A stretch of 64,000 nt of DNA from the NCBI GenBank assembly GCA_947589095.1, contig CANQBX010000008.1, forward strand, positions 2,949 through 66,948, in the 5' to 3' direction. Source of the stretch: an uncultured Lachnospiraceae bacterium. GTDB taxonomy: Bacteria > Bacillota > Clostridia > Lachnospirales > Lachnospiraceae. The position numbers and the translations under genes are program-made. Below the pieces are notes generated by a model. It saw only the letters and a program-made list of their open reading frames with translations, was not told where the DNA came from and did no database searches. This document shows positions 1 through 64,000 of this stretch, piece by piece; position 1 is the stretch's first letter, and each line of letters starts with the position of its first letter.

Positions 1-1167
1 GGCATCCACGGCGGCCAGTACATCCCCGAGACATTGATGAACGCGGTGATCGAGCTGGAAGCCGCCTACAACCATTACAAGGATGATCCCGACTTTAACC
101 GGGAACTGACGCAGCTGTTTAACGAGTATGCCGGCCGTCCTTCCCGCCTCTACTACGCGGAGAAGATGACGAAGGACTTAGGCGGCGCGAAGATCTACTT
201 AAAGCGCGAGGACTTAAACCACACCGGCGCCCACAAGATCAATAACGTGCTGGGCCAGGCCCTTCTTGCGAAAAAAATGGGCAAGACCCGGCTGATCGCC
301 GAGACCGGCGCGGGCCAGCACGGCGTGGCCACGGCCACGGCCGCGGCGCTGATGGGCATGGAGTGCGTGGTGTTCATGGGCGAGGAGGATACGAAGCGGC
401 AGGCGCTGAACGTCTACCGCATGCGGCTCCTGGGCGCGGAGGTGATCCCGGTGAAGACCGGCACGGCGACGTTAAAGGACGCGGTCTCTGAGGCGATGCG
501 CGAGTGGACCAGCCGCATCGACGATACCCATTACTGCCTGGGCTCCGTCATGGGACCGCATCCGTTTCCGACCATCGTCCGTGATTTCCAGGCGGTGATC
601 TCCAAGGAGATCAAACAGCAGCTTCAGGAGAAGGAGGGACGCCTGCCGGACGCGGTGATCGCCTGCGTGGGCGGCGGTTCCAACGCCATCGGCAGCTTTT
701 ACCATTTCATCGGCGATGCGGGCGTGCGCCTGATCGGCTGCGAGGCGGCCGGCCGGGGCATCGATACCTTCGAGACGGCGGCCACGATCAACACGGGAAG
801 GCTGGGCATCTTCCACGGCATGAAATCGTATTTCTGTCAGGATGAGTACGGCCAGATCGCGCCGGTCTACTCCATCTCGGCGGGACTGGACTATCCGGGC
901 ATCGGGCCGGAGCATGCCCACCTTCACGATATCGGCCGGGCTGAGTATGTGCCGGTCACGGACGACGAGGCGGTCTGCGCGTTCGAATATCTGGCGAAGA
1001 CCGAGGGCATTATCCCGGCCATCGAGTCGGCTCACGCGGTGGCCCACGCGATGAAGATCGCGCCGGAGATGGATCGCGGCAAGATCATCGTTATTACGAT
1101 TTCCGGCCGGGGCGACAAAGACTGCGCGGCCATTGCCCGGTACAGAGGGGAGGATATCCATGAGTAA
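1..1167 (+). CDS. trpB: Tryptophan synthase beta chain (5' end lies outside the window)
   Basis: PLP-lysine motif [31 protein letters not shown] and SGRGDKD. The frame is open from base 1 ([13 protein letters not shown]), so the true start is upstream. Confidence 0.98.
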
Positions 1168-1933
1168 GATCAGAGAAGCATTTGCGGATGGAAAAGCATT
1201 TATCCCGTTCATCACCTGCGGCGATCCGGACCTTAAGACCACCGCGGCCGTGGTGCGGGCCTGCGTGGAAAATGGAGCCGATCTCATCGAGCTGGGCGTC
1301 CCGTTCTCCGATCCGACGGCCGAGGGCCCGGTGATCCAGGGGGCCAATCTGCGGGCGCTGACCGGCGGCGTCACCACCGACAGGATCTTCGATCTGGTGC
1401 GGGACCTGCGCCGGGACGTGACGGTTCCGATGGTGTTTATGACCTACGCCAACGTGGTCTTCTCCTACGGCGCGGAGCGGTTCATTTCCACCTGCCGCCA
1501 GATCGGCATCGACGGCCTGATCCTGCCGGATCTGCCCTATGAGGAGAAGGACGAGTTCCTGCCGCTGTGCCGGCAGTACGGCGTAGATCTGATCTCCCTG
1601 ATCGCACCCACGTCCCAGAACCGGATCGCGATGATTGCGAAAGAAGCGGAAGGTTTCATCTACGTGGTGTCCAGCCTCGGCGTTACCGGCACCCGCAGCG
1701 AGATCAAGACGGACCTGGCCTCCATCGTGGAGGTGATCCGCGAAAACACCGATGTGCCCTGCGCCATCGGCTTCGGCATCTCCACGCCGGAGCAGGCCCG
1801 GAAAATGGCTTCCGTCGCCGACGGAGCCATCGTGGGCTCGGCGATCATCAAGATCCTGGAGAAATACGGCGCGGACGCGGCGCCTTACGTGGGCGAATAT
1901 GTGAAGAGCATGAAGGACGCGGTGCGCGGGTAA
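1160..1933 (+). CDS. trpA: Tryptophan synthase alpha chain
   Basis: [41 protein letters not shown] 1160 follows GGGAGG and overlaps the trpB end. Confidence 0.97.
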
Positions 1934-1971
1934 GGCACGGCCCGCCAGGGACTTCTCTCTTCCCAAAGTTC

Positions 1972-2046
1972 AAAAACAAGTGATATGGCATGAAAAACAA
2001 GTGATTAGTAAGAATATATTGCAGTGAATGACGCAATGATTATAAT
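1972..2046 (+). promoter_or_regulatory. Direct repeat AAAAACAAGTGAT x2 (21-bp period) upstream of a TTGCAG-N16-TATAAT promoter
   Basis: Copies at 1972-1984 and 1993-2005; -35 at 2019-2024, -10 at 2041-2046. Confidence 0.6.
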
Positions 2047-2084
2047 TGATACTGTTAAAACCTGGTTAGAGGAGGATTTTTATT

Positions 2085-2483
2085 ATGGAAAAGAAACCCA
2101 TCATCACATTCTTAAAGGTTATGTCGATCGTCGTTCTGATCCAGAGCGCTATTGGAATCCTGATCAATGGATTCGCCGCCTTTCTGGCGCCAGTCGTGGA
2201 AACATCCGAAAGCGGGGCCATTACGCCCATGACCTGGATAACCCTGGCGGTATCGATCGTCTGTCTGGTGATCAATTTTATTCTTGCAATTATGGCTCTG
2301 CAGCATAAAGAGATCGATCTTGTGTATAAGGTATCCATTGTCACCCTGATCGTTCCGATTGTGTTTAATATCGTTATTGCAAGCGGCGCCAGCGGTTATT
2401 TTTCGGCCATTGCCGGCGCGGTAATACCGGCTCTGTTCTGCTATGCCGCTTTTAAACAGAACAGGATCGATCAGGCTAAGTAA
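2085..2483 (+). CDS. Small integral membrane protein (about 4 TM), unknown function
   Basis: 132-aa ORF with four hydrophobic stretches; AGAGGAGG RBS; AT-richer than its neighbours. Confidence 0.8.
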   Translation: MEKKPIITFLKVMSIVVLIQSAIGILINGFAAFLAPVVETSESGAITPMTWITLAVSIVCLVINFILAIMALQHKEIDLVYKVSIVTLIVPIVFNIVIASGASGYFSAIAGAVIPALFCYAAFKQNRIDQAK

Positions 2484-2519
2484 GAAAGAAGAAAAAAGAA
2501 GCTGATAAGAAGGTTTATC

Positions 2520-4580
2520 ATGAAAAAAGTATGTTATAAGGCAATCGCAGTCGTATTATGTCTGGTTATGGCGTTGGGGTTAAGCGCCTGTGGGAGCAGA
2601 AAGAATGTTTCGGAAACCGCGGGCGGGTCTTCCATGGAGGAATCGGCGGAAACCGTCGCGGAAAGCAGCATCCCGGAAACAGGATCCGAAAGCGCCGCGG
2701 TAACCGGATCTGAAAGCGGAGAGGACGCGGAGCGCGCCCCCGCGGTGATAACGATCTATTCTACCAACGATATTCACGGAGTCGTGGCGGAGAGCCCGGA
2801 CGACGGCGTGATCGGACTGCCGCAGGTGGCCGGCATAGCCGCGTCTACAGAGAACGCCATTCTTCTGGACGCCGGCGACGCCACCCAGGGAGCCAGCTTT
2901 GCCACCGTCGGCAGCGGCGCTTATGTGATCGATGTCATGAACGCCGCCGGATACAAAGCCATGGCGGCGGGCAATCACGAGTTTGATTACGGTGCGGAAG
3001 TGCTTCTGGCTAACGCGCAGAAGGCCCGGTTCCCCATTCTTTCCGCCAATACCTTAAAGGACGGAAAGCCTTTGCTGGAAAGCCATATTGTTGTCGACGC
3101 GGCGGGGTATCGGATCGGCGTCATCGGTCTCACCACCGCTTCCACCTCCACATCCACCAATCCGGCGAAGCTGCAGGGCGTCACGTTTGAAAATGAGATC
3201 GAAACCGCCAAGGCTGAGATCGGGGAGATCGCCGACAGCGTGGATGCGATCGTTCTTGTGACCCATCTCGGCGATAACGCCCTTGCCACGGACGTTACCT
3301 CTGAGCAGCTTCTTAAAGGCCTTTCCTCCGAGGAGCTTGCGAAGGTTGCCGCCGTCATAGACGGCCACAGTCATACGGTCGAGGAGACGGCCGTCGGTTC
3401 TGTTCCCATCGTTCAGACCGGAACCCGGAATACCGGCCTGGGCGTCGTCACTCTTTCCTTCGACGGCAAAGGCGGCTTTGCGGCAGCGGGAGAGGTCTGG
3501 GACTATGAGAAAGCTTCCGCGTTTGCGCTGAACGAGGACGGCGAGACCGCGAAAGCCGCGGTTACGGCTGCCAACGATGAAAGCATCATTGAGATCGATC
3601 CGATCCTGGCCGAGGAGGTGGCCCTTACCGGCGCTCCCATCTGGGGCGGGTACATTTACTATGATTATGCGGAGCCGCGGATCGTGGAAACGACCATGGG
3701 AGATCTGGTGGCGGACGCCTTCCGGTATTACGGTCAGATATTCGCTGATAATAACAATATATCTGCCCCTGTTCTCGGCGTGGAGAACGGCGGCGGGATC
3801 AGCGCCACATTCCCTTACGGGATCGTGACGCGGGGAGACATTCTGAACGCCTTTAACCATGGCAATACGGTGGACGTGATCCGGGTCTATCCTTCCCAGC
3901 TCTACACGGCGCTGGAACTTGGCCTTACGATGACCGGTCAGGACGACACGGGGCTTCTGGTCCGTGAAAAGCCATCCGGCAGCTTCCTGCAGGTGTCCGG
4001 GTTTACGTACACCTACGATCCCGCGGGCGAAGCGGGAAGCAAGGTGCTTTCCGTTGTCCTTGACGACGGTACGGAGCTTTCCAGAGACGACGAAGAGACG
4101 GATCTTTTCGTGGTCACCAACAATTATGTGACGACCTTCGACGGCTTTGCTTCCACGATGAAATTCGGCGAGCTGGGCGGCGAGGACGCCATCGTTATGG
4201 ATTATATCCTCCATCTGACCAACGATGGAACGGATACTCTGACCATCGACAGGCCGGCGGGAAGGGTCGTAGTGGCGGGAGATAAATCTCCGGAAACGTA
4301 TGATGTAGTGATTCCGGTACAGACTCCGGACGGCAGCGAGTACGATTTCGCGGGAACAGAGTTTGAGATCGTGATCGACAATGAGGCTCCCGAGAAGGTG
4401 GTCTGCGAGGCGGATGGACTGCATCTGACCGTTTCGAAGGGCGCCCATACCTTCTATCTCACGGAATCGGCGGACGCCGTGCCGGTCTATACCAATAACT
4501 ATTCCGGTTCCGGTACCGTAACCACTGCGGACGGATACTATCATCTCTACTTTACGGTGGATCCGGATTCGCTGAAATAG
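2520..4580 (+). CDS. Lipoprotein 5'-nucleotidase / metallophosphoesterase
   Basis: Lipobox LSAC; STNDIHG, DAGD, GNHEFDYG, HLG, GHSH motifs; C-terminal domain with NGGG. Confidence 0.92.
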   Translation: MKKVCYKAIAVVLCLVMALGLSACGSRKNVSETAGGSSMEESAETVAESSIPETGSESAAVTGSESGEDAERAPAVITIYSTNDIHGVVAESPDDGVIGLPQVAGIAASTENAILLDAGDATQGASFATVGSGAYVIDVMNAAGYKAMAAGNHEFDYGAEVLLANAQKARFPILSANTLKDGKPLLESHIVVDAAGYRIGVIGLTTASTSTSTNPAKLQGVTFENEIETAKAEIGEIADSVDAIVLVTHLGDNALATDVTSEQLLKGLSSEELAKVAAVIDGHSHTVEETAVGSVPIVQTGTRNTGLGVVTLSFDGKGGFAAAGEVWDYEKASAFALNEDGETAKAAVTAANDESIIEIDPILAEEVALTGAPIWGGYIYYDYAEPRIVETTMGDLVADAFRYYGQIFADNNNISAPVLGVENGGGISATFPYGIVTRGDILNAFNHGNTVDVIRVYPSQLYTALELGLTMTGQDDTGLLVREKPSGSFLQVSGFTYTYDPAGEAGSKVLSVVLDDGTELSRDDEETDLFVVTNNYVTTFDGFASTMKFGELGGEDAIVMDYILHLTNDGTDTLTIDRPAGRVVVAGDKSPETYDVVIPVQTPDGSEYDFAGTEFEIVIDNEAPEKVVCEADGLHLTVSKGAHTFYLTESADAVPVYTNNYSGSGTVTTADGYYHLYFTVDPDSLK

Positions 4581-4601
4581 ATCCGCCGAAGGAAGGAAAC
4601 G

Positions 4602-5570
4602 ATGGACATTCAATACTTACTGTTTTTACAGAATATAAGAGAGGCCACGGGGGGAGTGCTGAACAGCTTCTTTCTGCAGATGAGCGACCTGTCTTATGGA
4701 ATCTTTATCTGGATACTGGCCTGCGTTCTGTTCTGGTCGGTAGACAAGAAGAGCGGGAGGTTCCTGTTCTTAAATATCGGTTTCGCCAGATTCTTCATGC
4801 AGCTGCTGAAGCTGACCTTCTGCGTGTACCGGCCGTGGATCCGTTCGGACCGGATCGTTCCGGTGGAGACAGCCTCCGGCTATTCCTTCCCCAGCGGTCA
4901 CAGCATTACGGCCACGTCCAATTACGGTACCGTAATGGAGCGGTACCGTAAGCATAAGCCCCTCTGTATTTTCATGGGCGTCATGATCCTTCTTACTATT
5001 TTTTCGAGAAACTACATCGGCGTCCATACGCCGCAGGATGTGATCGTCGGAACCCTGCTGGGCGCCGCGGTAGTTGCGGCAGGCGCGAAGGTCTGGGAAT
5101 GGGTCGATGCGCATCCGGAGAAGGACTGGCTGATTCCCTGCGCCGGCGTGGCGCTGACCGTTCTGTTCCTGATCTATATTTCCGTCAAATCCTACCCGAT
5201 GGATTATGTGGACGGGAAGCTTCTGGTGGATCCGGAGAAGATGAAGGTGGACGGGTTTAAGGATGCGGGACGGCTTCTGGGCGTGACGCTGGGATGGTTT
5301 CTGGAGAGGCGTTTCGTGGGATTTTCCATGGACGTGCCGGCGCTTCAGAAGGTAACAAGGGCCGGAGCGGGAGCGCTTCTGCTTATTTTCATCGAGAAAT
5401 GCCTGACGCCTGCCGTGACGGGCGCGTTCGCCTTCTCTTGGGTGAATTGCCTGATGACGTTTCTGGAGCTTATCCTCCTTATGGTGGTTTATCCGCTGTG
5501 CTTTTCCAGACTGGAAGGCTCCGGGGCGGAAAGCCGGCCGGATAAGGCCTTGAGCCGGCCGAGAAGCTGA
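4602..5570 (+). CDS. PAP2-family membrane phosphatase
   Basis: KLTFCVYRPW, FPSGH and SRNYIGVHTPQDV catalytic motifs; multiple TM segments. Confidence 0.92.
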   Translation: MDIQYLLFLQNIREATGGVLNSFFLQMSDLSYGIFIWILACVLFWSVDKKSGRFLFLNIGFARFFMQLLKLTFCVYRPWIRSDRIVPVETASGYSFPSGHSITATSNYGTVMERYRKHKPLCIFMGVMILLTIFSRNYIGVHTPQDVIVGTLLGAAVVAAGAKVWEWVDAHPEKDWLIPCAGVALTVLFLIYISVKSYPMDYVDGKLLVDPEKMKVDGFKDAGRLLGVTLGWFLERRFVGFSMDVPALQKVTRAGAGALLLIFIEKCLTPAVTGAFAFSWVNCLMTFLELILLMVVYPLCFSRLEGSGAESRPDKALSRPRS

Positions 5571-5599
5571 TTATCGAAATAAGGAGGAAAGAGCTACCT

Positions 5600-6478
5600 A
5601 TGAAAAAGAAAAGCGGCGTTTTCCGCCACTGGGTGCAGGCGGCGTGGTTCGCTCTGACCAACGGTTACGTGTCCGGTTATCTTCAGGGGAAGATCTTCAC
5701 CGGGAAAAGCAAGACGATATGCGTGCCCGGGCTGAACTGCTATTCCTGTCCCGGCGCGCTGTACGCCTGCCCCATCGGTTCCCTGCAGGCTGTGCTGGAC
5801 AGCGGTTCCTTCAAGCTGTCCTGCTATGTGTTCGGCATGCTGACGGCGTTCGGCACCTTCCTGGGACGGTTTATCTGCGGCTGGCTGTGTCCCTTTGGCT
5901 TCGTGCAGGATATGCTGAATAAGATCCCTCTTAAGAAGAAGGCCAAAAATATGCCGGGCGATCGATATCTCCGGTATCTGAAATATGTGGTTTTGGTGCT
6001 GTTCGTTCTTATCCTTCCGTATTTCGCGAAGGGAGATCTGGCCGGGACGCCCTGGTTCTGCAAGTGGATCTGTCCGAGCGGAACGCTTCTGGGAGGGATC
6101 CCTCTGGTTATCGGCAACGAGGGAGTCCGGAGCGCCACGGGCATTCTGTTCCGATGGAAGCTATGGGTCCTTATTGCGATCGTCTGGCTGTCCGTTAAGT
6201 ACAGCCGGCCCTTCTGTAAATATCTGTGTCCCCTGGGGGCGCTTTACGGCATTTTCAATCCTATTTCTTTCTACCGGCTGAAGGTAGATGAGACGGCCTG
6301 CGTAAAATGCGGAGGCTGTCAGAAGGTCTGCCCTATGGATGTGAAGACCTGGGAGACGCCCAACAGCGCGGAATGCATCCGCTGCGGGAAGTGTATGGAC
6401 GCATGTCCCAAGGGGGCCATCACCACATCGGCAAGGGAGCTCTGGGGTAAGAAGAGCGGATTGGAGGAAGCGCAATGA
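5600..6478 (+). CDS. Membrane 4Fe-4S protein (NapH/MauN-like ferredoxin type)
   Basis: CxxxCP motifs (CGWLCP, CKWICP, CKYLCP) plus two CxxCxxCxxxCP clusters at the C-terminus. Confidence 0.9.
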   Translation: MKKKSGVFRHWVQAAWFALTNGYVSGYLQGKIFTGKSKTICVPGLNCYSCPGALYACPIGSLQAVLDSGSFKLSCYVFGMLTAFGTFLGRFICGWLCPFGFVQDMLNKIPLKKKAKNMPGDRYLRYLKYVVLVLFVLILPYFAKGDLAGTPWFCKWICPSGTLLGGIPLVIGNEGVRSATGILFRWKLWVLIAIVWLSVKYSRPFCKYLCPLGALYGIFNPISFYRLKVDETACVKCGGCQKVCPMDVKTWETPNSAECIRCGKCMDACPKGAITTSARELWGKKSGLEEAQ

Positions 6479-6633
6479 GCCGGAATTTAAGTGAGAAGCA
6501 AAAAAGCAGGATCCGTTTAGGCCTGGTCGTGCTGTCCGTTGTGCTGATCGGGCTGGGAATCATGCAGGGAGAGCCGGCTACGGTATTTAACAAGGCGGCC
6601 AATATCTGTCTGGAATGCATCGGGATCGGATAA
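6475..6633 (+). CDS. Small membrane CxxC protein (CD1871A-like), 52 aa, absent from the ORF track
   Basis: Translated by hand: MSRNLSEKQKSRIRLGLVVLSVVLIGLGIMQGEPATVFNKAANICLECIGIG. ATGA overlap with the upstream stop; GGAGG RBS; one TM; terminal ICLECIGIG. Confidence 0.88.
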   Translation: MSRNLSEKQKSRIRLGLVVLSVVLIGLGIMQGEPATVFNKAANICLECIGIG

Positions 6634-6660
6634 TGGGAGACTGCGAGGGGAGGATCGATC

Positions 6661-7758
6661 ATGGATTCAGCTGTTGAAAGCAGGAAGCGGCCGTCTGCCG
6701 GACTGGGAGACAGAATCGTCTGCGCCGTCGGCGGCGTAACGTCCGTTGCGTGCCTTGCGATCGTCATACACGCCATTTGCAGTTATCTGCCGTTCCTTTT
6801 GAATATCGGAAGAAGCCAGGCAGGGGTCTGGGTCGGGGCCCTGTTTCAGATACCGGTCGTATTCGCTGCGCTGGTGCTGCTTTCGTTCGCTGTCAGCGGC
6901 TTTCGGAACGGCCTGAGGGGAGATAAGGCGGTGACGCATTTCCGCGAGACGCTGCTGGTATTTCTTATCTTTCTGATTAGCTTTATCTTTAATATGGGGA
7001 ATTTCTTCGTGGCATCCCTGCTGAATGAGGGTCTGGCATCGGAGGTTTCCATGGCGATGCTTTACATTTTCCTGGAAGCTGTTTTGGTGCTGTTCCCGGC
7101 TGTCGGGATCACGCTGTTTCTGTTTATCTTCTGTTCGTGCCGGGTAGAGGAGGGGCAGAAGAAGAGCTCCATGAAAGAGTTTTTCCTGTCCCTGAAGGAT
7201 TTTGCCAAATGGGCTGTGATTCTGGTGCTCAGCGTAACCTTTATCTTCTCGGGACAGCGGTCCGGCGCCGGGATTCGCGTAGACGCGTTTACCGCTTTTC
7301 AGGCGGCGGATCTGGCGGGCAATCCCGTGGATCAGACGATCTTTTCGGAGCATGATCTGACGCTTGTCAATGTGTGGGCCACATTCTGCGGGCCGTGCAA
7401 GGCGGAAATGCCGGATCTGGCGGAGCTGCATGAGGAGTACCGGGACAAGGGCTTCCAGGTGGTCGGTATCTGCGGAGATATTGTGAACGCGTCTACCGGG
7501 CAGCTGCAGCAGAGAGAATACGAGGACGCCCTGGAGATCGCGGGGGAAACGCACGCGGACGTCTATCTGAACCTGAATCCGGCCGGAGATCTGGCATCCG
7601 GTTTCATTCGTGACCATGTGCCGGCCTATCCCACGTCCCTTTTCGTGGACAGCGCGGGGAACCAGGTGGGCGATATGGTCATCGGCTCCCTGGATAAGGA
7701 CGACTGGAAGGCGGAGATCGATAAAAGGCTGGAAATGATAGCCAGCGGGGAGCGGTAG
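6661..7758 (+). CDS. TlpA/ResA-like thiol-disulfide oxidoreductase fused to an N-terminal multi-TM domain
   Basis: LVNVWATFCGPCKAEMPDL and AYPTSLFVD (cis-Pro loop); the first ~195 aa contain about five hydrophobic segments. Confidence 0.88.
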   Translation: MDSAVESRKRPSAGLGDRIVCAVGGVTSVACLAIVIHAICSYLPFLLNIGRSQAGVWVGALFQIPVVFAALVLLSFAVSGFRNGLRGDKAVTHFRETLLVFLIFLISFIFNMGNFFVASLLNEGLASEVSMAMLYIFLEAVLVLFPAVGITLFLFIFCSCRVEEGQKKSSMKEFFLSLKDFAKWAVILVLSVTFIFSGQRSGAGIRVDAFTAFQAADLAGNPVDQTIFSEHDLTLVNVWATFCGPCKAEMPDLAELHEEYRDKGFQVVGICGDIVNASTGQLQQREYEDALEIAGETHADVYLNLNPAGDLASGFIRDHVPAYPTSLFVDSAGNQVGDMVIGSLDKDDWKAEIDKRLEMIASGER

Positions 7759-7822
7759 GGAAGAGGCGGCATGTCTGCTGTTTGAAGCGGCCTGTTTGCG
7801 GACTCCTGCAGGAGCGGATCTG

Positions 7823-8632
7823 TTATTCCGTGATCTCCTGCAGGAGCATTTTTTTGACCTTCGTATATTTCTTTTCCGGAACCGGAAGCTGCGTCCCGTC
7901 GGATAAGGTTACAAAGAAGCGGCGGATCTCACGCACATGTGCCGGATTGAGCAGATACCCGGCGTGTACGCGCAGAAAAAGGCCGGGGTATTTCTTCTCG
8001 AAGCCCGGCAGCGTTTCATTGATGGTGAGCGTGTCGGCCGTCATGTGGATCCGCAGCTTTGCGGCGCGCTTGACGGTTTCGATATATAAGATCCGGTCCG
8101 CCGCGATGCGGTGAACGCTTAGGTCGGATGCCTTTACGGTCACGAAGCGTTCCGGATCCGCGGGAGGCGGCGCCGCTGCGTCCACATCTTCATAGTGAAC
8201 GGGATAAATGGTGTCCCGGCTGTCGTATTTCCAAAGATTGCTGATGTGCAGCATGACGATCTCCGGCCGGGATTCCCATCCGGAAGCGGTCTTCACCCGC
8301 TTTTCCCGCCATGTATAGTGCAGCTGCTGGTTGTGCGGAACGATATTGCCGCTGGGGTAATGGGTGAATACGTCGTAATGCAGGACGATCTCCTTTACAT
8401 GGGTGTGGGGTGAGACGCACAGGGCGGTGATATTGCCCATGGTGAAGGTCAGGGTATGCTTTTCCCTGCTCCAGGTCTGGATCAGGATCTCCCTGCCCTG
8501 GATCTGCTGCCGCTCGGCAGGGCCGAGCCACAGGACGTCGTCGCTGAGATACTCGAAGAACGGCTCCAGATTGTTCTTGTAGTATTCCGTTATGATGAAA
8601 ATGGAGCGGCGGATCAGATCGTCTGTCTTCAT
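7823..8632 (-). CDS. LytTR-family DNA-binding protein with an N-terminal NTF2/SnoaL-like domain
   Basis: C-terminal ILYIE...FLRVHAGYLLNPAHV...LPVPEKKY is LytTR-like; N-terminus FFEYLSDDVLWLGP...IQGRE is SnoaL-like. Start placed at MKTDD after GGAGG. Confidence 0.82.
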   Translation of the reverse strand: MKTDDLIRRSIFIITEYYKNNLEPFFEYLSDDVLWLGPAERQQIQGREILIQTWSREKHTLTFTMGNITALCVSPHTHVKEIVLHYDVFTHYPSGNIVPHNQQLHYTWREKRVKTASGWESRPEIVMLHISNLWKYDSRDTIYPVHYEDVDAAAPPPADPERFVTVKASDLSVHRIAADRILYIETVKRAAKLRIHMTADTLTINETLPGFEKKYPGLFLRVHAGYLLNPAHVREIRRFFVTLSDGTQLPVPEKKYTKVKKMLLQEITE

Positions 8633-8677
8633 GAAATTCCTCCGAGGCCGGGATATCCCGGCCATTTTTCATATATC

Positions 8678-8794
8678 CATGCAGAAAGTGTGCCGGCAGC
8701 ATACTTTCTGTCTTTCCATGCGGGCAAAGTGCCAGTGATGCTCTGGTTGTTTTTTCATGCAGGAAGAGCGTCGGTGACATCCTTTTTGCATTAT
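8678..8794. repeat. Three imperfect 39-bp tandem repeats starting CATGC in the LytTR/ECF divergent intergenic region
   Basis: Units start at 8678, 8717 and 8756 (catgcagaaagtgtgccggcagcat / catgcgggcaaagtgccagtgatgc / catgcaggaagagcgtcggtgacat). Confidence 0.6.
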
Positions 8795-8827
8795 ATGTTA
8801 TAATAAAGGCAAAGACAAGCGATTTTC

Positions 8828-8856
8828 GCCAACCTTTTTCCATCCCCGGCGTCTAT
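8828..8856 (+). promoter_or_regulatory. ECF-type promoter AAC-N16-CGTC upstream of the ECF sigma gene
   Basis: gccAACctttttccatccccggCGTCtat; AAC 8831-8833, CGTC 8850-8853, with a T-tract after AAC as in Bacillus sigma W/M/V promoters. Confidence 0.65.
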
Positions 8857-8898
8857 AGGAATGAAAGCTTTCAAATGGCTGCAAGGAGGTATGAACAG

Positions 8899-10599
8899 GT
8901 GCTCAGACAGGAAGCGGAGAGGATCATCACAGAATATGTAAACCCGATCTTCGGCTTTGCCTTAAAGCGCTGCGGTAATGTCCACGACGCCGAGGATCTG
9001 TCGCAGGAGATCGTGACCCGGGCGTTTAAGGCGCTTCTTTTTCGGGACGACATCGAGGATACGCGCAAATTTATCTGGACCATCGCCCACAACACGCTGA
9101 ACAGCTATTACCGGGAGACGTCCCGGGGGATCGTGGGCGTTCCGCTTGAGGAAGCGGCTGAGGAGGTTTCCGATCCGGGCGCGGGGCCGGAAGGGGCGCT
9201 TGCAGCAGAGGAGGAGAGAAAAACCATCCGGCGGCTGCAGGAAGAGATCGCGTATCTGTCCAGGCTGCAGCGGCGGATCGTCATCGCGTATTATTTCGAA
9301 AACCGAAAGCAGGCGGACATCGCCCGCGAACTGGGGATTCCTCTCGGCACGGTCAAGTGGCATCTGTTCGAAGCAAAAAGGGAATTGAAAAGAGGGATGG
9401 ATAAAATGAGACAACCAGGCGATCTGAAATTCAATCCGATCCATTTTGATTCGTTCGGAATGAACGGAAAAAGCGGTACGAAATCCTTGGACGAGTTCTT
9501 CCGCTCCGCGCTGTCGCAGAATATCTGTTACTGCGTTCGGAAGACGGCAAAGACCGTAGGCGGGATCGCCGACGATCTGGGCGTTTCTCCGGTCTATGTG
9601 GAGACTGAGGTCGAATTTCTGGAGAAATATGGGTTCCTGCTGGAGAAGAACGGACGCTATATCGTGAATTTCCTGATCAGCGAGCCTACGGCGGAGCTTC
9701 TGACCATGCAGGATCGGATGTATAAGAAGGCGGCGGAGCTATTCGCCAACGATCTGTATGACGAGCTGACCGGAAGCGGGATTCTGGACGACCCGGGGAT
9801 TCTCTGCCGGCAGACGGACGGGCCGGTTACGCCTGCGGATAATGCCCGGGCGGATCCGAATTTCCTTCTGTGGACGCTGATCCCGCTCATCGCGTCCTGG
9901 TCCGGAGAGGAACGGATGGATAAATCGATCTCCTTTGAGGAGGTGATGACGATCCGGGCGGACGGCGGCCGGAATACCGTCCTCGCGACGGTGGTTCCTG
10001 ACGATCTGAAGCTGCCGGAGGATTATGTGTATCTGAACGGCTGGTGCGGCCCTTTGTGGAATGGGAGCGGTCCCGGCGGACGGATGCTGTGGCAGATAGA
10101 CAGCGAGTGGTCCGACCGGAATGAGGAAGGCCGGATGATGCATGCCGGCGAGGACGCGCTGCGCGTGATCGCCCTCTACGAGAGGGAGAGGATGGAGCGT
10201 CTCTCCCGGGATGAATACGCGTGGCTGGCGGAGCAGGGCTATGTGAAGACCTGCGGCGACTATGACGGCTTGTTTAAAGCGGCGTGGCAGATCGTGATAC
10301 TGGAAAACAGGGACATTCAGGCGCGTCTGATCGAGGTCGGGGACCGGATCAAGAGAAAGCACCAGGCGGAGTTTGAGGCGCTGAAAGCGCCTTATGTCAA
10401 AGCCTGGCTGGACATGGTTCCGGTTCATCTAAAGAAGCTCGGAGCTTATGAGATGCAGTTCATCTTCTCGGACGGGTGGTTCCTGGTCCACTGCGTCACG
10501 GCGCTCCTGCGGAATGGGAAGCTGAAGCCGCCGACGCCGGGACAGAGGAAGGCGCTGACGACGGTGCTGGGATTCAGCCGGAATGGGCGTGAGGGGTGA
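8899..10599 (+). CDS. ECF (sigma-70 family) sigma factor with a ~400-aa C-terminal extension
   Basis: Region 2 (DAEDLSQEI, FIWTIAHN) and region 4 (IARELGIPLGTVKWHL). GTG 8899 follows AAGGAGGT; ATG 8875 is an alternative start. Confidence 0.88.
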   Translation: MLRQEAERIITEYVNPIFGFALKRCGNVHDAEDLSQEIVTRAFKALLFRDDIEDTRKFIWTIAHNTLNSYYRETSRGIVGVPLEEAAEEVSDPGAGPEGALAAEEERKTIRRLQEEIAYLSRLQRRIVIAYYFENRKQADIARELGIPLGTVKWHLFEAKRELKRGMDKMRQPGDLKFNPIHFDSFGMNGKSGTKSLDEFFRSALSQNICYCVRKTAKTVGGIADDLGVSPVYVETEVEFLEKYGFLLEKNGRYIVNFLISEPTAELLTMQDRMYKKAAELFANDLYDELTGSGILDDPGILCRQTDGPVTPADNARADPNFLLWTLIPLIASWSGEERMDKSISFEEVMTIRADGGRNTVLATVVPDDLKLPEDYVYLNGWCGPLWNGSGPGGRMLWQIDSEWSDRNEEGRMMHAGEDALRVIALYERERMERLSRDEYAWLAEQGYVKTCGDYDGLFKAAWQIVILENRDIQARLIEVGDRIKRKHQAEFEALKAPYVKAWLDMVPVHLKKLGAYEMQFIFSDGWFLVHCVTALLRNGKLKPPTPGQRKALTTVLGFSRNGREG

Positions 10600-10661
10600 C
10601 TGGGAGAAGCTTAAAATGACGGGCGTCTGCGCACGGATTCGCTGTGTGACAGGCTTGTTTC

Positions 10662-10695
10662 AAGGCTCTTTTGTCTTCGGACGGGAGCCTTTTTG
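10662..10695 (+). terminator. Intrinsic terminator after the ECF gene
   Basis: AAGGCTC...GTC-TTCG-GAC...GAGCCTT followed by a T run. Confidence 0.6.
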
Positions 10696-10890
10696 TTGGA
10701 AACGCTCTTTTTCATTTTATGGTTTATTTTTATCGGATCCTGTATTATTATTAATACAGTACCGCTCTGATGCCGAAATACGCTTTTGGCGGAGCGATGC
10801 AGACGAGGAGAAAGCGGGATGTCAGGATCAGACGTTACGGAAACGTCCGTTAACGGGAAGGGCGAAAATGCCGGAAAGGACGAAATCGAC

Positions 10891-11196
10891 ATGACAGACG
10901 GGCAGAGAGAATGGCAGAGCGCGAGAACCCGGCTTATCGCCGCCATACAGCGGCTCGGCTTCCCCGCGGAGCTGGGTTATGTGGTGGCGCAGAACCTGGG
11001 CAGTCCGAAGGCGATGGAACGGATGATCTCCTACCTTACTTACGTGAAGCCGCGGAAAGCGGAGCTGGTCGTCGATGAGATGCTGGCGATCTGCGGCGAG
11101 ATCGACGCCTGGCGGGAGAAAAAGGCCGCCGAAGCGGCCAACGCCAGCTATAATGAGATGCTGTACTATGGGCTGGGGGAAGAAGAGGACGCATGA
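10891..11196 (+). CDS. Hypothetical protein (~101 aa)
   Basis: GC-rich codon usage; AAAGGA RBS before ATG 10891; helical sequence (LIAAIQRLGFPAELG...LGSPKAMERM). The track start at 10786 seems too early. Confidence 0.7.
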   Translation: MTDGQREWQSARTRLIAAIQRLGFPAELGYVVAQNLGSPKAMERMISYLTYVKPRKAELVVDEMLAICGEIDAWREKKAAEAANASYNEMLYYGLGEEEDA

Positions 11197-11242
11197 GAGG
11201 ATTCATTTTTTCCCAGATACGGAAAATACTTTTAACGATAAA

Positions 11243-11285
11243 GTAAAGAAAAATTAAGGCAATCTCCCGCAAAGTATGCTATACT
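11243..11285 (+). promoter_or_regulatory. 11-bp-period direct repeat GTAAAG-N5-TTAAGG plus extended -10 TGcTATACT upstream of the two-component operon
   Basis: Half sites at 11243-11248 and 11254-11259; -10 at 11280-11285. Confidence 0.5.
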
Positions 11286-11398
11286 GTTTACATATGAGCA
11301 TTATAATATCCGTCCGGACATACTGCGAGACGACGAATCATACAATACCCTGACCACCAACCCATCCCTTCGGGGAGGAACAAAGGAGGAAGTGTTTT

Positions 11399-12103
11399 AT
11401 GTCCCAGATGAATATACTTGTAGTAGACGATGAGCGTGAGATCGCCGATATGGTGGAGATATACCTGGTCAGCGACGGCTATAAGGTCTTCAAGGCGAAT
11501 AACGCCCAGGAGGGTCTGGATATTCTCGATAAGGAGGAGATCCACCTGGTTCTTTTAGACATCATGATGCCCGGCATGGACGGACTGGAGATGTGCCGGA
11601 GGATCCGGGAGACCAGCAATATTCCGATCATCATGATGAGCGCCAAGTCCACGGATCTGGACAAGATCCTGGGGCTGGGTACCGGCGCCGACGACTACGT
11701 GACGAAGCCGTTCAATACATTGGAGCTGACGGCCCGCGTCAAGTCCCAGCTGCGGCGGTACACGCAGCTGAATCCCAACAGCTCGGCCCGCGAGACAGAG
11801 AAGAACGAGATCGCGATCCGCGGCCTGGTGATCAATAAGGACAACCACAAGGTCACGGTCTTCGACGAGGAGATCAAGCTGACGCCCATCGAGTTCGACA
11901 TCCTGTATCTGCTGGCGTCGAATCCGGGGAAGGTGTTCAGCACCGACGAGATCTTTGAGCGGGTCTGGAACGAGAAGGTCTACGAGGCCAACAATACCGT
12001 TATGGTACATATCCGCCGCCTGCGCGGCAAGATGAAGGAAGATACGAGGGAGAATAAGATCATCACCACTGTGTGGGGGGTAGGATACAAAATTGAGAAA
12101 TGA
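11399..12103 (+). CDS. OmpR/PhoB-family response regulator
   Basis: ILVVDDE, LLDIMMPGMDG, ADDYVTKPF; winged helix VMVHIRRLRGK...TVWGVGY. Confidence 0.96.
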   Translation: MSQMNILVVDDEREIADMVEIYLVSDGYKVFKANNAQEGLDILDKEEIHLVLLDIMMPGMDGLEMCRRIRETSNIPIIMMSAKSTDLDKILGLGTGADDYVTKPFNTLELTARVKSQLRRYTQLNPNSSARETEKNEIAIRGLVINKDNHKVTVFDEEIKLTPIEFDILYLLASNPGKVFSTDEIFERVWNEKVYEANNTVMVHIRRLRGKMKEDTRENKIITTVWGVGYKIEK

Positions 12104-13250
12104 TATGAGCCGCAGGTATCATACCCGCGTCATCACCAACATCATTTACAGCGCGATCCTGGCCTGCCTGGTGGAAGTGTTCGTGGTCACAAACCTCTCC
12201 ATGGTGGGCCGTTATGCCGTTGAGAACGGTAAGGAGGGGAGTCTGGCCGCCATGTTCTATCGGCCGGAGGCTCTTGTTGTGGTACTTTATCTGCTTCTGG
12301 GGGTGGCGGTGTTCGCGGTTACGTTCCTCTTCCTGCAGCGGGACGCCCTGGAGTATATCACGAAGATCTCCGCGGCCATGCAGAACATCGCGGCCGGCGA
12401 TCTGAATACGTCGGTGGAGGTGGTCGGCGACGACGAGTTCTCCGTGATGGCCGCCAATATCAACCGGATGGTGGAAGAGATCCGGGAACTGATGGATAAG
12501 GAGAGGGAGTCGGAGCGGACGAAGAATGAGCTGATCACCAATGTGGCCCACGATCTGCGCACGCCGCTGACGTCCATCATAGGGTATCTGGAGCTGCTGT
12601 CCGGCCCGGTGCAGCTGGAGCCGGAGATGCAGGAGAAATACATAAATATCACCTACACCAAGGCGAAGCGTCTGCAGAAGCTGATCGAGGATCTGTTCGG
12701 CTTCACGAAGCTGAACTACGGCAAGATCTCCATGCGGGTGTCGCAGGTGGATATCATCAAGCTTCTGAGCCAGCTTCTGGAGGAATTCTACCCGAACTTC
12801 ATGGAGAAGGATCTCTCCTATGAGCTGCAGAGCAATGTGCCGTCCCAGGTGATCACCGCGGACGGGAACCTGCTGGCCCGCCTGTTCGATAACCTTCTGG
12901 GCAATGCGATCAAGTACGGCGCCGAGGGCAAGAAGATCCTGGTGAAGGTTCATGCCGATGCGGAGTTTGTGACCGTGTCGGTGACGAATTACGGTTATGT
13001 GATACCGAAGGAGGAGCTTCCGCTCCTGTTTGAGAAATTCTACCGGGTGGAACAGTCCCGTTCCACGAACACCGGAGGCACCGGTCTGGGACTGGCCATC
13101 GCCAAGAACATCGTGGAGATGCACGGAGGCACCATCGGCGTGACCAGCGATCTGAACGGCACGGTGTTCACGGTGAAGTTGCAGGTGAACTTCGATATCA
13201 ATAAGGAGCATTTCGGAAGCCCGGGGGACAGCCATGAATATGAGATGTAG
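12093..13250 (+). CDS. HAMP-domain sensor histidine kinase
   Basis: Two TM segments, HAMP, H box VAHDLRTPLTSI, N box DNLLGNAIKY, FEKFYRV, GTGLGLAI. Confidence 0.96.
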   Translation: MRNDMSRRYHTRVITNIIYSAILACLVEVFVVTNLSMVGRYAVENGKEGSLAAMFYRPEALVVVLYLLLGVAVFAVTFLFLQRDALEYITKISAAMQNIAAGDLNTSVEVVGDDEFSVMAANINRMVEEIRELMDKERESERTKNELITNVAHDLRTPLTSIIGYLELLSGPVQLEPEMQEKYINITYTKAKRLQKLIEDLFGFTKLNYGKISMRVSQVDIIKLLSQLLEEFYPNFMEKDLSYELQSNVPSQVITADGNLLARLFDNLLGNAIKYGAEGKKILVKVHADAEFVTVSVTNYGYVIPKEELPLLFEKFYRVEQSRSTNTGGTGLGLAIAKNIVEMHGGTIGVTSDLNGTVFTVKLQVNFDINKEHFGSPGDSHEYEM

Positions 13251-15786
13251 ATTATTTGCAGGGCCCATACTGTGTATGCTGGCCCTGTCGGCCGTGTTTA
13301 CGGTATTTGGGGCGGATGGCGCGGCGGGGCCGGCCGTAACGGAGGCGTCGGAGCAGGCGGAGGCAGCCGGTCAGGAGACGCTTTCCGGCCGCGGCCTTTC
13401 CATGGATGTGGCGTATGGCTATGATAACCGCGCCAAGGGCGGAAGATACGTACCGGTAGATGTAACCGTTTATAATCAGGACAGCGCGGAGTTTACGGGG
13501 AAGCTGAAGCTTCTGACCATGGAGTCGGACTACGATATCTACCGTTATGAGTATCCGGTCACGATCCCGGCGGCGGGTGCAAAAGCTCCGGCCGGGACCG
13601 GAAATACCGCGGATTTCGCCGCGTCACAGTCCGCCGGCGTTCTCCGTAAGCATATCTACGTTCCCATGGGGAACCGGGCGGACCGGATGTTCGTCAGTCT
13701 GACGGATGAGGAAGACGGCCTGATCCTTCACGAGCGTGTGGAACTGGATTTCAGCGTGGACATGCCGGAGCTGTTTATCGGAACGCTGACGGATTCGCCG
13801 GAGCTTCTGGCGGCATGGGACGGAATCGGCGTGGATTACAGCATGCTTCGGACCGAGGTGGTCAATTTCGATACGGAGACATTTCCGGAGGATGCGATGG
13901 GCCTGGACGTGATCGATGTGCTGCTGATCAGCAATTTCCGCATCCGCGATCTGTCCGCGGAGCAGAGCCAGGTGCTGGTGGAGTGGGTCCGCAGCGGCGG
14001 CACCATGATCCTCGGTACCGGCGAGCGGGCGGACGACACGCTGGGACGGTTCGCTCCGGAGCTTCTGGAGGAGTCCTACGATCCGCCGGAGACCCGCGAG
14101 GTGGATATGGGCGACCGCTATGCGCAGGAAAGTCCGGACGACGCGACGCTGACGATCCCATGTCTGGAGTTTTCTTTAGCCGGCGGGGACGTGCTCTTTG
14201 CCGACGAGCAGCAGGCTCTGGTGGCGTCGGTTTCCTACGGCAAGGGGACGATCGCGGTGGCGGCCTATGATTTCGCGGATATTTCCGGTTTCTGCAGCCG
14301 GAATCCGGCCTATTTGGACGACCTTCTGACGGCGGTCCTCGGTCAGACCCGGCTGTCGGAGCTGTCCCAGGAGGTATACAGCGGCAATTCGGACCGGTAC
14401 TGGTCGGTCCGGAATATGATCAACACGGGTAATGTCCGTCGGCTGCCGAACCTGAATCTTTATACGCTGGAGCTGGTCATCTATCTGCTTCTGGCCGGCC
14501 TGGTCATCTACATTTTCTTAAAGCAGAGGGACCTGACGGACTATTACCGCAGAACGGTCGTGGTTCTGTCGCTGCTGTTTACGGCGATCATTTATTTCAT
14601 GGGAAGCCGGACCCGCTTTACGGGAACCTTTTACAATTACGCCCGTTTCCTGGAAACGACCTTTGACTCGGTCAGCGAGACCTCCTATGTCAATATCCGG
14701 GCGCCCTATAACCGGGCCTATCAGGCGCGGGTGCCGTCCGGCTACTCGTTAAAGCCCATAACGCGAAGCTTTTACAGCGAGGAGAGCGTTCCGCGCTTCA
14801 CCGGCGGGGAGTCGCCGACCGTGGATCTGAGCTTCGGCCCGGAGGAGACGGTGATCTCCATTCAGGGAGTACCGGCTTTTGAACCGCGGTATTTTCAGAT
14901 GAACAAGGTGACGGAAAATACAGATTTTATCGGTTTTGACGGCGATCTGGAGATCGACGGCGGGGAAATGACCGGAAGCGTCACGAATCGGTTTACGGAG
15001 ACCGTGCGAGGCTGTGCGCTTCTGTTTAATAACCGGCTGATCTGCCTGGGCGATATGGAGCCGGGACAGACGGTTGAGCTGGACGGCCTGGAAACGCTTG
15101 AATATCCGAAGAATGCTTCCTATCAGGTGGCCGCTTATCTGTCCGGTGAGAGCGGTTTTGAACAGGCGGATATAAGCAGCGAGGAATACGTGGAGGCTTC
15201 GGAGAAATCCGATATGCTCAGCTTCTATCTGGACAACCATATGCCGTATTTCGCGGTTCCCAGCGCCAGGGTCATCGGGTTTACGGATACAGCGGACGTA
15301 AGCGGCGGTGCGGGGACCGGCCGGGACGGGGAGGGAATCACCATGGTTTCCTCGTCGGTGGCGGTCTATTCCAGCGACGAAGAGATGCTTTACCGGTCCG
15401 GGCTTGTGAAGACGCCGCGTGTGCTGGGCGGAAGCTACGATCCCGAGGCGAATGCCCTCTACGGCATCGATCCGGTGACGCTGGAATATTCCTTCGGAAC
15501 AGACGTACAGGTGGAGAAGCTGGAGCTTGATTACGTATCCGAGGTGTTTACGGATGCGGCCGGCAGCGATCTGGCGGTTTTTGCCGGAACTATTTATTTC
15601 TATAACCACCTGACCGGCGTTTATGACCGGATGGATCCGGCAAAAACGGAATACGGCGCCCACGAGCTGCTGCCGTACCTGACGGACGATAATCTGCTCA
15701 CGGTCCGTTATGTCTATGACAATATCAACCAGTATAACTGGAACATCCTGCTTCCGATGCTGAATATCGTGGGGAGGGAATATTGA
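13234..15786 (+). CDS. Large exported/membrane protein associated with an ABC transporter
   Basis: Signal peptide; central Rossmann-like segment (DVIDVLLIS...LVEWVRSGGTMILG); two TM helices near aa 410-460; large acidic C-terminal domain; cotranscribed with ABC genes. Confidence 0.8.
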   Translation: MNMRCRLFAGPILCMLALSAVFTVFGADGAAGPAVTEASEQAEAAGQETLSGRGLSMDVAYGYDNRAKGGRYVPVDVTVYNQDSAEFTGKLKLLTMESDYDIYRYEYPVTIPAAGAKAPAGTGNTADFAASQSAGVLRKHIYVPMGNRADRMFVSLTDEEDGLILHERVELDFSVDMPELFIGTLTDSPELLAAWDGIGVDYSMLRTEVVNFDTETFPEDAMGLDVIDVLLISNFRIRDLSAEQSQVLVEWVRSGGTMILGTGERADDTLGRFAPELLEESYDPPETREVDMGDRYAQESPDDATLTIPCLEFSLAGGDVLFADEQQALVASVSYGKGTIAVAAYDFADISGFCSRNPAYLDDLLTAVLGQTRLSELSQEVYSGNSDRYWSVRNMINTGNVRRLPNLNLYTLELVIYLLLAGLVIYIFLKQRDLTDYYRRTVVVLSLLFTAIIYFMGSRTRFTGTFYNYARFLETTFDSVSETSYVNIRAPYNRAYQARVPSGYSLKPITRSFYSEESVPRFTGGESPTVDLSFGPEETVISIQGVPAFEPRYFQMNKVTENTDFIGFDGDLEIDGGEMTGSVTNRFTETVRGCALLFNNRLICLGDMEPGQTVELDGLETLEYPKNASYQVAAYLSGESGFEQADISSEEYVEASEKSDMLSFYLDNHMPYFAVPSARVIGFTDTADVSGGAGTGRDGEGITMVSSSVAVYSSDEEMLYRSGLVKTPRVLGGSYDPEANALYGIDPVTLEYSFGTDVQVEKLELDYVSEVFTDAAGSDLAVFAGTIYFYNHLTGVYDRMDPAKTEYGAHELLPYLTDDNLLTVRYVYDNINQYNWNILLPMLNIVGREY

Positions 15787-15855
15787 TTCCGGAAAGCGCA
15801 CCGGCCGGCGGCCTTCAGGCCCGGCGGCGCATGCATATCGCGGGGAGGAATAGGG

Positions 15856-16806
15856 ATGCTGCGAATTGAGAATCTGAAGAAGGTCTTCGGCCGCGCGGTG
15901 GCCCTGGACGGACTGAATATGACGGTGGAGCCGGGGGCGCTCTACGGGTTCGTGGGACCGAACGGGGCCGGCAAGACCACGACGATCAAGACGATCATCG
16001 GCCTTCTGGCGCCGGACGAGGGGCGTGTGCTGGTCGGCGGCATCGATGTGGCCAGGGAGCCGGGCCGTGTGATGGCCCGCATCGGCTATGTGCCGGATTC
16101 CTTCGGCGTTTATGACAACCTGAAGGTGTCGGAGTACATGGAATTTTTTGCGTCCTGCTATGGACTGGCCGGGCTGAAGGCCAGAAAACGGGGCCAGATG
16201 CTGCTGGAGCAGGTGGGGCTGGACGATAAGGCGGATTTCTACGTGGAGGGACTTTCCCGCGGCATGCAGCAGCGCCTCTGCCTTGCGAGGGCGCTGATCC
16301 ACAATCCGCCGGTCCTGATCATGGATGAGCCGACGGCCGGTCTGGATCCGCGGACCCGGTATGAGTTTAAGGAGATCCTGAAGGAACTGCAGAATCAGGG
16401 AAAGACGATCCTGATCAGTTCCCATATCCTGCCGGAGCTGGCGGAGATATGCACGGATATCGGCGTAGTGGATCAGGGCCGGATGGTATTTGAAGGGACT
16501 ATGGAGGAGATCCTGGAGCAGATCAATGTGGCAAGCCCGCTTCTGATCTCCGTAAGCGGAAGCCAGCAGGAGGCGCTTAAGCTTCTGCGGGCCCATCCGG
16601 AGGTGGAGACGGTTACGATCCGGGAGGAGGATATCGTAGTGGGATTCTCCGGCGGCAAGAAGGAGGAGGGAGCCCTGCTCAGGCAGCTGGTCGACGCGGG
16701 AGTGAATGTCTACGGTTTCGTGCGGGAGCGGGGGAACCTGGAGTCTGTGTTTATGCAGATTACGGATCACAGCGACGAGGAGGTGGTACTGATCCATGAG
16801 GATTAA
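15856..16806 (+). CDS. ABC transporter ATP-binding protein (ABC-2 type)
   Basis: GPNGAGKTT, LSRGMQQR, IMDEPT, SSH. Confidence 0.96.
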   Translation: MLRIENLKKVFGRAVALDGLNMTVEPGALYGFVGPNGAGKTTTIKTIIGLLAPDEGRVLVGGIDVAREPGRVMARIGYVPDSFGVYDNLKVSEYMEFFASCYGLAGLKARKRGQMLLEQVGLDDKADFYVEGLSRGMQQRLCLARALIHNPPVLIMDEPTAGLDPRTRYEFKEILKELQNQGKTILISSHILPELAEICTDIGVVDQGRMVFEGTMEEILEQINVASPLLISVSGSQQEALKLLRAHPEVETVTIREEDIVVGFSGGKKEEGALLRQLVDAGVNVYGFVRERGNLESVFMQITDHSDEEVVLIHED

Positions 16807-17677
16807 TCCGATCTACCGGCAGGAGAGCCGGGCGGGAGCCAGATCGTTCAAGCTGCCCCTTATCATTCTGGGGTTCAATTCCGTACTGGCGGTCGTGGCG
16901 CTTCTCTACATGTATTCGATGATCTCCCAGGTGCGGCTGACGGCGGAGATCCAGTACTCCAGCTTTCTGGGACTTTACAGCTTCGTGGCGACGATGGAAT
17001 TTGTTCTGCTTCTGTTCATTATTCCCGGACTGACCGCGGGCAGCATCAGCGGCGAGCGGGAGAGGCAGACGCTGGATCTGATGCTGACGACCCGGCTGAA
17101 AGCGTCGGATATCGTGCTGGGAAAGCTGGTCCAGGGGCTTTCGACGGTATTTCTGCTGATCGTGTCCAGCTTCCCGATCCTGGGGCTGGTCTTCATCTAC
17201 GGAGGCGTGACGATGCCGGATGTGGGTCTGCTGCTTTTGTGCTATGTGGTTACGGCGGTGCTTCTGGGAAGCGCCGGTCTTTTCTGCTCCGCGGTTATGC
17301 GGCGTTCTACCATGGCGACGGTAGCCGCGTATCTGGTAGTGGTTATTCTGAACGCGGGGACGCTGGTTGTGAATTATCTGGCGGACGGCCTTGGGGAAAT
17401 GACCCGGACAGGCGGGAGCGCAAAGGCCGGCTGGCCGATGTATCTGCTTCTTTGGAATCCGGCGGCCACATTCCAGACGGTCCTAAACGGCCAGATGGGC
17501 AGCGGCAGCGGACTGGCGCCTATTTTCCCGCAGCTGGACCGGATCGCGGATATGGGGCCGGCCGGCCGCTTCTGGCTGCCGCTCAGCATGGCCCTGCAGC
17601 TTCTGACGGCGGCGGCCTTTCTCTGGGGCGCGGTGAGAAATACGAAGCCGGGACGGCGCAGGCGCCGCCTGAGCTGA
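16796..17677 (+). CDS. ABC transporter permease (ABC-2 / GldF-like)
   Basis: About six TM segments; ISGERERQTLDLMLTT...IVLGK motif. Confidence 0.9.
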   Translation: MRINPIYRQESRAGARSFKLPLIILGFNSVLAVVALLYMYSMISQVRLTAEIQYSSFLGLYSFVATMEFVLLLFIIPGLTAGSISGERERQTLDLMLTTRLKASDIVLGKLVQGLSTVFLLIVSSFPILGLVFIYGGVTMPDVGLLLLCYVVTAVLLGSAGLFCSAVMRRSTMATVAAYLVVVILNAGTLVVNYLADGLGEMTRTGGSAKAGWPMYLLLWNPAATFQTVLNGQMGSGSGLAPIFPQLDRIADMGPAGRFWLPLSMALQLLTAAAFLWGAVRNTKPGRRRRRLS

Positions 17678-17727
17678 ACGGCCGCGCTGCAAACTGGTCT
17701 GTCTGCGCTGAACTTGTGTCGTAATAC

Positions 17728-17756
17728 TTGCACTTTATGGCATATTTTGGTATTAT
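17728..17756 (+). promoter_or_regulatory. Sigma-A-type promoter TTGCAC-N17-TATTAT (extended TG)
   Basis: -35 at 17728-17733, -10 at 17751-17756, upstream of the SPFH operon. Confidence 0.6.
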
Positions 17757-17890
17757 GGTATAGTAGTGGGGAAAGAACCGACGGCGTCTGCGCCGATCGG
17801 TGTTCGACGGATATTTCCATCGAGACGTCAGCCGAGATGGTTATATATGCTTTTTGCAAATGAGCAATCTGTTGATAAGGAGGAGAGAGA

Positions 17891-19171
17891 ATGGGAATTA
17901 TCAAAGCTGTGGCGTCCGCGGTTGGCGGCGCTCTGGCCGACCAGTGGCTGGAGGTTATTGAGGCGGACGGTATGGGCGACCAGACTGTGTTTACCAAAGG
18001 GGTGGCGGTGCGGAGAGGCACGAACACGAAAGGGACGGAGAACACGGTGTCCAACGGCTCCGTGATCCATGTTTATCCGAACCAGTTCATGATGCTGGTA
18101 GACGGCGGCAAGGTCGTTGATTATACGGCGGAGGAAGGGTATTATACCGTGAATAATTCTTCTCTTCCGTCCCTGTTCAACGGACAGTTCGGCGATACGC
18201 TGAAGGAGTCCTTCAACCGTATCCGATACGGCGGCGTGACGCCGACCTCGCAGAAGGTATATTATGTAAATCTTCAGGAGATCAAGGGCATCAAGTTCGG
18301 AACCCGCAATCCGATCAACTATTTCGATACATTCTATAATTCCGAACTGTTTCTGAGGGCCCACGGCACTTACTCCATCAAGATCACCGACCCGCTTCTG
18401 TTCTACGCCGAAGTGATCCCGAAGAACGCGGATAAGGTAGAGATCGATTCCGTCAACGAGCAGTATCTGGATGAATTCCTGGAGGCGCTGCAGTCTTCCA
18501 TCAATCAGATGTCAGCCGACGGCACCCGCATTTCCTTCGTTTCTTCCAAGGCCCGCGAGCTGGGTAAGTATATGGCGGATACGCTGGATGAGGATTGGAA
18601 GCGGATGCGCGGCATCGAGATCCAGTCAGTGGGTCTGGCCAGCGTTTCCTACGACGAGGAGTCCCAGAAGCTCATCAATATGCGCAACCAGGGCGCGATG
18701 CTTTCCGACCCGACGGTGCGCGAGGGCTATGTCCAGGGCGCTGTGGCCCGCGGCATGGAAGCCGCCGGATCCAACGCGAACGGCGCTATGGCCGGCTTTA
18801 TGGGCATGGGTATGGGCATGAATGCGGGCGGCGGCTTTATGGGCGCCGCGTCCGCCTCCAATATGCAGCAGATGCAGATGCAGCAGAATGCGCAGACGGC
18901 CATGCGTCCGGCAGGCCAGGCAGCCGGAGCGGCGGGCAGTTGGACCTGCTCCTGCGGAGCGGTAAACACCGGCAAGTTCTGCAGCGAGTGCGGCAAGCCG
19001 GCTCCGGCACCCGCAGGTACCTGGACCTGCTCCTGCGGTACGGTGAATACCGGCAAGTTCTGCAGCGAATGCGGCAAGCCGGCCCCGGCCCCATCCGGAG
19101 AGTGGACCTGCTCCTGCGGAGCGGTGAATACCGGCAAGTTCTGCAGTGAGTGCGGCAAGCCGAGACAGTAA
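17891..19171 (+). CDS. SPFH/band-7 domain protein with C-terminal zinc-ribbon repeats (YdjI-like)
   Basis: NGSVIHVYPNQ, YYVNLQEIKGIKFGT, LRAHGTYS, GIEIQSVGLASVS; Gly/Met/Gln-rich linker; three CxC...CxxC repeats. Confidence 0.88.
   Translation: MGIIKAVASAVGGALADQWLEVIEADGMGDQTVFTKGVAVRRGTNTKGTENTVSNGSVIHVYPNQFMMLVDGGKVVDYTAEEGYYTVNNSSLPSLFNGQFGDTLKESFNRIRYGGVTPTSQKVYYVNLQEIKGIKFGTRNPINYFDTFYNSELFLRAHGTYSIKITDPLLFYAEVIPKNADKVEIDSVNEQYLDEFLEALQSSINQMSADGTRISFVSSKARELGKYMADTLDEDWKRMRGIEIQSVGLASVSYDEESQKLINMRNQGAMLSDPTVREGYVQGAVARGMEAAGSNANGAMAGFMGMGMGMNAGGGFMGAASASNMQQMQMQQNAQTAMRPAGQAAGAAGSWTCSCGAVNTGKFCSECGKPAPAPAGTWTCSCGTVNTGKFCSECGKPAPAPSGEWTCSCGAVNTGKFCSECGKPRQ
18941..19162 (+). repeat. 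Three 81-bp coding repeats (WTCSCGxVNTGKFCSECGKP)
   Basis: Units start at 18941, 19022 and 19103 and are nearly identical. Confidence 0.92.
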
Positions 19172-19201
19172 CAGAGCGGCGGTCTGACCGGGAGAATTAT
19201 T

Positions 19202-20314
19202 ATGGCGACAATAACATTTAAATGTCCTAATTGCGGAGGCGGGCTCCAGTTTGATCCCGCCTCTCAGAAGTATAAATGTGAATACTGCCTGTCGGCTTTT
19301 ACGCAGGAAGAGCTGGAACGGCTGCAGCCGGATGAGGCGGGAGATCAGAACGAGCAGGGGGCCGATGAGGGCGGCTTCGGTAATGCGGGCGCGCAGCCAG
19401 GCGCTCCGGGAGGCGCAGGCGGCGGAAAAGGCGGGAGCCGGGCTGTCATCTATACCTGCCCCAGCTGCGGCGCGGAGATCGTGACCGACGAGACTACGGC
19501 GGCCACCTTCTGCTTCTACTGTCACAATCCGGTGGTTCTGCAGGGGCGGCTGGACGGCGCTTATGAGCCGGATTATGTCGTGCCGTTCGCGATCGGCAAG
19601 GCGAAGGCCCGGGAAATCTTCCTGGGATGGCTGAAGAAGAAAAAATTCGTTCCGAAGTCTTTCTATTCGGAAGAACAGATCGAGAAGATGACGGGAGTTT
19701 ATTTCCCGTACTGGACATACAGCTGCCGGGCGGAAGGCCACCTGGAGGCGGAAGGCACCAAGGCGTCCCGCACCTGGGTACAGGGTTCTACCAGATATAC
19801 GGAGAACCAGCGGTATGGAATCGTGCGCGACGGCGAGATGAATGTGGAGCATGTCACCCGCAACGCCCTTAAGAAAGCGGACCGGAAGCTGGTGGAGGGC
19901 GTCATGCCCTTTGAGATGAAGGATATGAAGCCGTTTTCCATGGGGTATCTGTCCGGCTTCATGGCGGAGAAACGCGATATCGAGCACAGTGAGTTCGATC
20001 AGCAGGTGGAGGATGAGGTTCGCAACTACGCCTCTTCCAATCTGATGTCCAGTGTAAGCGAATATTCGAATGTCCAGACGCAGATACGTCAGGTGGAGCT
20101 GAGGGACGCCCGCTGGAACTACACGCTGATGCCCGTGTGGACGCTGACCTATAAGGACAGCGCAAGCGGACAGATCTATTATTTCGCGTGCAACGGCCAG
20201 ACCGGCAAGGTGTGCGGGAAGCTGCCCATCGATAAGGTGAAGCTGGGTATCTTCTTCGCGGAGATCTTCGCGCCGCTGTTCGCGGTGCTGCTGTTCGTGG
20301 GGTATTTTCTATGA
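19202..20314 (+). CDS. Double zinc-ribbon membrane-anchored protein (YdjG-like)
   Basis: CPNCGG...CEYC and CPSCGA...CFYC; VYFPYW; NGQTGKVCGKLP; C-terminal TM. Confidence 0.8.
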   Translation: MATITFKCPNCGGGLQFDPASQKYKCEYCLSAFTQEELERLQPDEAGDQNEQGADEGGFGNAGAQPGAPGGAGGGKGGSRAVIYTCPSCGAEIVTDETTAATFCFYCHNPVVLQGRLDGAYEPDYVVPFAIGKAKAREIFLGWLKKKKFVPKSFYSEEQIEKMTGVYFPYWTYSCRAEGHLEAEGTKASRTWVQGSTRYTENQRYGIVRDGEMNVEHVTRNALKKADRKLVEGVMPFEMKDMKPFSMGYLSGFMAEKRDIEHSEFDQQVEDEVRNYASSNLMSSVSEYSNVQTQIRQVELRDARWNYTLMPVWTLTYKDSASGQIYYFACNGQTGKVCGKLPIDKVKLGIFFAEIFAPLFAVLLFVGYFL

Positions 20315-21279
20315 GAAGTTTGAGAAAGATAGGATTATATAAAAAATGGACTGGCGCGGCGCGGGCGTCTGTGGTAAAATGGTGCATCGCGGCGGCGCTT
20401 TGTATGGCGATGGCCGTACTGCCGGGGATGCTTTTGGGGGAACAGGCGGCGGAATGGCTGCCCGGCCGGGGATCGTTCGGCGCCGTGGAGGCGTGGGCGG
20501 CCGGAACCCGCGTCTTCGACGATGCCGGGCTTTTCAGCACGAGCGAGATCGAAGAGCTGGAGGACGCGATCTACGAGGCCCGCGGCGCGGCCGATTTCGA
20601 CGTGGCGGTGATGACGACGGACGACGCGGAGGGCAAGAGCGCCCGGATGTACGCGGCGGACCGCTATGATGAGCTTGGTCTTGGCGAGGGTTCGGATCAC
20701 AGCGGCGTAATGTACCTGATCGACATGGATAACCGGGAGATCTATCTGCTGACGACCGGGAAGGCGATCCGGATCCTTACGGATGACCGCGTCGACGCGA
20801 TCCTGGACGCGGCTTACGAAGAGATCTCAAACGGCAATTATGCCGCCAGTGCGGAGACAGCCCTTGAAAATGTGGTCTATTACGCGAAGAAGGGCGTGGT
20901 TTCCGGCCAATATAATTATGACGAGGAAACCGGCCGGATCAGCATTTACCGCTCGGTCAGCGTGATAGAGTTTCTGCTGGCGTTTGTTATAGCCGCGGCG
21001 GTGGCCGGCGGAGCGGCGATGGCGGTGAAGCGCGAGTACAATATGGAAGTGACGCCGTCCCAGCTCGCCAATTATAATATGGCTTACCGGAATACCAGTG
21101 ATTTCCGGGTAGCGAATCGCGCGGATCAGCTGCTGGGAACGTTCGTGACAACCATGCTGATCGCCAACGCGGTGTCAAACGCGGGCCATGGCGGGCATTC
21201 CGGCGGTTCTTCCGGCCGCAGCACCACCTTCCATGGGAGCAGCGGAAGGAGCCATGGCGGCGGCGGGCGGAAGTTCTGA
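20311..21279 (+). CDS. TPM-domain membrane protein (YdjH-like)
   Basis: VFDDAGLFS, YLIDMDNREIYLLTTG, ILTDDRVDAILD; TM; Gly/Ser/His-rich tail ending GGGGRKF; ATGA overlap with upstream gene. Confidence 0.88.
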   Translation: MRSLRKIGLYKKWTGAARASVVKWCIAAALCMAMAVLPGMLLGEQAAEWLPGRGSFGAVEAWAAGTRVFDDAGLFSTSEIEELEDAIYEARGAADFDVAVMTTDDAEGKSARMYAADRYDELGLGEGSDHSGVMYLIDMDNREIYLLTTGKAIRILTDDRVDAILDAAYEEISNGNYAASAETALENVVYYAKKGVVSGQYNYDEETGRISIYRSVSVIEFLLAFVIAAAVAGGAAMAVKREYNMEVTPSQLANYNMAYRNTSDFRVANRADQLLGTFVTTMLIANAVSNAGHGGHSGGSSGRSTTFHGSSGRSHGGGGRKF

Positions 21280-21316
21280 GACACCCGGATGGATATGGTT
21301 TGGAGGGAATACGCAC

Positions 21317-22018
21317 ATGCAGGCAATTCTACTGGCCGGCGGTCTGGGAACCCGCTTAAAGAGCGTGGTCAGCGACCGGCCGAAGCCGATGGCCCTGATC
21401 CAGGACAAGCCGTTTATGGAGTATGTGATCCGTGAGTTAAAGGCCAGCGGCATCGACGACATCATTTTCGCCGTGGGTTATAAGGGTTCCATGGTGGAGG
21501 ATTATTTTGGAAGCGGTTCCGCTTTCGGGATCCGCGCGTCCTATGCCTATGAGGAGACCCTTCTGGGCACGGCCGGCGCCATCCGGAACGCGGCCCGACA
21601 TATGGCCGGCGACGAGGTATTTGTGCTGAACGCGGATACATTTTACAGGATCGATTATGCACGGATGGCAGACATAAAATCCGAAAAGCAGCTTGCTATG
21701 GCGCTGGTGCTGCGGCAGGTGCCGGATATCAGCCGATACGGAGAAGCGACGCTTACGAACGGCATTCTGACGGGCTTTAATGAAAAAAGCAGCGAAGCGC
21801 GTCCGGGAACCATTAACGGCGGCGTCTATCTGCTGAGCCGGGAACTGATCGGACAGATTCCGGAGGGCAAGGTATCTCTGGAAAACGACATGATCCCTAA
21901 GTGGCTGGCGGAAGGCCGGCGCATCGGCGGCTTTGTCAACGAAGGATATTTTATTGACATCGGGATCCCGCAGGATTATTTCCGTTTTATCGACGATGTG
22001 ACGGGCGGAAAGATCTGA
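21317..22018 (+). CDS. hddC: Sugar-phosphate nucleotidyltransferase, probably heptose 1-phosphate guanylyltransferase
   Basis: AILLAGGLGTRL, PKPMA, LGTAGAI, INGGVY, FIDIGIPQDY; adjacent to hddA/gmhB/gmhA; start 21317 after GGAGGG. Confidence 0.82.
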   Translation: MQAILLAGGLGTRLKSVVSDRPKPMALIQDKPFMEYVIRELKASGIDDIIFAVGYKGSMVEDYFGSGSAFGIRASYAYEETLLGTAGAIRNAARHMAGDEVFVLNADTFYRIDYARMADIKSEKQLAMALVLRQVPDISRYGEATLTNGILTGFNEKSSEARPGTINGGVYLLSRELIGQIPEGKVSLENDMIPKWLAEGRRIGGFVNEGYFIDIGIPQDYFRFIDDVTGGKI

Positions 22019-22046
22019 CAGAAGCGGTCAGGAAAGGAGTCGTTCC

Positions 22047-23117
22047 ATGGTAATCAGAGGCAGGGCCCCGCTGCGCGTCAGCTTCGGCGGCGGCGGTACC
22101 GATGTATCACCCTTCTGCGAGGAGCAGGGCGGCGTGGTCATCGGCAGCACCATTAACAAATACGCTTACTGTTCCATCGTCCCCCGCGGCGATGAGCAGA
22201 TCATCGTCCATTCCCTGGACTTTGATATGACGGTCAAATACAATACCCGGGAGAATTATGTCTATGACGGCCGGCTGGATCTGGTGACGGCGGCGCTTAA
22301 GGCCATGGACATCAAACAGGGCTGCGAGGTATACCTCCAGTGCGACGCGCCTCCCGGTTCCGGTCTGGGCACTTCCTCCACGGTCATGGTTGCGCTTCTG
22401 TCGGCCATGGGCCGGTGGAAGGGGATCGAGATGGATTCCTACGCCCTGGCGGATCTGGCCTATCAGGTGGAGCGGGAGGATCTGGGCATTGAAGGCGGCT
22501 ATCAGGATCAGTATATGTCCACCTTCGGCGGGTTCAATTTCATTGAATTCCATGGGCGGAACAATGTGGTGGTAAACCCTCTGCGCATCCGCAAGGACAT
22601 TTACCATGAACTGCAGTACAACCTGCTGCTGTGCTATACCGGCGGCATCCATGTGTCCGCCAACATCATAAAGGATCAGGTCAGCAATTACGCGAAGAAG
22701 GATGCCTTCGACGCCATGTGTGAGGTGAAGGCACTGGCCTACGCGATGAAGGACGAGCTTCTGAAGGGGAATCTGAACAGCTTCGGCAGGCTCCTGGATT
22801 ACAGCTGGCAGAGCAAGAAACGCATGAGCAGCCGGATCTCCAATCCTCAGATCGATATGCTTTACGACGAGGCCGTTAAGGCGGGGGCGCTGGGCGGCAA
22901 GATCCTGGGAGCCGGCGGCGGCGGGTATCTATTGATGTACTGCCCCTACAATGTGCGCCATAAGGTGGCGGAACGGCTGGAGGCGGCCGGCGGCCAGCTG
23001 ACCGACTGGGTCTTTGAACTGCGTGGCGCCCAGGCATGGACGGTGGACGAGGAACGGTGGAATTACGGCCGGGTGCAGGTTCGGACGGCCAACGGAGAGT
23101 ACGAGTTTCCAGTGTGA
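22047..23117 (+). CDS. hddA: GHMP kinase, D-glycero-D-manno-heptose 7-phosphate kinase
   Basis: RAPLRVSFGGGGTD, PPGSGLGTSS, GGYQDQY, GGKILGAGGGG. Confidence 0.9.
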   Translation: MVIRGRAPLRVSFGGGGTDVSPFCEEQGGVVIGSTINKYAYCSIVPRGDEQIIVHSLDFDMTVKYNTRENYVYDGRLDLVTAALKAMDIKQGCEVYLQCDAPPGSGLGTSSTVMVALLSAMGRWKGIEMDSYALADLAYQVEREDLGIEGGYQDQYMSTFGGFNFIEFHGRNNVVVNPLRIRKDIYHELQYNLLLCYTGGIHVSANIIKDQVSNYAKKDAFDAMCEVKALAYAMKDELLKGNLNSFGRLLDYSWQSKKRMSSRISNPQIDMLYDEAVKAGALGGKILGAGGGGYLLMYCPYNVRHKVAERLEAAGGQLTDWVFELRGAQAWTVDEERWNYGRVQVRTANGEYEFPV

Positions 23118-23193
23118 CGGGCGTCTGAGGGGCTTTCGGCAGGAACAGGCCGCGGCCGGCGGGAGAAAGCGGGACACAGAAGGAATGGAACGC

Positions 23194-23787
23194 ATGACAG
23201 AAAATACAGGAAGAGTCGTATTTTTGGACAGAGACGGAACCATCAACGAGGAGGTTCATTATCTTCATAGACCGGAGGAGCTGCGTCTCCTTCCGGGCGC
23301 GGCGGAGGCCATCCGGATGCTGAAGGAAGCGGGCTTTACGCTTATCGTAATCACCAATCAGGCGGGCGTAGCCAGAGGCTACTATACCTGCGGCGACGTA
23401 GAGGCGCTGCATGCTTATATGAATGAGCAGCTGCTGAAGGAGGGCGGCTTTATCGACGCGTTCTATTATTGTCCGCATCATCCGGTTTACGGGATCGGCA
23501 GATATAAGGTGGTCTGTCATTGCCGTAAGCCGGATACAGGCATGTTTGAGGCGGCCGGCAGGGATTTTACCGTGGACAGGAACCATTCGTACATGATCGG
23601 CGATAAGAAGCTGGATATCGAAGCGGGACATAATTATGGAGTCGAGTCCATCCTGGTGGGTACCGGTTACGGCGCGGAACTGAAGAAAGAGGCGGAGGAA
23701 CAGGGGGAAGAGCCGTTTTACGATTATTATGCGGCGGATCTGAAGGCAGCCGCACGATATGTTATAGAGAAGGAATCCGCGAGATAA
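23194..23787 (+). CDS. gmhB: Heptose 1,7-bisphosphate phosphatase
   Basis: FLDRDGTIN, TNQAGVARG, YYCPHHP...CHCRKP, MIGDK...DIEAG. Confidence 0.93.
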   Translation: MTENTGRVVFLDRDGTINEEVHYLHRPEELRLLPGAAEAIRMLKEAGFTLIVITNQAGVARGYYTCGDVEALHAYMNEQLLKEGGFIDAFYYCPHHPVYGIGRYKVVCHCRKPDTGMFEAAGRDFTVDRNHSYMIGDKKLDIEAGHNYGVESILVGTGYGAELKKEAEEQGEEPFYDYYAADLKAAARYVIEKESAR

Positions 23788-23831
23788 TATTTTATAGAAA
23801 GGACTCCGGCCCGGGCGGCCGGAAATACAAT

Positions 23832-24467
23832 ATGACTGAACAATACTATCTGGAGAATTTGATCGAAAGATATCCGCAGCTGGCGTCCGTACGCGGTTCC
23901 GTCAGCCGGGTCTACGATATTCTGTGCAGCGCGTTCGCGTCAGGCGGTAAGCTTCTGGTCGCGGGCAACGGCGGCAGTGCGGCCGATGCGGAGCATATAG
24001 TCGGCGAACTGATGAAGAGCTTTGTGAAATCCAGACCTGTACCGGAGCAAATGGCCGAACGTATGCGCGCCGTCGACTGGGAATGCGGCAGCCGGCTTGC
24101 CGGAAGCCTGGAGGGCGCCCTGCCGGCGATCGCCCTGACAGGCCAGCTGGGTCTTTCGACCGCGTTTCTGAATGATGTGGACGGCAGCATGGTCTACGCC
24201 CAGCAGGTCTACGGATATGGCCGTGAGGGCGATGTGTTTTTCGGCATCTCCACATCCGGCAATGCGAAGAATGTATATCTGGCCTGCGTTGCGGCGAAAG
24301 CGAAGGGGATGAAGGCAGTGGGACTGACCGGACGGGACGGCGGAAGGCTGGCCCGTGTCGCCGACGCATCCATTATCGTGCCGGAGCAGGAGACCTACAG
24401 GATCCAGGAGCTGCATCTTCCGATCTACCACACGCTCTGCCTGATGCTGGAGGAGCATTTCTTCTGA
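23832..24467 (+). CDS. gmhA: Phosphoheptose (sedoheptulose 7-phosphate) isomerase
   Basis: AGNGGSAADAEH, ISTSGNAKNV, GLTGRDGG, RIQELH. Confidence 0.93.
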   Translation: MTEQYYLENLIERYPQLASVRGSVSRVYDILCSAFASGGKLLVAGNGGSAADAEHIVGELMKSFVKSRPVPEQMAERMRAVDWECGSRLAGSLEGALPAIALTGQLGLSTAFLNDVDGSMVYAQQVYGYGREGDVFFGISTSGNAKNVYLACVAAKAKGMKAVGLTGRDGGRLARVADASIIVPEQETYRIQELHLPIYHTLCLMLEEHFF

Positions 24468-24555
24468 CGCCGAAAGCCGGCGTCTGCGGGCTGTTGCGGC
24501 TGAGACGGATATTCCGGAACAGATGGCCGTTTTTGCGGCATAATAAGGAGAAGCT

Positions 24556-25482
24556 ATGAAGTTTCATGCATTTGTGATCTGCGCGTATGGTGACTCGCCG
24601 TATCTGGAGTCATGCGTCCGCTCCCTTATGGGACAGACGATGGAGTCCGACATCATCTGCGCGACTTCCACGCCGAGTCCTTATATCGACGGTATTATGA
24701 GCAGATACGGAATCCCGGTCGCGGTGCGGGACGGAAAGAGCGATATTCAGGACGACTGGAATTTTGCGCTTGCCCAGGCGGACGCGGCCTATGTGACCAT
24801 TGCCCATCAGGATGATATGTACGCGCGCCATTATGTGGAGGAACTGTGGAACGCTTATGCGAGATGGCCGGATATGACGGTTTTTATGACCGACGCGGTG
24901 ACGGTGCGGCAGCCGTCCGAAGCCGCTGTGCTGTCCGGTGTGACAGGAGCCGCTGCGCCGGCCGGCGGAGAGAGGTCCGCTGCGTTATCCGGCGGAGAGC
25001 CGGCGGGGCGCCCGAAGCATCCTGCTTCAGGCCGCCTGGTATATTTCAGCACCAAGAATCTGATCAAGAAGATCCTGCGGCTGCCCCTGCGCCTCCATTC
25101 TCTGGCAGACCGGGAGTGGGTGAAGCTGGCTGCGCTGCGCTTCGGGAATCCCGTCATGTGTCCGTCCTGCGCCTACCGGAAAGGATATCTGCCGGATCCC
25201 ATATTCCATTCGGAATACCGTTTTGCCCTGGACTGGGACAGCCTGGCGGACATGGCCGCGTGGCCGGGACGGTTCATATGCGTGGAGAAGCCGCTTCTGT
25301 TCTACCGCGTACACGACGGCGCGGAGACAAAGGCGTGTATTGAGAGTCATCTGCGTGAGAATGAAGAGCGCCGGATGTTTCAGCGGTTCTGGCCGGATCG
25401 ATTCGCTGAGGCGCTGATGCGTTATTACAGGAGATCCTATGATGAATATGGGAAGGCGCTGAGAGGAGACACGGATGGATAA
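24556..25482 (+). CDS. GT2-family glycosyltransferase with a low-complexity insertion
   Basis: ICAYGDSPYLESC, AHQDDMY (DxD-like), ALDW, LLFYRVH. Confidence 0.88.
   Translation: MKFHAFVICAYGDSPYLESCVRSLMGQTMESDIICATSTPSPYIDGIMSRYGIPVAVRDGKSDIQDDWNFALAQADAAYVTIAHQDDMYARHYVEELWNAYARWPDMTVFMTDAVTVRQPSEAAVLSGVTGAAAPAGGERSAALSGGEPAGRPKHPASGRLVYFSTKNLIKKILRLPLRLHSLADREWVKLAALRFGNPVMCPSCAYRKGYLPDPIFHSEYRFALDWDSLADMAAWPGRFICVEKPLLFYRVHDGAETKACIESHLRENEERRMFQRFWPDRFAEALMRYYRRSYDEYGKALRGDTDG
24922..25002 (+). repeat. Three imperfect 27-bp in-frame tandem repeats in the GT2 gene
   Basis: gccgctgtgctgtccggtgtgacagga / gccgctgcgccggccggcggagagagg / tccgctgcgttatccggcggagagccg, encoding AAVLSGVTG / AAAPAGGER / SAALSGGEP. 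Confidence 0.7.
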
Positions 25483-27349
25483 GAAAAATGCAGTATACAG
25501 AAAACGCTCTATGGTCTGGAGATACCGCTGGAAGGAGGAGGCGTTAGCCTATCTGACGCTGCTGTCCTTCGGGTTTCTCATTAACGCTTCGGTTCAGATC
25601 AAGGGTCTGTTCCTGGATGATCTGTATGTCTGGTACTGGTTTGCCGAGGGCCCTTTCATGGAATATGTGTTTCCTATAGGGAGCACGCGTTTCCGCGCCC
25701 TCTATAATTTTATATCTTATCTGGAGTACTTCTTTGTCGGGAACCATATGAACTGGTTTGTTCCGATCAATATCATCGTGAATTCGATGATCGCCTATAC
25801 GGTTTACCGTATGGCGCGCCGTCTGTCCGACAGCGGCCTGATCGGCTTTGTGAGCGCCGTCCTCTATCTGCTGTCGAGGATGTCCTACTATCAGATCGGC
25901 CAGGTATACGGGATGATGGAAAGCCTGGCTCTGTGGACGGCGATCGCGCTTCTGTATTGTCTGTATTATTATCTGAATAATAAAGAAAGCGGAGAGATCT
26001 GTTACTGGGCGGCCTGCGGCCTGTATTTTGCCAACTGCTTTATTCATGAGCGTTATATGGTGCTGGTTCCGCTGTTTTATCTCACGCTGCTTTTCCGCCG
26101 GGAAAGGAAGCTCCTGAAATGGCTGGTTCCGGCTGCGCTGTTTCTGCTCGTGCAGCTTATACGATTCCTGACGATCGGCACGGTGCTTCCGGCCGGAACG
26201 GGCGGAACCTTTGTAGCGGAAACATTCAGCGCCCGCCAGACCCTGTATTTTATCTTTCAGCAGGTCATGCATCTGTTCGGCGTAAATCTGGGAGGCGAGT
26301 GGCTGTGCCCGCAGCCCTGGAACCAGACGGCGCTGTGGGTAAAGCTGGTGGTAGCCGCTCAAGATCTGACGCTTCTTGTGGTGGTGCTGCTGTTTGTCGT
26401 GAAGATAATAAAGGACCGGGAGAACCGGGCGGCATATCTTCGCAGCGCAGCGCTGTTTATCTTTTTCATCGGGTTTTGTATCCTCTCATCCAGCGTTACG
26501 GTGCGCGTAGAGGTGCGGTGGGTCTATGTATCGATGACCGCGGCGCTTTTGTTCCTTTCCTACATGTGCGGTGTGATATCCAAACATGAGAAGGCTGGCA
26601 AAGCGCATTTTGAGAAAGACGTCGTTCACAGCGGCGGGGTTGCCGTCAGCGTCTGCCTTGTGCTTGTATATGCCGCTCTGTCCTTTTTGTCCGAGACGTA
26701 TTACCGGAGCTATTATACGAAGCTCTATTTCTGGTATCCCCAGCAGGAGTATAATTCGCTGGCCGAGGAGACCTGGGGGAAGTACGGGGAGGATATATTC
26801 GGGAAGAAGATCTACATCCTGAAAAATACCTATGGCGTCAGCAGGTTTAATGCCGATACTTTCTTCAGAACCTTCGACAAGGAGCGGAAGGCGGAGGGGA
26901 CGGAGGTGATCTTCGCGGACAGTATCCGTGATTTCGGCCTGGTGACCAATAACATGATCATCCTGCGTGAGAACCCGGAGGCGCATGAATACCAGGACAT
27001 CACAACCCTGGTAAAAGAACTAAAGTGCGAGCCTGTTTACGGATACTATGAAGACGGATGGATGGACGAAAACGCGAAGGTGCGCGTTATGGCGGGGAGC
27101 ACCGGCCGGATCGATCTGGAATTACTGTATCCGGGCGTCATGACAGGCGGCGAGACCATGACGATACGCATGGACGGGAAGACGGCGGAGACGGTCGACA
27201 TCGACCAGAGCATTCTCTACGTATCCCTTCAGGCTGCGCCGTATCAGACGGTGGAGCTGGAATTCGAGAATAACTTTTATCTGGAAGACGCCCTGGAACA
27301 GAGGAGCGAGGACAGATTATCCATTATTGTGAATATTACGGCAGATTAG
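25475..27349 (+). CDS. Polytopic membrane protein, GT-C-like glycosyltransferase candidate
   Basis: Acidic LFLDDLY motif after TM1; about 10-12 TM segments; soluble C-terminal domain; lies in the glycan locus. Confidence 0.7.
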   Translation: MDKKNAVYRKRSMVWRYRWKEEALAYLTLLSFGFLINASVQIKGLFLDDLYVWYWFAEGPFMEYVFPIGSTRFRALYNFISYLEYFFVGNHMNWFVPINIIVNSMIAYTVYRMARRLSDSGLIGFVSAVLYLLSRMSYYQIGQVYGMMESLALWTAIALLYCLYYYLNNKESGEICYWAACGLYFANCFIHERYMVLVPLFYLTLLFRRERKLLKWLVPAALFLLVQLIRFLTIGTVLPAGTGGTFVAETFSARQTLYFIFQQVMHLFGVNLGGEWLCPQPWNQTALWVKLVVAAQDLTLLVVVLLFVVKIIKDRENRAAYLRSAALFIFFIGFCILSSSVTVRVEVRWVYVSMTAALLFLSYMCGVISKHEKAGKAHFEKDVVHSGGVAVSVCLVLVYAALSFLSETYYRSYYTKLYFWYPQQEYNSLAEETWGKYGEDIFGKKIYILKNTYGVSRFNADTFFRTFDKERKAEGTEVIFADSIRDFGLVTNNMIILRENPEAHEYQDITTLVKELKCEPVYGYYEDGWMDENAKVRVMAGSTGRIDLELLYPGVMTGGETMTIRMDGKTAETVDIDQSILYVSLQAAPYQTVELEFENNFYLEDALEQRSEDRLSIIVNITAD

Positions 27350-27366
27350 AAAGGACTGCGGAGATT

Positions 27367-28800
27367 ATGAAGGAGCGCATTCCCCGGAGAGCCTGGTATT
27401 ATCTCCTGCCGCTTGCGGGAACCGTATTCGGCATCTGGTATATCCACATTGCGTCCTATGATGTGGTTTATTCCGACTACATCCGGCTTGTGAACAGTTA
27501 TCTGCCGGACGTGTGGGACATATCCGGACTTTTGACGCCGGACGTGCTGACGAGAGTACCGGTTACGTTTCTGGGAAGGATCGTCAATACGTCGCTGTTT
27601 CATTACAGCGTGACGTTCGATCAGATACTCGGCGTGCTGGGGCTTGGGGCGTCTGCGGCCGTGGCCGCGGCCTACTGTGTCCGCAGGGAGATCGGAGCCG
27701 GATGGGTGCTTATCCTGATGGCGGTCGTGTTCGGCCTCGGCAAGTGGGAGATGCTGGTTAACGGAAGCGGGTGGGCGCATTTCTGGGCTTTCGCCGGTTT
27801 CTTTTATCACTACCTTGTATTGGACCGTGTCCTCGGCGGGGAAGAAAAGCCCCATGACAGGCAGATGCTTATGGCGCTTCCGTGGGTGCTTATCCTGGGA
27901 GTAGCCGGACAGTACTGCGCGGTGTACGCGGCGTCGCTGCTTCCCGTATATCTGTTTTGGATCTTCCGGGAGCGGAGCCGCGGGAAAAGCCGGGTGGGAG
28001 ACCCTGTGCGGTATTTTCTGGCGGTCGTGCTGCCCTTTGGCCTGTATCTTCTGAGCAATTCCTTTGCCGTGGAGGACCACGCCGGCATGCAGAACCTCTC
28101 GCTGCCTGCGCAGCTGGCGGAAACGCCGCTGTATTTTGTGAGGTTTCTCCTAAAGTCGCTCTCCTCGACGGTGGCGGGAATCGGCTTTGCGGAGAGCCAT
28201 TTTTCGGATAATATCCCATATCTGGTGCTGGGAATACTGACGGCGTCGGCATACCTGACCGCACTCTGGCTTCAGTACCGTACCGGACTCTGGGAACGAA
28301 CGGTTCTGCCGCTGCTTCTGATCCTGTCGGGAGGAGCCAGTCATCTGCTTGTGCTCCTGTCCAGATGGAGCTTTCTGAAAGAGGACTATGGTATGAGTCC
28401 CCGGTATTCTCTGCAGTTTGCGGTCGGTACGGTGGGAATTCTGCTTACGTTTGCCTGGACTCTGAAAGAGAGAGGGGCGGATCCGGAGTGCTGCCCCGGC
28501 GGCGGGAGGAAAGCGCCGTACAGATGCGGCCGCGCCATGGCGTGCCTGCTGCTGCTGTTTTCGGTCATGTTTGCGGCGGGCGCGGTCAACGACACGCGGC
28601 AGGAGCTCCGAACGGCTCCCTACAGAAGGCTGCTTTGTATAGATCGCGCAGAGATCGCCAGGGATTTCGAGAACCGGTCGGATGATGAGCTGAGAGAGAA
28701 TTTTGAATACCGCACTTCCCAGCCGGAGAGCGGACAGGCGGTAAGGGCAGCTCTGGAGATATTGAAGGAGAACGGCTGGAACGTGTTTTATGAAGAATAG
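27367..28800 (+). CDS. Polytopic membrane protein, GT-C-like glycosyltransferase candidate
   Basis: YDVVYSDY motif after TM1; about 11 TM segments; late RY motif (MSPRYSLQ). Confidence 0.7.
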   Translation: MKERIPRRAWYYLLPLAGTVFGIWYIHIASYDVVYSDYIRLVNSYLPDVWDISGLLTPDVLTRVPVTFLGRIVNTSLFHYSVTFDQILGVLGLGASAAVAAAYCVRREIGAGWVLILMAVVFGLGKWEMLVNGSGWAHFWAFAGFFYHYLVLDRVLGGEEKPHDRQMLMALPWVLILGVAGQYCAVYAASLLPVYLFWIFRERSRGKSRVGDPVRYFLAVVLPFGLYLLSNSFAVEDHAGMQNLSLPAQLAETPLYFVRFLLKSLSSTVAGIGFAESHFSDNIPYLVLGILTASAYLTALWLQYRTGLWERTVLPLLLILSGGASHLLVLLSRWSFLKEDYGMSPRYSLQFAVGTVGILLTFAWTLKERGADPECCPGGGRKAPYRCGRAMACLLLLFSVMFAAGAVNDTRQELRTAPYRRLLCIDRAEIARDFENRSDDELRENFEYRTSQPESGQAVRAALEILKENGWNVFYEE

Positions 28801-28814
28801 GAGAACCGGAGAGC

Positions 28815-29864
28815 ATGGATGAGTTAAAACGATTTTACGAGGGAAAGAATGTTCTTGTTACCGGCCATACCGGCTTCAAGGGAAGCTGGCTCTGCCGGAT
28901 CCTGGCGAATCTGGGCGCCGGGGTTACCGGGTATGCGCTGGAGCCGGAAGGGGATCCGTCGCTGTATCGTATGGCGGGGCTTGATGGGCGGATCCGCAGC
29001 ATTTACGGCGACGTGCGCGATCTGGATCATCTCCGGCAGGTCTTTGACGAGGTACAGCCGGAGGTGGTGTTTCATCTGGCGGCGCAGCCCATTGTACGGA
29101 CATCCTACGAAGAGCCGGTTTATACCTATGAGACGAATGTGATGGGTACGGTCCATGTTCTGGAATGCGTAAGACAGTGTCCGTCGGTCCGCTCCTTTTT
29201 GAACGTGACGACGGATAAGGTTTATGAAAATACCGAAAGCCTGTACGGTTACCGGGAAAACGATCCTCTGGACGGATATGATCCGTATTCCAATTCAAAG
29301 TCCTGTTCGGAGCTTGTCACGCACAGTTACGCCAGATCCTTTTTCGGCGACGGCCGGTGCGCGGTTTCCACGGCCCGGGCGGGCAATGTGATAGGCGGCG
29401 GAGATTTTGCCAGGGACCGCATCATTCCGGACTGCATCCGCGCGGCGGAAGCCGGCCGGGAGATCCTTGTCCGTAATCCGCATTCGATCCGGCCGTACCA
29501 GCATGTGCTGGAGCCGCTGGCGGTATATCTGCTGATCGCCATGAGACAGTATGAGGATCGGGCCTATGCGGGATATTATAATGTGGGACCGGATGACTGC
29601 GACTGCGTGACCACGGGGCAGCTGGCGGATCTGTTCTGCAGGGAATGGGGCGGAGCGTCGTGGCTGGACCGATCGGACGGAGGTCCTCACGAGGCCGGTT
29701 TCCTGAAGCTTAACTGCGATAAGGTGAAGGAGACCTTCGGATGGAGGCCGCGCCTTCATGTCGGCGAGGCAGTGCAGTGGACGGTGGAATGGACGAAGAA
29801 ATGGCTTGAAGGGACGGACGCGGCGGACGTGATGGACGACCAGATCCGCAGATTCTTTGCCTGA
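28815..29864 (+). CDS. rfbG: CDP-glucose 4,6-dehydratase
   Basis: VTGHTGFKGSWL, HLAAQPIVR, TTDKVY, YSNSKSC, ARAGNVIGGGD, RPYQHVLEP. Confidence 0.95.
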   Translation: MDELKRFYEGKNVLVTGHTGFKGSWLCRILANLGAGVTGYALEPEGDPSLYRMAGLDGRIRSIYGDVRDLDHLRQVFDEVQPEVVFHLAAQPIVRTSYEEPVYTYETNVMGTVHVLECVRQCPSVRSFLNVTTDKVYENTESLYGYRENDPLDGYDPYSNSKSCSELVTHSYARSFFGDGRCAVSTARAGNVIGGGDFARDRIIPDCIRAAEAGREILVRNPHSIRPYQHVLEPLAVYLLIAMRQYEDRAYAGYYNVGPDDCDCVTTGQLADLFCREWGGASWLDRSDGGPHEAGFLKLNCDKVKETFGWRPRLHVGEAVQWTVEWTKKWLEGTDAADVMDDQIRRFFA

Positions 29865-29878
29865 GAAAGGAATCACGT

Positions 29879-31225
29879 ATGTTTGAGAACAAGACAGAAG
29901 CGCAGGCACGGGAGGAGATCCTTAGGCTGGTCGGGGAATACTGCGACCGCTATCATTCCGGGAGACCATATGAAAAAGGCGGCCGGATCCCATACGCGTC
30001 CCGCGTGTATGACAGAAATGAAATGATGAACCTGGTGGACAGCTCCCTGGAGTTCTGGCTGACCTCCGGCCGGTATACGGTGGAATTCGAGAGAAGGCTG
30101 GCGGAGTATCTGGGGATTCGGTTCTGTTCCCTGGTTAATTCCGGTTCTTCCGCCAATCTGGCGGCATTTATGGCCCTGACGTCTCCGCTTCTGGGGGAGC
30201 GGCAGGTGAAGCCGGGACATGAAATGATCACGGTTGCGGCCGGTTTTCCTACGACGGTGACCCCGGCTGTTCAGTACGGCGTGACGCCGGTATTCGTGGA
30301 TGTGACGATCCCTCAGTATAACATTGATGTTTCCCGGCTGGAAGAGGCGTATTCGGAGAATACGCGGCTTGTCATGATCGCCCATACGCTGGGCAATCCG
30401 TTCGATCTGGCGGCGGTAAAGGATTTTTGCGCACGGCATGGACTCTGGCTCATAGAGGATAACTGCGATGCGCTCGGAAGCCGCTACACGCTGAATGGGG
30501 AAGAGCGTTTTACCGGAACCATCGGCGACATCGGTACGTCCAGCTTTTATCCGCCGCATCATATGACGATGGGCGAGGGAGGCGCGGTCTATACGGATAA
30601 TCCGCTGCTTCACAGGATCATCCGGTCCTTCCGTGACTGGGGCCGGGACTGCGCATGCCCGCCGGGGCGGGATAATTTCTGCGGACACCGGTTTGACCGG
30701 CAGTACGGGGAGCTCCCTGCGGGTTATGACCACAAATATGTGTATTCCCACTTCGGATATAATCTGAAGGCGACCGATATGCAGGCGGCGGTCGGATGCG
30801 CGCAGCTGGACAAGATTTCGTCCTTTGTAGAACGGCGCCGTCATAATTTTGCCAGACTTCGCGGGGCGCTCGCGGGACTGGAGGACCGGCTGATCCTTCC
30901 GGAGGCCGCCGCGGGTTCGGCGCCCAGCTGGTTTGGATTTCTGATCACATGCCGGGAGGGAGTGGATCGGAATCGTGTCGTCCGGTATATTGAGGATAAG
31001 GGCGTCCAGACAAGGATGCTTTTTGCGGGAAATCTGACCAGGCATCCGTGCTTCGACCAGATGCGGAAGAGCGGGAAGGGCTACCGGATCGCAGGGGATC
31101 TGAAGAATACGGACCGGATCATGCGCGATACCTTCTGGGTAGGGGTGTATCCCGGAATGACGGATGAAATGATCGATTACATGGCCGAGACGATCCGCGG
31201 CGCCGTGAAGGCGGCGTCAGAGTAA
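29879..31225 (+). CDS. rfbH: CDP-4-keto-6-deoxyglucose 3-dehydrase (RfbH/DdhC)
   Basis: NSGSSANL, EDNCDALG, SFYPPHHMTMGEGG (His in place of the Schiff-base Lys), RDWGRDCxC...DNxCG, YDHKYVYSHFGYNLK. Confidence 0.94.
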   Translation: MFENKTEAQAREEILRLVGEYCDRYHSGRPYEKGGRIPYASRVYDRNEMMNLVDSSLEFWLTSGRYTVEFERRLAEYLGIRFCSLVNSGSSANLAAFMALTSPLLGERQVKPGHEMITVAAGFPTTVTPAVQYGVTPVFVDVTIPQYNIDVSRLEEAYSENTRLVMIAHTLGNPFDLAAVKDFCARHGLWLIEDNCDALGSRYTLNGEERFTGTIGDIGTSSFYPPHHMTMGEGGAVYTDNPLLHRIIRSFRDWGRDCACPPGRDNFCGHRFDRQYGELPAGYDHKYVYSHFGYNLKATDMQAAVGCAQLDKISSFVERRRHNFARLRGALAGLEDRLILPEAAAGSAPSWFGFLITCREGVDRNRVVRYIEDKGVQTRMLFAGNLTRHPCFDQMRKSGKGYRIAGDLKNTDRIMRDTFWVGVYPGMTDEMIDYMAETIRGAVKAASE

Positions 31226-31268
31226 GCGGCAGTCTCCGCGCGGAGAATGCCGGCGGAGACAGGGACTT

Positions 31269-32186
31269 ATGAAGGAGGCGGTTTGGGTGGATGAGAAGGG
31301 TACCGCGCAGCGCACGGCGCGGGCTGCGGCGGACGGCGGCCTTGAGAAGGTTCACGGGGCCGGTCTGTATATTCTGAAGGAGATCGACCGTATCTGCCGC
31401 AAATACAATATTCAGTATATGATGGATTCGGGAACGCTTCTGGGCGCGGTGCGCCACGGCGGGTTCATTCCGTGGGACGACGACGCGGACGTTGCGTTCA
31501 CCAGAGACAATTACGAAGCCTTCGCGAAAGTGGTCCGAAAGGAGCTGCCGGAGGGCCTGCGCTTTTTGGAGCCGGAAGAGCTTGGCAAAGAAAATGTATT
31601 CCATGATTTCACTCCGAGGATCCTTTATCTGAACAGCAGGACCCACGGTGATACGGAGGAGATGCGTTTTTACGGCGGAAGGCTGAACTATCTGTGGGTG
31701 GATCTGTTTATTCTGGATGAACTGCCCGAAAACCGGTGGTCCGCCAACTGGACAAGGCTTCTGCATGTGCTGGTCTATGGGCTGGCGATGGGGCACCGGT
31801 TCCGATTGGATCTGAACAAATACGGTCCGGCCGGCCGGGCCGCCGTATGGCTTTTGGCCGGAGCGGGGAAGCTTCTTCCGATGAGGGCCATCCTGAAGAT
31901 GCAGCGCCGTCTGGCGGTGAAAGACCGAAAGGGGCGGAGCCATCTTCTGTATTACAGTAATTACCAGCCGGATTATCTTCATGTGACCATTGAGCGGACG
32001 TGGAGCGAAACGACGGTGGATATGCCGTTTGAGGATGCGGTGCTTATGGCTCCCGCGGGATGGGATCCGGTGCTTAAGCAGATCTACGGCGATTATAGGA
32101 CGCTTCCGCCGGTTGAGAAGCGCGTCCCGTCCCATTCGGATGGGGAACTGGAGGTTTTGGACGAAACCGGGACATTTTTGCAATGA
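31269..32186 (+). CDS. LicD-family phosphotransferase
   Basis: GTLLGAVRHGGFIPWDDDADV; WVDLFILD; LKQIYGDY. Confidence 0.92.
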   Translation: MKEAVWVDEKGTAQRTARAAADGGLEKVHGAGLYILKEIDRICRKYNIQYMMDSGTLLGAVRHGGFIPWDDDADVAFTRDNYEAFAKVVRKELPEGLRFLEPEELGKENVFHDFTPRILYLNSRTHGDTEEMRFYGGRLNYLWVDLFILDELPENRWSANWTRLLHVLVYGLAMGHRFRLDLNKYGPAGRAAVWLLAGAGKLLPMRAILKMQRRLAVKDRKGRSHLLYYSNYQPDYLHVTIERTWSETTVDMPFEDAVLMAPAGWDPVLKQIYGDYRTLPPVEKRVPSHSDGELEVLDETGTFLQ

Positions 32187-33139
32187 GCGTGGAAGGGAAC
32201 AGTAAGATGAAACGATTGCTTTCAGTAGTGGTCTCCGTCTATAATGAAGAGGCGGTGTTGGAACAGTTTTATCAGGAGACCGTCCGTGTATTGGACGGTA
32301 TCGGCTGGGACAGTGAGCTTATATTCGTCAATGACGGGAGCGTCGATAGCAGCCTGCGGATCCTGACAGGGCTGGCGGACAGGGACGGACGGGTAAAGGT
32401 CGTCAGCTTCTCGCGGAATTTCGGTCATGAGGCGGCCATGATAGCCGGGATCGATTACAGCAGCGGCGACGGGATCCTCTGTATGGACGCGGATCTGCAG
32501 CATCCGCCGGAATGCATCCCCGGGATCATACGGAAGCTGGAGGAGGGGTATCAGGTTATTAATATGGTGCGGACGAAGAATAAGTCCGCCGGGCTGATCA
32601 AGAACCTTACGTCCGCCGCGTTCTACAACCTGATCAATGCTTTGTCGGACGTTCATTTTGAAAATAATGCTTCGGATTTTTTCGCCGTCAGCAGAGAGGT
32701 GGCGGAGGTCTTAAAGAGCAGCTACCGGGAAAGGGTTCGTTTCCTGCGGGGATATGTGCAGAATGTGGGCTTTAAGCGCACCACGATCGAGTATGAGGCC
32801 CGGGCCCGGGCGGCGGGAGAAAGCAAATACAGCATTCGGAAGCTTTTCCGGTTCTCCGTGAATACGATCGTCTGTTTCTCCAACCTTCCGCTGAAGCTTG
32901 GCATCTACGCGGGACTGCTGGCGGGGATCCTGGGACTGATCGTGCTTATCTATACGCTTCTGACACGGCGGGGCGCGCCCGACGGATATGCTACGATCGT
33001 GGTGCTGATCTGCTTTATGTTTGCGATTCTGTTCCTGATCGTGGGGATCATAGGAGAATATATCTCGATCCTGTTCACGGAGATGAAGGACAGACCGATC
33101 TACATTGTAGAGAGGACGGAGAATCTGGAGAAGAAATGA
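32183..33139 (+). CDS. GtrB/CsbB-like polyprenol-phosphate glycosyltransferase (GT2)
   Basis: VYNEE, VNDGSVD, FSRNFGHEAA, MDADLQHPPE; two C-terminal TM helices; RPIYIV. Confidence 0.92.
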   Translation: MSVEGNSKMKRLLSVVVSVYNEEAVLEQFYQETVRVLDGIGWDSELIFVNDGSVDSSLRILTGLADRDGRVKVVSFSRNFGHEAAMIAGIDYSSGDGILCMDADLQHPPECIPGIIRKLEEGYQVINMVRTKNKSAGLIKNLTSAAFYNLINALSDVHFENNASDFFAVSREVAEVLKSSYRERVRFLRGYVQNVGFKRTTIEYEARARAAGESKYSIRKLFRFSVNTIVCFSNLPLKLGIYAGLLAGILGLIVLIYTLLTRRGAPDGYATIVVLICFMFAILFLIVGIIGEYISILFTEMKDRPIYIVERTENLEKK

Positions 33140-33225
33140 GCGTGCCGGAGGACGGCCGGGCCTGAGAAGGACAGCTGCGGCGGAGACGGCGGACTCTGCA
33201 GAAGGAGCCGCAGGGAGAGTATGGT

Positions 33226-34002
33226 ATGGAGCGGGAAAGAGAAATCATGGATGTGGCCATAGAAGCGGGACATATCCTTTTGGAAAACGGCGCGGAGATA
33301 TTCCGGGTGGAGGAGACGGTGTACCGGATCAGCCGCCACTACGGGATCGATTCCGGAAGTATTTTTACATTAAGCAACGGCATTTTCGTTACGGCAGACA
33401 GCGTGGGAACGGAACCGTTCGCCAAGGTGATACACGTGCCGGTGGGCAGCGCCCATCTGGACCGGGTAGCGGCCGTGAATCAGCTGTCCAGAGAGATCGA
33501 AGAAGGAAAATTTACCGTCAGCGAGGCGCGGGCGGAGCTGGAAAGGATCCGTCATATGCCGGGAAAGACATACCGGATGCAGATAACCGGCGCGGCGCTG
33601 GGAAGCGCGGGGTTCGCGTATATCTATGGGGGAAGCCCCATGGACAGTCTGACGGCTTTTATCGCGGGGGCGCTTCTGTATGTATTTATTCTGTTCGTGA
33701 GCAGGCCTCATCTGTCGAAGATGGTCGGAAGCATTACCGGAGGCGCGGTCGCGACGGTCGCCAGCATGCTTCTGTATAATCTCGGTCTGGGGGAGCACCT
33801 GAATTACATTGTGATCGGGGCCGTGGTGTCCCTGATCCCCGGTGTAGCGTTTACCAATGCCATACGCGATATCACGGATGAGAACTATCTGGCCGGTGTG
33901 GTGCGTATGCTGGACGCGCTTCTGGTATTCTTCTGCATCGCCATGGGCGTCGGACTTGTCTACGCCGTTGCCCAGAGGTTTATGGGAGGTATGGTGCTAT
34001 GA
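33226..34002 (+). CDS. Threonine/serine exporter family protein (ThrE, large subunit)
   Basis: LLENGAEIFRVEET, LDRVAAVNQLSR, LIPGVAFTNAIRD. Confidence 0.9.
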   Translation: MEREREIMDVAIEAGHILLENGAEIFRVEETVYRISRHYGIDSGSIFTLSNGIFVTADSVGTEPFAKVIHVPVGSAHLDRVAAVNQLSREIEEGKFTVSEARAELERIRHMPGKTYRMQITGAALGSAGFAYIYGGSPMDSLTAFIAGALLYVFILFVSRPHLSKMVGSITGGAVATVASMLLYNLGLGEHLNYIVIGAVVSLIPGVAFTNAIRDITDENYLAGVVRMLDALLVFFCIAMGVGLVYAVAQRFMGGMVL

Positions 34003-34445
34003 ACCTGTTTGCGCAGATACTGGCCGCGGTTCTGGGCACCGTCGGATTCTCGATCATGTTCAGCGTGCCCAGGGAGTATTATCCGCTGTGCGGTTTTGTA
34101 GGCGGCGCGGGATGGCTGGTCTACTGCCTGGCGCTTCCGCATCTGGCGGCGCCCGGCGCGACGCTGGCGGCTGCGGTGCTGGTAGTATTCCTGTCGAGAT
34201 TTTTTGCGGTGTGGCGGCGGTGTCCCGTGACGATCTTTCTGATCCCCGGTATTATCCCGCTGGTTCCGGGAGGAGATATCTACTGGATGGCCTATTATAT
34301 TGTTACGGATCAGGTGGAGCTGGCTGCGGAGAAGGGGTTTGAGGCGGTTAAGATCGCGGTAGCCATTGTGCTGGGAATCGTGTTCGTCTTCCAGATACCG
34401 CAGAAGCTGTTCCGTGCGCTGATCGGACCGGGCGGGAGGAACTGA
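33999..34445 (+). CDS. Threonine/serine exporter family protein (small subunit)
   Basis: GFSIMFSVP, IPGIIPLVPGG; ATGA-coupled to the upstream ThrE gene. Confidence 0.88.
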   Translation: MNLFAQILAAVLGTVGFSIMFSVPREYYPLCGFVGGAGWLVYCLALPHLAAPGATLAAAVLVVFLSRFFAVWRRCPVTIFLIPGIIPLVPGGDIYWMAYYIVTDQVELAAEKGFEAVKIAVAIVLGIVFVFQIPQKLFRALIGPGGRN

Positions 34446-34515
34446 CCGGAAGGCGGCGCCCGCCGTATGCGCCTGTGGCCGGAGGAGCCGGCGGGGATAA
34501 GGAGGTCTGAATGCG

Positions 34516-35940
34516 ATGGTTTTGATAAAGAACGGCATGGTGATCGATCCGGAGAAGCTGGATATGCAGCCCTTCGATGTGATCCTTGATCATGGGGTGA
34601 TCGCCGGGATCGGTTTCTATGAGGATAACGGCGCCTACGAGACTGTGATCGACGCCGCGGGCTGTGCGGTGGCTCCCGGTCTGGTGGATGTCCACGTCCA
34701 TTTTCGGGATCCGGGCCTGACCTATAAGGAGGATATCCGAACCGGAGCGGCCGCGGCCGCGGCCGGCGGCTATACCACGGTGGTGTGTATGGCGAATACA
34801 AAGCCGCCGGTGGATAATGCGGAAACGCTCCGTTATGTGACCGGAGAGGGAGAAAAGACCGGTATCCATGTGCTGGCGGCGGCCGCGGTCTCGGTCGGAA
34901 TGAAGGGACAGGAACTGACGGATATGCGGGCTCTCGCGGCGGCCGGAGCGGCCGGTTTTACCGACGACGGTATTCCGCTGATGAATGAATCGCTGGTGCG
35001 GGAAGCCATGATGCTGGCAGCGGAGCTTAACCGTCCGCTGTCGTTTCATGAAGAGGATCCGGCGTTTATCGGGAATAACGGCATCAATCACGGCGCTGTC
35101 TCGGAGCAGCTGGGGATCTGCGGCTCTCCGGCTGTGGCCGAGGACAGCCTGGTTGCCCGGGACTGTATGATCGCGCTGGACGTAAGCCGGGGACACCGGC
35201 CGGGGACACCGGCCGGGAATTCGGCAGCTGCCGGGGCGTCCGCTCCCATTTCTGCAGCATCACTGTCTCACGCGCCCGCGCCTGCGGATGCGATTGCCAA
35301 CATCCAGCACATCAGTTCCCGCACCGCGGTTGAACAGGTGCGCCTGGCAAAGCGCCTGGGCGCGCGGGTCTGCGCCGAGGTAACGCCCCATCATTTCACA
35401 CTGACGGAGGAAGCGGTTCTTAAGTATGGAACCCTGGCCAAGATGAATCCGCCCCTGCGGACGGAGAGGGACCGTCAGGCGCTGATCGCGGCGCTGCAGG
35501 ACGGAACCATCGACATCATTGCCACCGACCATGCGCCCCACAGCGCCGAGGAGAAGTCGCGGCCGCTTACGGAAGCGCCCAGCGGCATTATCGGTCTGGA
35601 GACGGCCCTGGCCCTGGGGATCACGGAGCTGGTCGAGAAACGGTATCTGACCCTGCCGGAGCTGATGGCGAAGATGAGCCTGAATCCGGCCCGGCTCTAC
35701 CGCCTGGACTGCGGCCGGATGCAGACCGGCGCTCCGGCGGATCTCGTGATCTTCAGCCCGGACGAGGCGTGGACTGTAAGCGAGTTTCGGTCAAGGTCGG
35801 CCAATTCGCCGTTTGTCGGGAGAAAGCTTCGCGGAAAAGTGAAATATACGATCTGCGGCGGCAGACTCGTGTATCAGGACGGAGCGGCTGGCAAAACGGC
35901 GCGAAAACACTTGCAAAATGGGAAGATTCATGTACAATAG
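34516..35940 (+). CDS. pyrC: Dihydroorotase, with a ~33-aa low-complexity insertion
   Basis: DVHVHFRDPG, MANTKP, QHIS, EVTPHH, KMNPPLR, ATDHAPH, GIIGLET. Confidence 0.94.
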   Translation: MVLIKNGMVIDPEKLDMQPFDVILDHGVIAGIGFYEDNGAYETVIDAAGCAVAPGLVDVHVHFRDPGLTYKEDIRTGAAAAAAGGYTTVVCMANTKPPVDNAETLRYVTGEGEKTGIHVLAAAAVSVGMKGQELTDMRALAAAGAAGFTDDGIPLMNESLVREAMMLAAELNRPLSFHEEDPAFIGNNGINHGAVSEQLGICGSPAVAEDSLVARDCMIALDVSRGHRPGTPAGNSAAAGASAPISAASLSHAPAPADAIANIQHISSRTAVEQVRLAKRLGARVCAEVTPHHFTLTEEAVLKYGTLAKMNPPLRTERDRQALIAALQDGTIDIIATDHAPHSAEEKSRPLTEAPSGIIGLETALALGITELVEKRYLTLPELMAKMSLNPARLYRLDCGRMQTGAPADLVIFSPDEAWTVSEFRSRSANSPFVGRKLRGKVKYTICGGRLVYQDGAAGKTARKHLQNGKIHVQ

Positions 35941-35967
35941 GATTGATAAATGAAAGGGGAGGACGAC

Positions 35968-36582
35968 ATGAAAAAATATATGCTTCTGGCGTTCCTGTGC
36001 AGCGCGCTGGCTCTGACGGCGTGCTCCGGGCAAGGCGGTACGACGGGAACGGCCGGTGAGACCGAAACGCCGGAGTCCGCGGAGACTTCCGGCAGTATCG
36101 TAGGCGCAGACGGTGCGGGGATCCGGATCCGGATCGAAGATCCCGGCGTTGTGTGCGGCGAGGTAACGGACGCGGGTATGAGTACGGTTACGGTCCGATC
36201 TGAAGTGGACGGCGAAGAGTATACGTTTTCAAAGGAAGACGCGGAGATCCATCTTGAAGACGGCTTGGTGGTCGGCGGCTCGGCGGAGATTGTCTACAGC
36301 GGCGTCCTGGACGGCACGGACACGACGAATGTGGAGGTGCTGCTGGTTCAGGACAATCAGCGCAAGACGATCACCGGAACCGTGGTGAGCGAGGCCATGA
36401 GCACGATCCAGATCGAGACAGAGGACGGACGCCAGCTGACATTTTCCAAGGAACTGGCTGAGTCGGACCGGGCGGAAGGATCGGAAGAGGGCGCGAAGGT
36501 GACATTGGAGTACACCGGCGAGATCTTTGACGGGGAGAACACCCAGTTTGCCTTTGTCTGGAAGATCTCGGACGCGGAGTAG
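35968..36582 (+). CDS. Acidic lipoprotein with two repeated beta-rich modules
   Basis: Lipobox LTAC; repeats (GEVTDAGMSTVTV...YTFSKE / GTVVSEAMSTIQI...LTFSKE); GGGGAGG RBS before ATG 35968. Confidence 0.82.
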   Translation: MKKYMLLAFLCSALALTACSGQGGTTGTAGETETPESAETSGSIVGADGAGIRIRIEDPGVVCGEVTDAGMSTVTVRSEVDGEEYTFSKEDAEIHLEDGLVVGGSAEIVYSGVLDGTDTTNVEVLLVQDNQRKTITGTVVSEAMSTIQIETEDGRQLTFSKELAESDRAEGSEEGAKVTLEYTGEIFDGENTQFAFVWKISDAE

Positions 36583-36612
36583 TTTAGACATCATCGGAGG
36601 AGAATTGAATTT

Positions 36613-38259
36613 ATGATCAGTGCGAACAACATTACACTGCGGGTCGGAAAAAGAGCGTTATTTGAGGACGTTAACATCAAATTTGTCGAGGAAAACTGCT
36701 ACGGCGTCATCGGCGCCAACGGCGCCGGCAAGTCCACGTTTCTGCGGATCCTGTCGGGACAGCTGGAGCCTACCTCCGGCGACGTGGTGATCACCGACGG
36801 GCAGCGTCTTTCTTTTCTGCAGCAGGATCATTTCAAATACGACCAGTACACGGTGACGGATACGGTAATCCTGGGCAATCCCAGGCTCTACGAGGTGATG
36901 AAGGAGAAGGACGCCATTTACATGAAGGAGGATTTCTCTGACGAGGACGGCATCCGGGCGGCGGAACTGGAGGCGGAGTTCGCCGAGATGAACGGCTGGG
37001 AGGCGGAATCCGACGCGGCGAACCTCTTAAACGGTCTCGGCGTCGATACGGATTATCATTACACGCTGATGAAGGACTTAAACGGCGCCCTGAAGGTGAA
37101 GGTGCTGCTGGCCCAGGCGCTTTTCGGCAATCCGGACATCCTGCTCCTCGACGAGCCGACCAACAACATGGACTTGGACGCTATCGCCTGGCTGGAGGAG
37201 TTCCTGATCAATTTTGAGAACACGGTGATCGTAGTGTCCCACGACCGCTATTTTCTGAATAAAGTCTGCACCCAGATCGCCGATATCGATTACGGCAAGA
37301 TCCAGCTTTACGCCGGCAACTATGATTTCTGGTTCGAGTCCAGCCAGCTGATGGTCAAACAGATGAAGGAGGCCAACCGCAAGAAAGAGGAGAAGATCAA
37401 GGAGCTGCAGGAGTTCATCCAACGGTTCTCGGCCAACGCCTCCAAGTCCAAGCAGGCGACTTCCCGTAAGAGGGCGCTGGAGAAGATCCAATTAGACGAC
37501 ATCAAGCCCTCCAGCCGGAAGTATCCGTATATCGATTTCCGGCCGTTCCGCGAGATCGGCAACGAGGTGCTGACGGTGACGAATCTGTCGAAGACCATCG
37601 ACGGCGTGAAGGTGCTGGACGATATTTCCTTTATCTTAAACCGCACCGACAAGGTTGCGCTGGTGGGGCCCAACGAGCAGGCGAAGACCGTGCTTTTCCA
37701 GATCCTTGCCGGGGAAATGGAGCCGGACAGCGGCGATTACAAATGGGGCCTGACCACGACCCAGTCCTACTTCCCGAAGGACAACAGCGCGGAGTTTGCT
37801 AATGAAGATACAATCGTGGAGTGGCTGACCCAGTATTCGCCGGAGAAGGATGTGACGTACGTGCGCGGCTTCCTGGGCCGGATGCTGTTCGCCGGCGAGG
37901 ACGGCGTGAAGAAGGTGAAGGTGCTCTCCGGCGGCGAGAAGGTACGCTGCATGCTGTCGAAGCTGATGATCTCCGGCGCCAATGTGCTGATGCTGGATGA
38001 GCCCACCGACCATCTGGACATGGAGTCCATCACGGCGCTGAACAACGGCCTGATGAAATTCCCGGGCGTGCTTCTGTTCTCGTCCCGCGACCATCAGATC
38101 GTGCAGACCACGGCAAACCGGATCATGGAGATCGTGAACGGGAAGCTGATCGACAAGATCACGACCTACGACGAGTACCTGGAGAGCGACGAGATGGCGA
38201 GAAAACGCCAGGTGTTTACGCTGGTGAATACGGACGACGTGGAGCCGTTAGAGGAGTAA
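36613..38259 (+). CDS. ABC-F family ATPase (YbiT/YkpA-like ribosome-associated factor)
   Basis: Two ABC cassettes (GANGAGKST...LLLDEPTN; LSGGEKVR...MLDEPTD), an interdomain linker and no TM segments. Confidence 0.94.
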   Translation: MISANNITLRVGKRALFEDVNIKFVEENCYGVIGANGAGKSTFLRILSGQLEPTSGDVVITDGQRLSFLQQDHFKYDQYTVTDTVILGNPRLYEVMKEKDAIYMKEDFSDEDGIRAAELEAEFAEMNGWEAESDAANLLNGLGVDTDYHYTLMKDLNGALKVKVLLAQALFGNPDILLLDEPTNNMDLDAIAWLEEFLINFENTVIVVSHDRYFLNKVCTQIADIDYGKIQLYAGNYDFWFESSQLMVKQMKEANRKKEEKIKELQEFIQRFSANASKSKQATSRKRALEKIQLDDIKPSSRKYPYIDFRPFREIGNEVLTVTNLSKTIDGVKVLDDISFILNRTDKVALVGPNEQAKTVLFQILAGEMEPDSGDYKWGLTTTQSYFPKDNSAEFANEDTIVEWLTQYSPEKDVTYVRGFLGRMLFAGEDGVKKVKVLSGGEKVRCMLSKLMISGANVLMLDEPTDHLDMESITALNNGLMKFPGVLLFSSRDHQIVQTTANRIMEIVNGKLIDKITTYDEYLESDEMARKRQVFTLVNTDDVEPLEE

Positions 38260-38343
38260 TACAGGAAGAGCGTTACCGGCGCCTTGCTCGCATGGAAATA
38301 CGGGCAGGGCGTGACTGGTGCATCGCTTGCGCGAAAAGAAAAG

Positions 38344-38385
38344 AAGGCAGAAGCAGTTCCTTTAAGGAGCGTGCTTTTGCCTTTT
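38344..38385. terminator. Bidirectional intrinsic terminator between the ABC-F and BCCT genes
   Basis: AAGGCAGAAGCA...TGCTTTTGCCTT stem, A-rich on the left and T-rich on the right. Confidence 0.75.
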
Positions 38386-38466
38386 GATATTCTGATGTAA
38401 TGTCAAATGGGGCTTAGCTTCGATAGACAGCCTCCAATTTACTCTGCTTTCTGTTCAGCGCAATTT

Positions 38467-40008
38467 TCATTTCTTCTTTTCTTCCAGATATCTTCCCGCA
38501 TCTTTAAAGAAACTCCCGATAATGATCATCATAATGATCCCCACCGGGAACGCCGCGATGATCGACACCGACTGCAGATTCGCCATGGAGTTCTCCGAGA
38601 AGATCAGCGCGATCGGGAACAGGATCAGCATGACCGCCCAGAAAAGCCGGATATTCCGGTGCGGCTCCGCGCCGGCGGGCAGCGTTTTGTAGGAATAGGC
38701 GGACGCCACCATCGTGATCGAGTCGAAGGAAGTGGCGTAGAAGGCGATCATCGTGACGGCCAGCAGAAGCAGGCCCATTTTCGCCCAGGGAAGGGTCTGC
38801 ATGATCGTAATGATGATCCGGTACAGGTCGCCGGATGCCGCGTATTCGGCGATCAGATCCATCTGACCGGTGACCTGGAGGTTTAAGCTGTAATTTCCCA
38901 GAATGATGAAAGATGTAAATGTCCCCGCCAGAGCCCAGAAGTATCCGCCCAGGATCGTCTGACGGATGGTCCGCCCGCCGCTGATGGAGCCGATAAAGAA
39001 CGGCGTCGCCACGCACCATACCATCCAGTAGGCCCAGTAGAAGATGGTCCAGTTCTGCGGAAATGAAGTCTCCCGGAGGGCGTCGGTCCAGGTGGCAAGG
39101 CCGATGAAATTCTGAGTCAGATTGCCGATGGCGGTGATGCCGGTCTCGATCGTGTAGCGCACCTTGCCGCCGCCGATGAGCACATAGAGCAGCAGGGCGA
39201 AGAACAGATAGGTGCAGGAAGCGGCCAGCTTCGCTACGCCTTTCATACCGAAATATACGGTCACCGTATAGACCAGGCAGATGATCACGAGGATCGCGAT
39301 GGTGAACAGATTGGACTGCTCGATATGGAAGACTGTGCTCAGCGCCATGGACAGAAGCGGCGTCGCCAGGGAAAATGTGGTGGCAGTGCCGGCCAGCAGC
39401 GCGAACACGGCGATCAGGTCGATGAGCTTCCCGGCGGGACCGTCGGTCCATTTGCCGAGAAGCGGCCGGCAGGCCTCGGAATATTTCTGCTTATTGCGCT
39501 TGCGGACGTGGATCATGAAACCGAAGGCTACGGCCAGAACCATATAGAAGCTCCAGGGGATTGGTCCCCAGTGAAACAGCGGATAGGTGCTTGCCCAGTC
39601 CTGGACGCCTCCCAGTTCGGAGATCCGCGGTTCGCCGGCGTAGAGGATCCATTCGCACAGGGAGTAGAACAGGATATCGGCGGCCAGTCCGGCGGTAAAC
39701 ATCATGGAACCCCACTGGAAGGAGGTGTACTGCGGCTTCTCCTGATCCCCGAGCCGGATATCGCCGTATCTGGAAAAGGCAATATAAAGAGAGCACAGGA
39801 TCATCCCCAGGCCGATGAGGAGGTAATAGCTGCCCAGCTCGTCGCTCAGGAAGAACCGGATGGACGCCAGAACCTGCCCGGAGCCTTCCGGAACCGCCAC
39901 AAATACGATGCACAGAAGCAGAATGCAGATGAACGGTATCACAGTTGTTAAAATATCCAGTTGGCCGCGCAGGCCGGTTGGGGTATCTTTTTTGTTCGGA
40001 TTACGCAT
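38467..40008 (-). CDS. BCCT-family (betaine/carnitine/choline) transporter
   Basis: WGSMMFTAG, FHWGPIPW, WTIFYWAYW, TSFDS; about 12 TM segments; start moved to MRNP after AAGGAG. Confidence 0.92.
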   Translation of the reverse strand: MRNPNKKDTPTGLRGQLDILTTVIPFICILLLCIVFVAVPEGSGQVLASIRFFLSDELGSYYLLIGLGMILCSLYIAFSRYGDIRLGDQEKPQYTSFQWGSMMFTAGLAADILFYSLCEWILYAGEPRISELGGVQDWASTYPLFHWGPIPWSFYMVLAVAFGFMIHVRKRNKQKYSEACRPLLGKWTDGPAGKLIDLIAVFALLAGTATTFSLATPLLSMALSTVFHIEQSNLFTIAILVIICLVYTVTVYFGMKGVAKLAASCTYLFFALLLYVLIGGGKVRYTIETGITAIGNLTQNFIGLATWTDALRETSFPQNWTIFYWAYWMVWCVATPFFIGSISGGRTIRQTILGGYFWALAGTFTSFIILGNYSLNLQVTGQMDLIAEYAASGDLYRIIITIMQTLPWAKMGLLLLAVTMIAFYATSFDSITMVASAYSYKTLPAGAEPHRNIRLFWAVMLILFPIALIFSENSMANLQSVSIIAAFPVGIIMMIIIGSFFKDAGRYLEEKKK

Positions 40009-40209
40009 GCTATTCTCCTTTTTGTTCAAAAACAAACAAAAGTTGATGTATATTGAACATCATAGCACCGGAGGATGGAAAATGCAACCCCGTAAATCTG
40101 ACAATTTTCTAACATTTTTAAAAACCCCCTACAAAAACGAAGGAATTTTGGTATACTGTTGAAAGGGCATACGAAGCCTGTGCTGTGAATAATCAAGGAG
40201 GAAACAATT

Positions 40210-40722
40210 ATGAAGAAATTAATGGGAAATATGGCGCTGCTTTGCCTGTGCGTCTGTCTCCTGTGCGGATGTACGGAAAGCACTGTGATAGAGACCTCGG
40301 ACTACAGCGATCTGCCGCAGCCGGGACCGGACGGACTGGTGTGGGAGCAGATATGGGAGGATTGGCGCAGCATTTATGAGGATACGGCGGCGTATCCGTT
40401 CATTGACACAGTCAATGCCTCGATCGATTCGGAGAACGGCTCCGCCCGCTTTTTTCTTCTGACGAATTCGGTCATCTCTGAGGAGGAAGCGATCCAGTTC
40501 GCCATGGAAGCGGTGAAAGGATTTTCGGATGTGATAAGGGAGCAGGATCTGAGCCTGGAACCGTCCGGCTCCGACAGCTTCGGCGGCTATCTGAAACCAT
40601 TCGAGATCTATGTCATGGTAGGGCCGGACGGCACAAAGGCGGACAGATCCACCTGGATTTTAGAGGATACGGTTCCGGCAGGCGAGTACCGCGAATTTCA
40701 TAACAGCACCGCGGCGGAATAA
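40210..40722 (+). CDS. Acidic lipoprotein, unknown function
   Basis: Signal peptide with LCGC lipobox; AAGGAGG RBS; extended -10 TGGTATACT at 40149-40157. Confidence 0.78.
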   Translation: MKKLMGNMALLCLCVCLLCGCTESTVIETSDYSDLPQPGPDGLVWEQIWEDWRSIYEDTAAYPFIDTVNASIDSENGSARFFLLTNSVISEEEAIQFAMEAVKGFSDVIREQDLSLEPSGSDSFGGYLKPFEIYVMVGPDGTKADRSTWILEDTVPAGEYREFHNSTAAE

Positions 40723-40736
40723 TCCCGGAGTGAGGG

Positions 40737-41765
40737 TCAATCTGCGGGCAGGCCGCTGTGATAGGAATAGTTTCCTAATTCTTCTATAATATCGGTGAAA
40801 TCGGTCTCCTCCGATACGGTGTCGGGGGAGATCTTTTTGTGCTCTTTCATAAGCTCCGGCGATGGATTCTGCCGCGCGATGAGCCGGAGCGCGATCAGGG
40901 AATACACGGTATTGCATCGCGCGAGGGCCTGGTGGAACAGATCCATAAAGGAAGCGTCGGAGGCGAGACGGCGGTCCCAGGGGTTGGACCAGGTCTCGTG
41001 ATCCAGGTTCAGGCTCCGGCGGGGATCGATCACCCGGTCGGTTACGATCTTGCGGGAGATTACGGGATTTTTGAGGAAAATGGATTCCATAAATTCCACC
41101 CGGTTCCGCTTATGGCCGGACGGATCCGCCAGGGTGCGGCAGCCGAAGCGCAGGGCCAGAATGGAACGGTGGATCATCCGCGGCGTCACCTGGAAATTAT
41201 TTTCACAGGTGATCGGATAGTAGGTGATATTGATACAGTCGCAGAGAAACCGGGAGATGAACTGCATCTCTTGGGGATTTAAGCAGATCGTGGCCGCCTG
41301 GTTAAATTCCGAAGGCTTTTTCTTTTTGTATTTCTGAAGCAGAAGGGCGTCGATCTCGTTTTCCAGCTGCGCGTGGAGGCCGTGAAGCCTGACCTCCGGC
41401 CGGTCAGCGTCATAATGGATCCGTCCGTAGACGAAGGGATGGCAAATGGAATCGCAGATGTAATGGCAGACGTAGCCGCAGAAGTAGGCGACGGCCTGCT
41501 CCCGCTGCTGGCGCGACCGGATTTGCAGGGTCTCCTGTATGTAGGTGACGAAAAAATCACGCACATGGTGCTCATGCATATAGGAACCCACATTGCGGTA
41601 ATCGCGGTGACGCAGGATCGGCAGGTTGTAGAAGAACATATCCGGTCCTTGCAGGCCCAGCTGGTAGAGCCAGCGGTATTTGGCGATGATGTGCTTAAGC
41701 GGTGTGGAGGGAAGGTCATTGTATGCCTTCATTCCGAAGATGTAGTGCGTAGTAAAGCCGGGCAT
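40737..41765 (-). CDS. Zinc-dependent phospholipase C family protein
   Basis: MPGFTTHYIFG, GLQGPDMFFY, GYVCHYICDSICHPFV, HAQLENEID. Confidence 0.88.
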   Translation of the reverse strand: MPGFTTHYIFGMKAYNDLPSTPLKHIIAKYRWLYQLGLQGPDMFFYNLPILRHRDYRNVGSYMHEHHVRDFFVTYIQETLQIRSRQQREQAVAYFCGYVCHYICDSICHPFVYGRIHYDADRPEVRLHGLHAQLENEIDALLLQKYKKKKPSEFNQAATICLNPQEMQFISRFLCDCINITYYPITCENNFQVTPRMIHRSILALRFGCRTLADPSGHKRNRVEFMESIFLKNPVISRKIVTDRVIDPRRSLNLDHETWSNPWDRRLASDASFMDLFHQALARCNTVYSLIALRLIARQNPSPELMKEHKKISPDTVSEETDFTDIIEELGNYSYHSGLPAD

Positions 41766-41952
41766 ATGGAAAGCCTCCTTAATTCGGCGGTGTTCGGTTG
41801 TGACTGTTATGGATCCGCGGCGCGATGCTCAAAAGCCTGCGCCGATAGTATAGCATAGATTTCTCATAAATGCGAGAGAAACCAGCAGATGCCAGTCATA
41901 GATTTTTGGAAAAGGGAATAGATGGTTAGAAAAGACACGCGGGAGGCGCGTC

Positions 41953-43428
41953 ATGATTCATTGGCTGCATGGTCTGGTGTGGGGGCCGGCGCTGATCGGG
42001 CTGTTGCTGGCGGCCGGGAGTTATTATACGTGGAAGAGCGGATTCTTCCAGATCAGAGGCTTTCGGGTATGGTGGCACGCGACGGCGGCGAGTCTGTGGA
42101 AAAGCGGAAATGAGAAAAAGGAGCCGGACGGCGGCAGTGCCGCGCTGACGAAATTTCAGACCGTCTGCACTGCGCTGGCGGCTACCGTCGGAACCGGCAA
42201 TATTGCCGGTGTGGCTACAGCCCTGGTGGCCGGGGGTCCCGGAGCGGTCTTCTGGATGTGGGTATCCGCTCTTCTGGGAATGATGACAGCTTATGCGGAG
42301 GTGAGCCTGGGGATCCGCTTTCGGAGACGGCAGCCGGACGGCACGTATCTGGGCGGTCCCTGCGCGTATCTGTCCGAGGGGCTGCATATGCCCCGGCTGG
42401 CGTTTATCTATGGGATGCTGTGTCTGTGCGCGTCGCTGGGGATGGGCGGCATGGTTCAGTCGAACGCGGTTGCCCAGACGCTTTCGGCGTCGATAGGAGT
42501 TCCGCCGCCTGTCTGCGCGGTTGTTGTGACGGCGCTGGTACTGGGGATCGTTTCCGGCGGGACGAAGCGGATCGCGGGCGTGGCGGTATGGATGATTCCG
42601 CTGGCCGCCGCCGTCTATGCGGCCGGTTCCGTGACGGTGCTGGCGGTGTACCGCAGACAGATCCCACGGATCCTGGCGGAGATCTTCCGGTGCGCGCTGA
42701 CGCCGGAGGCCGCTCTCGGGGGGACAGGCGGCTATGGCGTCATGCTTACGCTGCGCCGGTATGCGGGAAAGGATGGCGGTATGCTTTCGGCCTTCCGCTA
42801 TGGCGTCGCGAGAGGCGTCTTTTCCAATGAAGCCGGCCTGGGAACGCTGGCGGGCCTTCATGGAGCGGCCGGAGATACGACTCCGGGGGAGCAGGGAATG
42901 TGGGCTATGTTCGAAGTGTTTTTTGACACGATGGTGATCTGTACGATGACGGCGCTGGTGATCCTGTGCGTTGCAGGAGGCGGAGAGGGTCTGCGCGGCT
43001 GCAGATGGGACGGTGCGGCGCTGGCGGGCCGGTGCTTCGGGCACGTCCTTGGACGCGCCGGAGAATATCTGGTTTCCGCGGCGATGGCCGTATTCGCGTT
43101 TTCTACCATGATCGCTTGGTATTTTCTGGGACGGCAGACGCTGGGAGCCGTGACGGGCCTGGCGGGACGGCTGTGGAAGAGCCATGGCGGACACGGGAAG
43201 CAGGGAACGGCGGCGGACAGCCGGAGGCTGCCGGATCCCCGCCCGAAAGCGGACGTGAGCAATATGGCCGGAACCATATATCTGATCCTTTATGCGTACG
43301 CGGTCTTTCTGGGATGTGTGAGCAGCCTGACCGCCGTGTGGGAGCTGTCGGACGTCTTTAACGGACTGATGGCGTTTCCGAATCTGCTGGCTCTGTTTCT
43401 GCTGCGGCGCGAGGCTCCGATGGATTGA
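41953..43428 (+). CDS. Alanine/glycine:cation symporter (AgcS family)
   Basis: LAATVGTGNIAGVA, GGPGAVFWMW, GVARGVFSNEAGLG, NGLMAFPNL. Confidence 0.95.
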   Translation: MIHWLHGLVWGPALIGLLLAAGSYYTWKSGFFQIRGFRVWWHATAASLWKSGNEKKEPDGGSAALTKFQTVCTALAATVGTGNIAGVATALVAGGPGAVFWMWVSALLGMMTAYAEVSLGIRFRRRQPDGTYLGGPCAYLSEGLHMPRLAFIYGMLCLCASLGMGGMVQSNAVAQTLSASIGVPPPVCAVVVTALVLGIVSGGTKRIAGVAVWMIPLAAAVYAAGSVTVLAVYRRQIPRILAEIFRCALTPEAALGGTGGYGVMLTLRRYAGKDGGMLSAFRYGVARGVFSNEAGLGTLAGLHGAAGDTTPGEQGMWAMFEVFFDTMVICTMTALVILCVAGGGEGLRGCRWDGAALAGRCFGHVLGRAGEYLVSAAMAVFAFSTMIAWYFLGRQTLGAVTGLAGRLWKSHGGHGKQGTAADSRRLPDPRPKADVSNMAGTIYLILYAYAVFLGCVSSLTAVWELSDVFNGLMAFPNLLALFLLRREAPMD

Positions 43429-43434
43429 TGATAA

Positions 43435-43482
43435 AAAAAGCTTGCCGCCCGGCAGCGGCTCTACCCGGCGGCAAACTTTTCT
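43435..43482. terminator. Terminator-like hairpin after agcS
   Basis: AAAAAAGcTTGCCG...CGGCAAaCTTTT inverted repeat. Confidence 0.55.
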
Positions 43483-43745
43483 ATAATGGATTAAAAAGGG
43501 AGGAGAGCTGATAACCAATCGTATCAGCTCAAGTATTATGAAAAAAATCGCATTGGCTATCTGTCTCTTACTATAGAGAAGAAATATGAAGAAATAATGC
43601 TGAATGTGTAAATCTTTTTTGAATAATTTGTGAACATCCCGGGGCTTGCCTGACAGCCGAAATAATGGTAAGATGTTGTTGAAAAGAATATACGCAGGGC
43701 AGCATGGCTGCGTCTCTTAATATCGCGATTGGGAGGCAGACTAAG

Positions 43746-45881
43746 ATGGATGAGAATAAGCAAAAGAACAAATACAAGGTTTTGATCGTAGACGATTCGG
43801 AGATGAATCGCTCGATCCTGGCAGACATTCTGGGCGAGGAATATGATATTATTGAGGCGGAGGACGGAGAGGAAGCCGTTAAGATTCTGAGAAAGAGAAG
43901 CTCGGAGATATCCCTGGTGCTTCTGGATATCGTGATGCCGAAGATGGACGGTTTCGAGGTCCTTGTCATGATGAACAAGTATCAGTGGATCGATGAGATT
44001 CCGGTGATCATGATCTCCGCGGAGAGCAGTTCCACCTCGGTGGAGAGAGCCTTCGACCTGGGCGTCGTCGATTACATAAGCAGACCCTTTGACGCGGTGG
44101 TGGTGCACCGCCGCGTGGTCAATACGATCCTTCTCTACGCGAAGCAGCGGAAACTGGTGGGCATGGTTACGGATCAGATCTATGAGAAGGAGAAGCAGAG
44201 CCGTCTGATGATCGACATCTTAAGCCAGATCGTCGAGTTCCGCAACGGCGAGAGCGGCATGCATGTGCTGCATATCCACCTGATCACGGAGATCCTTTTA
44301 AAGCAGCTCTTCCAGAAGACGGGCCGGTACCGCCTCACTCCCGAGGACATTACCATGATCACGCTGGCGTCTGCCCTCCACGACGTGGGCAAGATCGCCA
44401 TTCCCGGGGAGATCCTGAATAAGCCCGGCAAGCTTACGAAGGAAGAATATAAGACCATGAAGACCCATCCGGCGGTAGGCGCGGCCATGCTGGATGAACT
44501 GCCGTTCCACCAGGATGAGCCGCTTCTCAGAAGGGCCTATGAGATCTGCCGATGGCATCATGAGCGCTATGACGGCCGCGGTTATCCGGACGGACTGAAG
44601 GGCGACGAGATCCCGATTTCCGCCCAGGTAGTGGCGTTGGCGGATGTCTATGACGCGCTGGTCAGCGAGCGTGTGTATAAGAGGGCGTTTTCCCACGAAG
44701 TGGCGGTGGAGATGATTCTCGACGGCGAGTGCGGCGTATTCAATCCGATCCTTCTGGAATGTCTGGTGGAATGCGCCGGGAAGATCCAGGACAGCCTGGA
44801 GTCGGCGACCTTCGGGGCCAGTATCAGTGAGCAGAGGGAGATCCGCAAGATCACCGAAGAAATGATGCAGCATGAGGAACTGTCTGCGTCCGAGCGGACG
44901 CTGCGGCTTCTCGAGCATGAGCGCACGAAATATCGTTTCTATGCTTCCATGTCCCATGAGGTTCAGTTTGAGTATTCGGTGGAACCGTCCATGCTGACCC
45001 TGTCGGAATGGGGAGCGGCGGTGCTCGGCATTAAAGAGATCATTATGGAGCCGGAGAATGACGAGTCGTTTAGGGAGCTTTTGGGAGACGATGTGATAAA
45101 GAACTTTTCGGAGCTTCTGTATGGAACCAAGCCGAAGAATCCGGTGTTCCGTTTCCAGGGGCTGATCGAGGTAAAGGGAGAAGCCAGATGGCATCAGATC
45201 ATCTGCCAGGCGCTGTGGTCCTCCGATGAGACGCCCAGGCTGACAGGCGCCATCGGCAAGGCCGTGGATATCCATGACGAGCATATGCGGCTGGTCCATC
45301 TGGAGCAGACTGCATCCCACGACGGCCTGACCGGGCTTCTGAATCATGCCAGCGCGGAATACATTATCCGGGAGCGGCTGCGGCTGAATCCGAGAGGGAA
45401 ATTCGCCATGTTCCTTCTGGATCTGGATTTCTTCAAGTCGGCGAATGACGAACACGGACATATTTTCGGGGATCGTGTGCTTCAGCATCTTGCGGAGAAG
45501 ATCCGGGAAAGCGTCCGCGACGAGGATGTGGCTGCCAGGATGGGCGGGGATGAATTCCTGATGTTCATTGATTATACGACGGATCTGGATTCGGTGGTGG
45601 ATCGCATCTATCATTCGCTGCTGGGGTATTACGAGCATTTTAAGATTTCTGTCAGCATGGGCGTGGCGGTGAGCAACGGTGAGAATCTGGATTATGAGAC
45701 GCTGTTCCACCATGCGGATGAAGCCCTCTATTCGGTAAAGCTGTCCGGACGCGGCGCATACCATTTCTACAGGCCGGAGATGGATGAGATGTTCGCCGAG
45801 CGGGAGCCGATCCCGCGGACGCCGGTGGAGAGTAATCGGGCGTCGGAGAAAGCAGAAGCCGCGGAGGGCGTCGAAGAATAG
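43746..45881 (+). CDS. REC - HD-GYP - GGDEF protein (c-di-GMP turnover)
   Basis: REC (LIVDDS, LLDIVMP), ALHDVGK, HHERYDGRGYP, DGLTGLLN, RDEDVAARMGGDEF; start after GGGAGG. Confidence 0.93.
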   Translation: MDENKQKNKYKVLIVDDSEMNRSILADILGEEYDIIEAEDGEEAVKILRKRSSEISLVLLDIVMPKMDGFEVLVMMNKYQWIDEIPVIMISAESSSTSVERAFDLGVVDYISRPFDAVVVHRRVVNTILLYAKQRKLVGMVTDQIYEKEKQSRLMIDILSQIVEFRNGESGMHVLHIHLITEILLKQLFQKTGRYRLTPEDITMITLASALHDVGKIAIPGEILNKPGKLTKEEYKTMKTHPAVGAAMLDELPFHQDEPLLRRAYEICRWHHERYDGRGYPDGLKGDEIPISAQVVALADVYDALVSERVYKRAFSHEVAVEMILDGECGVFNPILLECLVECAGKIQDSLESATFGASISEQREIRKITEEMMQHEELSASERTLRLLEHERTKYRFYASMSHEVQFEYSVEPSMLTLSEWGAAVLGIKEIIMEPENDESFRELLGDDVIKNFSELLYGTKPKNPVFRFQGLIEVKGEARWHQIICQALWSSDETPRLTGAIGKAVDIHDEHMRLVHLEQTASHDGLTGLLNHASAEYIIRERLRLNPRGKFAMFLLDLDFFKSANDEHGHIFGDRVLQHLAEKIRESVRDEDVAARMGGDEFLMFIDYTTDLDSVVDRIYHSLLGYYEHFKISVSMGVAVSNGENLDYETLFHHADEALYSVKLSGRGAYHFYRPEMDEMFAEREPIPRTPVESNRASEKAEAAEGVEE

Positions 45882-45922
45882 TTAAAGAAAGTTTAAGGAA
45901 AATGAACCTGCTGCTATAAGAT
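45882..45922 (+). promoter_or_regulatory. Direct repeat TTAAAG-N5-TTAAGG upstream of the SIMPL gene, with a -10-like TGCTATAAGAT
   Basis: Matches the element at 11243-11259 at 14 of 17 positions. Confidence 0.5.
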
Positions 45923-46054
45923 TCCTGTGATATATTGATAGGCAGTGGTGAAAGCTGCGCAAACGGTTCAGGACAGGATCCGGATGGGTCATGACTGCCG
46001 GGGCGTTTGCGGCCGCTGCGGAAGTGTGTGAATATATAGCAGGAGGGGATTTCC

Positions 46055-46918
46055 ATGAAGAAGAGTATAATTGCGGCAGCCGGCAGTATAATATGCGCCG
46101 GTATGCTTCTGGCGGCCTGCGCGCCGCAGGTGGCGACCAATGTTCCGGATGTGATCACAGTGCAGATGGCGGGGAATGAGACGGGCGCGGGTGCCGCTTC
46201 TGTGCAGGCAGAAGCAGGTGGATCGTCTGCCGCGCCGGGCAGTGTTCCGGGGACAAATGCCGCTGAGACGCGGACCGTGACGGTCACGGCCACTGAGACG
46301 GTGAAGGTGGCGCCGGATATGGCGCGGATCATTTATGAGATCACGACGGAGGATAAGGACGCCGAGGTCTGCCAGCAGAAGAACAGCGAGACACTGGATG
46401 CGGTGATCGCTTACCTGAAGGAACAGGGCGTGGCGGAGAAGTCTATCCAGACATCGGATTTCTCGCTGAATCCGCAGTATGAATATCCGGGCAATGGCCG
46501 GCAGGTGCTGGTCGGTTATGAGATGGACACCCAGCTGACGGTGTCGGACGTTCCGATGGATCAGGTGGGAGAACTGCTTACCGGCGCGGTAAGCGCCGGA
46601 GTGAGCCGGATCCGGGATGTATCTTACTACGCCAGCGGATATGATGAAGCCTATGATCAGGCGCTGGCGCTGGCTATGGAGATGGCGCAGGAGAAAGCGG
46701 AGGCGATTGCTCACGCCGGAGGCTGTCAGGTGACGGATGTATTGAGCGTGACCGAATCCGCCGACCGCCAGAGCGGGCGGTATGTGGACTCCGGCATCAG
46801 CCAGAATGTGATGGCGAAAGCGGCTGCGGAGGACAGCGCTGCGGGGATGGCTGTCATGGCCGGCGAGATGGAGATCGAGGCGGAGATCACGGTGGTGTAC
46901 CGGCTGCTGCCGAGATAG
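46055..46918 (+). CDS. SIMPL (DUF541) domain lipoprotein
   Basis: Lipobox LAAC; TVTVTATETVKVAPDMA, IQTSDFSLNPQY, ALAMEMAQEKAEAIA, VTVVY-like C-terminus. Confidence 0.92.
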   Translation: MKKSIIAAAGSIICAGMLLAACAPQVATNVPDVITVQMAGNETGAGAASVQAEAGGSSAAPGSVPGTNAAETRTVTVTATETVKVAPDMARIIYEITTEDKDAEVCQQKNSETLDAVIAYLKEQGVAEKSIQTSDFSLNPQYEYPGNGRQVLVGYEMDTQLTVSDVPMDQVGELLTGAVSAGVSRIRDVSYYASGYDEAYDQALALAMEMAQEKAEAIAHAGGCQVTDVLSVTESADRQSGRYVDSGISQNVMAKAAAEDSAAGMAVMAGEMEIEAEITVVYRLLPR

Positions 46919-47009
46919 AGGACAGGTGTGAAACCGGCCGTGTAGTATCCCGGATCAAAGAATTGGTGTGGGCATCAGCGGCGCTGTGATGTTTGGATTG
47001 CGCGCCGAG

Positions 47010-47072
47010 GAGCTGAAATCATGCGCAGGGACGCCGGGGTTATGCGCAGAGGCGTTGGAATCATGTGCAGAG
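47010..47072. repeat. Three imperfect 21-bp tandem repeats upstream of hemZ
   Basis: atgcgcag at 47021, atgcgcag at 47042, atgtgcag at 47063. Confidence 0.5.
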
Positions 47073-47122
47073 ACAGTCCGGCCGTGAGGGATACCGTTAC
47101 AAGGCAGGAGTTATAATTTATT

Positions 47123-48694
47123 ATGATAGAGATACGACTGAATGACAATTCATATGAACAGGATATCCGGGAGCTTCTGATGGCGTTCTATCCCGGGGAG
47201 GGGTTCGTCTATGGAACGCTGGAGCCGAATCGCGGCGATGTGACGGATGAACGGCCGGCTGTGCCTGCGGTATCTTCTGCTATTCACCTGGCAGTGGAAG
47301 GTCTGGTAAGCGACGATCACCGTTCCTTCCGCCTGCGTCTGATCTTCGTGGGAGAGGCGGAATTTCATGTGATGCGCGCTCTTCCGCCGGAGCTTGAGAA
47401 GGAGGCCGCCCGCCGGGATGAGCCCATTTTCCTGGACTACGACGACCGCACCGACGCGAAGAACAAGATCAAGCGCCGTCTCTATGTGCTTCTGATGTTC
47501 GCCACCGGGAAGCTGCTTCCGTGGGGCGCGCTCACCGGCATCCGGCCGACGAAGATCGCCATGACGAAGCTTCAGGAAGGCGCGGGCGCGGACGAAATCG
47601 CCGCGTTCATGAAAGAGAATTATTACGCAAGCGACGAGAAGATCGCCTTAAGTATCGAGATTGCGCAGCGGGAGCGGGAGCTTCTGTCCGCCGTCGACTG
47701 CGCCGGCGGCTACAGCCTGTACGTCGGGATCCCGTTTTGCCCGACGACCTGCCTGTACTGTTCGTTCACGTCTTTCCCGATCGGCAAATGGGCGGGGAAG
47801 ACCGGCCTCTATCTGGACGCGCTGTTTAAGGAAATGGATTATGTGTCCCGGAAAATGAGCGGCCGCACGCTGACGACGGTCTATTTCGGCGGCGGAACGC
47901 CTACCTCTCTGTCCGCGGAGGATCTGGACCGCCTGTTTACGAAGCTGTGGGCGGTGTTCGACGTGGACCGCGCCAGGGAGTTCACGGTGGAAGCCGGACG
48001 TCCGGACAGCATTACCCGAGATAAACTCCGGGTGCTTAGGAAACACGGCGTCACGCGCATTTCTATCAACCCCCAGACCATGAACCAGGCGACGCTGGAC
48101 CTGATCGGCCGCCGCCACACGGTGGAGGACGTGAAAGAGAAATTTGCCATGGCCCGGGAAGAGGGCTTTGACAATATCAATATGGATCTGATCGTCGGAC
48201 TCCCCGAAGAGGATATGGAGGAGGTCCGTGCCACGATGGAGCAGATCAAAGAACTGGGCCCCGACAGCCTGACAGTCCATTCGCTGGCTATCAAGCGGGC
48301 TGCGCGGCTGAACACGATGAAGGAGGTCTACAAGGATCTGAAGATCGTGAACACCCAGGAGATCATCGATATGACCGCCCGTTATGCGCGGGAGATGGGG
48401 CTGGAGCCGTATTATCTCTACCGCCAGAAGAACATGGCCGGGAATTTCGAGAACGTGGGCTACGCCGCCCCCGGCAAGGCGTGTCTCTACAATATTCTGA
48501 TCATGGAAGAGCAGCAGACGATCGTGGGCTGCGGCGCGGGAACGACCACCAAGCGGGTGATCCCCGGCGAGAACCGGATCGAGCGGGCGGAGACGGTGAA
48601 GAATGTGGAGCATTATATCGCACGGGTGGACGAGATGATCGAGCGGAAGGAGAGGTTGTTCGCGCTGCCAGAGAAATCTTTAGAAAAGTATTGA
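47123..48694 (+). CDS. hemZ: HemZ-type radical SAM protein (coproporphyrinogen dehydrogenase-like)
   Basis: WGALTGIRPTK, YVGIPFCPTTCLYCSF (CxxxCxxC), YFGGGTPT, EAGRPDS, PYYLYRQKNM. Confidence 0.92.
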   Translation: MIEIRLNDNSYEQDIRELLMAFYPGEGFVYGTLEPNRGDVTDERPAVPAVSSAIHLAVEGLVSDDHRSFRLRLIFVGEAEFHVMRALPPELEKEAARRDEPIFLDYDDRTDAKNKIKRRLYVLLMFATGKLLPWGALTGIRPTKIAMTKLQEGAGADEIAAFMKENYYASDEKIALSIEIAQRERELLSAVDCAGGYSLYVGIPFCPTTCLYCSFTSFPIGKWAGKTGLYLDALFKEMDYVSRKMSGRTLTTVYFGGGTPTSLSAEDLDRLFTKLWAVFDVDRAREFTVEAGRPDSITRDKLRVLRKHGVTRISINPQTMNQATLDLIGRRHTVEDVKEKFAMAREEGFDNINMDLIVGLPEEDMEEVRATMEQIKELGPDSLTVHSLAIKRAARLNTMKEVYKDLKIVNTQEIIDMTARYAREMGLEPYYLYRQKNMAGNFENVGYAAPGKACLYNILIMEEQQTIVGCGAGTTTKRVIPGENRIERAETVKNVEHYIARVDEMIERKERLFALPEKSLEKY

Positions 48695-48719
48695 AATTTC
48701 TTGAAGAGTTGCATATAAT
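48691..48719 (+). promoter_or_regulatory. Promoter of antitoxin RNA 1: TTGAAA-N17-TATAAT
   Basis: -35 at 48691-48696 overlaps the hemZ stop codon; -10 at 48714-48719. Confidence 0.8.
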
Positions 48720-48725
48720 AATAAC

Positions 48726-48813
48726 AGGAACAACCACCTCTACAAGAGGTTGGCCAATTACTAAGTTGGAAATTCCGTCCTTGCACTGGTCAAAGTATAC
48801 AAGGGCGGTTTTT
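48726..48813 (+). ncRNA. Putative type I antitoxin sRNA 1 (~90 nt)
   Basis: Starts just after a consensus promoter; hairpin ACCTCT-aca-AGAGGT; terminator CCGTCCTTG/CAAGGGCGG plus TTTTT; antisense to the 3' UTR of peptide gene 1. Confidence 0.65.
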
Positions 48814-48829
48814 CTTTATGAGAAAAACG

Positions 48830-48913
48830 TTACTGACTTATCAAAACGATAAGGGTCAGCAATGCAAGAATGAACATCCCAAAGGCCATAAGGTCCTTAA
48901 AATCGAATTTCAT
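48830..48913 (-). CDS. Putative type I toxin peptide 1, MKFDFKDLMAFGMFILALLTLIVLISQ (27 aa)
   Basis: GGGAGGT SD 7 nt upstream; single hydrophobic helix; differs from copy 2 by three synonymous and one non-synonymous change. Confidence 0.85.
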   Translation of the reverse strand: MKFDFKDLMAFGMFILALLTLIVLISQ

Positions 48914-48982
48914 CTGCACCACCTCCCATCTATGTAAAATGGAAGGCCAACACCTTGCAGTGACATGATTGTTCCCATGAAT

Positions 48983-49011
48983 ATCTTATCATAGTTGGGA
49001 CGATATTTCAA
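48983..49011 (-). promoter_or_regulatory. Promoter of toxin mRNA 1: TTGAAA-N17-TAAGAT (extended TG)
   Basis: Minus-strand -35 at 49006-49011, -10 at 48983-48988. Confidence 0.75.
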
Positions 49012-49046
49012 CGCAAAAGAATATAAAAAGATTTTCAAGGTAAGTA

Positions 49047-49075
49047 TTGAAATTTCTTGAAGAGTTGCATATAAT
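49047..49075 (+). promoter_or_regulatory. Promoter of antitoxin RNA 2: TTGAAA-N17-TATAAT
   Basis: Identical to copy 1. Confidence 0.8.
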
Positions 49076-49081
49076 AATAGC

Positions 49082-49170
49082 AGGAACAACCACCTCTACA
49101 AGAGGTTGGCCTGTATTGAGAGATAGAAATTCCACCCTTTCAACAGCCAAAGTATACAAGGGTGGTTTTT
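49082..49170 (+). ncRNA. Putative type I antitoxin sRNA 2
   Basis: Same architecture as copy 1; terminator CCACCCTT/AAGGGTGG plus TTTTT shows compensatory changes relative to copy 1. Confidence 0.65.
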
Positions 49171-49184
49171 CTATACGAAAAACG

Positions 49185-49268
49185 TTACTGGCTTATCAAT
49201 ACGATAAGGGTCAGCAATGCAAGAATGAACATCCCGAAGGCCATAAGGTCCTCAAAATCGAATTTCAT
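49185..49268 (-). CDS. Putative type I toxin peptide 2, MKFDFEDLMAFGMFILALLTLIVLISQ (27 aa)
   Basis: Same SD and frame as copy 1; K6E difference. Confidence 0.85.
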   Translation of the reverse strand: MKFDFEDLMAFGMFILALLTLIVLISQ

Positions 49269-49337
49269 CTGCACCACCTCCCATCTATGTAGGATGGAAG
49301 GCCAACACCCTGCAGTGACATGGTTGTTCCCATAAAT

Positions 49338-49366
49338 ATCTTATCATAGTTGGGACGATATTTCAA
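49338..49366 (-). promoter_or_regulatory. Promoter of toxin mRNA 2: TTGAAA-N17-TAAGAT
   Basis: Identical to copy 1, shifted by 355 bp. Confidence 0.75.
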
Positions 49367-49395
49367 CGCTTTAATGAGATATCAATATTTCAATT

Positions 49396-49875
49396 CTACT
49401 CCAGGATAAGCTCCTTTTTGTCCGCCAGAAGTTCATTGATCCGCATCACATCCATATGATGCTCGATTCCGTATATAACGACCGCGTCCCGCGAAGATCT
49501 GGCATAGAGAATCCCTTCTCCTGCGCACTCCAGGCACCTCTGCGTCTCCCGCAGCGTAAGTCCGGCTGCGATGCACATCGCCAGGATCTTGTCGCGTCCC
49601 GGCTGCCGGGCGCCGCTTAGGATCTGGTAGCCGTAGGTGCGGTCTAGTTGCGCCGCACGGATGATATCAGACTTTTTCAGATCGTGGATCTCAAGAAAAT
49701 GCTGAAAGCAGCCGGCGAAATCCAAACTGGCGTCCGGTTTTGCATGTGTTTCAAGATAATTGTCCAGTTCCTTCTGTGAATGGGTGCTGGTCAGAATATG
49801 CAGCAGCTCGCCGGTGGTTTTGGTGTCTGCAGACTGCGGCACCCCGGCGTGGGCGTCATTTTCTTTCTTAAGCAT
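49396..49875 (-). CDS. XRE-like helix-turn-helix protein
   Basis: LKKSDIIRAAQLDRTYGYQILSGARQPGRDKIL HTH-like segment; AAGGAG RBS; TTGCGA-N17-TAGCAT promoter (49935-49907). Confidence 0.8.
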   Translation of the reverse strand: MLKKENDAHAGVPQSADTKTTGELLHILTSTHSQKELDNYLETHAKPDASLDFAGCFQHFLEIHDLKKSDIIRAAQLDRTYGYQILSGARQPGRDKILAMCIAAGLTLRETQRCLECAGEGILYARSSRDAVVIYGIEHHMDVMRINELLADKKELILE

Positions 49876-50123
49876 GTCGGGTTCTCCTTTTGTATTTCCA
49901 TTTTTTATGCTACACTAAATATAGTTATTTCGCAAGTGAAAATTGGCCCAGGTAATAGTTGTCGGCCTTGGCGTTGGGTCTGGCGCCGGGTTTGAACAAA
50001 GCCGGGAGTTGTGCGGCGGCTCGTGCTGTCGGAAGTTCGTCCGCTTCCGGCGGAAACGAAGCGTGGCCGGCCCGGCCGCGGATAAGACTTTGGGAATATT
50101 TTCAGAAATGAAGAGGAGGCCAT

Positions 50124-51530
50124 ATGCCGGATCGATATCAGGAAATCACCCCTATTGGAAAATACAAAAATATCTGGCTGGTTCTTGACCGGGACACAGG
50201 GAAGGTCTATGTGAGGAAATGCCTCGAGACGTTCAATCAGGAAGTATATGAACGCGTGGCGCGGCTCCACAATGTCCATATCCCCGGCATAGCCGCGTGG
50301 AAACTGGAAGACGGCAGGTTCTGGCTGATCGAGGAATACGTAAACGGCGAGACATTGGAGGAACGGATCAATCGTGGAGGGACATTTACCCGAGAGGAAG
50401 CAGTCAGAATCGTCCGCCAGGTCTGCGAGGCCCTTGCGTGCCTGCACAGCCAGGAGCCGCCGGTCATTCACCGGGATGTGAAGCTGTCCAACATCATGAT
50501 CTCCCATGACGGCGTTGTGAAGCTGATCGACTATAATGCGGCCCGGCTTTATGAAAAGGGACTGAAGCAGGACACCCGGCTGATCGGGACCGAAGCTTAC
50601 GCGGCTCCCGAGCAGTTCGGCTTCGCCCAGACGGACGCCAGGACGGATATCTACGCACTTGGCGTGGTGTTCAATTATCTCCTGACCGGAGTTCATGTCA
50701 AAGACCAGATAGCGGAAGGCGACTGCGGCGCCGTTATCCGGAAATGTACGCAGATGGACCCGAAGCAGAGATATCAGTCGGTGTGGGAACTGGATCAGGC
50801 GCTGCAGGTACTGCAGAGGAATGGTTCGGCCGGAGCGGCGGGGAAGATGGCGGCGGCAGGGAATGTGGCGGAGACGACAGGGGCGACAGAGACGGCAGGG
50901 GCGACAGAGACGACGGAAAGGCCAGGGACGGCGGAGATGGAGGAGAATGCGGCAGAAACGATGGAGACGGCAGAATTCCTCCGTGCAAAACCTGCGTCCG
51001 CGCCCCGAACGGAGAAAGAGGCAGGATTCCATAGAGAGGATCGATACACAGAACGCAGGAGTGAAACTGGCAGGCATGGACCGAACGGGAGAGATGCAGA
51101 CAGATATCAGGAGAGTAAAAACGAAACAAACCGGTACCAAGAAGACGGATACGAAGGAAATAAACATGTCGGAAAGCAAGGTATATGGCCGATCCCTGGT
51201 TTCCGAAGCGGCGTATGGTGGAAGAAGCTTCTGGCGGTAGCGGGGTATCTGTTCATCATTTATGTAAGTCTGAGAGTGGAGTTCGAGGTGGATGCGGGCC
51301 GGCCGCTGGCGCTGTGGACGGATCGGATTCTGGTGCTGATCAGCCTGCTCCTTACAGTTGCGGTATATACGGACTATCATGGCGCTGCCGCGAAAATGCC
51401 GCTTCTGCGCAGCAAGAAGGGATGGATCCGTCGTCTGGGATATTGCATGGTCTGGCCGTTCATATATGGGATTCTTATTCTGATTGAGGTCATGGTCACA
51501 TTATTGTTTCAGGCTGTCGTGAAAATTTAG
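50124..51530 (+). CDS. Hanks-type Ser/Thr protein kinase with a low-complexity linker and C-terminal TM helices
   Basis: VIHRDVKLSNIM, KLIDYNAAR, GTEAYAAPEQFG, DIYALGV; three C-terminal hydrophobic segments. Confidence 0.92.
   Translation: MPDRYQEITPIGKYKNIWLVLDRDTGKVYVRKCLETFNQEVYERVARLHNVHIPGIAAWKLEDGRFWLIEEYVNGETLEERINRGGTFTREEAVRIVRQVCEALACLHSQEPPVIHRDVKLSNIMISHDGVVKLIDYNAARLYEKGLKQDTRLIGTEAYAAPEQFGFAQTDARTDIYALGVVFNYLLTGVHVKDQIAEGDCGAVIRKCTQMDPKQRYQSVWELDQALQVLQRNGSAGAAGKMAAAGNVAETTGATETAGATETTERPGTAEMEENAAETMETAEFLRAKPASAPRTEKEAGFHREDRYTERRSETGRHGPNGRDADRYQESKNETNRYQEDGYEGNKHVGKQGIWPIPGFRSGVWWKKLLAVAGYLFIIYVSLRVEFEVDAGRPLALWTDRILVLISLLLTVAVYTDYHGAAAKMPLLRSKKGWIRRLGYCMVWPFIYGILILIEVMVTLLFQAVVKI
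50871..50924 (+). repeat. 18-bp in-frame tandem repeats in the kinase linker (ETTGAT/ETAGAT/ETTERP)
   Basis: gagacgacaggggcgaca gagacggcaggggcgaca gagacgacggaaaggcca. Confidence 0.75.
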
Positions 51531-51574
51531 AAAAGTATGCTGCCAGCATACCAAATCATATCAGGAAAATAGTA

Positions 51575-51608
51575 AACTGCCGGTATAAAGAGAAAAATAC
51601 CGGCAGTT
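51575..51608. terminator. Bidirectional terminator between the converging kinase and XRE genes
   Basis: Perfect 12-bp inverted repeat AACTGCCGGTAT / ATACCGGCAGTT with a 10-nt loop. Confidence 0.75.
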
Positions 51609-51978
51609 ATTTTGATGCGTTATCGGAAGAAGAGGAGTTCCGGCCGAAATGCGCAATCACATCTTCCAGCAGGTTCTTAACCAGAGGAAGAGCTTCCCTG
51701 GGACATTCGCTGAGAAGCTGGGACAGTTCGCCGTTCATATAGACAGGAGAAGCGCAGTCCGCGCCCTGCAGGATATAAGAGGGCTCTATTTCCAGAAAAT
51801 GACAGATCTGAACCAGCCGCTCCAGATTGATCTGCGTTCTCCCGCATTCGATCCTGCTGATGAACGCGGTGGAAACATCCAGATATTCCGCCAGCTGCTC
51901 CTGCGTGACATGTTTTTCTTTCCTGCATTTGGCCAGGCGCTGGCCCATCAGTCGGTAATCGAGTATCATGCGTATCAC
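51607..51978 (-). CDS. XRE-family transcriptional regulator
   Basis: GQRLAKCRKEKHVTQEQLAEYLDVSTAFISRIECG. Confidence 0.92.
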   Translation of the reverse strand: MIRMILDYRLMGQRLAKCRKEKHVTQEQLAEYLDVSTAFISRIECGRTQINLERLVQICHFLEIEPSYILQGADCASPVYMNGELSQLLSECPREALPLVKNLLEDVIAHFGRNSSSSDNASK

Positions 51979-52018
51979 CCCTTTTGATTATATGCGGAAT
52001 TGGGGGAAATGATAAGGA

Positions 52019-52063
52019 ATCTATAAGTTAATGTTGACTTATAGATTTATATTGTTGTATACT
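52019..52063 (+). promoter_or_regulatory. Promoter TTGACT-N18-TATACT overlapped by a perfect 10-bp palindromic operator
   Basis: ATCTATAAGT (52019-52028) - 8 nt - ACTTATAGAT (52037-52046) covers the -35 box (52034-52039). Confidence 0.7.
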
Positions 52064-52091
52064 TTAAAAAATGAATATGGAGGAGAATGCT

Positions 52092-53597
52092 ATGAAGAAG
52101 ATGATATCTGTTGTATTAGCAGCTGCATTAGTCCTGAGCGTTGCAGCATGTGGTACGTCTGGAAACGTGCCGTCTCAGGAGAGCACAAGCGGTGTGTCAG
52201 AAGAAGTGTCTTCCTCGGAGAGTGAAAGCGCTGAAGCCGAGCAATTGCAGACGACAGTGGCCGAGCAGAGCGAAAACGATGATGTTGATCAACCGCAGAC
52301 TACGGTTTCCGAACAAAACGAAACCGCTAAGCCGGACACGCCGGCGAACGAAGATACTTTGCCGGAATTTCAAAAGGAAGCGACAATTACCGAAACCATT
52401 CTTTATGACGAGAACGATGTACGGATCATAGCTACGGATCTTACTTATAACAATTATGCCGCAGAATTGGCCGTGACAATTGAAAATAATTCAGACAAGG
52501 ATCTTGACTTTATAAGTAACTCGGCGGGTTATAGCTGCAATTCTGTCAACGGATATATGATTGAAGACGGTTATATGAACTGTGATGTTGCCGCAGGGAA
52601 AAAGGCGAAGGATACGATCTCGATCAGTTATAATACGCTGATGCTGTACGGAATTTTTGAAATTGCCGATCTGGAGGTTGGCTTTTCCATTACGGATGAT
52701 GATTATAACCGCATTTATACCGGATCATGCCAGATCATGACAAGCGCGGCCGATCAGCATGATTATCAAAAGGAGTATTATAAAGAAGCGATTGTCAGTG
52801 CTGCCGCACAGAATAATTTTGGCTATACGGTTCCTTATTTTTCAGACGAGCCGTTGTATGACCAGGATGGATTTGCAATTGTCTCCAGCACAATCATGAT
52901 GAATGGGGATGGGGAAGACATGCTGCTTCTGGAGGTTAAAAATACTACGGAGAAAACGGTTAATGCGGTTACGAGCGATATTTGTATTAATGGACTGGGC
53001 ATATATGGCTCGACTTGGTCTTCAGATACTATTAATCCCGGAAACACAGCGATCGTTGTCCTCGATCTGTCCAGACTGCTGAACAATGATTATCGCGATG
53101 TTTATGGCGTTCAGGATGTTGGAACGGTTGACCTGACCATGAAATTCGAGGATGTAGATGGGGAAGAAGTGGGATCCCCGGCGGAGATTACCGTAGAGAA
53201 TCCGAATGTCGAACCATCCTTCAGTAAGGAAGGCCAGGAGGTATATAATGCGAACGATATTCGGATCGTCATGAAGGATATCGTGGAAGACAGTTCGGAA
53301 TACAGTAAGGATATGTATATTCTGCTTCTGGCAGAGAATAACGGCACCGAACCGGTTACACTTCGCGGTGCATACGATTCCTTTTCTTTAAATGGGTATA
53401 TGATGAGTTTCTATATGAATCAAGTACCTATAAAGGGCGGAGATTCCGCAATGTTGGAGATCTATTTAATGGAATCTGATCTTGAGGAAAACTCGATTGC
53501 AGAGATTTCCGATATCACGCAGATGGAGATGGAGATCGAGATTATGCAGGAGTACAATACGATTGATACGGCGAAACTTGTTGTGGATTTCAATTGA
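52092..53597 (+). CDS. Large acidic lipoprotein with three repeated beta-sandwich-like modules
   Basis: Lipobox VAAC; GGAGGAG RBS; repeats (LYDENDVRII...IENNSDK / LYDQDGFAIV...VKNTTEK / VYNANDIRIV...AENNGTE). Confidence 0.85.
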   Translation: MKKMISVVLAAALVLSVAACGTSGNVPSQESTSGVSEEVSSSESESAEAEQLQTTVAEQSENDDVDQPQTTVSEQNETAKPDTPANEDTLPEFQKEATITETILYDENDVRIIATDLTYNNYAAELAVTIENNSDKDLDFISNSAGYSCNSVNGYMIEDGYMNCDVAAGKKAKDTISISYNTLMLYGIFEIADLEVGFSITDDDYNRIYTGSCQIMTSAADQHDYQKEYYKEAIVSAAAQNNFGYTVPYFSDEPLYDQDGFAIVSSTIMMNGDGEDMLLLEVKNTTEKTVNAVTSDICINGLGIYGSTWSSDTINPGNTAIVVLDLSRLLNNDYRDVYGVQDVGTVDLTMKFEDVDGEEVGSPAEITVENPNVEPSFSKEGQEVYNANDIRIVMKDIVEDSSEYSKDMYILLLAENNGTEPVTLRGAYDSFSLNGYMMSFYMNQVPIKGGDSAMLEIYLMESDLEENSIAEISDITQMEMEIEIMQEYNTIDTAKLVVDFN

Positions 53598-53662
53598 GGG
53601 GAGTAATTGTCAGGGCGTAGATTTGTTAGTTTGGGCATATCTGTCAATGAGATGTGTATTCT

Positions 53663-53702
53663 AAAAAAAGAGAGGTGGCTGTCAGACGGTCGCCTCTCTT
53701 TC
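53663..53702. terminator. Strong bidirectional terminator at the edge of the AT-rich block
   Basis: AAAAGAGAGGTGGCTGTC-A-GACGGTCGCCTCTCTTTT. Confidence 0.8.
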
Positions 53703-53826
53703 GAAGGTTAATAACATCATTCAGTAGCAGTGTGTCGCATAAGCAGGATAAATCATTTGTCAGTAGAGATTAAAAACGCAAACCAGATCAAATATATAAT
53801 TTGATACACATATCACGAGGTTAAAA

Positions 53827-54414
53827 ATGAAACTGATTAAATTTGATTGTAATAATTGTGGCGCTCAACTTGAAATGGATTTAGATAATTTGCAAGTGTA
53901 TTGCCCATATTGTGGACAGAAATTGCTTATTGATATTGATCAAGTAGATCACATACTAGTGGCACGAGAGGAAACAAAGCAAGCACAAGAAAAAACCAAA
54001 CGTTTTCAAATCGCGCAAGATTATAAAGATAAGAAAGATCGCAGAGATCATTGTTCTGACGCTTTCCGAACTGCCGGGATGTTCATTATTCTAATTTTTT
54101 GTTATGCGTATATATTTTTTATGGGCCATAACGAGAGAAAGAGTCATCAAGCAAATAATGATATTCAAATATCGGTATCTTCCGATGATCTAAAAGAAGA
54201 AGATATAGATAGTGTTGTCAGAATTCTTGAAAATTGTGGATTCAAGACTATTAACACAGTTAATGCGAAGGACTTGGTATTTGGCTTCTTGTCCAAAGAA
54301 AACGAAATCGACACTGTTGCTATCAATGGGGATAAAGAGTTTGACAAAGGCGACTGGTTCCCACAAGATGCAGTAGTTACCATTACTTACCATGGATTTC
54401 CTGACAAAGAATAA
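53827..54414 (+). CDS. Zinc-ribbon + TM + PASTA-like domain membrane protein
   Basis: CNNCGA...CPYCG; coiled segment; one TM; C-terminal LENCGFKTI...VAINGDKEFDKGDWFPQDAVVTITYH. Confidence 0.78.
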   Translation: MKLIKFDCNNCGAQLEMDLDNLQVYCPYCGQKLLIDIDQVDHILVAREETKQAQEKTKRFQIAQDYKDKKDRRDHCSDAFRTAGMFIILIFCYAYIFFMGHNERKSHQANNDIQISVSSDDLKEEDIDSVVRILENCGFKTINTVNAKDLVFGFLSKENEIDTVAINGDKEFDKGDWFPQDAVVTITYHGFPDKE

Positions 54415-54773
54415 TAAAGACGGCAAAATGTGTTGTCTTTATTTATCCCGAAGGACTTAAACGTGAAACTTAAATGAGGCAGGTAGTCAAAAAAGTGTAT
54501 CACAAGCAAGCTTTTCATAGGTGGTGTTTGCGGATGACATCAGTAGATATTGATAACAAAATCTGATGGTTAGTGATACTGTGGCAGCGCAGAATAAAAC
54601 AAATTTGGGGGATGAACGTCAGTCATGAATTGAAAATCAGTTTAGTCCATGGGACGGACGGCATAAAGAATTATGCGAGTTGTTTAGGCAAACTAATTTG
54701 ATAAATACGGGAAGTCTTTGTTGATATTCGATAAAATCAGCAATATGATAAACGCAGACTTAATTCTGTCAGA

Positions 54774-55961
54774 ATGACAAGAGAGGAAAAATATGCCATG
54801 AAAATAATGGGGAACGTACTTGTTATTGGAAATTCCGGCGTCGGTAAGTCAACTCTGATTAATGCGGTGCTAGGAGATAATCGTGCGGAGACAGGTTTTG
54901 GCGTGAAAGGAACAACAAACAAACTTTCTATTTATGAAAGCAAAGAATTGCCATTCCGCATTATTGATACGATAGGCTTTGAACCTTCGTGGCTCAAGGA
55001 AAGACAGGCAATCCGAGCGGTCAAAAAATGGTCAGCCGATAGCAGCAAGAAAGGGAAAGAGGATACGCAGATTAATGTGATATGGTTCTGCGTTGAAGGA
55101 ACTTCAAGCAAACTGTTTCCCAAGTCCATCAAGGATCTCTCGCGTGCTACCTCTATGTGGCCTACAGTACCGCTTATTGTGGTAATAACAAAATCATATT
55201 CCGTACCGGATCGCGAGGAGAATAAAAAGATGGTATATAGCGCGTTCGCCTCGCAGAAACGTTATGGAAAAAATCTACGAGAAGTGATACCTGTGGTGGC
55301 TGCGACATATACGCTTAATGAGCAAGCTTTTGCCGCGCCTGAAGGAATTCAGGAATTGATTACAGTGACCAACGATCTGCTTCCAGAGGGAGTTAAGGCT
55401 GCGCAGGATGATGTACATGCGTTTACTCTTAAGCGCAAGCAGACATTTGCACAAAGCATTGTCGGTACAACTGCGGCAGCGGGAGTTGTGGTGGGCGCTA
55501 TTCCGATTCCATTTTCGGATGCTGCCTTGCTGGGGCCGGTGGAAGTCGGAGAAGTGAACGCCCTGGCAAGAATCTATGGAGTTAATAAAAATGAATCCGC
55601 AAAAGAACTTTTGAATTCCATTATAGAAGTCGGAACAGTCGGAGCTGCAGCGAAAACTCTTATAAGTGCATTGAAGGCGATTCCAGGTCTGAATATCGGA
55701 GTAGCATTGTTGAATTCGATAATAGCCGGTTGTATTGTGGCGGCGTTGGGAGAAGCCAGTAATTATATTTTTATACAAATATATAATGGCGAAAAGTCTG
55801 CGGAGGATATTGACTGGGCAAAAAGGATTGTGGAGTCCAGACTGGCCAATCAGACACTTGAAAAAGTGATACAGATTCTTGATAAGATCAAAAAGGAGAA
55901 TCTTAATAAGGATGCCATTGTGAAACTAATCGTGTCGGTATTTTTCCAGAAAGCATCATAA
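54774..55961 (+). CDS. P-loop GTPase with a C-terminal YcjF/DUF697-like hydrophobic domain
   Basis: G1 GNSGVGKSTLIN, G3 IIDTIG, G4-like ITKS; AIPIPFSDA motif. The start may be ATG 54798. Confidence 0.85.
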   Translation: MTREEKYAMKIMGNVLVIGNSGVGKSTLINAVLGDNRAETGFGVKGTTNKLSIYESKELPFRIIDTIGFEPSWLKERQAIRAVKKWSADSSKKGKEDTQINVIWFCVEGTSSKLFPKSIKDLSRATSMWPTVPLIVVITKSYSVPDREENKKMVYSAFASQKRYGKNLREVIPVVAATYTLNEQAFAAPEGIQELITVTNDLLPEGVKAAQDDVHAFTLKRKQTFAQSIVGTTAAAGVVVGAIPIPFSDAALLGPVEVGEVNALARIYGVNKNESAKELLNSIIEVGTVGAAAKTLISALKAIPGLNIGVALLNSIIAGCIVAALGEASNYIFIQIYNGEKSAEDIDWAKRIVESRLANQTLEKVIQILDKIKKENLNKDAIVKLIVSVFFQKAS

Positions 55962-56079
55962 GGGGATAACGATTCATGACCCCCTTTATTCGATGACGCT
56001 GAACGAATTATTCACCGACCAGCTGTCATGGAAAAGAGCGTATACTCAGATAAATAAAAAGTACGGAACAAGGTATGAA

Positions 56080-56104
56080 TGAACCGCTCCCCGTCAAGTA
56101 GACA
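56080..56104 (-). mobile_element. Solo IS3-family (IS150-like) terminal inverted repeat; IS scar
   Basis: TGAACCGCTCCCCGTCAAGTAGACA resembles, from memory, IS3-family ends in Firmicutes. No partner repeat or transposase ORF was found. Confidence 0.45.
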
Positions 56105-56202
56105 ATCAAAAAAGTGTTGCCGGAACTTACTTGTCAACCGGAGTGCCTATGGCTGAGCCCTTAAGTATTCCTGCGCATTTCTTAACTAGATGAAAGGTTT
56201 AT

Positions 56203-56718
56203 TTATTTTAACTTTTCTTTTTCAGCATTTAATAGCTCAATATTAAGATTATTTTCGCTGGCGGTTTTATTAACCCACAGATTTAATGAGTCGATAGCCA
56301 GAGATACTTCGTCAAGTTTTTTACTGATGTAGGCGAAGTCTTTGATTTCATCATCTGTAATTTTTCCATCTCTCGCTATCTGGATCAAACGAATGGTTAA
56401 GGGATTGATCTCATTTAAACTGGCGATTGTTTCCAAAATGATATTGGACAATTCGGATACCTCAACTTCCGGAACGTAACGATCCCCAATTGTACATTTA
56501 TGGGAGCAATAGTAATTACAAAGGTCCGGTCTTTTATAGCAGTCAGCCATTTGAATGATGTCATACGGAGTTGGCTCCTGCAGTTCATATTCGATTTTTT
56601 CGATTCTGGAAGCAGATACCCCTGCCATCATTTCACTTGCTTTTTCGCGGGTAAGGCCCTGGGCTTCCCGACATAACTGATATATATTTTTGTTTTCTCT
56701 TGTTGATTGCTTTCCCAT
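56203..56718 (-). CDS. XRE-family HTH regulator with a C-terminal helical domain
   Basis: Start at MGKQSTRENKNIYQLCREAQGLTREKASE; SRIEKIEYE HTH. The upstream part of the track ORF overlaps another gene. Confidence 0.85.
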   Translation of the reverse strand: MGKQSTRENKNIYQLCREAQGLTREKASEMMAGVSASRIEKIEYELQEPTPYDIIQMADCYKRPDLCNYYCSHKCTIGDRYVPEVEVSELSNIILETIASLNEINPLTIRLIQIARDGKITDDEIKDFAYISKKLDEVSLAIDSLNLWVNKTASENNLNIELLNAEKEKLK

Positions 56719-56869
56719 TGATAGTACCCCTTTATCTCTCAAAACCCGAGAAATACATATGTTTAAGTCCTCGCTTTGAAGGTGTATTTCTGCCTTCGGT
56801 ACAATTATACTAAAAACAAAAAAAAACAGCAAGGATAAGTTGTAACCAGAGGAGATGATACATGCAAAG

Positions 56870-57010
56870 ATGGATGCAGAAAAAAGAATACAGTTAATCA
56901 AAACCATTGAAAAAATGGAAAGGAACCCGGCATTTAGTGAGAAACTGGGAATCCGGAATAAATCAGCATTGAGAACGGCGCAGGAGCGAAAGGAGAGGGA
57001 AAGATCGTGA
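56870..57010 (+). CDS. Small basic protein (46 aa), absent from the ORF track
   Basis: MDAEKRIQLIKTIEKMERNPAFSEKLGIRNKSALRTAQERKERERS; its TGA overlaps the GTG start of the exonuclease gene; alternative start at 56855. Confidence 0.55.
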   Translation: MDAEKRIQLIKTIEKMERNPAFSEKLGIRNKSALRTAQERKERERS

Positions 57011-57675
57011 AACACATTGTAATTGATCTGGAGATGAATACGTTGGACAAGAAGTTTAAGGATGAAAGAATAATTTGCGGAAGTGAGATTATCCAAATAG
57101 GAGCGGTGCTGCTGGATGAACAATATCAGGAGATCGGATCTTTTAATACGCTTGTAAAGCCTCAATATAATGAGCGGATTGAAAGGAAATTCGAGAGATT
57201 AACCGGCATTACGACAGAAATGGTTCAGAATGCCCCTGTTTTTTCAGAAGCAATCGGACAGTTCCTTTCCTGGTGCCGCAGCATAAGAGATGATATTCAA
57301 ATTTATCAGTGGAGTGAATCTGATTATGAACAAATCGCAAAGGAATTAGTATTAAAAAGAATCTGTTTGGCCCCAGAAGACAAAGAACTACTAAAGGGAT
57401 TTCAAGACTTTCAAAAAGAATACGGCGAGACACTTGGACTGTCTAAAGCGGTGTCGTTGAAAGATGCAGTAATGTATGCAGGAGTAGATTTCTCCGGGAA
57501 AGAACATGATGCTTTGGATGACGCGAAAAACACAGCTTCTTTATTGAGAATCGTTAGAATTCCGGAGCTCTGCAATATGGCACTCGAAAATGTGATCGAT
57601 GCATTCCAAACAAAGCCAATAGGAACCTCACTTGGCGATTTATTACATTTTGATGAGTTGGGCATACCGGCATAA
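57007..57675 (+). CDS. DEDDh 3'-5' exonuclease
   Basis: IDLEMN (ExoI), EIIQIGAV, WSESD (ExoII), HDALDDA (ExoIII). Confidence 0.92.
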   Translation: MKHIVIDLEMNTLDKKFKDERIICGSEIIQIGAVLLDEQYQEIGSFNTLVKPQYNERIERKFERLTGITTEMVQNAPVFSEAIGQFLSWCRSIRDDIQIYQWSESDYEQIAKELVLKRICLAPEDKELLKGFQDFQKEYGETLGLSKAVSLKDAVMYAGVDFSGKEHDALDDAKNTASLLRIVRIPELCNMALENVIDAFQTKPIGTSLGDLLHFDELGIPA

Positions 57676-57693
57676 AGAGGGGGAAGGAGAAAC

Positions 57694-57909
57694 GTGTTAT
57701 CACTGATATTTGCAATTTGCATGATATGGATATTTGGTAAATTATTAATTTTTGGGATCAAAGCCGCCTGGAGCATCTCGAAGTTCCTGGTAACGATTGT
57801 ATTGCTGCCTCTGGTGCTGATCGGGATGGTTATGGGCGGATTGATATACATAGCGTTTCTTATTTTAATCATAGTGGGAATTATAGCGCTGGTTCCATTC
57901 AAAGGGTAA
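57694..57909 (+). CDS. Small hydrophobic membrane protein (71 aa)
   Basis: Almost entirely hydrophobic; GGAAGGAG RBS; GTG start. Confidence 0.75.
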   Translation: MLSLIFAICMIWIFGKLLIFGIKAAWSISKFLVTIVLLPLVLIGMVMGGLIYIAFLILIIVGIIALVPFKG

Positions 57910-58184
57910 CCTCAGAATAAGGGGATTAAACGTTGCTAAGGTTTTTGTTTGGTCACTTAAATTTATACCCAAATTGACCAGGATTCCTTATTTTTTGAGA
58001 TTTTATAAAAGATGTTCACAAGTAATGAATTGCTGGTAAACAGAACTGTGGAAACTCAAGAAAGACACTACTTTATTTTCCTTTGTAACTATGGTACAAT
58101 TCTTTAGGAAAGTATCAGATTCAGGGCGGACAAAAAGAGCAGCCTATATAGAAACTAAAGCTGCTCTGAATGTGATTCTTTCCA

Positions 58185-58353
58185 ATTGTACCAAGCCGCG
58201 GAACTATTTTCTGATAATTCTTATATGGAATTCGTATTTATTCGAGCTCAATTCGAAGAATTGTCAGAAAATACATCGGTGAACTTGTTATGCACATAAT
58301 ATATCACAATGATGTAAAGTTGGCAAGCCGCCGCGCTAGCGGCTTGGTACAAT
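58185..58353 (+). other. Multi-stem palindromic element upstream of the toxin operon
   Basis: Outer 15-bp inverted repeat (58185-58199/58339-58353), inner 18-bp stem with one G-U pair (58205-58222/58256-58273) and an interrupted third stem (58272-58316). Confidence 0.6.
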
Positions 58354-58407
58354 ATTATATGTCTAATTGAATGAATAAAACAGTGCGGGAGTAGGGGGCA
58401 AATAATT

Positions 58408-60303
58408 ATGTTTCAATCTGCAAAGAGGTTTTCCATATTACTGGTTGTCGTAGCCGCGACACTATTCATACTGCCGATGAAAGCGTTTGCAGAGGATGGA
58501 AAGGTAGAACTCTCAGGTTTGATGTATGAGTTTGATAAAGACAATCACTATGATATTTTCGAAAGTGATTCTGTTTCGACGACAGACAGCGATTACACCT
58601 ACGGAACATTTTTTATCAATGGGGAAATAACTGCTACAAGCGAGAAATCTGGCATTCTATCTTACGAAGTTGGCAACGGAAACTTGGAATTTTACTACAA
58701 TTACGGAGATACCTTGCTCAATGTGGACGAAGACTCTTGGCATCTTGTAGATGACAAGAGCAAAAAAGTAGCCGGTAAGGAATTAGACTCTAACATTATG
58801 AAGGGTGCAATTATTTTGCAGACCTCTAAGGATCAAAAGAATTGGATAGATGAAAAAACTATTTGCAATGCATTCAGCGATGTCCCTATCCGAACAAGTT
58901 CAATTTACTCTACAACTGATGTACAATTGATTAATGGCTGTTATTACAGACTTGTAGTAGTATATGAACTCGCTAAGAAGATTGAAGACAGAAATTTCTT
59001 GTTCATTAACACTGACAAGTATGATTACAAAAAATGTGCCGAGGTTTATGAATTCTATGCTTGTGCCGATGGCGGCGAGGTTAATGCCATTGACCTTAGT
59101 CAGACATATAGCCTTGGATCGAGAGTAAAAGTAAAAAATTTTGATGGTTACTTCGGCGAAGAATTGATTGATAAAAATGACGTCCATTACGGTTGGGAAC
59201 TTGGCAACTTTTTTGTCAGCGGATATACAGATGAGGTGACAAGTTCCGATGGGAACATAGTATTTCTCAAGAATGTTGGAGATAAAGTTACTCTTTGGTT
59301 TAAGCTTGACCAAGATATCAATTGTTTGAATGGCAAGAAAAACTTATCTATTACCGCTGATACAGAAGGGTATGATCAGTACTTTGAAACTTCGAAAATG
59401 GATTTTGGACATGGTGTTCTGATTATTCGTTACACTGACCATAACAATGTAAAGGCAACACCTACTATCTACACAAATTATCTTGAAGCCAATGCAGTTG
59501 TCGGTGCAGATACCAAAGTCCAGTTGTTCGAGGAGGGTGATTATGAGGTTGCCCTTGATTACGAGGTTACAAAAAACGAGTTGATCGACAAAATCGGACA
59601 CTACCGCATATTCTTTAAATTCTCTGTTCGCAATGGTAACTGCATGGTTTATCCCTTTGATGTTCGGACGGGTAGTGAGCTAACAAGCAGTTCTTTGACC
59701 GAAAATGGGTTCCGTTTGGACTTGGCTAAGTCCAGATATTTGAAAATCAATATCAAAAGGGAAATACTGACAGACAGTGCTGATGGACTTATCGAAGATA
59801 CCCGTTTCAACGGTTCCACGAAGGATGGCGCTGAGTATACTGAAGAGGGCATTTATACTATCACTGTTAACAACGAATATACGGGACAGGTTACTACAAA
59901 GAAGATTTATGTTGGAACAAACAATATTCTTCGGGCCCACATGACTACTGGCCTGTCTATCCCAGAAATCAACGATCTTGTTGCAGAAGGAGCGACAATT
60001 TCTGAGGATGGAACAATTCAACCTGCGGCTGTGATTCCTGTTGAGGAGTCAGCAGGGCCGGAGCAGAAAGATTCGGATACATCTTCTGCTTCTGGTGTTG
60101 ATGTTCCGGTGAGCGGGGCAATAAATACTAATTCGGGAAATGCTGAATCAGACGAAAAGTTTTTCCCAATCGCTGCAATTGTTGGAGTAATTATCTGTAT
60201 CTTTGCTATAGTTGTTGTATTTGTCATAAAAAAGAAGGAAAAACAACCAGCTAAAGCTGATAATAGCTATCATGATGAAACTAAAGAGGATATAGAACAA
60301 TGA
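58408..60303 (+). CDS. Large secreted beta-rich protein with a C-terminal TM anchor
   Basis: Signal peptide ending MKAFA; acidic Ser-rich stalk; TM FFPIAAIVGVIICIFAIVVVFVI followed by KKKEK; no LPxTG. Confidence 0.85.
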   Translation: MFQSAKRFSILLVVVAATLFILPMKAFAEDGKVELSGLMYEFDKDNHYDIFESDSVSTTDSDYTYGTFFINGEITATSEKSGILSYEVGNGNLEFYYNYGDTLLNVDEDSWHLVDDKSKKVAGKELDSNIMKGAIILQTSKDQKNWIDEKTICNAFSDVPIRTSSIYSTTDVQLINGCYYRLVVVYELAKKIEDRNFLFINTDKYDYKKCAEVYEFYACADGGEVNAIDLSQTYSLGSRVKVKNFDGYFGEELIDKNDVHYGWELGNFFVSGYTDEVTSSDGNIVFLKNVGDKVTLWFKLDQDINCLNGKKNLSITADTEGYDQYFETSKMDFGHGVLIIRYTDHNNVKATPTIYTNYLEANAVVGADTKVQLFEEGDYEVALDYEVTKNELIDKIGHYRIFFKFSVRNGNCMVYPFDVRTGSELTSSSLTENGFRLDLAKSRYLKINIKREILTDSADGLIEDTRFNGSTKDGAEYTEEGIYTITVNNEYTGQVTTKKIYVGTNNILRAHMTTGLSIPEINDLVAEGATISEDGTIQPAAVIPVEESAGPEQKDSDTSSASGVDVPVSGAINTNSGNAESDEKFFPIAAIVGVIICIFAIVVVFVIKKKEKQPAKADNSYHDETKEDIEQ

Positions 60304-61535
60304 AAAAAATAATCGCGCTCTTTCTTAGCGTTATAATGGTTCTTACTGGTTGTGTGCAAACAACGCCACAGGAATCTACTTCCAGCGAGGGGAACAATGC
60401 TCAAGAAACAACAGAGCCTGTAGATCCTATTGAATGGGAAAATGTGGAACCACAATACACTTCACTGGATGATGAGGAACTTCTTGCCCATATTGAGGAC
60501 TTAGTTTACCATGATACAGTCGTCTCCCTCAACAGTAAGGAATATTTTGTTGAAAATGTATCTGCTATTTATATCTCAAAAGAATACCTTGATGAGGTGG
60601 CATTCAATTCCCAGTCAAATATTTACTTTGGCTATACGCTGGCAGAATTAGATGACATATTCCATGGCACAAAATACATCTTTGCATTAAGTGATAGCGG
60701 AACAACTACTGTTCAGGAACTTCAAGAGATTGAGGATACCTCAACCGAAACAATGCTTAAAAATGTAGCTATCGGGTCAGGTGTAATTCTGGTTTGTGTG
60801 ACGGTATCTGTCGTGACTGCAGGCACAGCAGCTCCGGCGGTGAGCATGATATTCGCAGCATCCGCAAAGACCGCAGCAACCTTTGCCATTTCATCTGCGG
60901 TATTCGGCGGTATCTCTGCCGGCATCGTAAGAGGCATTCAGACCGGAGACTTCGACGAAGCCATGAAAGCTGCTGCTATGGAGGCAACAGAAGGTTTCAA
61001 GTGGGGAGCTATCAGCGGAGCAGTTGTTGGTGGTAGTAGTGAAGCATTCCTGTTGAAATCTGCTACCCGAAATGGTCTGACCATGAATGAGGCGGCTATT
61101 ATACAAAAAGACTCCGGTCTTCCAGTAGATATTATCTCACAGATGCACAGCATAAAAGAATATGAAATATACAAAGATGCCGGATTAAAAACGATGGTGG
61201 TAGATGGCAGGACAGCCCTTGTCCAGCAAATTGATTTAAACTATGTCAGTCAACTTCCTGACGGAACAGAAGTAACGAATCTTGTGCGGATGCAAGATGG
61301 ATATCCGCCACTTGACCCAGTAACAGGAAAGGCATATGAATTGCACCATATGGGACAAAAAGATAATGGAGTACTTGCTATTTTGACACAGGAACAACAC
61401 CGGGGAAAAGGGAATATGAAAGTTTTGCATGATATATTGAATGATTCTGGAGTTGATCATGGAACAGAATGGAAAAAAACTGTTTCAAGTTTTTGGAAAT
61501 ATCTTGGAAATTATTATGCCAAGGGAGGCGTATAA
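60300..61535 (+). CDS. Lipoprotein with a C-terminal LHH (HNH/EndoVII-fold) nuclease toxin domain
   Basis: Lipobox LTGC; Gly/Ala-rich hydrophobic middle; TNLVRMQDGYPP...YELHHMGQK...LAILTQEQH...LH...FWK matches the LHH pattern; ATGA-coupled to the upstream gene. Confidence 0.88.
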   Translation: MKKIIALFLSVIMVLTGCVQTTPQESTSSEGNNAQETTEPVDPIEWENVEPQYTSLDDEELLAHIEDLVYHDTVVSLNSKEYFVENVSAIYISKEYLDEVAFNSQSNIYFGYTLAELDDIFHGTKYIFALSDSGTTTVQELQEIEDTSTETMLKNVAIGSGVILVCVTVSVVTAGTAAPAVSMIFAASAKTAATFAISSAVFGGISAGIVRGIQTGDFDEAMKAAAMEATEGFKWGAISGAVVGGSSEAFLLKSATRNGLTMNEAAIIQKDSGLPVDIISQMHSIKEYEIYKDAGLKTMVVDGRTALVQQIDLNYVSQLPDGTEVTNLVRMQDGYPPLDPVTGKAYELHHMGQKDNGVLAILTQEQHRGKGNMKVLHDILNDSGVDHGTEWKKTVSSFWKYLGNYYAKGGV

Positions 61536-61538
61536 AGA

Positions 61539-61925
61539 GTGAAATTTGTAGATATTATAAAGGAGATGCCGGATTACATTGGTTCAAATGGAAGAGATAA
61601 AAATACAATTGCTGAAGCAGAGAAAGAACTGGGCGTCACATTTGCGGGAGATTATCATGAATACCTAGAGAAGATTGGACTTGCATGTTTCGACGGCCAT
61701 GAGCTTACTGGTTTGACAAAAACATCTCGTCTGAATGTTGTCTCCGTAACCGTGGAGCAGCGAGAACAATTAGGTAATATTGATGCGTCGTGGTATGTCA
61801 TTGAGGAAGTGGGCATCGATGGTATTGTTATCTGGCAAAGTGCGGATGGCTCCATTTATGCAACTGCCCTAAATTCAAAAGCAAGGAAGATTGCAAACTC
61901 CCTTTCCGAGTACATTTCTAAGTAA
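61539..61925 (+). CDS. SMI1/KNR4 (SUKH) immunity protein
   Basis: IAEAEKELGVTFAGDYHEYLEKIG core motif; starts 3 nt after the toxin stop codon. Confidence 0.9.
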   Translation: MKFVDIIKEMPDYIGSNGRDKNTIAEAEKELGVTFAGDYHEYLEKIGLACFDGHELTGLTKTSRLNVVSVTVEQREQLGNIDASWYVIEEVGIDGIVIWQSADGSIYATALNSKARKIANSLSEYISK

Positions 61926-62083
61926 ACTAATTTTTACAATAGCCACAATAAATATCATTTACTGGTAAATAGCAAGTCGACTTATCATCTGCAGGTGAAT
62001 TCTTGCACGATGGGATAAACATACTGCAAGAATTAAGAATTTGTTATTGGGACAACTGGGCGATTTAGTAATGGAGGCAGACA

Positions 62084-62743
62084 ATGACATATAAAGATTT
62101 TGTTGAAGATACAATTTGTAATTTAAGCGAGCCGGTGTTTGAAGAGCTCAAACAGTTGCTGCTCGGAGAATACATATCATTCTCCATCATAGACCACGAG
62201 AATGTCACCAAAGATATTCTTGCCGAGAAGGTCTGTGATTACTTTAGTACACTTGAAATAAAAACAGGTAAGTCGTTCGATAAGCATATCGAATCCTATA
62301 TGAGTGGCTTGGATTCCATCGTGGGTCCGCATATTGCCAAAACGCCACAGGCTAAAAAGGGCGATAAGACACTTATTGTTGATTCCCGTCCCCGGTCAAG
62401 GAAGTACTACGATAAGGTTATTACTACCAAAGGGGTTAAAAATCCATCCCTGACTCAACTGGTTGATTATTCCAGGATTATGATGTGCCTGTATACTGCG
62501 GCAATCAAAAATAGAGATAACCCTATAGATAATTTCGATTATGCGTCAAAATGTCTTGCTCCGGTGAGCATCGTTGATGCCATGAAAAGCGAGGAGATTT
62601 CGATTGTGCATACTCGTTTAAAGAAGAAACGGTTTGACATGAAGGATCTATATAGCGATGACGTGTGCACGTTGATTTTGTCGATATTGATTCTTTTCTC
62701 AATTATCAACGGAAAAGTAGAAGGAGAAACCGATCATGAGTGA
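62084..62743 (+). CDS. Hypothetical protein (219 aa)
   Basis: GGAGG RBS; hydrophobic C-terminal segment; stop overlaps the next start. Confidence 0.75.
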   Translation: MTYKDFVEDTICNLSEPVFEELKQLLLGEYISFSIIDHENVTKDILAEKVCDYFSTLEIKTGKSFDKHIESYMSGLDSIVGPHIAKTPQAKKGDKTLIVDSRPRSRKYYDKVITTKGVKNPSLTQLVDYSRIMMCLYTAAIKNRDNPIDNFDYASKCLAPVSIVDAMKSEEISIVHTRLKKKRFDMKDLYSDDVCTLILSILILFSIINGKVEGETDHE

Positions 62744-63773
62744 TATGCTAGTTATAGAGACTTGGGAGCAACTAAAGGCATTCTTGAATGAAAAAGGCGT
62801 GATGGAAATTGTGGTCAGGAACAAGAACAAGCGGTTCAAAGCTTTTCAGAAGGTCATGATCAGCAATCTTCCGGAAACACAAGAAAAGGAGCTTGCTCAG
62901 AAAGTCATTGATATACTCAATAAGAATACGCAGATGAATGAGCGGAACCTGAATCTTCTGGGTAATGTGGCAAAACTGGAAGAAATCGGAATGCTATTGA
63001 ACGGCCTGAACCTATGTGCTACCTGTGCCGGTTTTGCAATTATGTACGCGAAGCTGGATGCCATGAGTTCAGAAATCAATCAACAACTATACCAACTCGA
63101 GAAAACAGTAAAGCAGACTCAGGATATCCAGAATGATTACGAGTTTAAAAAAGTGCTCGCGGAGCATACAGATATGCTGGATAGCCAGCGCAGACAGCAG
63201 CCTTATTCTGAAGGGAAAATGCGTGAACTTGTCGACCGAGAGTATAATGTCCTGATGCTTCTGATCAGTTCTTTCCGAAAGGATATCTCAGGAGATAAAA
63301 GAGCATTGATCTTTTCAATCTTTTCAATGCTTGCGATGTTCACGGCGTCACTGCGTTATTTTGACGAATTGTATTATTTCAATAATCGTCAAGTACTGGG
63401 AGAAAAGAACGCGTGGCATCTGTCCCACGAAAAATGGATGAGCGTATATGACGAGTTATCCTCTGAATGGTTTATCGAAAAGCTGCAGGATTATGGAATG
63501 TTCGATACAAAGTTATCAACTCTGGAGGTCGACATTTACTACATAAGTTTGATGGATCAGGTAGCTGACCTGAGAAGTGAAATAGAAGATAATCAGGCAT
63601 TGATTATTGCCCTGGGGGACGATGAGCTTTTCAGAAAAGTTAAAGAAATGAATGCAAAGGAAATCGCTGATTCCATTGAGTCAGCATACAGAGAAGCCGG
63701 CAGCGATTTGGCTGAGGAAACCGTCATAGCAGCGTATCAGAACGGAATGCAGCAGGCGGCAATGGCGGCGTGA
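62736..63773 (+). CDS. Hypothetical helical protein with a central hydrophobic segment and coiled coils
   Basis: AAGGAG RBS; LLNGLNLCATCAGFAIMYAKL followed by a heptad-like region. Confidence 0.78.
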   Translation: MSDMLVIETWEQLKAFLNEKGVMEIVVRNKNKRFKAFQKVMISNLPETQEKELAQKVIDILNKNTQMNERNLNLLGNVAKLEEIGMLLNGLNLCATCAGFAIMYAKLDAMSSEINQQLYQLEKTVKQTQDIQNDYEFKKVLAEHTDMLDSQRRQQPYSEGKMRELVDREYNVLMLLISSFRKDISGDKRALIFSIFSMLAMFTASLRYFDELYYFNNRQVLGEKNAWHLSHEKWMSVYDELSSEWFIEKLQDYGMFDTKLSTLEVDIYYISLMDQVADLRSEIEDNQALIIALGDDELFRKVKEMNAKEIADSIESAYREAGSDLAEETVIAAYQNGMQQAAMAA

Positions 63774-63784
63774 GGTGATCAATT

Positions 63785-64000
63785 ATGGATATTTCCGTCA
63801 AGAATGCTTTTGATAAGCTTATAAAAGCGTGTGAACGTATAGATTCTCTCCAGCAAAAACAAAAAAGAGGGTTATCCCTGAAAAGACTTCTCGCAGAGGA
63901 TATTCATGCCTTTATATGTCTGATCTCAAAATCCGGGGCAGAAGAAAGATATAGCTACTTTAATGAAGTATACCAAGGCGGAGCCTACCCGTCTTCTGAA
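63785..64000 (+). CDS. Hypothetical protein, truncated by the window end
   Basis: GAGGTG RBS; MDISVKNAFDKLIKACERIDSLQQ... is open for 72 codons to the edge. Confidence 0.7.
   Translation, partial: MDISVKNAFDKLIKACERIDSLQQKQKRGLSLKRLLAEDIHAFICLISKSGAEERYSYFNEVYQGGAYPSSE

Follow-up and report, generated by a model that had tools for sequence, protein, structure and literature searches.

[quoted passage not shown] Our analysis gives a probability of about 80% that each unit is a type I TA module of the TxpA/Hol-Tox kind, with the architecture of the Bacillus subtilis bsrG/SR4 pair.

Organisation of the tandem locus

The locus is composed of two tandem units of ca. 356 bp, with 91-93% identity over ca. 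329-335 nt, as found by repeat search and alignment. Direct repeats recur at a spacing of 355-357 nt, and an unrelated spacer of ca. 27 nt separates the two units. The original prediction had announced two units of ca. 329 bp, with inward-facing TTGAAA-N17 promoters at both ends of each, and a scan of the locus recovered these promoters among six promoter-like sites, vs. 2.1 +/- 1.6 in shuffled sequences. The plus-strand promoters of both units read TTGAAA-17-TATAAT (11/12 matches) and the minus-strand ones TTGAAA-17-TAAGAT with a TG extension. The features of the locus are as follows.

48691-48719, plus strand: promoter of predicted antitoxin sRNA-1, TTGAAA-17-TATAAT (11/12 matches; position conserved in ca. 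40 homologous units)
48726-48817, plus strand: predicted antitoxin sRNA-1, ca. 90 nt (fold z = -4.0; covariance model R1, 88.7 bits)
48727-48755, minus strand: T3, the 3'-terminal segment of putative toxin mRNA-1 (GGCCAACCUCUUGUAGAGGUGGUUGUUCC; terminator-like flag in the promoter scan; helix tests)
48830-48913, minus strand: putative toxin-1 ORF, 27 aa and stop, MKFDFKDLMAFGMFILALLTLIVLISQ (Pfam Hol_Tox, 25.0 bits vs. a cut-off of 23.3)
48921-48927, minus strand: Shine-Dalgarno (SD) of putative toxin-1, GGGAGGU (predicted to be paired with the anti-SD CCUUCC, 48946-48941)
48947-48976, minus strand: T5, the 5' end of putative toxin mRNA-1 (GGGAACAAUCAUGUCACUGCAAGGUGUUGG), predicted to pair with T3 (whole-mRNA fold z = -6.5)
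48983-49011, minus strand: promoter of putative toxin-1, TTGAAA-17-TGaTAAGAT, read 49011-48983 (promoter scan)
49047-49075, plus strand: promoter of predicted antitoxin sRNA-2 (promoter scan)
49082-49173, plus strand: predicted antitoxin sRNA-2 (covariance model R1, 89.3 bits)
49185-49268, minus strand: putative toxin-2 ORF, MKFDFEDLMAFGMFILALLTLIVLISQ (Pfam Hol_Tox, 28.6 bits)
49276-49331, minus strand: 5'UTR of putative toxin mRNA-2, with T5 (49331-49302), anti-SD (49301-49296) and SD (49282-49276) (fold z = -6.6)
49338-49366, minus strand: promoter of putative toxin-2, read 49366-49338 (promoter scan)

Coding status and family of the 27-aa peptide

Each unit holds, as predicted, a minus-strand ORF (48913->48830 and 49268->49185) with a GGGAGGT SD located 8 nt upstream of the ATG; both encode 27 aa, MKFDF(K/E)DLMAFGMFILALLTLIVLISQ. 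They differ at four sites, namely K6E and three synonymous changes, which bears out the earlier count of three silent differences out of four. At the level of the family, the median dN/dS is 0.11 (pS 0.67 vs. pN 0.14), and entropy is highest at the third codon position. Judged by these substitution patterns, the ORF is genuinely protein-coding and under purifying selection.

A resemblance to holin-like toxin peptides had been pointed out, together with the view that no named family could be assigned. The first part stood and the second did not, since both window peptides score above the gathering cut-off (23.3 bits) of Pfam PF16935 Hol_Tox, the TxpA family. The margin is just 2-5 bits and the profile is hydrophobic, with 34 positions. 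Of 20 diverse relatives, 17 also matched PF16935 (E <= 0.01), and a genome scan with this profile retained both window ORFs above the cut-off, the family being matched in the B. subtilis control genome as well. What we take to be the TxpA sequence scored 31.3 bits against PF16935, presumably placing it in the same family as the window peptides. Concerning nomenclature, Fozo et al. 2010 treat proteins annotated as 'holin-like toxin' as TxpA-family members and report a 'TxpA-like' match in C. bolteae (PMC2887945).

Against NCBIfam, no above-threshold match was found for the peptide; the sub-threshold similarities were to ComI (weak, in 18/20 members) and to PepG1 (weak, in 11/20 members, with 17 bits vs. 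a cut-off of 70). Neither the exact 27-aa peptide nor the exact 30-aa one occurs among the 15 billion proteins of the collection searched, in line with the earlier remark that the ORF track misses both genes. The conserved core FDFKDLMxFGMF(I/L)LALLTFI was found in no searchable paper, and peptides with this core form a distinct clade. The window peptide, which would be a single-helix membrane peptide and, by family precedent, a toxin, carries no charged C-terminal tail; such a tail is common among type I toxins.

The predicted antitoxin sRNA

On the plus strand, the original prediction had placed a terminated RNA of ca. 90 nt overlapping the toxin 3'UTR, and its promoter, terminator and geometry were all found at the sequence level. 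In the first unit, the RNA would have its 5' stem-loop at 48734-48753 and, beyond a variable linker, a terminator hairpin whose stems lie at 48775-48783 and 48800-48808 and whose loop carries the motif CAAAGU (48791-48796); a U-run (UUUUUCUUU) follows. Its 3' end falls 13 nt short of the toxin stop codon, so the overlap is limited to the 3'UTR. The terminator stem of sRNA-2 is CCACCCUU/AAGGGUGG, its changes being compensatory relative to the first unit.

The sRNA promoter, TTGnnn-17-(TG)nTATAAT/TATATT, keeps its position in ca. 40 units despite diverged flanks. The terminator helix is also conserved: 92.8% of its positions are paired, with compensatory pairs at 4/8, and G.U and A.C counts are equal, as expected if the helix is used on both strands. 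As for independent loci, 61 were retrieved from IMG/VR viral contigs by the peptide motif alone, and in 56 of them covariance model R1 detected a convergent sRNA immediately 3' of the peptide gene. There, the sRNA structure is 98% paired, with compensatory changes at 11/16 pairs. A search of positions 48300-49800 with the Rfam covariance models (E <= 10) gave no match to RatA, Fst RNAII or any other antitoxin family.

Predicted structure of the toxin mRNA

The SD of the toxin mRNA is sequestered in the predicted folds of both units, through pairing with the upstream CCUUCC in the first one. Across 29 loci, its mean predicted unpaired probability is at most 0.16, and it is low in all predicted states. 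The T3 segment is predicted to fold into a hairpin with a U-rich tail behind it; its sequence is complementary to the 5' stem-loop of the sRNA, and it would pair with the 5' end of the mRNA. The resulting 5'-3' closing helix (T5/T3) covaries: it is 93.8% paired, with compensatory pairs at 5/14. Its G.U and A.C counts are 74 vs. 3, which indicates that this helix forms in the toxin-sense RNA. The duplex energy between T5 and T3 was -39.6 kcal/mol for cognate vs. -32.2 kcal/mol for non-cognate combinations (0/10000 permutations), and 37 independent loci on viral contigs reproduced this difference (-39.8 vs. -34.3; 0/10000).

With the region covered by the sRNA blocked, opening the translation start was predicted to cost 16.7 kcal/mol instead of 14.4 kcal/mol, a rise seen in 27/32 loci. 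By this prediction, sRNA binding has a modest effect on the SD (ca. +2 kcal/mol).

Copies, genomic context and distribution

The genome carries five intact copies of the module, two toxin-decayed ones and one orphan sRNA, all of which are dispersed. The toxin has been lost and the sRNA kept at C19 and C140:604, and the orphan sRNA lies at C140:5206. An identical 29-nt segment is common to most of these copies.

The neighbours of the window locus are a radical-SAM gene, an unknown gene of 159 aa and a Ser/Thr kinase gene. No phage genes were found near the window copy, and neither integrase nor phage genes near the other copies of this genome, most of which sit between housekeeping genes. GC content falls only from ca. 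52 kb, two ordinary genes beyond the locus. The suggestion that the locus stabilises an adjacent accessory region is thus weak, and the local context does not support it. Residence on a mobile element, typical of the layout although not obligatory, was not observed at the window locus, whereas it was for relatives on plasmids and phage genomes.

Among 400 sampled Lachnospiraceae genera, 53 possess the module at the DNA level, with conserved start codon, SD and stop codon. Relatives also occur on Enterocloster bolteae plasmids, where RefSeq leaves the homologues unannotated, and in prophages; 61 were found on IMG/VR viral contigs.

The peptide might be a non-toxic small membrane protein, one that modulates a membrane complex as ComI does, for instance; a cis-antisense RNA would then tune its synthesis, and it would be involved in neither addiction nor killing. 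The housekeeping surroundings of most copies in this genome agree with such a role, as do the sub-threshold similarity to ComI and the case of YhzE-2, which had an antisense RNA yet showed no toxicity (PMC2887945). We nevertheless hold this to be unlikely: the peptide passes the cut-off of a family containing the proven toxin TxpA, the toxin-decayed copies keep their sRNAs, the heavy, multilayer repression of translation predicted here is typical of toxic products, and carriage on plasmids and prophages resembles that of known type I TAs.

Even less probable, in our estimation, is that the peptide is phage-derived cargo for lysis or superinfection (holin-like or abortive-infection), with a phage role instead of a TA-type maintenance one and with the chromosomal copies as remnants. 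Some viral-contig relatives do lie between tail-chaperone-like and tape-measure genes, and others adjoin endolysin or integrase genes. However, the copies in this genome are devoid of nearby phage genes, 50,697 deposited phage genomes gave zero matches by protein or DNA, and control by an antisense RNA is of the TA-module type, not of the lysis-timing holin type. Both bsrG and txpA are themselves prophage-borne, and a phage cargo is for this reason compatible with type I TA function. Finally, a dispersed non-coding repeat with ORF and promoters arising by chance would fit a multicopy unit scattered through intergenic regions, but it is effectively refuted by the dN/dS and codon-position entropy, and it is further opposed by the Pfam match and by the start, SD and stop conserved across genera.

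Comparison with known systems

The type I TA reading, in its convergent TxpA/RatA-type form with 3' overlap, was that of the original prediction and is supported, at the level of sequence comparison, by selection on the ORF, by the conserved antisense promoter and terminator and by co-occurrence in a fixed geometry. TxpA-family toxins with 3'-overlapping sRNAs have been experimentally validated, as described by Fozo et al. 2010 (PMC2887945).

The closest likeness is to bsrG/SR4 of the SPbeta prophage. In bsrG mRNA, helix P1 joins the 5' (1-35) and 3' (232-262) ends; on binding, SR4 sets the 5' end free and lengthens the SD helix, a tightening of SD sequestration that acts in addition to decay by RNase III (PMC3834814). 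Like SR4, the window sRNA is convergent with the toxin gene and complementary to the 3' portion of its mRNA, which a long 5'-3' helix closes, with the SD in a stem; in the window module this fold is predicted and the helix covaries. In the window family, blocking the 3' region raises the predicted start-region opening energy. The differences are that BsrG has 38 aa vs. 27 aa for the window peptide, that the window sRNA lies wholly within the toxin 3'UTR, and that the shared bidirectional terminator of the window module is inside the closing helix, whereas that of bsrG comes after P1. Moreover, the 3' arm of the window closing helix itself resembles the mRNA terminator.

With txpA/RatA (B. subtilis skin element) and EF3263 (Enterococcus faecalis), the module shares the convergent 3'-overlap layout and an antitoxin of ca. 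90-110 nt; in the case of txpA, the toxin also belongs to PF16935, on the TxpA sequence assumed above. Unlike them, the window sRNA matches no Rfam family and the window homologues are unnamed in public annotation. EF3263-type toxins have ca. 27-33 aa (PMC2887945), a range that includes the window peptides. The sprG/SprF modules of Staphylococcus aureus are likewise TxpA-related, multicopy and equipped with a cis-antisense RNA at the 3' end, but the window family falls far below the corresponding NCBIfam cut-off (17 bits vs. 70) and SprG1 encodes two peptides from one frame.

As in hok/Sok and aapA1/IsoA1, a long-distance 5'-3' interaction is predicted to hold the full-length toxin mRNA inert. 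In those systems, however, the mRNA is processed at its 3' end and the antisense RNA pairs with its 5' region, whereas the window sRNA would bind the 3' end. Concerning Fst/RNAII (par), no Fst match was found in Pfam or NCBIfam for the window peptides. In that family the overlap is confined to the terminator, together with 5' direct repeats, whereas the complementarity of the window sRNA takes in all of the distal 3'UTR, and the 5' ends of the two window RNAs resemble each other instead of being complementary.

Proposed mechanism and significance

In the bsrG/SR4-like module that we favour, the minus strand would yield an mRNA of ca. 250 nt encoding the 27-aa membrane peptide. In its initial form, this mRNA is predicted to be almost closed to translation, its SD being locked by the upstream CCUUCC and its first ca. 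30 nt paired with its last ca. 30 nt in the long closing helix. From the near-consensus plus-strand promoter would come the ca. 90-nt sRNA, fully complementary to the last ca. 90 nt of the mRNA. Pairing probably begins at the shared bidirectional terminator, which has a conserved loop sequence, and would extend to a full duplex, which RNase III would cut; the duplex would also release the 5' end of the mRNA, allowing a refolding that sequesters the SD more tightly. By analogy with characterised members of the family, we propose that the peptide is toxic, that both RNAs are transcribed, that RNase III cuts the duplex and that pairing proceeds in this order.

A bolder and rather tentative extension is that the sRNA 5' stem-loop mimics the 5' end of the toxin mRNA, both competing for one 3' segment. 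The family-wide co-variation of these three elements might then reflect an allosteric switch that has been conserved: by binding the 3' end, the sRNA would refold the ribosome-binding site. Given the identical 29-nt segment of most copies, the orphan and toxin-less sRNAs could serve in trans as a shared antitoxin supply, across gut Lachnospiraceae, for copies on chromosomes, plasmids and prophages.

The locus is a member of the known TxpA/Hol-Tox kind of type I TA systems, common in gut Lachnospiraceae, and its mechanism is not new. Public annotation either does not call the peptide or labels it 'hypothetical', and Rfam lacks the sRNA. The practical value of the work is one of annotation, through a new Rfam or NCBIfam model. 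From the comparative data also comes an RNA model, backed by covariation, of a bsrG/SR4-like switch open to testing in cultivable commensals. The module is also relevant to how plasmids and prophages are maintained in the gut microbiota, and possibly to defence against phages there.

At ca. 14 kcal/mol, the energy predicted for opening the start region is high enough that some activation step must exist. Trimming of the 3' end, as for hok, was considered as the activator and rejected: removal of the 3' segment leaves the SD closed in the predictions, its unpaired probability dropping from 0.16 to 0.02. Finally, the sRNA may also pair directly with the SD, through a candidate 5' segment (ACCACCUC/ACCGCCC) present in most loci, for which the modelled pairing is only weakly better than in shuffled sequences (mean z -1.5).

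Organization of the tandem units

At the locus (48686-49397), two units stand in tandem, offset by 355-357 nt; they share 91-93% identity over ~330 nt and are separated by a spacer of ~27 nt of unrelated sequence. Its original description proved accurate, the repeats, promoters, ORFs, SD and plus-strand hairpin all being present:

49011-48983 (unit 1) and 49366-49338 (unit 2), minus strand: toxin promoters, TTGAAA-17-TGnTAAGAT (promoter scan)
each unit, minus strand: 68-nt toxin mRNA leader
each unit, minus strand: SD of the toxin ORF, GGGAGGU
48913-48830 (unit 1) and 49268-49185 (unit 2), minus strand: toxin ORFs, 27 codons
48691-48719 (unit 1) and 49047-49075 (unit 2), plus strand: predicted sRNA promoters, TTGAAA-17-TATAAT
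each unit, plus strand: GC-rich hairpin and U-run, ~90 nt 3' of the sRNA promoter, ending 13 nt short of the toxin stop codon

In the closest relative from another species (locus L023), one unit lies between the same flanking genes, and the tandem pair of the window is therefore a local duplication. A 159-aa ORF without Pfam match (49396-49875, minus strand), whose end is 27 nt from the toxin-2 promoter, is conserved beside this single unit.

Concerning the idea that the locus stabilises an island, no local support was found, since the copies lie between ordinary genes and the GC content of the window falls only from ~52 kb onward, from 55-60% to about 40% (52000-64000). This low-GC block starts two genes past the toxin-antitoxin pair and contains an unknown 508-aa protein, a zinc-ribbon protein and a GTPase.

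Selection on the peptide and its family

Nucleotide-level relatives were found in 53 of 400 sampled Lachnospiraceae genera, and every one of these relatives has retained an ORF containing the core FDFKDLMxFGMF(I/L)LALLTFI. The two toxin ORFs of the window differ by K6E, the sole amino-acid change, and by three synonymous changes, as had been counted originally. The purifying selection then proposed was confirmed among 43 distinct sequences, with a median dN/dS of 0.11 (pS 0.67 vs pN 0.14) and the highest codon-position entropy at third positions.

The original prediction assigned no named family; both window peptides, at 25.0 and 28.6 bits, exceed the Pfam cut-off of PF16935 Hol_Tox (23.3 bits), the TxpA toxin family, which was also matched at E <= 0.01 by 17 of 20 diverse relatives. 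TxpA of B. subtilis probably belongs here as well, matching the family at 31.3 bits. The few annotated members of the TxpA family are labelled 'holin-like toxins', and TxpA-like sequences are carried by Clostridiales (Fozo et al. 2010, PMC2887945), the clostridial carrier being C. bolteae (Soutourina 2019, PMC6563280).

Predicted fold of the toxin mRNA

Folded from its predicted start through the U-rich tail past the distal hairpin, the toxin mRNA has a z-score of -6.5, with the SD paired with an upstream CCUUCC and the first ~30 nt (T5) paired with the last ~30 nt (T3). In an alignment of 33 units, this outer 5'-3' helix is 93.8% paired, with double changes at 5 of 14 pairs (one position being G-C in 17 units and A-U in 14). 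Its count of G.U against A.C pairs, 74 vs 3, indicates that the helix forms in the toxin-sense RNA; the terminator helix has 4 vs 5, as would be expected if both strands use it. T5 forms a more stable duplex with its cognate T3 than with a non-cognate one (-39.6 vs -32.2 kcal/mol; 0/10000 permutations), a preference repeated in 37 independent viral-contig loci (-39.8 vs -34.3 kcal/mol), and compensated indels link GGACACCG with CGGUGUCC and GGAAACAA with UUGUUUCC.

The predicted antisense sRNA gene

Comparative data strongly support the predicted antisense RNA gene. A -35/-10 pair spaced by 16-18 nt occupies a fixed position in about 40 units; its -10 is often extended (TGnTATATT) and ends 6-14 nt 5' of a conserved GGAACAACC, with freely varying neighbouring sequence. 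The terminator helix is 92.8% paired, with compensatory changes at 4 of 8 pairs, including a G-C to A-U exchange between units 1 and 2. Of 61 IMG/VR loci fetched with the peptide motif alone, 56 gave a strong match (56-92 bits) to a covariance model built from 36 sRNAs (R1), in each case immediately 3' of the peptide gene and on the strand opposite to it; the other five include loci that end right after the ORF. In this independent set, 98% of the sRNA structure is paired and compensatory changes occur at 11 of 16 pairs. R1 also matches four families of the host's order; Rfam holds no family matching the sRNA.

Proposed control of translation

In the bsrG mRNA of the B. subtilis SPbeta prophage, nt 1-35 pair with nt 232-262 (helix P1) and the SD lies in a short stem; SR4, binding at the bsrG 3' end, releases the 5' nucleotides and extends the SD stem, alongside RNase III decay (PMC3834814). 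The present module shares the 5'-3' closing helix and the SD in a stem, which are experimental there and rest on predicted folds and covariation here. The sRNA 5' stem-loop resembles T5 because it is the complement of T3, so that sRNA and mRNA 5' end must compete for T3. When the sRNA-covered region was barred from pairing, the predicted opening energy from -15 to +4 rose from 14.4 to 16.7 kcal/mol, with an increase in 27 of 32 loci; the predicted effect on the start region thus has the direction of bsrG/SR4 and a modest size. First contact would occur, as in SR4/bsrG, at the nearly invariant terminator loop motif (ACUUUG in the toxin sense, CAAAGU in the sRNA). Direct contact of the sRNA with the SD is possible, if weakly supported. 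Removal of T3 as the SD-freeing step was rejected, as the SD stays closed in predictions without T3.

Between sRNA-1 and sRNA-2 (48755-48800 vs 49111-49157), the 5' stem-loop is identical and the linker, terminator stem and loop flanks differ; given a 29-nt 3' segment common to both toxin mRNAs, cross-recognition between the units seems possible.

Distribution and annotation

Neither the kind of toxin-antitoxin system nor the toxin family nor the RNA logic is new; novelty lies in the clade, in how widely it occurs among gut Lachnospiraceae and in its missing annotation. A collection of 15 billion proteins does not contain the exact 27-aa peptides and labels 30-aa relatives just 'uncharacterised' or 'hypothetical'; NCBIfam has no model covering the peptide, and the motif was found in no searchable paper. 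G168, the one other congeneric genome searched, yielded no hit to the unit at the DNA level; the family is thus variably present even among members of one genus. Deposited phage genomes gave no match to the module. Further tandem pairs exist, such as one on a mobilizable Enterocloster bolteae plasmid, and relatives on IMG/VR contigs lie inside phage genomes, between a tail-chaperone-like gene or a phrog_706 protein and the tape-measure gene, or between tail-fibre and endolysin genes, with an integrase near in one case:

L056, pCbo51 (NZ_CP053230.1), 2560-3220: tandem pair, peptides MKHFDFKDLMAFGMFILALLTFVFTYIR and MRHFDFKDMMSFGMFILALLTFIYLICH, no annotated feature in RefSeq
L077, 2830-3390; L095, 2840-3300; L062, L069 and L101, around 3000-3200: IMG/VR phage loci

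Copies in the host genome

The host's own genome (G000; 4.1 Mb, 192 contigs) holds five intact units, two toxin-deleted units and one orphan sRNA, flanked by ordinary genes (radical SAM, Ser/Thr kinase, MoxR, TrpE, ECF sigma, GH88, ABC transporters). The incomplete copies are:

C19:14169-14336 and C140:604-843: toxin promoter and N-terminal part deleted, sRNA intact (R1 87.3 and 81.7 bits)
C140:5206-5302: orphan antitoxin-like sRNA (R1 89.3 bits), own TTGCAC-17-TATATT promoter, no peptide ORF opposite

Loss of the toxin with retention of the sRNA fits a harmful peptide. The 5' stem-loops of the orphan, CCGCCCACAAGGUGGG, and of the window units fall into different clades.

C96:3082-3265 has the same RNA chassis, with 5'-3' helix, SD hairpin and convergent R1-like sRNA (50.8 bits), but encodes a peptide closer to the Hol_Tox canon, MDSYETLSLLFLGGTFLIALLAYIDRTNKR (34.8 bits), which ties the clade to the wider Hol_Tox family. 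More Hol_Tox-like small ORFs, with cores such as YSDLVQFSIFIVALVSL and YADLFAFVIMLCAVVTLVI, lie on C22, C109, C60, C133, C4, C32, C38 and C126; with 13 PF16935 matches in total, this genome has several type I toxin-like families.

Follow-up and report, generated by a model that had tools for sequence, protein, structure and literature searches.

Among gut Clostridia (Lachnospiraceae, Oscillospiraceae, Ruminococcus, and relatives), which dominate in mammals, the question at stake is how members that have no T7SS attack competing bacteria. According to a 2026 study of Bacillota Tde nucleases, no secretion system is associated with these nucleases in most gut carriers, and their route is unknown (PMC13556189). 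The window analysed here is a 64,000-nucleotide stretch from an uncultured Lachnospiraceae bacterium (GenBank assembly GCA_947589095.1, contig CANQBX010000008.1, positions 2,949 to 66,948). It contains three coupled genes that the initial annotation had read as a candidate lipoprotein-tethered polymorphic toxin system. We consider that they probably constitute a self-contained three-gene polymorphic toxin-immunity cassette of Clostridia, with proposed surface presentation and tip delivery.

Gene organization of the cassette

The cassette consists of a partner gene, a toxin gene, and an immunity gene (Table 1). The open reading frames and their junctions, read directly in the sequence, agree with the initial annotation: the partner and toxin genes share an ATGA overlap (60300-60303), and the toxin and immunity genes are separated by 3 nt (61536-61538). 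The trio recurs in 78 of 80 independent loci, which is far beyond chance. Partner, toxin, and immunity are the only genes conserved across the 80 loci. Candidates for a fourth conserved gene (a GTPase/DUF697 protein, a WYL regulator, and a 71-aa membrane protein) were rejected; each neighbour cluster outside the trio occurs in at most six loci. Promoter and terminator scans at the cassette gave signals not above shuffled expectation, and Rfam had zero matches in 57600-62300.

Table 1. Features of the cassette and its surroundings (window coordinates).
Feature	Coordinates	Strand	Basis or remarks
Partner gene, 631 aa	58408..60303	+	ORF
Partner conserved core, aa ~232-540, predicted beta-rich	59101..60027	+	Conservation in alignment A4, fusions
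Toxin gene, 411 aa	60300..61535	+	Start overlaps partner stop codon (ATGA)
Lipoprotein signal peptide ending in lipobox LTGC (Cys18)	60300..60353	+	Read from sequence
Small conserved extracellular alpha/beta domain, toxin aa ~51-150	60450..60749	+	Motifs YxSKEYLxE, NSQxNIYFGY
Gly/Ala/Ser-rich hydrophobic region, toxin aa ~155-250	60762..61049	+	Hydropathy, conservation, homology breakpoint
Variable toxin tip, aa ~255-411	61062..61532	+	Helical pre-domain, then LHH HNH/EndoVII nuclease
Immunity gene, 128 aa	61539..61925	+	SUKH/SMI1-KNR4 family, no signal peptide
Low-GC variable island with cassette	52069..64000		Continues to window-equivalent 65223, past the window's end

Toxin tips and immunity proteins

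The toxin was initially annotated as ending in an LHH nuclease and the third gene as encoding a SUKH/SMI1 protein, and Pfam matches over the cut-offs confirm both. LHH (PF14411) matches toxin aa 326-402 (61275-61505) with E 2.1e-17 and 63.5 bits (gathering cut-off 23.3). Conserved residues of the tip include L348-H349-H350 and H367; H349, H350, H367, and N327 are invariant in an alignment of 32 homologs (A2). The AF2 model of the tip reaches pLDDT 62-93 over aa 255-411, and a profile search found no sequence relatives in PDB for the LHH tip or for the REase-10-like tip found in other members of the family. The 128-aa protein matches SUKH_5 (E 6.9e-13, 49 bits, cut-off 27), SUKH_6 (38 bits, cut-off 27), and SMI1_KNR4 (28.6 bits, cut-off 25.4).

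Homology between family members breaks between the N-terminal module (N-module) and the tip, at query aa ~245-265. Beyond this break, representatives carry LHH, WHH, AHH, barnase-type Ribonuclease, Tox-REase-10-like, and other tips, and the Tox-REase-10-like tips are a large class with motifs ExKNY and DxRG. By clustering, a SUKH-family gene follows the toxin in 58 of the 80 loci. The immunity gene changes with the tip: SUKH follows LHH, and Pfam Imm70 follows the REase-10-like tip (loci L055 and L062). The pairings LHH/SUKH and REase-10/Imm70 are both tabulated among polymorphic toxins (PMC3482391). Across 37 LHH loci, the identities of tip and immunity protein are correlated once the N-module is controlled for (partial r 0.48, permutation p 0.001), and the N-module is nearly uncoupled from the tip (rho 0.13); the correlation tests, here and for the partner below, ran on related sequences and are liberal. 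No orphan tip or immunity arrays were found adjoining the 80 loci, unlike at many CDI/Rhs loci.

Collecting homologs of the N-terminal region, the check suggested with the initial annotation, recovered swapped tips, matching immunity genes, and a conserved upstream partner, in line with its prediction. The family has a conserved N-terminal region joined to unrelated tips, a downstream immunity gene that changes with the tip, and a predicted N-terminal export signal with a lipobox Cys, which are the marks of polymorphic toxins sensu Zhang, Aravind et al. 2012 (PMC3482391). The polymorphic toxin/immunity family reading is well supported at the sequence level, and the cytoplasmic SUKH protein is the predicted cognate immunity protein of the LHH toxin.

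The same architecture, an exported nuclease followed by the gene for a cytoplasmic inhibitor, would be found if the toxin were a surface-tethered housekeeping nuclease with an intracellular safeguard, like B. subtilis NucA/Nin or barnase/barstar. Such an enzyme would serve nutrition, biofilm remodelling, or a block on DNA uptake by breaking down DNA or RNA outside the cell, with no delivery into other cells. A barnase-type RNase is among the tip classes, and no transfer machinery is encoded. We regard this explanation as unlikely. The exchangeable LHH, WHH, AHH, and REase-10 tips are largely restricted to polymorphic toxins (PMC3482391), they occur together with SUKH and Imm70, which are catalogued immunity families, and the tip co-varies with the immunity protein. 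A scavenging enzyme needs neither a conserved hydrophobic module nor an obligatory partner. DNase_NucA_NucB is unmatched, and Pfam lists only LHH for the nuclease part.

N-terminal module of the toxin

Approximately the first 255 aa of the toxin hold, in order, the lipobox, the alpha/beta domain, and the Gly/Ala-rich hydrophobic region. Matches to this N-module number 655 protein clusters (50% identity level) and 306 species genomes, nearly all of them from Clostridia. Cys18 is invariant in 20 diverse family members (alignment A3), and 70 of 79 loci have the strict lipobox pattern; three of the remaining nine carry near-lipoboxes (CTGC, LDGC, and TTSC). NCBIfam gave weak lipoprotein-signal matches on the toxin and nothing else, and the host genome encodes both Lgt and LspA. 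The toxin is predicted to be Sec-exported and lipidated by Lgt/LspA at Cys18. The proposal of a lipoprotein-tethered toxin holds as typical of the family but not as universal, as the signal peptide is of the ordinary kind in a small subclade and the partner-toxin fusions have no lipobox.

In the alpha/beta domain, columns S93, Y96, N103, N107, F110, and G111 are invariant or near-invariant (A3). The hydrophobic region comprises one strongly hydrophobic helix (aa 156-176) and a second, weaker hydrophobic stretch around conserved Lys190, with 19-aa Kyte-Doolittle means of up to 2.1 at aa 151-181 and 1.1-1.4 at aa 178-214. Motifs GIxTGD and SEGFKWGAIxG follow the Lys190 stretch, and the end of the region is the recombination junction.

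The N-module has no match in Pfam or PDB. The window toxin has no match to PT-TG (PF14449) at E<=0.1 in Pfam, and among 20 diverse N-modules PT-TG is absent from the best 25 of 33 matched families at E<=5. MAFB-N/DUF1020 after the signal peptide is likewise without a Pfam match in the window toxin and, among the matches listed, in the 20 N-modules. Matches of DUF6386 on eight of these 20 members, all below the cut-off, and of phrog_342 on the Gly-rich region (E 0.009) were judged compositional or insignificant. Profile searches of the N-module and partner alignments against PDB returned signal-peptide or compositional matches only. The AF2 model of the toxin, built from a 32-sequence alignment of close homologs, has pLDDT 55 overall and low confidence (<50) in the N-module. 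Foldseek searches of the partner and toxin models against PDB found nothing significant (best E 9.5e-3 at TM 0.10; E 0.3). Generic beta-sandwich modules were the sole hint from fold searches with low-confidence models. LXG, WXG, and RHS had no Pfam matches in any of the three proteins, as initially noted, and the search for a known trafficking domain in the toxin N-terminus yielded no relative in Pfam (PT-TG, LXG, MAFB-N, and RHS included) or in PDB.

Partner protein

The partner has an N-terminal signal-like helix (signal peptide aa 1-28), a C-terminal TM anchor (aa ~585-607), and a charged tail. Between them lie an optional N-domain (aa ~35-225), the conserved core, and a low-complexity linker (aa 541-584), with domain limits drawn from an alignment of 26 diverse homologs (A4). 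The core is the part retained in short partners and in partner-toxin fusions. Invariant A4 columns are confined to aa 258-535, and the N-domain is missing from the 420-520 aa size class. Mean pairwise identity is 0.50 in the core vs. 0.39 in the N-domain; the N-domain is only modestly more variable and thus shows no sign of being a hypervariable recognition domain. The partner had no match over cut-off in Pfam, NCBIfam, PHROG, or PADLOC, and no PDB match. Its AF2 model (32-sequence alignment of close homologs) has pLDDT 43, with most residues <50, and is confident only at aa 410-540.

The initial annotation suggested that the partner is a display or delivery partner of the toxin, and this idea gains three independent supports. 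The first is synteny: in 78 of 80 loci the gene directly upstream of the toxin is a partner homolog, in many cases with the ATGA overlap, and the swapped-tip loci are among these. The second is that the partner co-varies with the N-module (rho 0.57), whereas against the tip the value is -0.04. The third is the presence of natural in-frame fusions of the partner ectodomain to the toxin in at least five clusters (50% identity), which have neither the partner TM nor the toxin lipobox. The fusions keep partner aa ~220-537 and join at the toxin alpha/beta domain. The partner is predicted to be a membrane-anchored ectoprotein and to belong to one functional unit with the toxin N-module.

Host genome and mobility

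The host genome (97.6% complete) has no WXG100 or LXG match, and a WXG100 match is absent in four of 10 other carrier genomes. The cassette lies in a 13-kb island (GC ~40% vs. ~57%). The flanks are shared with a related Lachnospiraceae MAG up to 52068 and again from 65224, and between these points that MAG holds a different trio variant. The island borders have no direct repeats of >=11 nt, and no relaxase or recombinase was found in the island. Elsewhere the trio rides small mobilizable elements that also encode a relaxase (Mob_Pre), a primase-helicase, and a recombinase of the serine or tyrosine type.

The elements of the closest relatives have a relaxase and a primase without their own transfer apparatus, as might be expected if the cassette were a conjugation accessory, with the partner as a mating adhesin or exclusion protein and the nuclease acting on DNA at the mating junction. 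However, approximately three quarters of the 80 loci have no mobile-element gene within 6 kb (a crude search), the window's island has no relaxase or recombinase, and RNase tips and swapped immunities would be pointless for DNA processing. This role is highly improbable.

The island also carries defence-like genes encoding a JukB-like protein, an IetA-like AAA protein, and a DEDDh exonuclease. WYL or XRE regulators lie upstream of the trio at some loci. A reading of the trio as a defence system was dropped, with zero PADLOC matches for its three proteins.

Carriage on mobile elements and in an island with defence-like genes, the upstream regulators, and the one evident strongly hydrophobic helix would also suit a module acting within the producer, either for element addiction or for abortive infection. 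A single TM helix would leave the tip in the producer's own cytoplasm, held by the SUKH protein and freed on element loss or on an envelope or phage signal sensed via the partner and the external domain. This is improbable, as a Sec/lipobox signal, an extracellular domain, and a large ectoprotein partner are the architecture of an exported polymorphic toxin and not of a toxin-antitoxin system (PMC3482391). The weak second stretch around Lys190 fits a hairpin with the lysine inside, and PADLOC is blank for all three proteins.

Comparison with known systems

The hosts of the cassette, Lachnospiraceae and other Clostridia, are monoderm and have no outer membrane. Neisseria MafA/MafB/MafI (PMC3482391; PMC4287609) is also a three-gene unit without a dedicated secretion machine. 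In both systems the partner encoded upstream is non-polymorphic and anchored at the surface, the immunity gene downstream is cognate to the toxin, and the Sec-exported toxin combines a polymorphic C-terminal tip with an N-domain that is conserved and lineage-specific. However, there is no sequence relation, and the window toxin has no Pfam MAFB-N/DUF1020 match. In Maf the lipoprotein is the partner MafA, whereas in the Clostridia cassette it is the toxin and the partner is TM-anchored. The Clostridia cassette further differs in its monoderm hosts and in the conserved Gly/Ala-rich hydrophobic region of its toxin, and no orphan cassettes were found next to its 80 loci. A literature search found no paper describing this toxin/partner family. 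The suggestion of a possibly undescribed antagonism system is supported as regards the toxin/partner family, but the general kind is known from Neisseria MafA/MafB (PMC3482391).

Myxobacterial SitA proteins (PMC5562445; PMC8546572) are modular polymorphic toxins as well, anchored through a lipobox and paired with a cytoplasmic immunity protein, and are likewise carried on mobile DNA, hence "infectious." SitA needs an outer membrane and TraA/TraB-mediated membrane exchange. The Clostridia toxin has a lipobox, but its host is a monoderm Lachnospiraceae bacterium and only the trio genes are conserved. The searches covered in this analysis turned up no relative of the N-module or the partner, and the Clostridia family includes a subclade and fusions without a lipid anchor.

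LXG/T7SSb toxins of Bacillota (PMC5555719) share the ecological setting and overlap in tip/immunity repertoire (LHH/SUKH and REase-10/Imm70, PMC3482391). They have a leaderless helical T7 targeting domain, whereas the Clostridia toxin has a cleavable Sec/lipoprotein signal. The cassette has no LXG/WXG domain in its proteins and no WXG100/LXG in its host genome.

In T6SS prePAAR/Rhs (Tse6-type) effectors, the nuclease or enzyme tip is likewise preceded by a membrane segment that is hydrophobic and Gly-rich. This segment is proposed to insert in the target membrane and aid tip translocation. These effectors differ in machinery and phylum and have no homology to the Clostridia toxin, in which we infer the role of the segment.

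Proposed mechanism

The delivery mechanism is our proposal by inference. The hydrophobic region would form a two-helix hairpin, which would place the N-domain and the nuclease tip both outside the producer cell, and the partner would hold or present the toxin at the cell surface. Once the toxin has met a neighbouring monoderm cell, or has been released or passed on in vesicles, its hydrophobic region would enter the membrane of the target and assist the passage of the nuclease tip into the cytoplasm, where the tip would degrade target DNA unless a matching immunity protein is present. The cassette would favour cells that keep the element because it is carried on mobilizable elements and islands. 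Counting against the hairpin, only aa 156-176 is strongly hydrophobic, and a single TM helix would put the nuclease in the producer's cytoplasm.

Tentatively, and with considerable doubt, the partner and N-module could be a minimal T7SS-independent delivery device of monoderms. The ectoprotein would dock on a neighbour, and the Gly/Ala-rich hairpin would leave the producer membrane (directly or via vesicle or membrane exchange), insert in the target membrane, and carry interchangeable nuclease tips to the cytoplasm.

Significance

The family to which the cassette belongs is large and apparently undescribed. Its swappable-tip toxins could serve many gut Clostridia against neighbours with no known dedicated secretion machine involved. 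It is a compact and very common candidate, with three genes, no ATPase or channel gene, and general Sec/Lgt export signals. The N-terminal module and the partner family are both new and outside Pfam and PDB, and the tips and immunities are swappable. The mobilizable elements that carry the cassette cross family boundaries. The family offers a possible explanation for strain-level exclusion within gut communities and for selection that keeps small mobile elements. If the delivery-device reading is true, the cassette would represent a previously unrecognised route of interbacterial toxin transfer, common throughout gut Clostridia and disseminated on mobilizable elements.

Organization of the cassette

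The initial annotation had described three coupled genes encoding a surface protein, a lipobox protein with an LHH nuclease, and a SUKH protein. This description holds, with agreement among the ORFs, the ATGA overlap of the partner and toxin ORFs, the 3-nt gap between the toxin and immunity ORFs (both read from the sequence), and Pfam. GGAGG precedes the GTG start of the immunity gene. In the 411-aa toxin, aa 326-402 match the Pfam LHH HNH/EndoVII nuclease (E 2.1e-17). The 128-aa protein matches SUKH_5, SUKH_6, and SMI1_KNR4, each over cut-off, and the 631-aa partner gives only sub-threshold transmembrane noise; NCBIfam, PADLOC, and PHROGs added nothing over cut-off for the trio proteins. The toxin N-terminus, MKKIIALFLSVIMVLTGC, has a lipobox with Cys18. 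Further along, aa 151-181 are strongly hydrophobic (Kyte-Doolittle up to 2.1), followed by a weaker Gly/Ala/Ser-rich stretch at aa 178-214 (1.1-1.4). Predicted structure models of the partner and the toxin were of poor quality.

Features of the cassette and its surroundings (window positions unless a locus is named by an L number)
Feature	Coordinates	Strand	Basis or remark
Partner ORF, 631 aa	58408-60303	+	ORF reading
Toxin ORF, 411 aa	60300-61535	+	ORF reading
Immunity ORF, 128 aa	61539-61925	+	ORF reading
219-aa protein, no match, and 345-aa protein, weak JukB match (PADLOC, E 1.4e-8)	62084-63773; L002 10734-12146 (whole set)		downstream of cassette
470-aa AAA+ ATPase, IetA-like matches (E 1e-10)	62084-63773; L002 10734-12146 (whole set)		downstream of cassette
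Membrane GTPase, MMR_HSR1 plus DUF697	54774-55961; L007 6924-8087
XRE-type HTH gene	56203-57165	-	between GTPase and trio
DEDDh/RNase T exonuclease gene	57007-57675	+	between GTPase and trio
WYL-domain regulator gene	L003-L006 7117-8118; L010; L062 2853-3809		overlaps partner start (ATGA)
Zinc-dependent phospholipase C family protein	40737-41765	-	Pfam E 3.9e-14; high-GC host part
Low-GC island	52069-64000, on to window-equivalent 65223; L002 1-12172		flank comparison

Conserved N-module with exchangeable tips

The first ~255 aa of the toxin (N-module) are conserved, and the part after aa ~250 (tip) is variable. In an alignment of 20 diverse N-modules, the lipobox Cys was invariant; the modules also shared a small domain bearing YxSKEYLxE and NSQxNIYFGY motifs, a hydrophobic region in which Lys190 is conserved, and the motifs GIxTGD and SEGFKWGAIxG immediately before the junction. 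The N-terminus mapped to no known trafficking domain: none of the 20 N-modules matched Pfam over cut-off, and PT-TG, LXG, and MAFB-N were not among the matches listed, even at E<=5. The PDB held no relative of the N-module profile. By these comparisons the N-module is apparently new, without a known family. When a single genome from each species was scanned by pattern, relatives were confirmed in 306 genomes, almost all of them Clostridia (Lachnospiraceae, Oscillospiraceae, Ruminococcus, Butyrivibrio, Anaerococcus, and Peptoniphilaceae); the few relatives on short contigs binned outside Clostridia may be mis-binned mobile DNA. The proposal of a lipoprotein-tethered toxin stands for the approximately 90% of family members that have a lipobox and fails for a small subclade (loci L048, L069, L077, L080, and L086), where an ordinary cleavable signal peptide replaces it. 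The lipid anchor is therefore typical of the design but inessential to it.

With toxin aa 1-320 as query, a full-library HMMER search matched 655 clusters built at 50% identity (E<=1e-3). When the best 150 of these 655 were aligned to the whole toxin, about 44 showed a sharp drop in homology at aa ~245-265, beyond which lie unrelated tails of 120-190 aa. LHH is the commonest tip class and accounts for the majority of tails. Another large class, of 24-32 clusters, carries RPDVV...E-x-K-N-Y...D-x-R-G, the motifs given for Tox-REase-10 (PMC3482391). WHH (Pfam E 4e-14), AHH (E 6e-11), and barnase-type Ribonuclease (E 4e-11) tips were also found, and the remaining tails include several singletons. 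At loci with REase-10-like tips, the downstream gene encodes Imm70 instead of SUKH (Pfam E 4e-13 and 2e-16), a pairing tabulated previously (PMC3482391). Tips and immunities both belong to known families. Among 37 LHH loci, tip identity predicted immunity identity with the N-module controlled (partial r 0.48, permutation p 0.001), and N-module and tip were almost uncoupled (rho 0.13); these tests use related sequences, so they are supportive and the p-value is not to be taken as a probability. Because tips swap at aa ~245-265, immunity follows the tip, and N-module and tip are uncoupled, the family shows the hallmarks of polymorphic toxins that recombine at a fixed junction.

The upstream partner

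In a pattern-seeded survey capped at 80 loci, to which the counts here apply, the gene immediately upstream of the toxin gene encodes a partner homolog in 78; the other two loci are truncated by contig ends. Partner and toxin genes often overlap by ATGA, and which tip the toxin carries makes no difference to the partner's presence. The search among N-terminal homologs suggested in the initial annotation, for swapped tips with matching immunity and a conserved upstream partner, was positive. In ORF clustering of the neighbors, only partner (78), toxin (79), and immunity (58) genes were conserved, and the next commonest cluster occurred in at most six loci. Within the partner, aa ~232-540 form a conserved core, and an N-domain (aa ~35-225) is missing from the 420-520 aa size class; the protein also has a low-complexity linker and, at its C-terminus, a TM anchor. 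Profile and fold searches assigned it neither a fold nor a family. Its divergence follows the toxin N-module (rho 0.57) and not the tip (-0.04).

At least five clusters at 50% identity (P0258, P0272, P0344, P0368, and P0354) are in-frame partner::toxin fusions, in which the partner ectodomain passes straight into the toxin at aa ~50, without the partner TM and without the toxin lipobox. This Rosetta-stone pattern argues that partner and toxin act together, that they act at the membrane's outer face, and that the toxin can be anchored in the membrane by its own hydrophobic region. From the fusions, direct contact of the two proteins would be predicted, with the partner core (aa 232-540) and the toxin domain at aa 51-150 as candidate surfaces. 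P0354 (1297 aa) is a giant fusion. Its N-terminus resembles a zinc ribbon; the partner N-domain follows in two copies, then come the partner core, the toxin N-module, and finally a REase-10-like tip. No signal peptide is obvious, which makes its topology puzzling.

A rival reading is a housekeeping nuclease at the surface, paired with an inhibitor as a safeguard. We consider this improbable, since the tip families are toxin-restricted, the immunities are swapped, the hydrophobic module is conserved, and a partner is present.

Genomic island and mobility

Lachnospiraceae are monoderm. The host genome (4.1 Mb, 97.6% complete) has ~57% G+C, and window positions 52000-64000 have ~40%. For a HisS-like gene in the flank, identity is 95% to the counterpart in a rabbit-gut Lachnospiraceae MAG (locus L053) and 70-80% to those of the Ventrimonas, Hungatella, and Enterocloster group, which places the host in the Lachnospiraceae. 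The flanks common to L053 (83-91% identity on both sides) stop at 52068 and restart at window-equivalent 65224, where an AAA_14/DUF4143 ATPase gene precedes the HisS-like gene. Between them, L053 has an insert of 6.9 kb, whose trio is a divergent variant (48% N-module identity). Because a different trio occupies the same flanks, the cassette evidently occupies a variable island of 13 kb, at a chromosomal site that has been used more than once. No recombinase was found in the window's island, and its borders lack direct repeats of >=11 nt.

In Blautia and other genera, the closest trio relatives (68-96% identity; thousands of 90% clusters) are found on small integrative mobilizable elements. 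Such an element encodes a Mob_Pre relaxase and a primase of the DnaG type together with a DUF5906/VapE helicase; its recombination gene is for a serine recombinase, or else there is a Tn916-type Int/Xis pair. Counts of mobile-element genes near the surveyed loci come from a crude tblastn and are lower bounds. Homology between elements and window is limited to 58417-61931 plus a weak GTPase match, and the trio therefore moves as a discrete cassette. The GTPase adjoins the trio upstream on the Blautia element and lies about 2.4 kb upstream in the window (about 34% identity); it is not family-wide (1 of 80 loci).

Genes downstream of the cassette may form a defence gene set within the same island. 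The WYL overlap hints at stress- or damage-responsive control. The XRE-type ORF, as listed, overlaps the start of the exonuclease gene. A GC-rich hairpin, CAAGCCGCCGCGCTAGCGGCTTG, lies at 58300-58350, about 60 nt upstream of the partner start within an AT-rich leader; Rfam had no match for this region, and promoter scans near the leader were at chance level.

Export and proposed mechanism

The initial annotation saw no LXG, WXG, or RHS motif here, and the host genome (97.6% complete) has no WXG100 or LXG match. WXG100 is also missing in 4 of 10 other carrier genomes. Neighbor clustering at the 80 loci linked no ATPase, channel, or other machinery gene, and the host genome encodes Lgt and two LspA genes. 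The simplest reading is that the toxin would be exported via the general Sec/lipoprotein pathway.

Architecture, polymorphism, obligatory partner, mobility, and independence from T7SS markers are read directly from the loci, and the immunity gene reads as cognate to the tip. Beyond these, we propose that the hydrophobic region forms a hairpin, with one helix (aa 156-176) running out-to-in, Lys190 inside, and a second (aa ~191-210) running in-to-out, so that the tip would stay outside. The partner would display the toxin, the hydrophobic region and/or a helical pre-domain (aa 255-325) would mediate entry into a neighboring cell, and the nuclease would act there unless neutralised. Topology is the main weakness of this mechanism. 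Should a single helix cross the membrane, the tip would be cytoplasmic, and action inside the producer cell, as addiction or abortive infection, would gain weight; we regard such a role as unlikely.

Relation to known systems

A Sec-dependent polymorphic toxin whose N-domain is lineage-specific and whose surface partner is encoded upstream has been described in Neisseria, as MafA/MafB (PMC3482391; PMC4287609). The cassette has this plan in common with MafA/MafB but no common domain, and is not a member. Myxobacterial SitA is likewise a lipoprotein toxin on mobile DNA, and its delivery requires an outer membrane (PMC5562445, PMC8546572); it too shares no domain with the cassette, which is not a member. 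A full-text literature search found no published description of the N-module, the partner, or a Clostridial lipoprotein polymorphic toxin family, in line with the suggestion of a possibly undescribed system. A 2026 paper notes that it is unknown how most nuclease toxins of gut Bacillota are secreted (PMC13556189). In kind, the Clostridial cassette follows the MafA/MafB plan of a polymorphic toxin dependent on Sec, its N-domain particular to the lineage and its surface partner encoded upstream.
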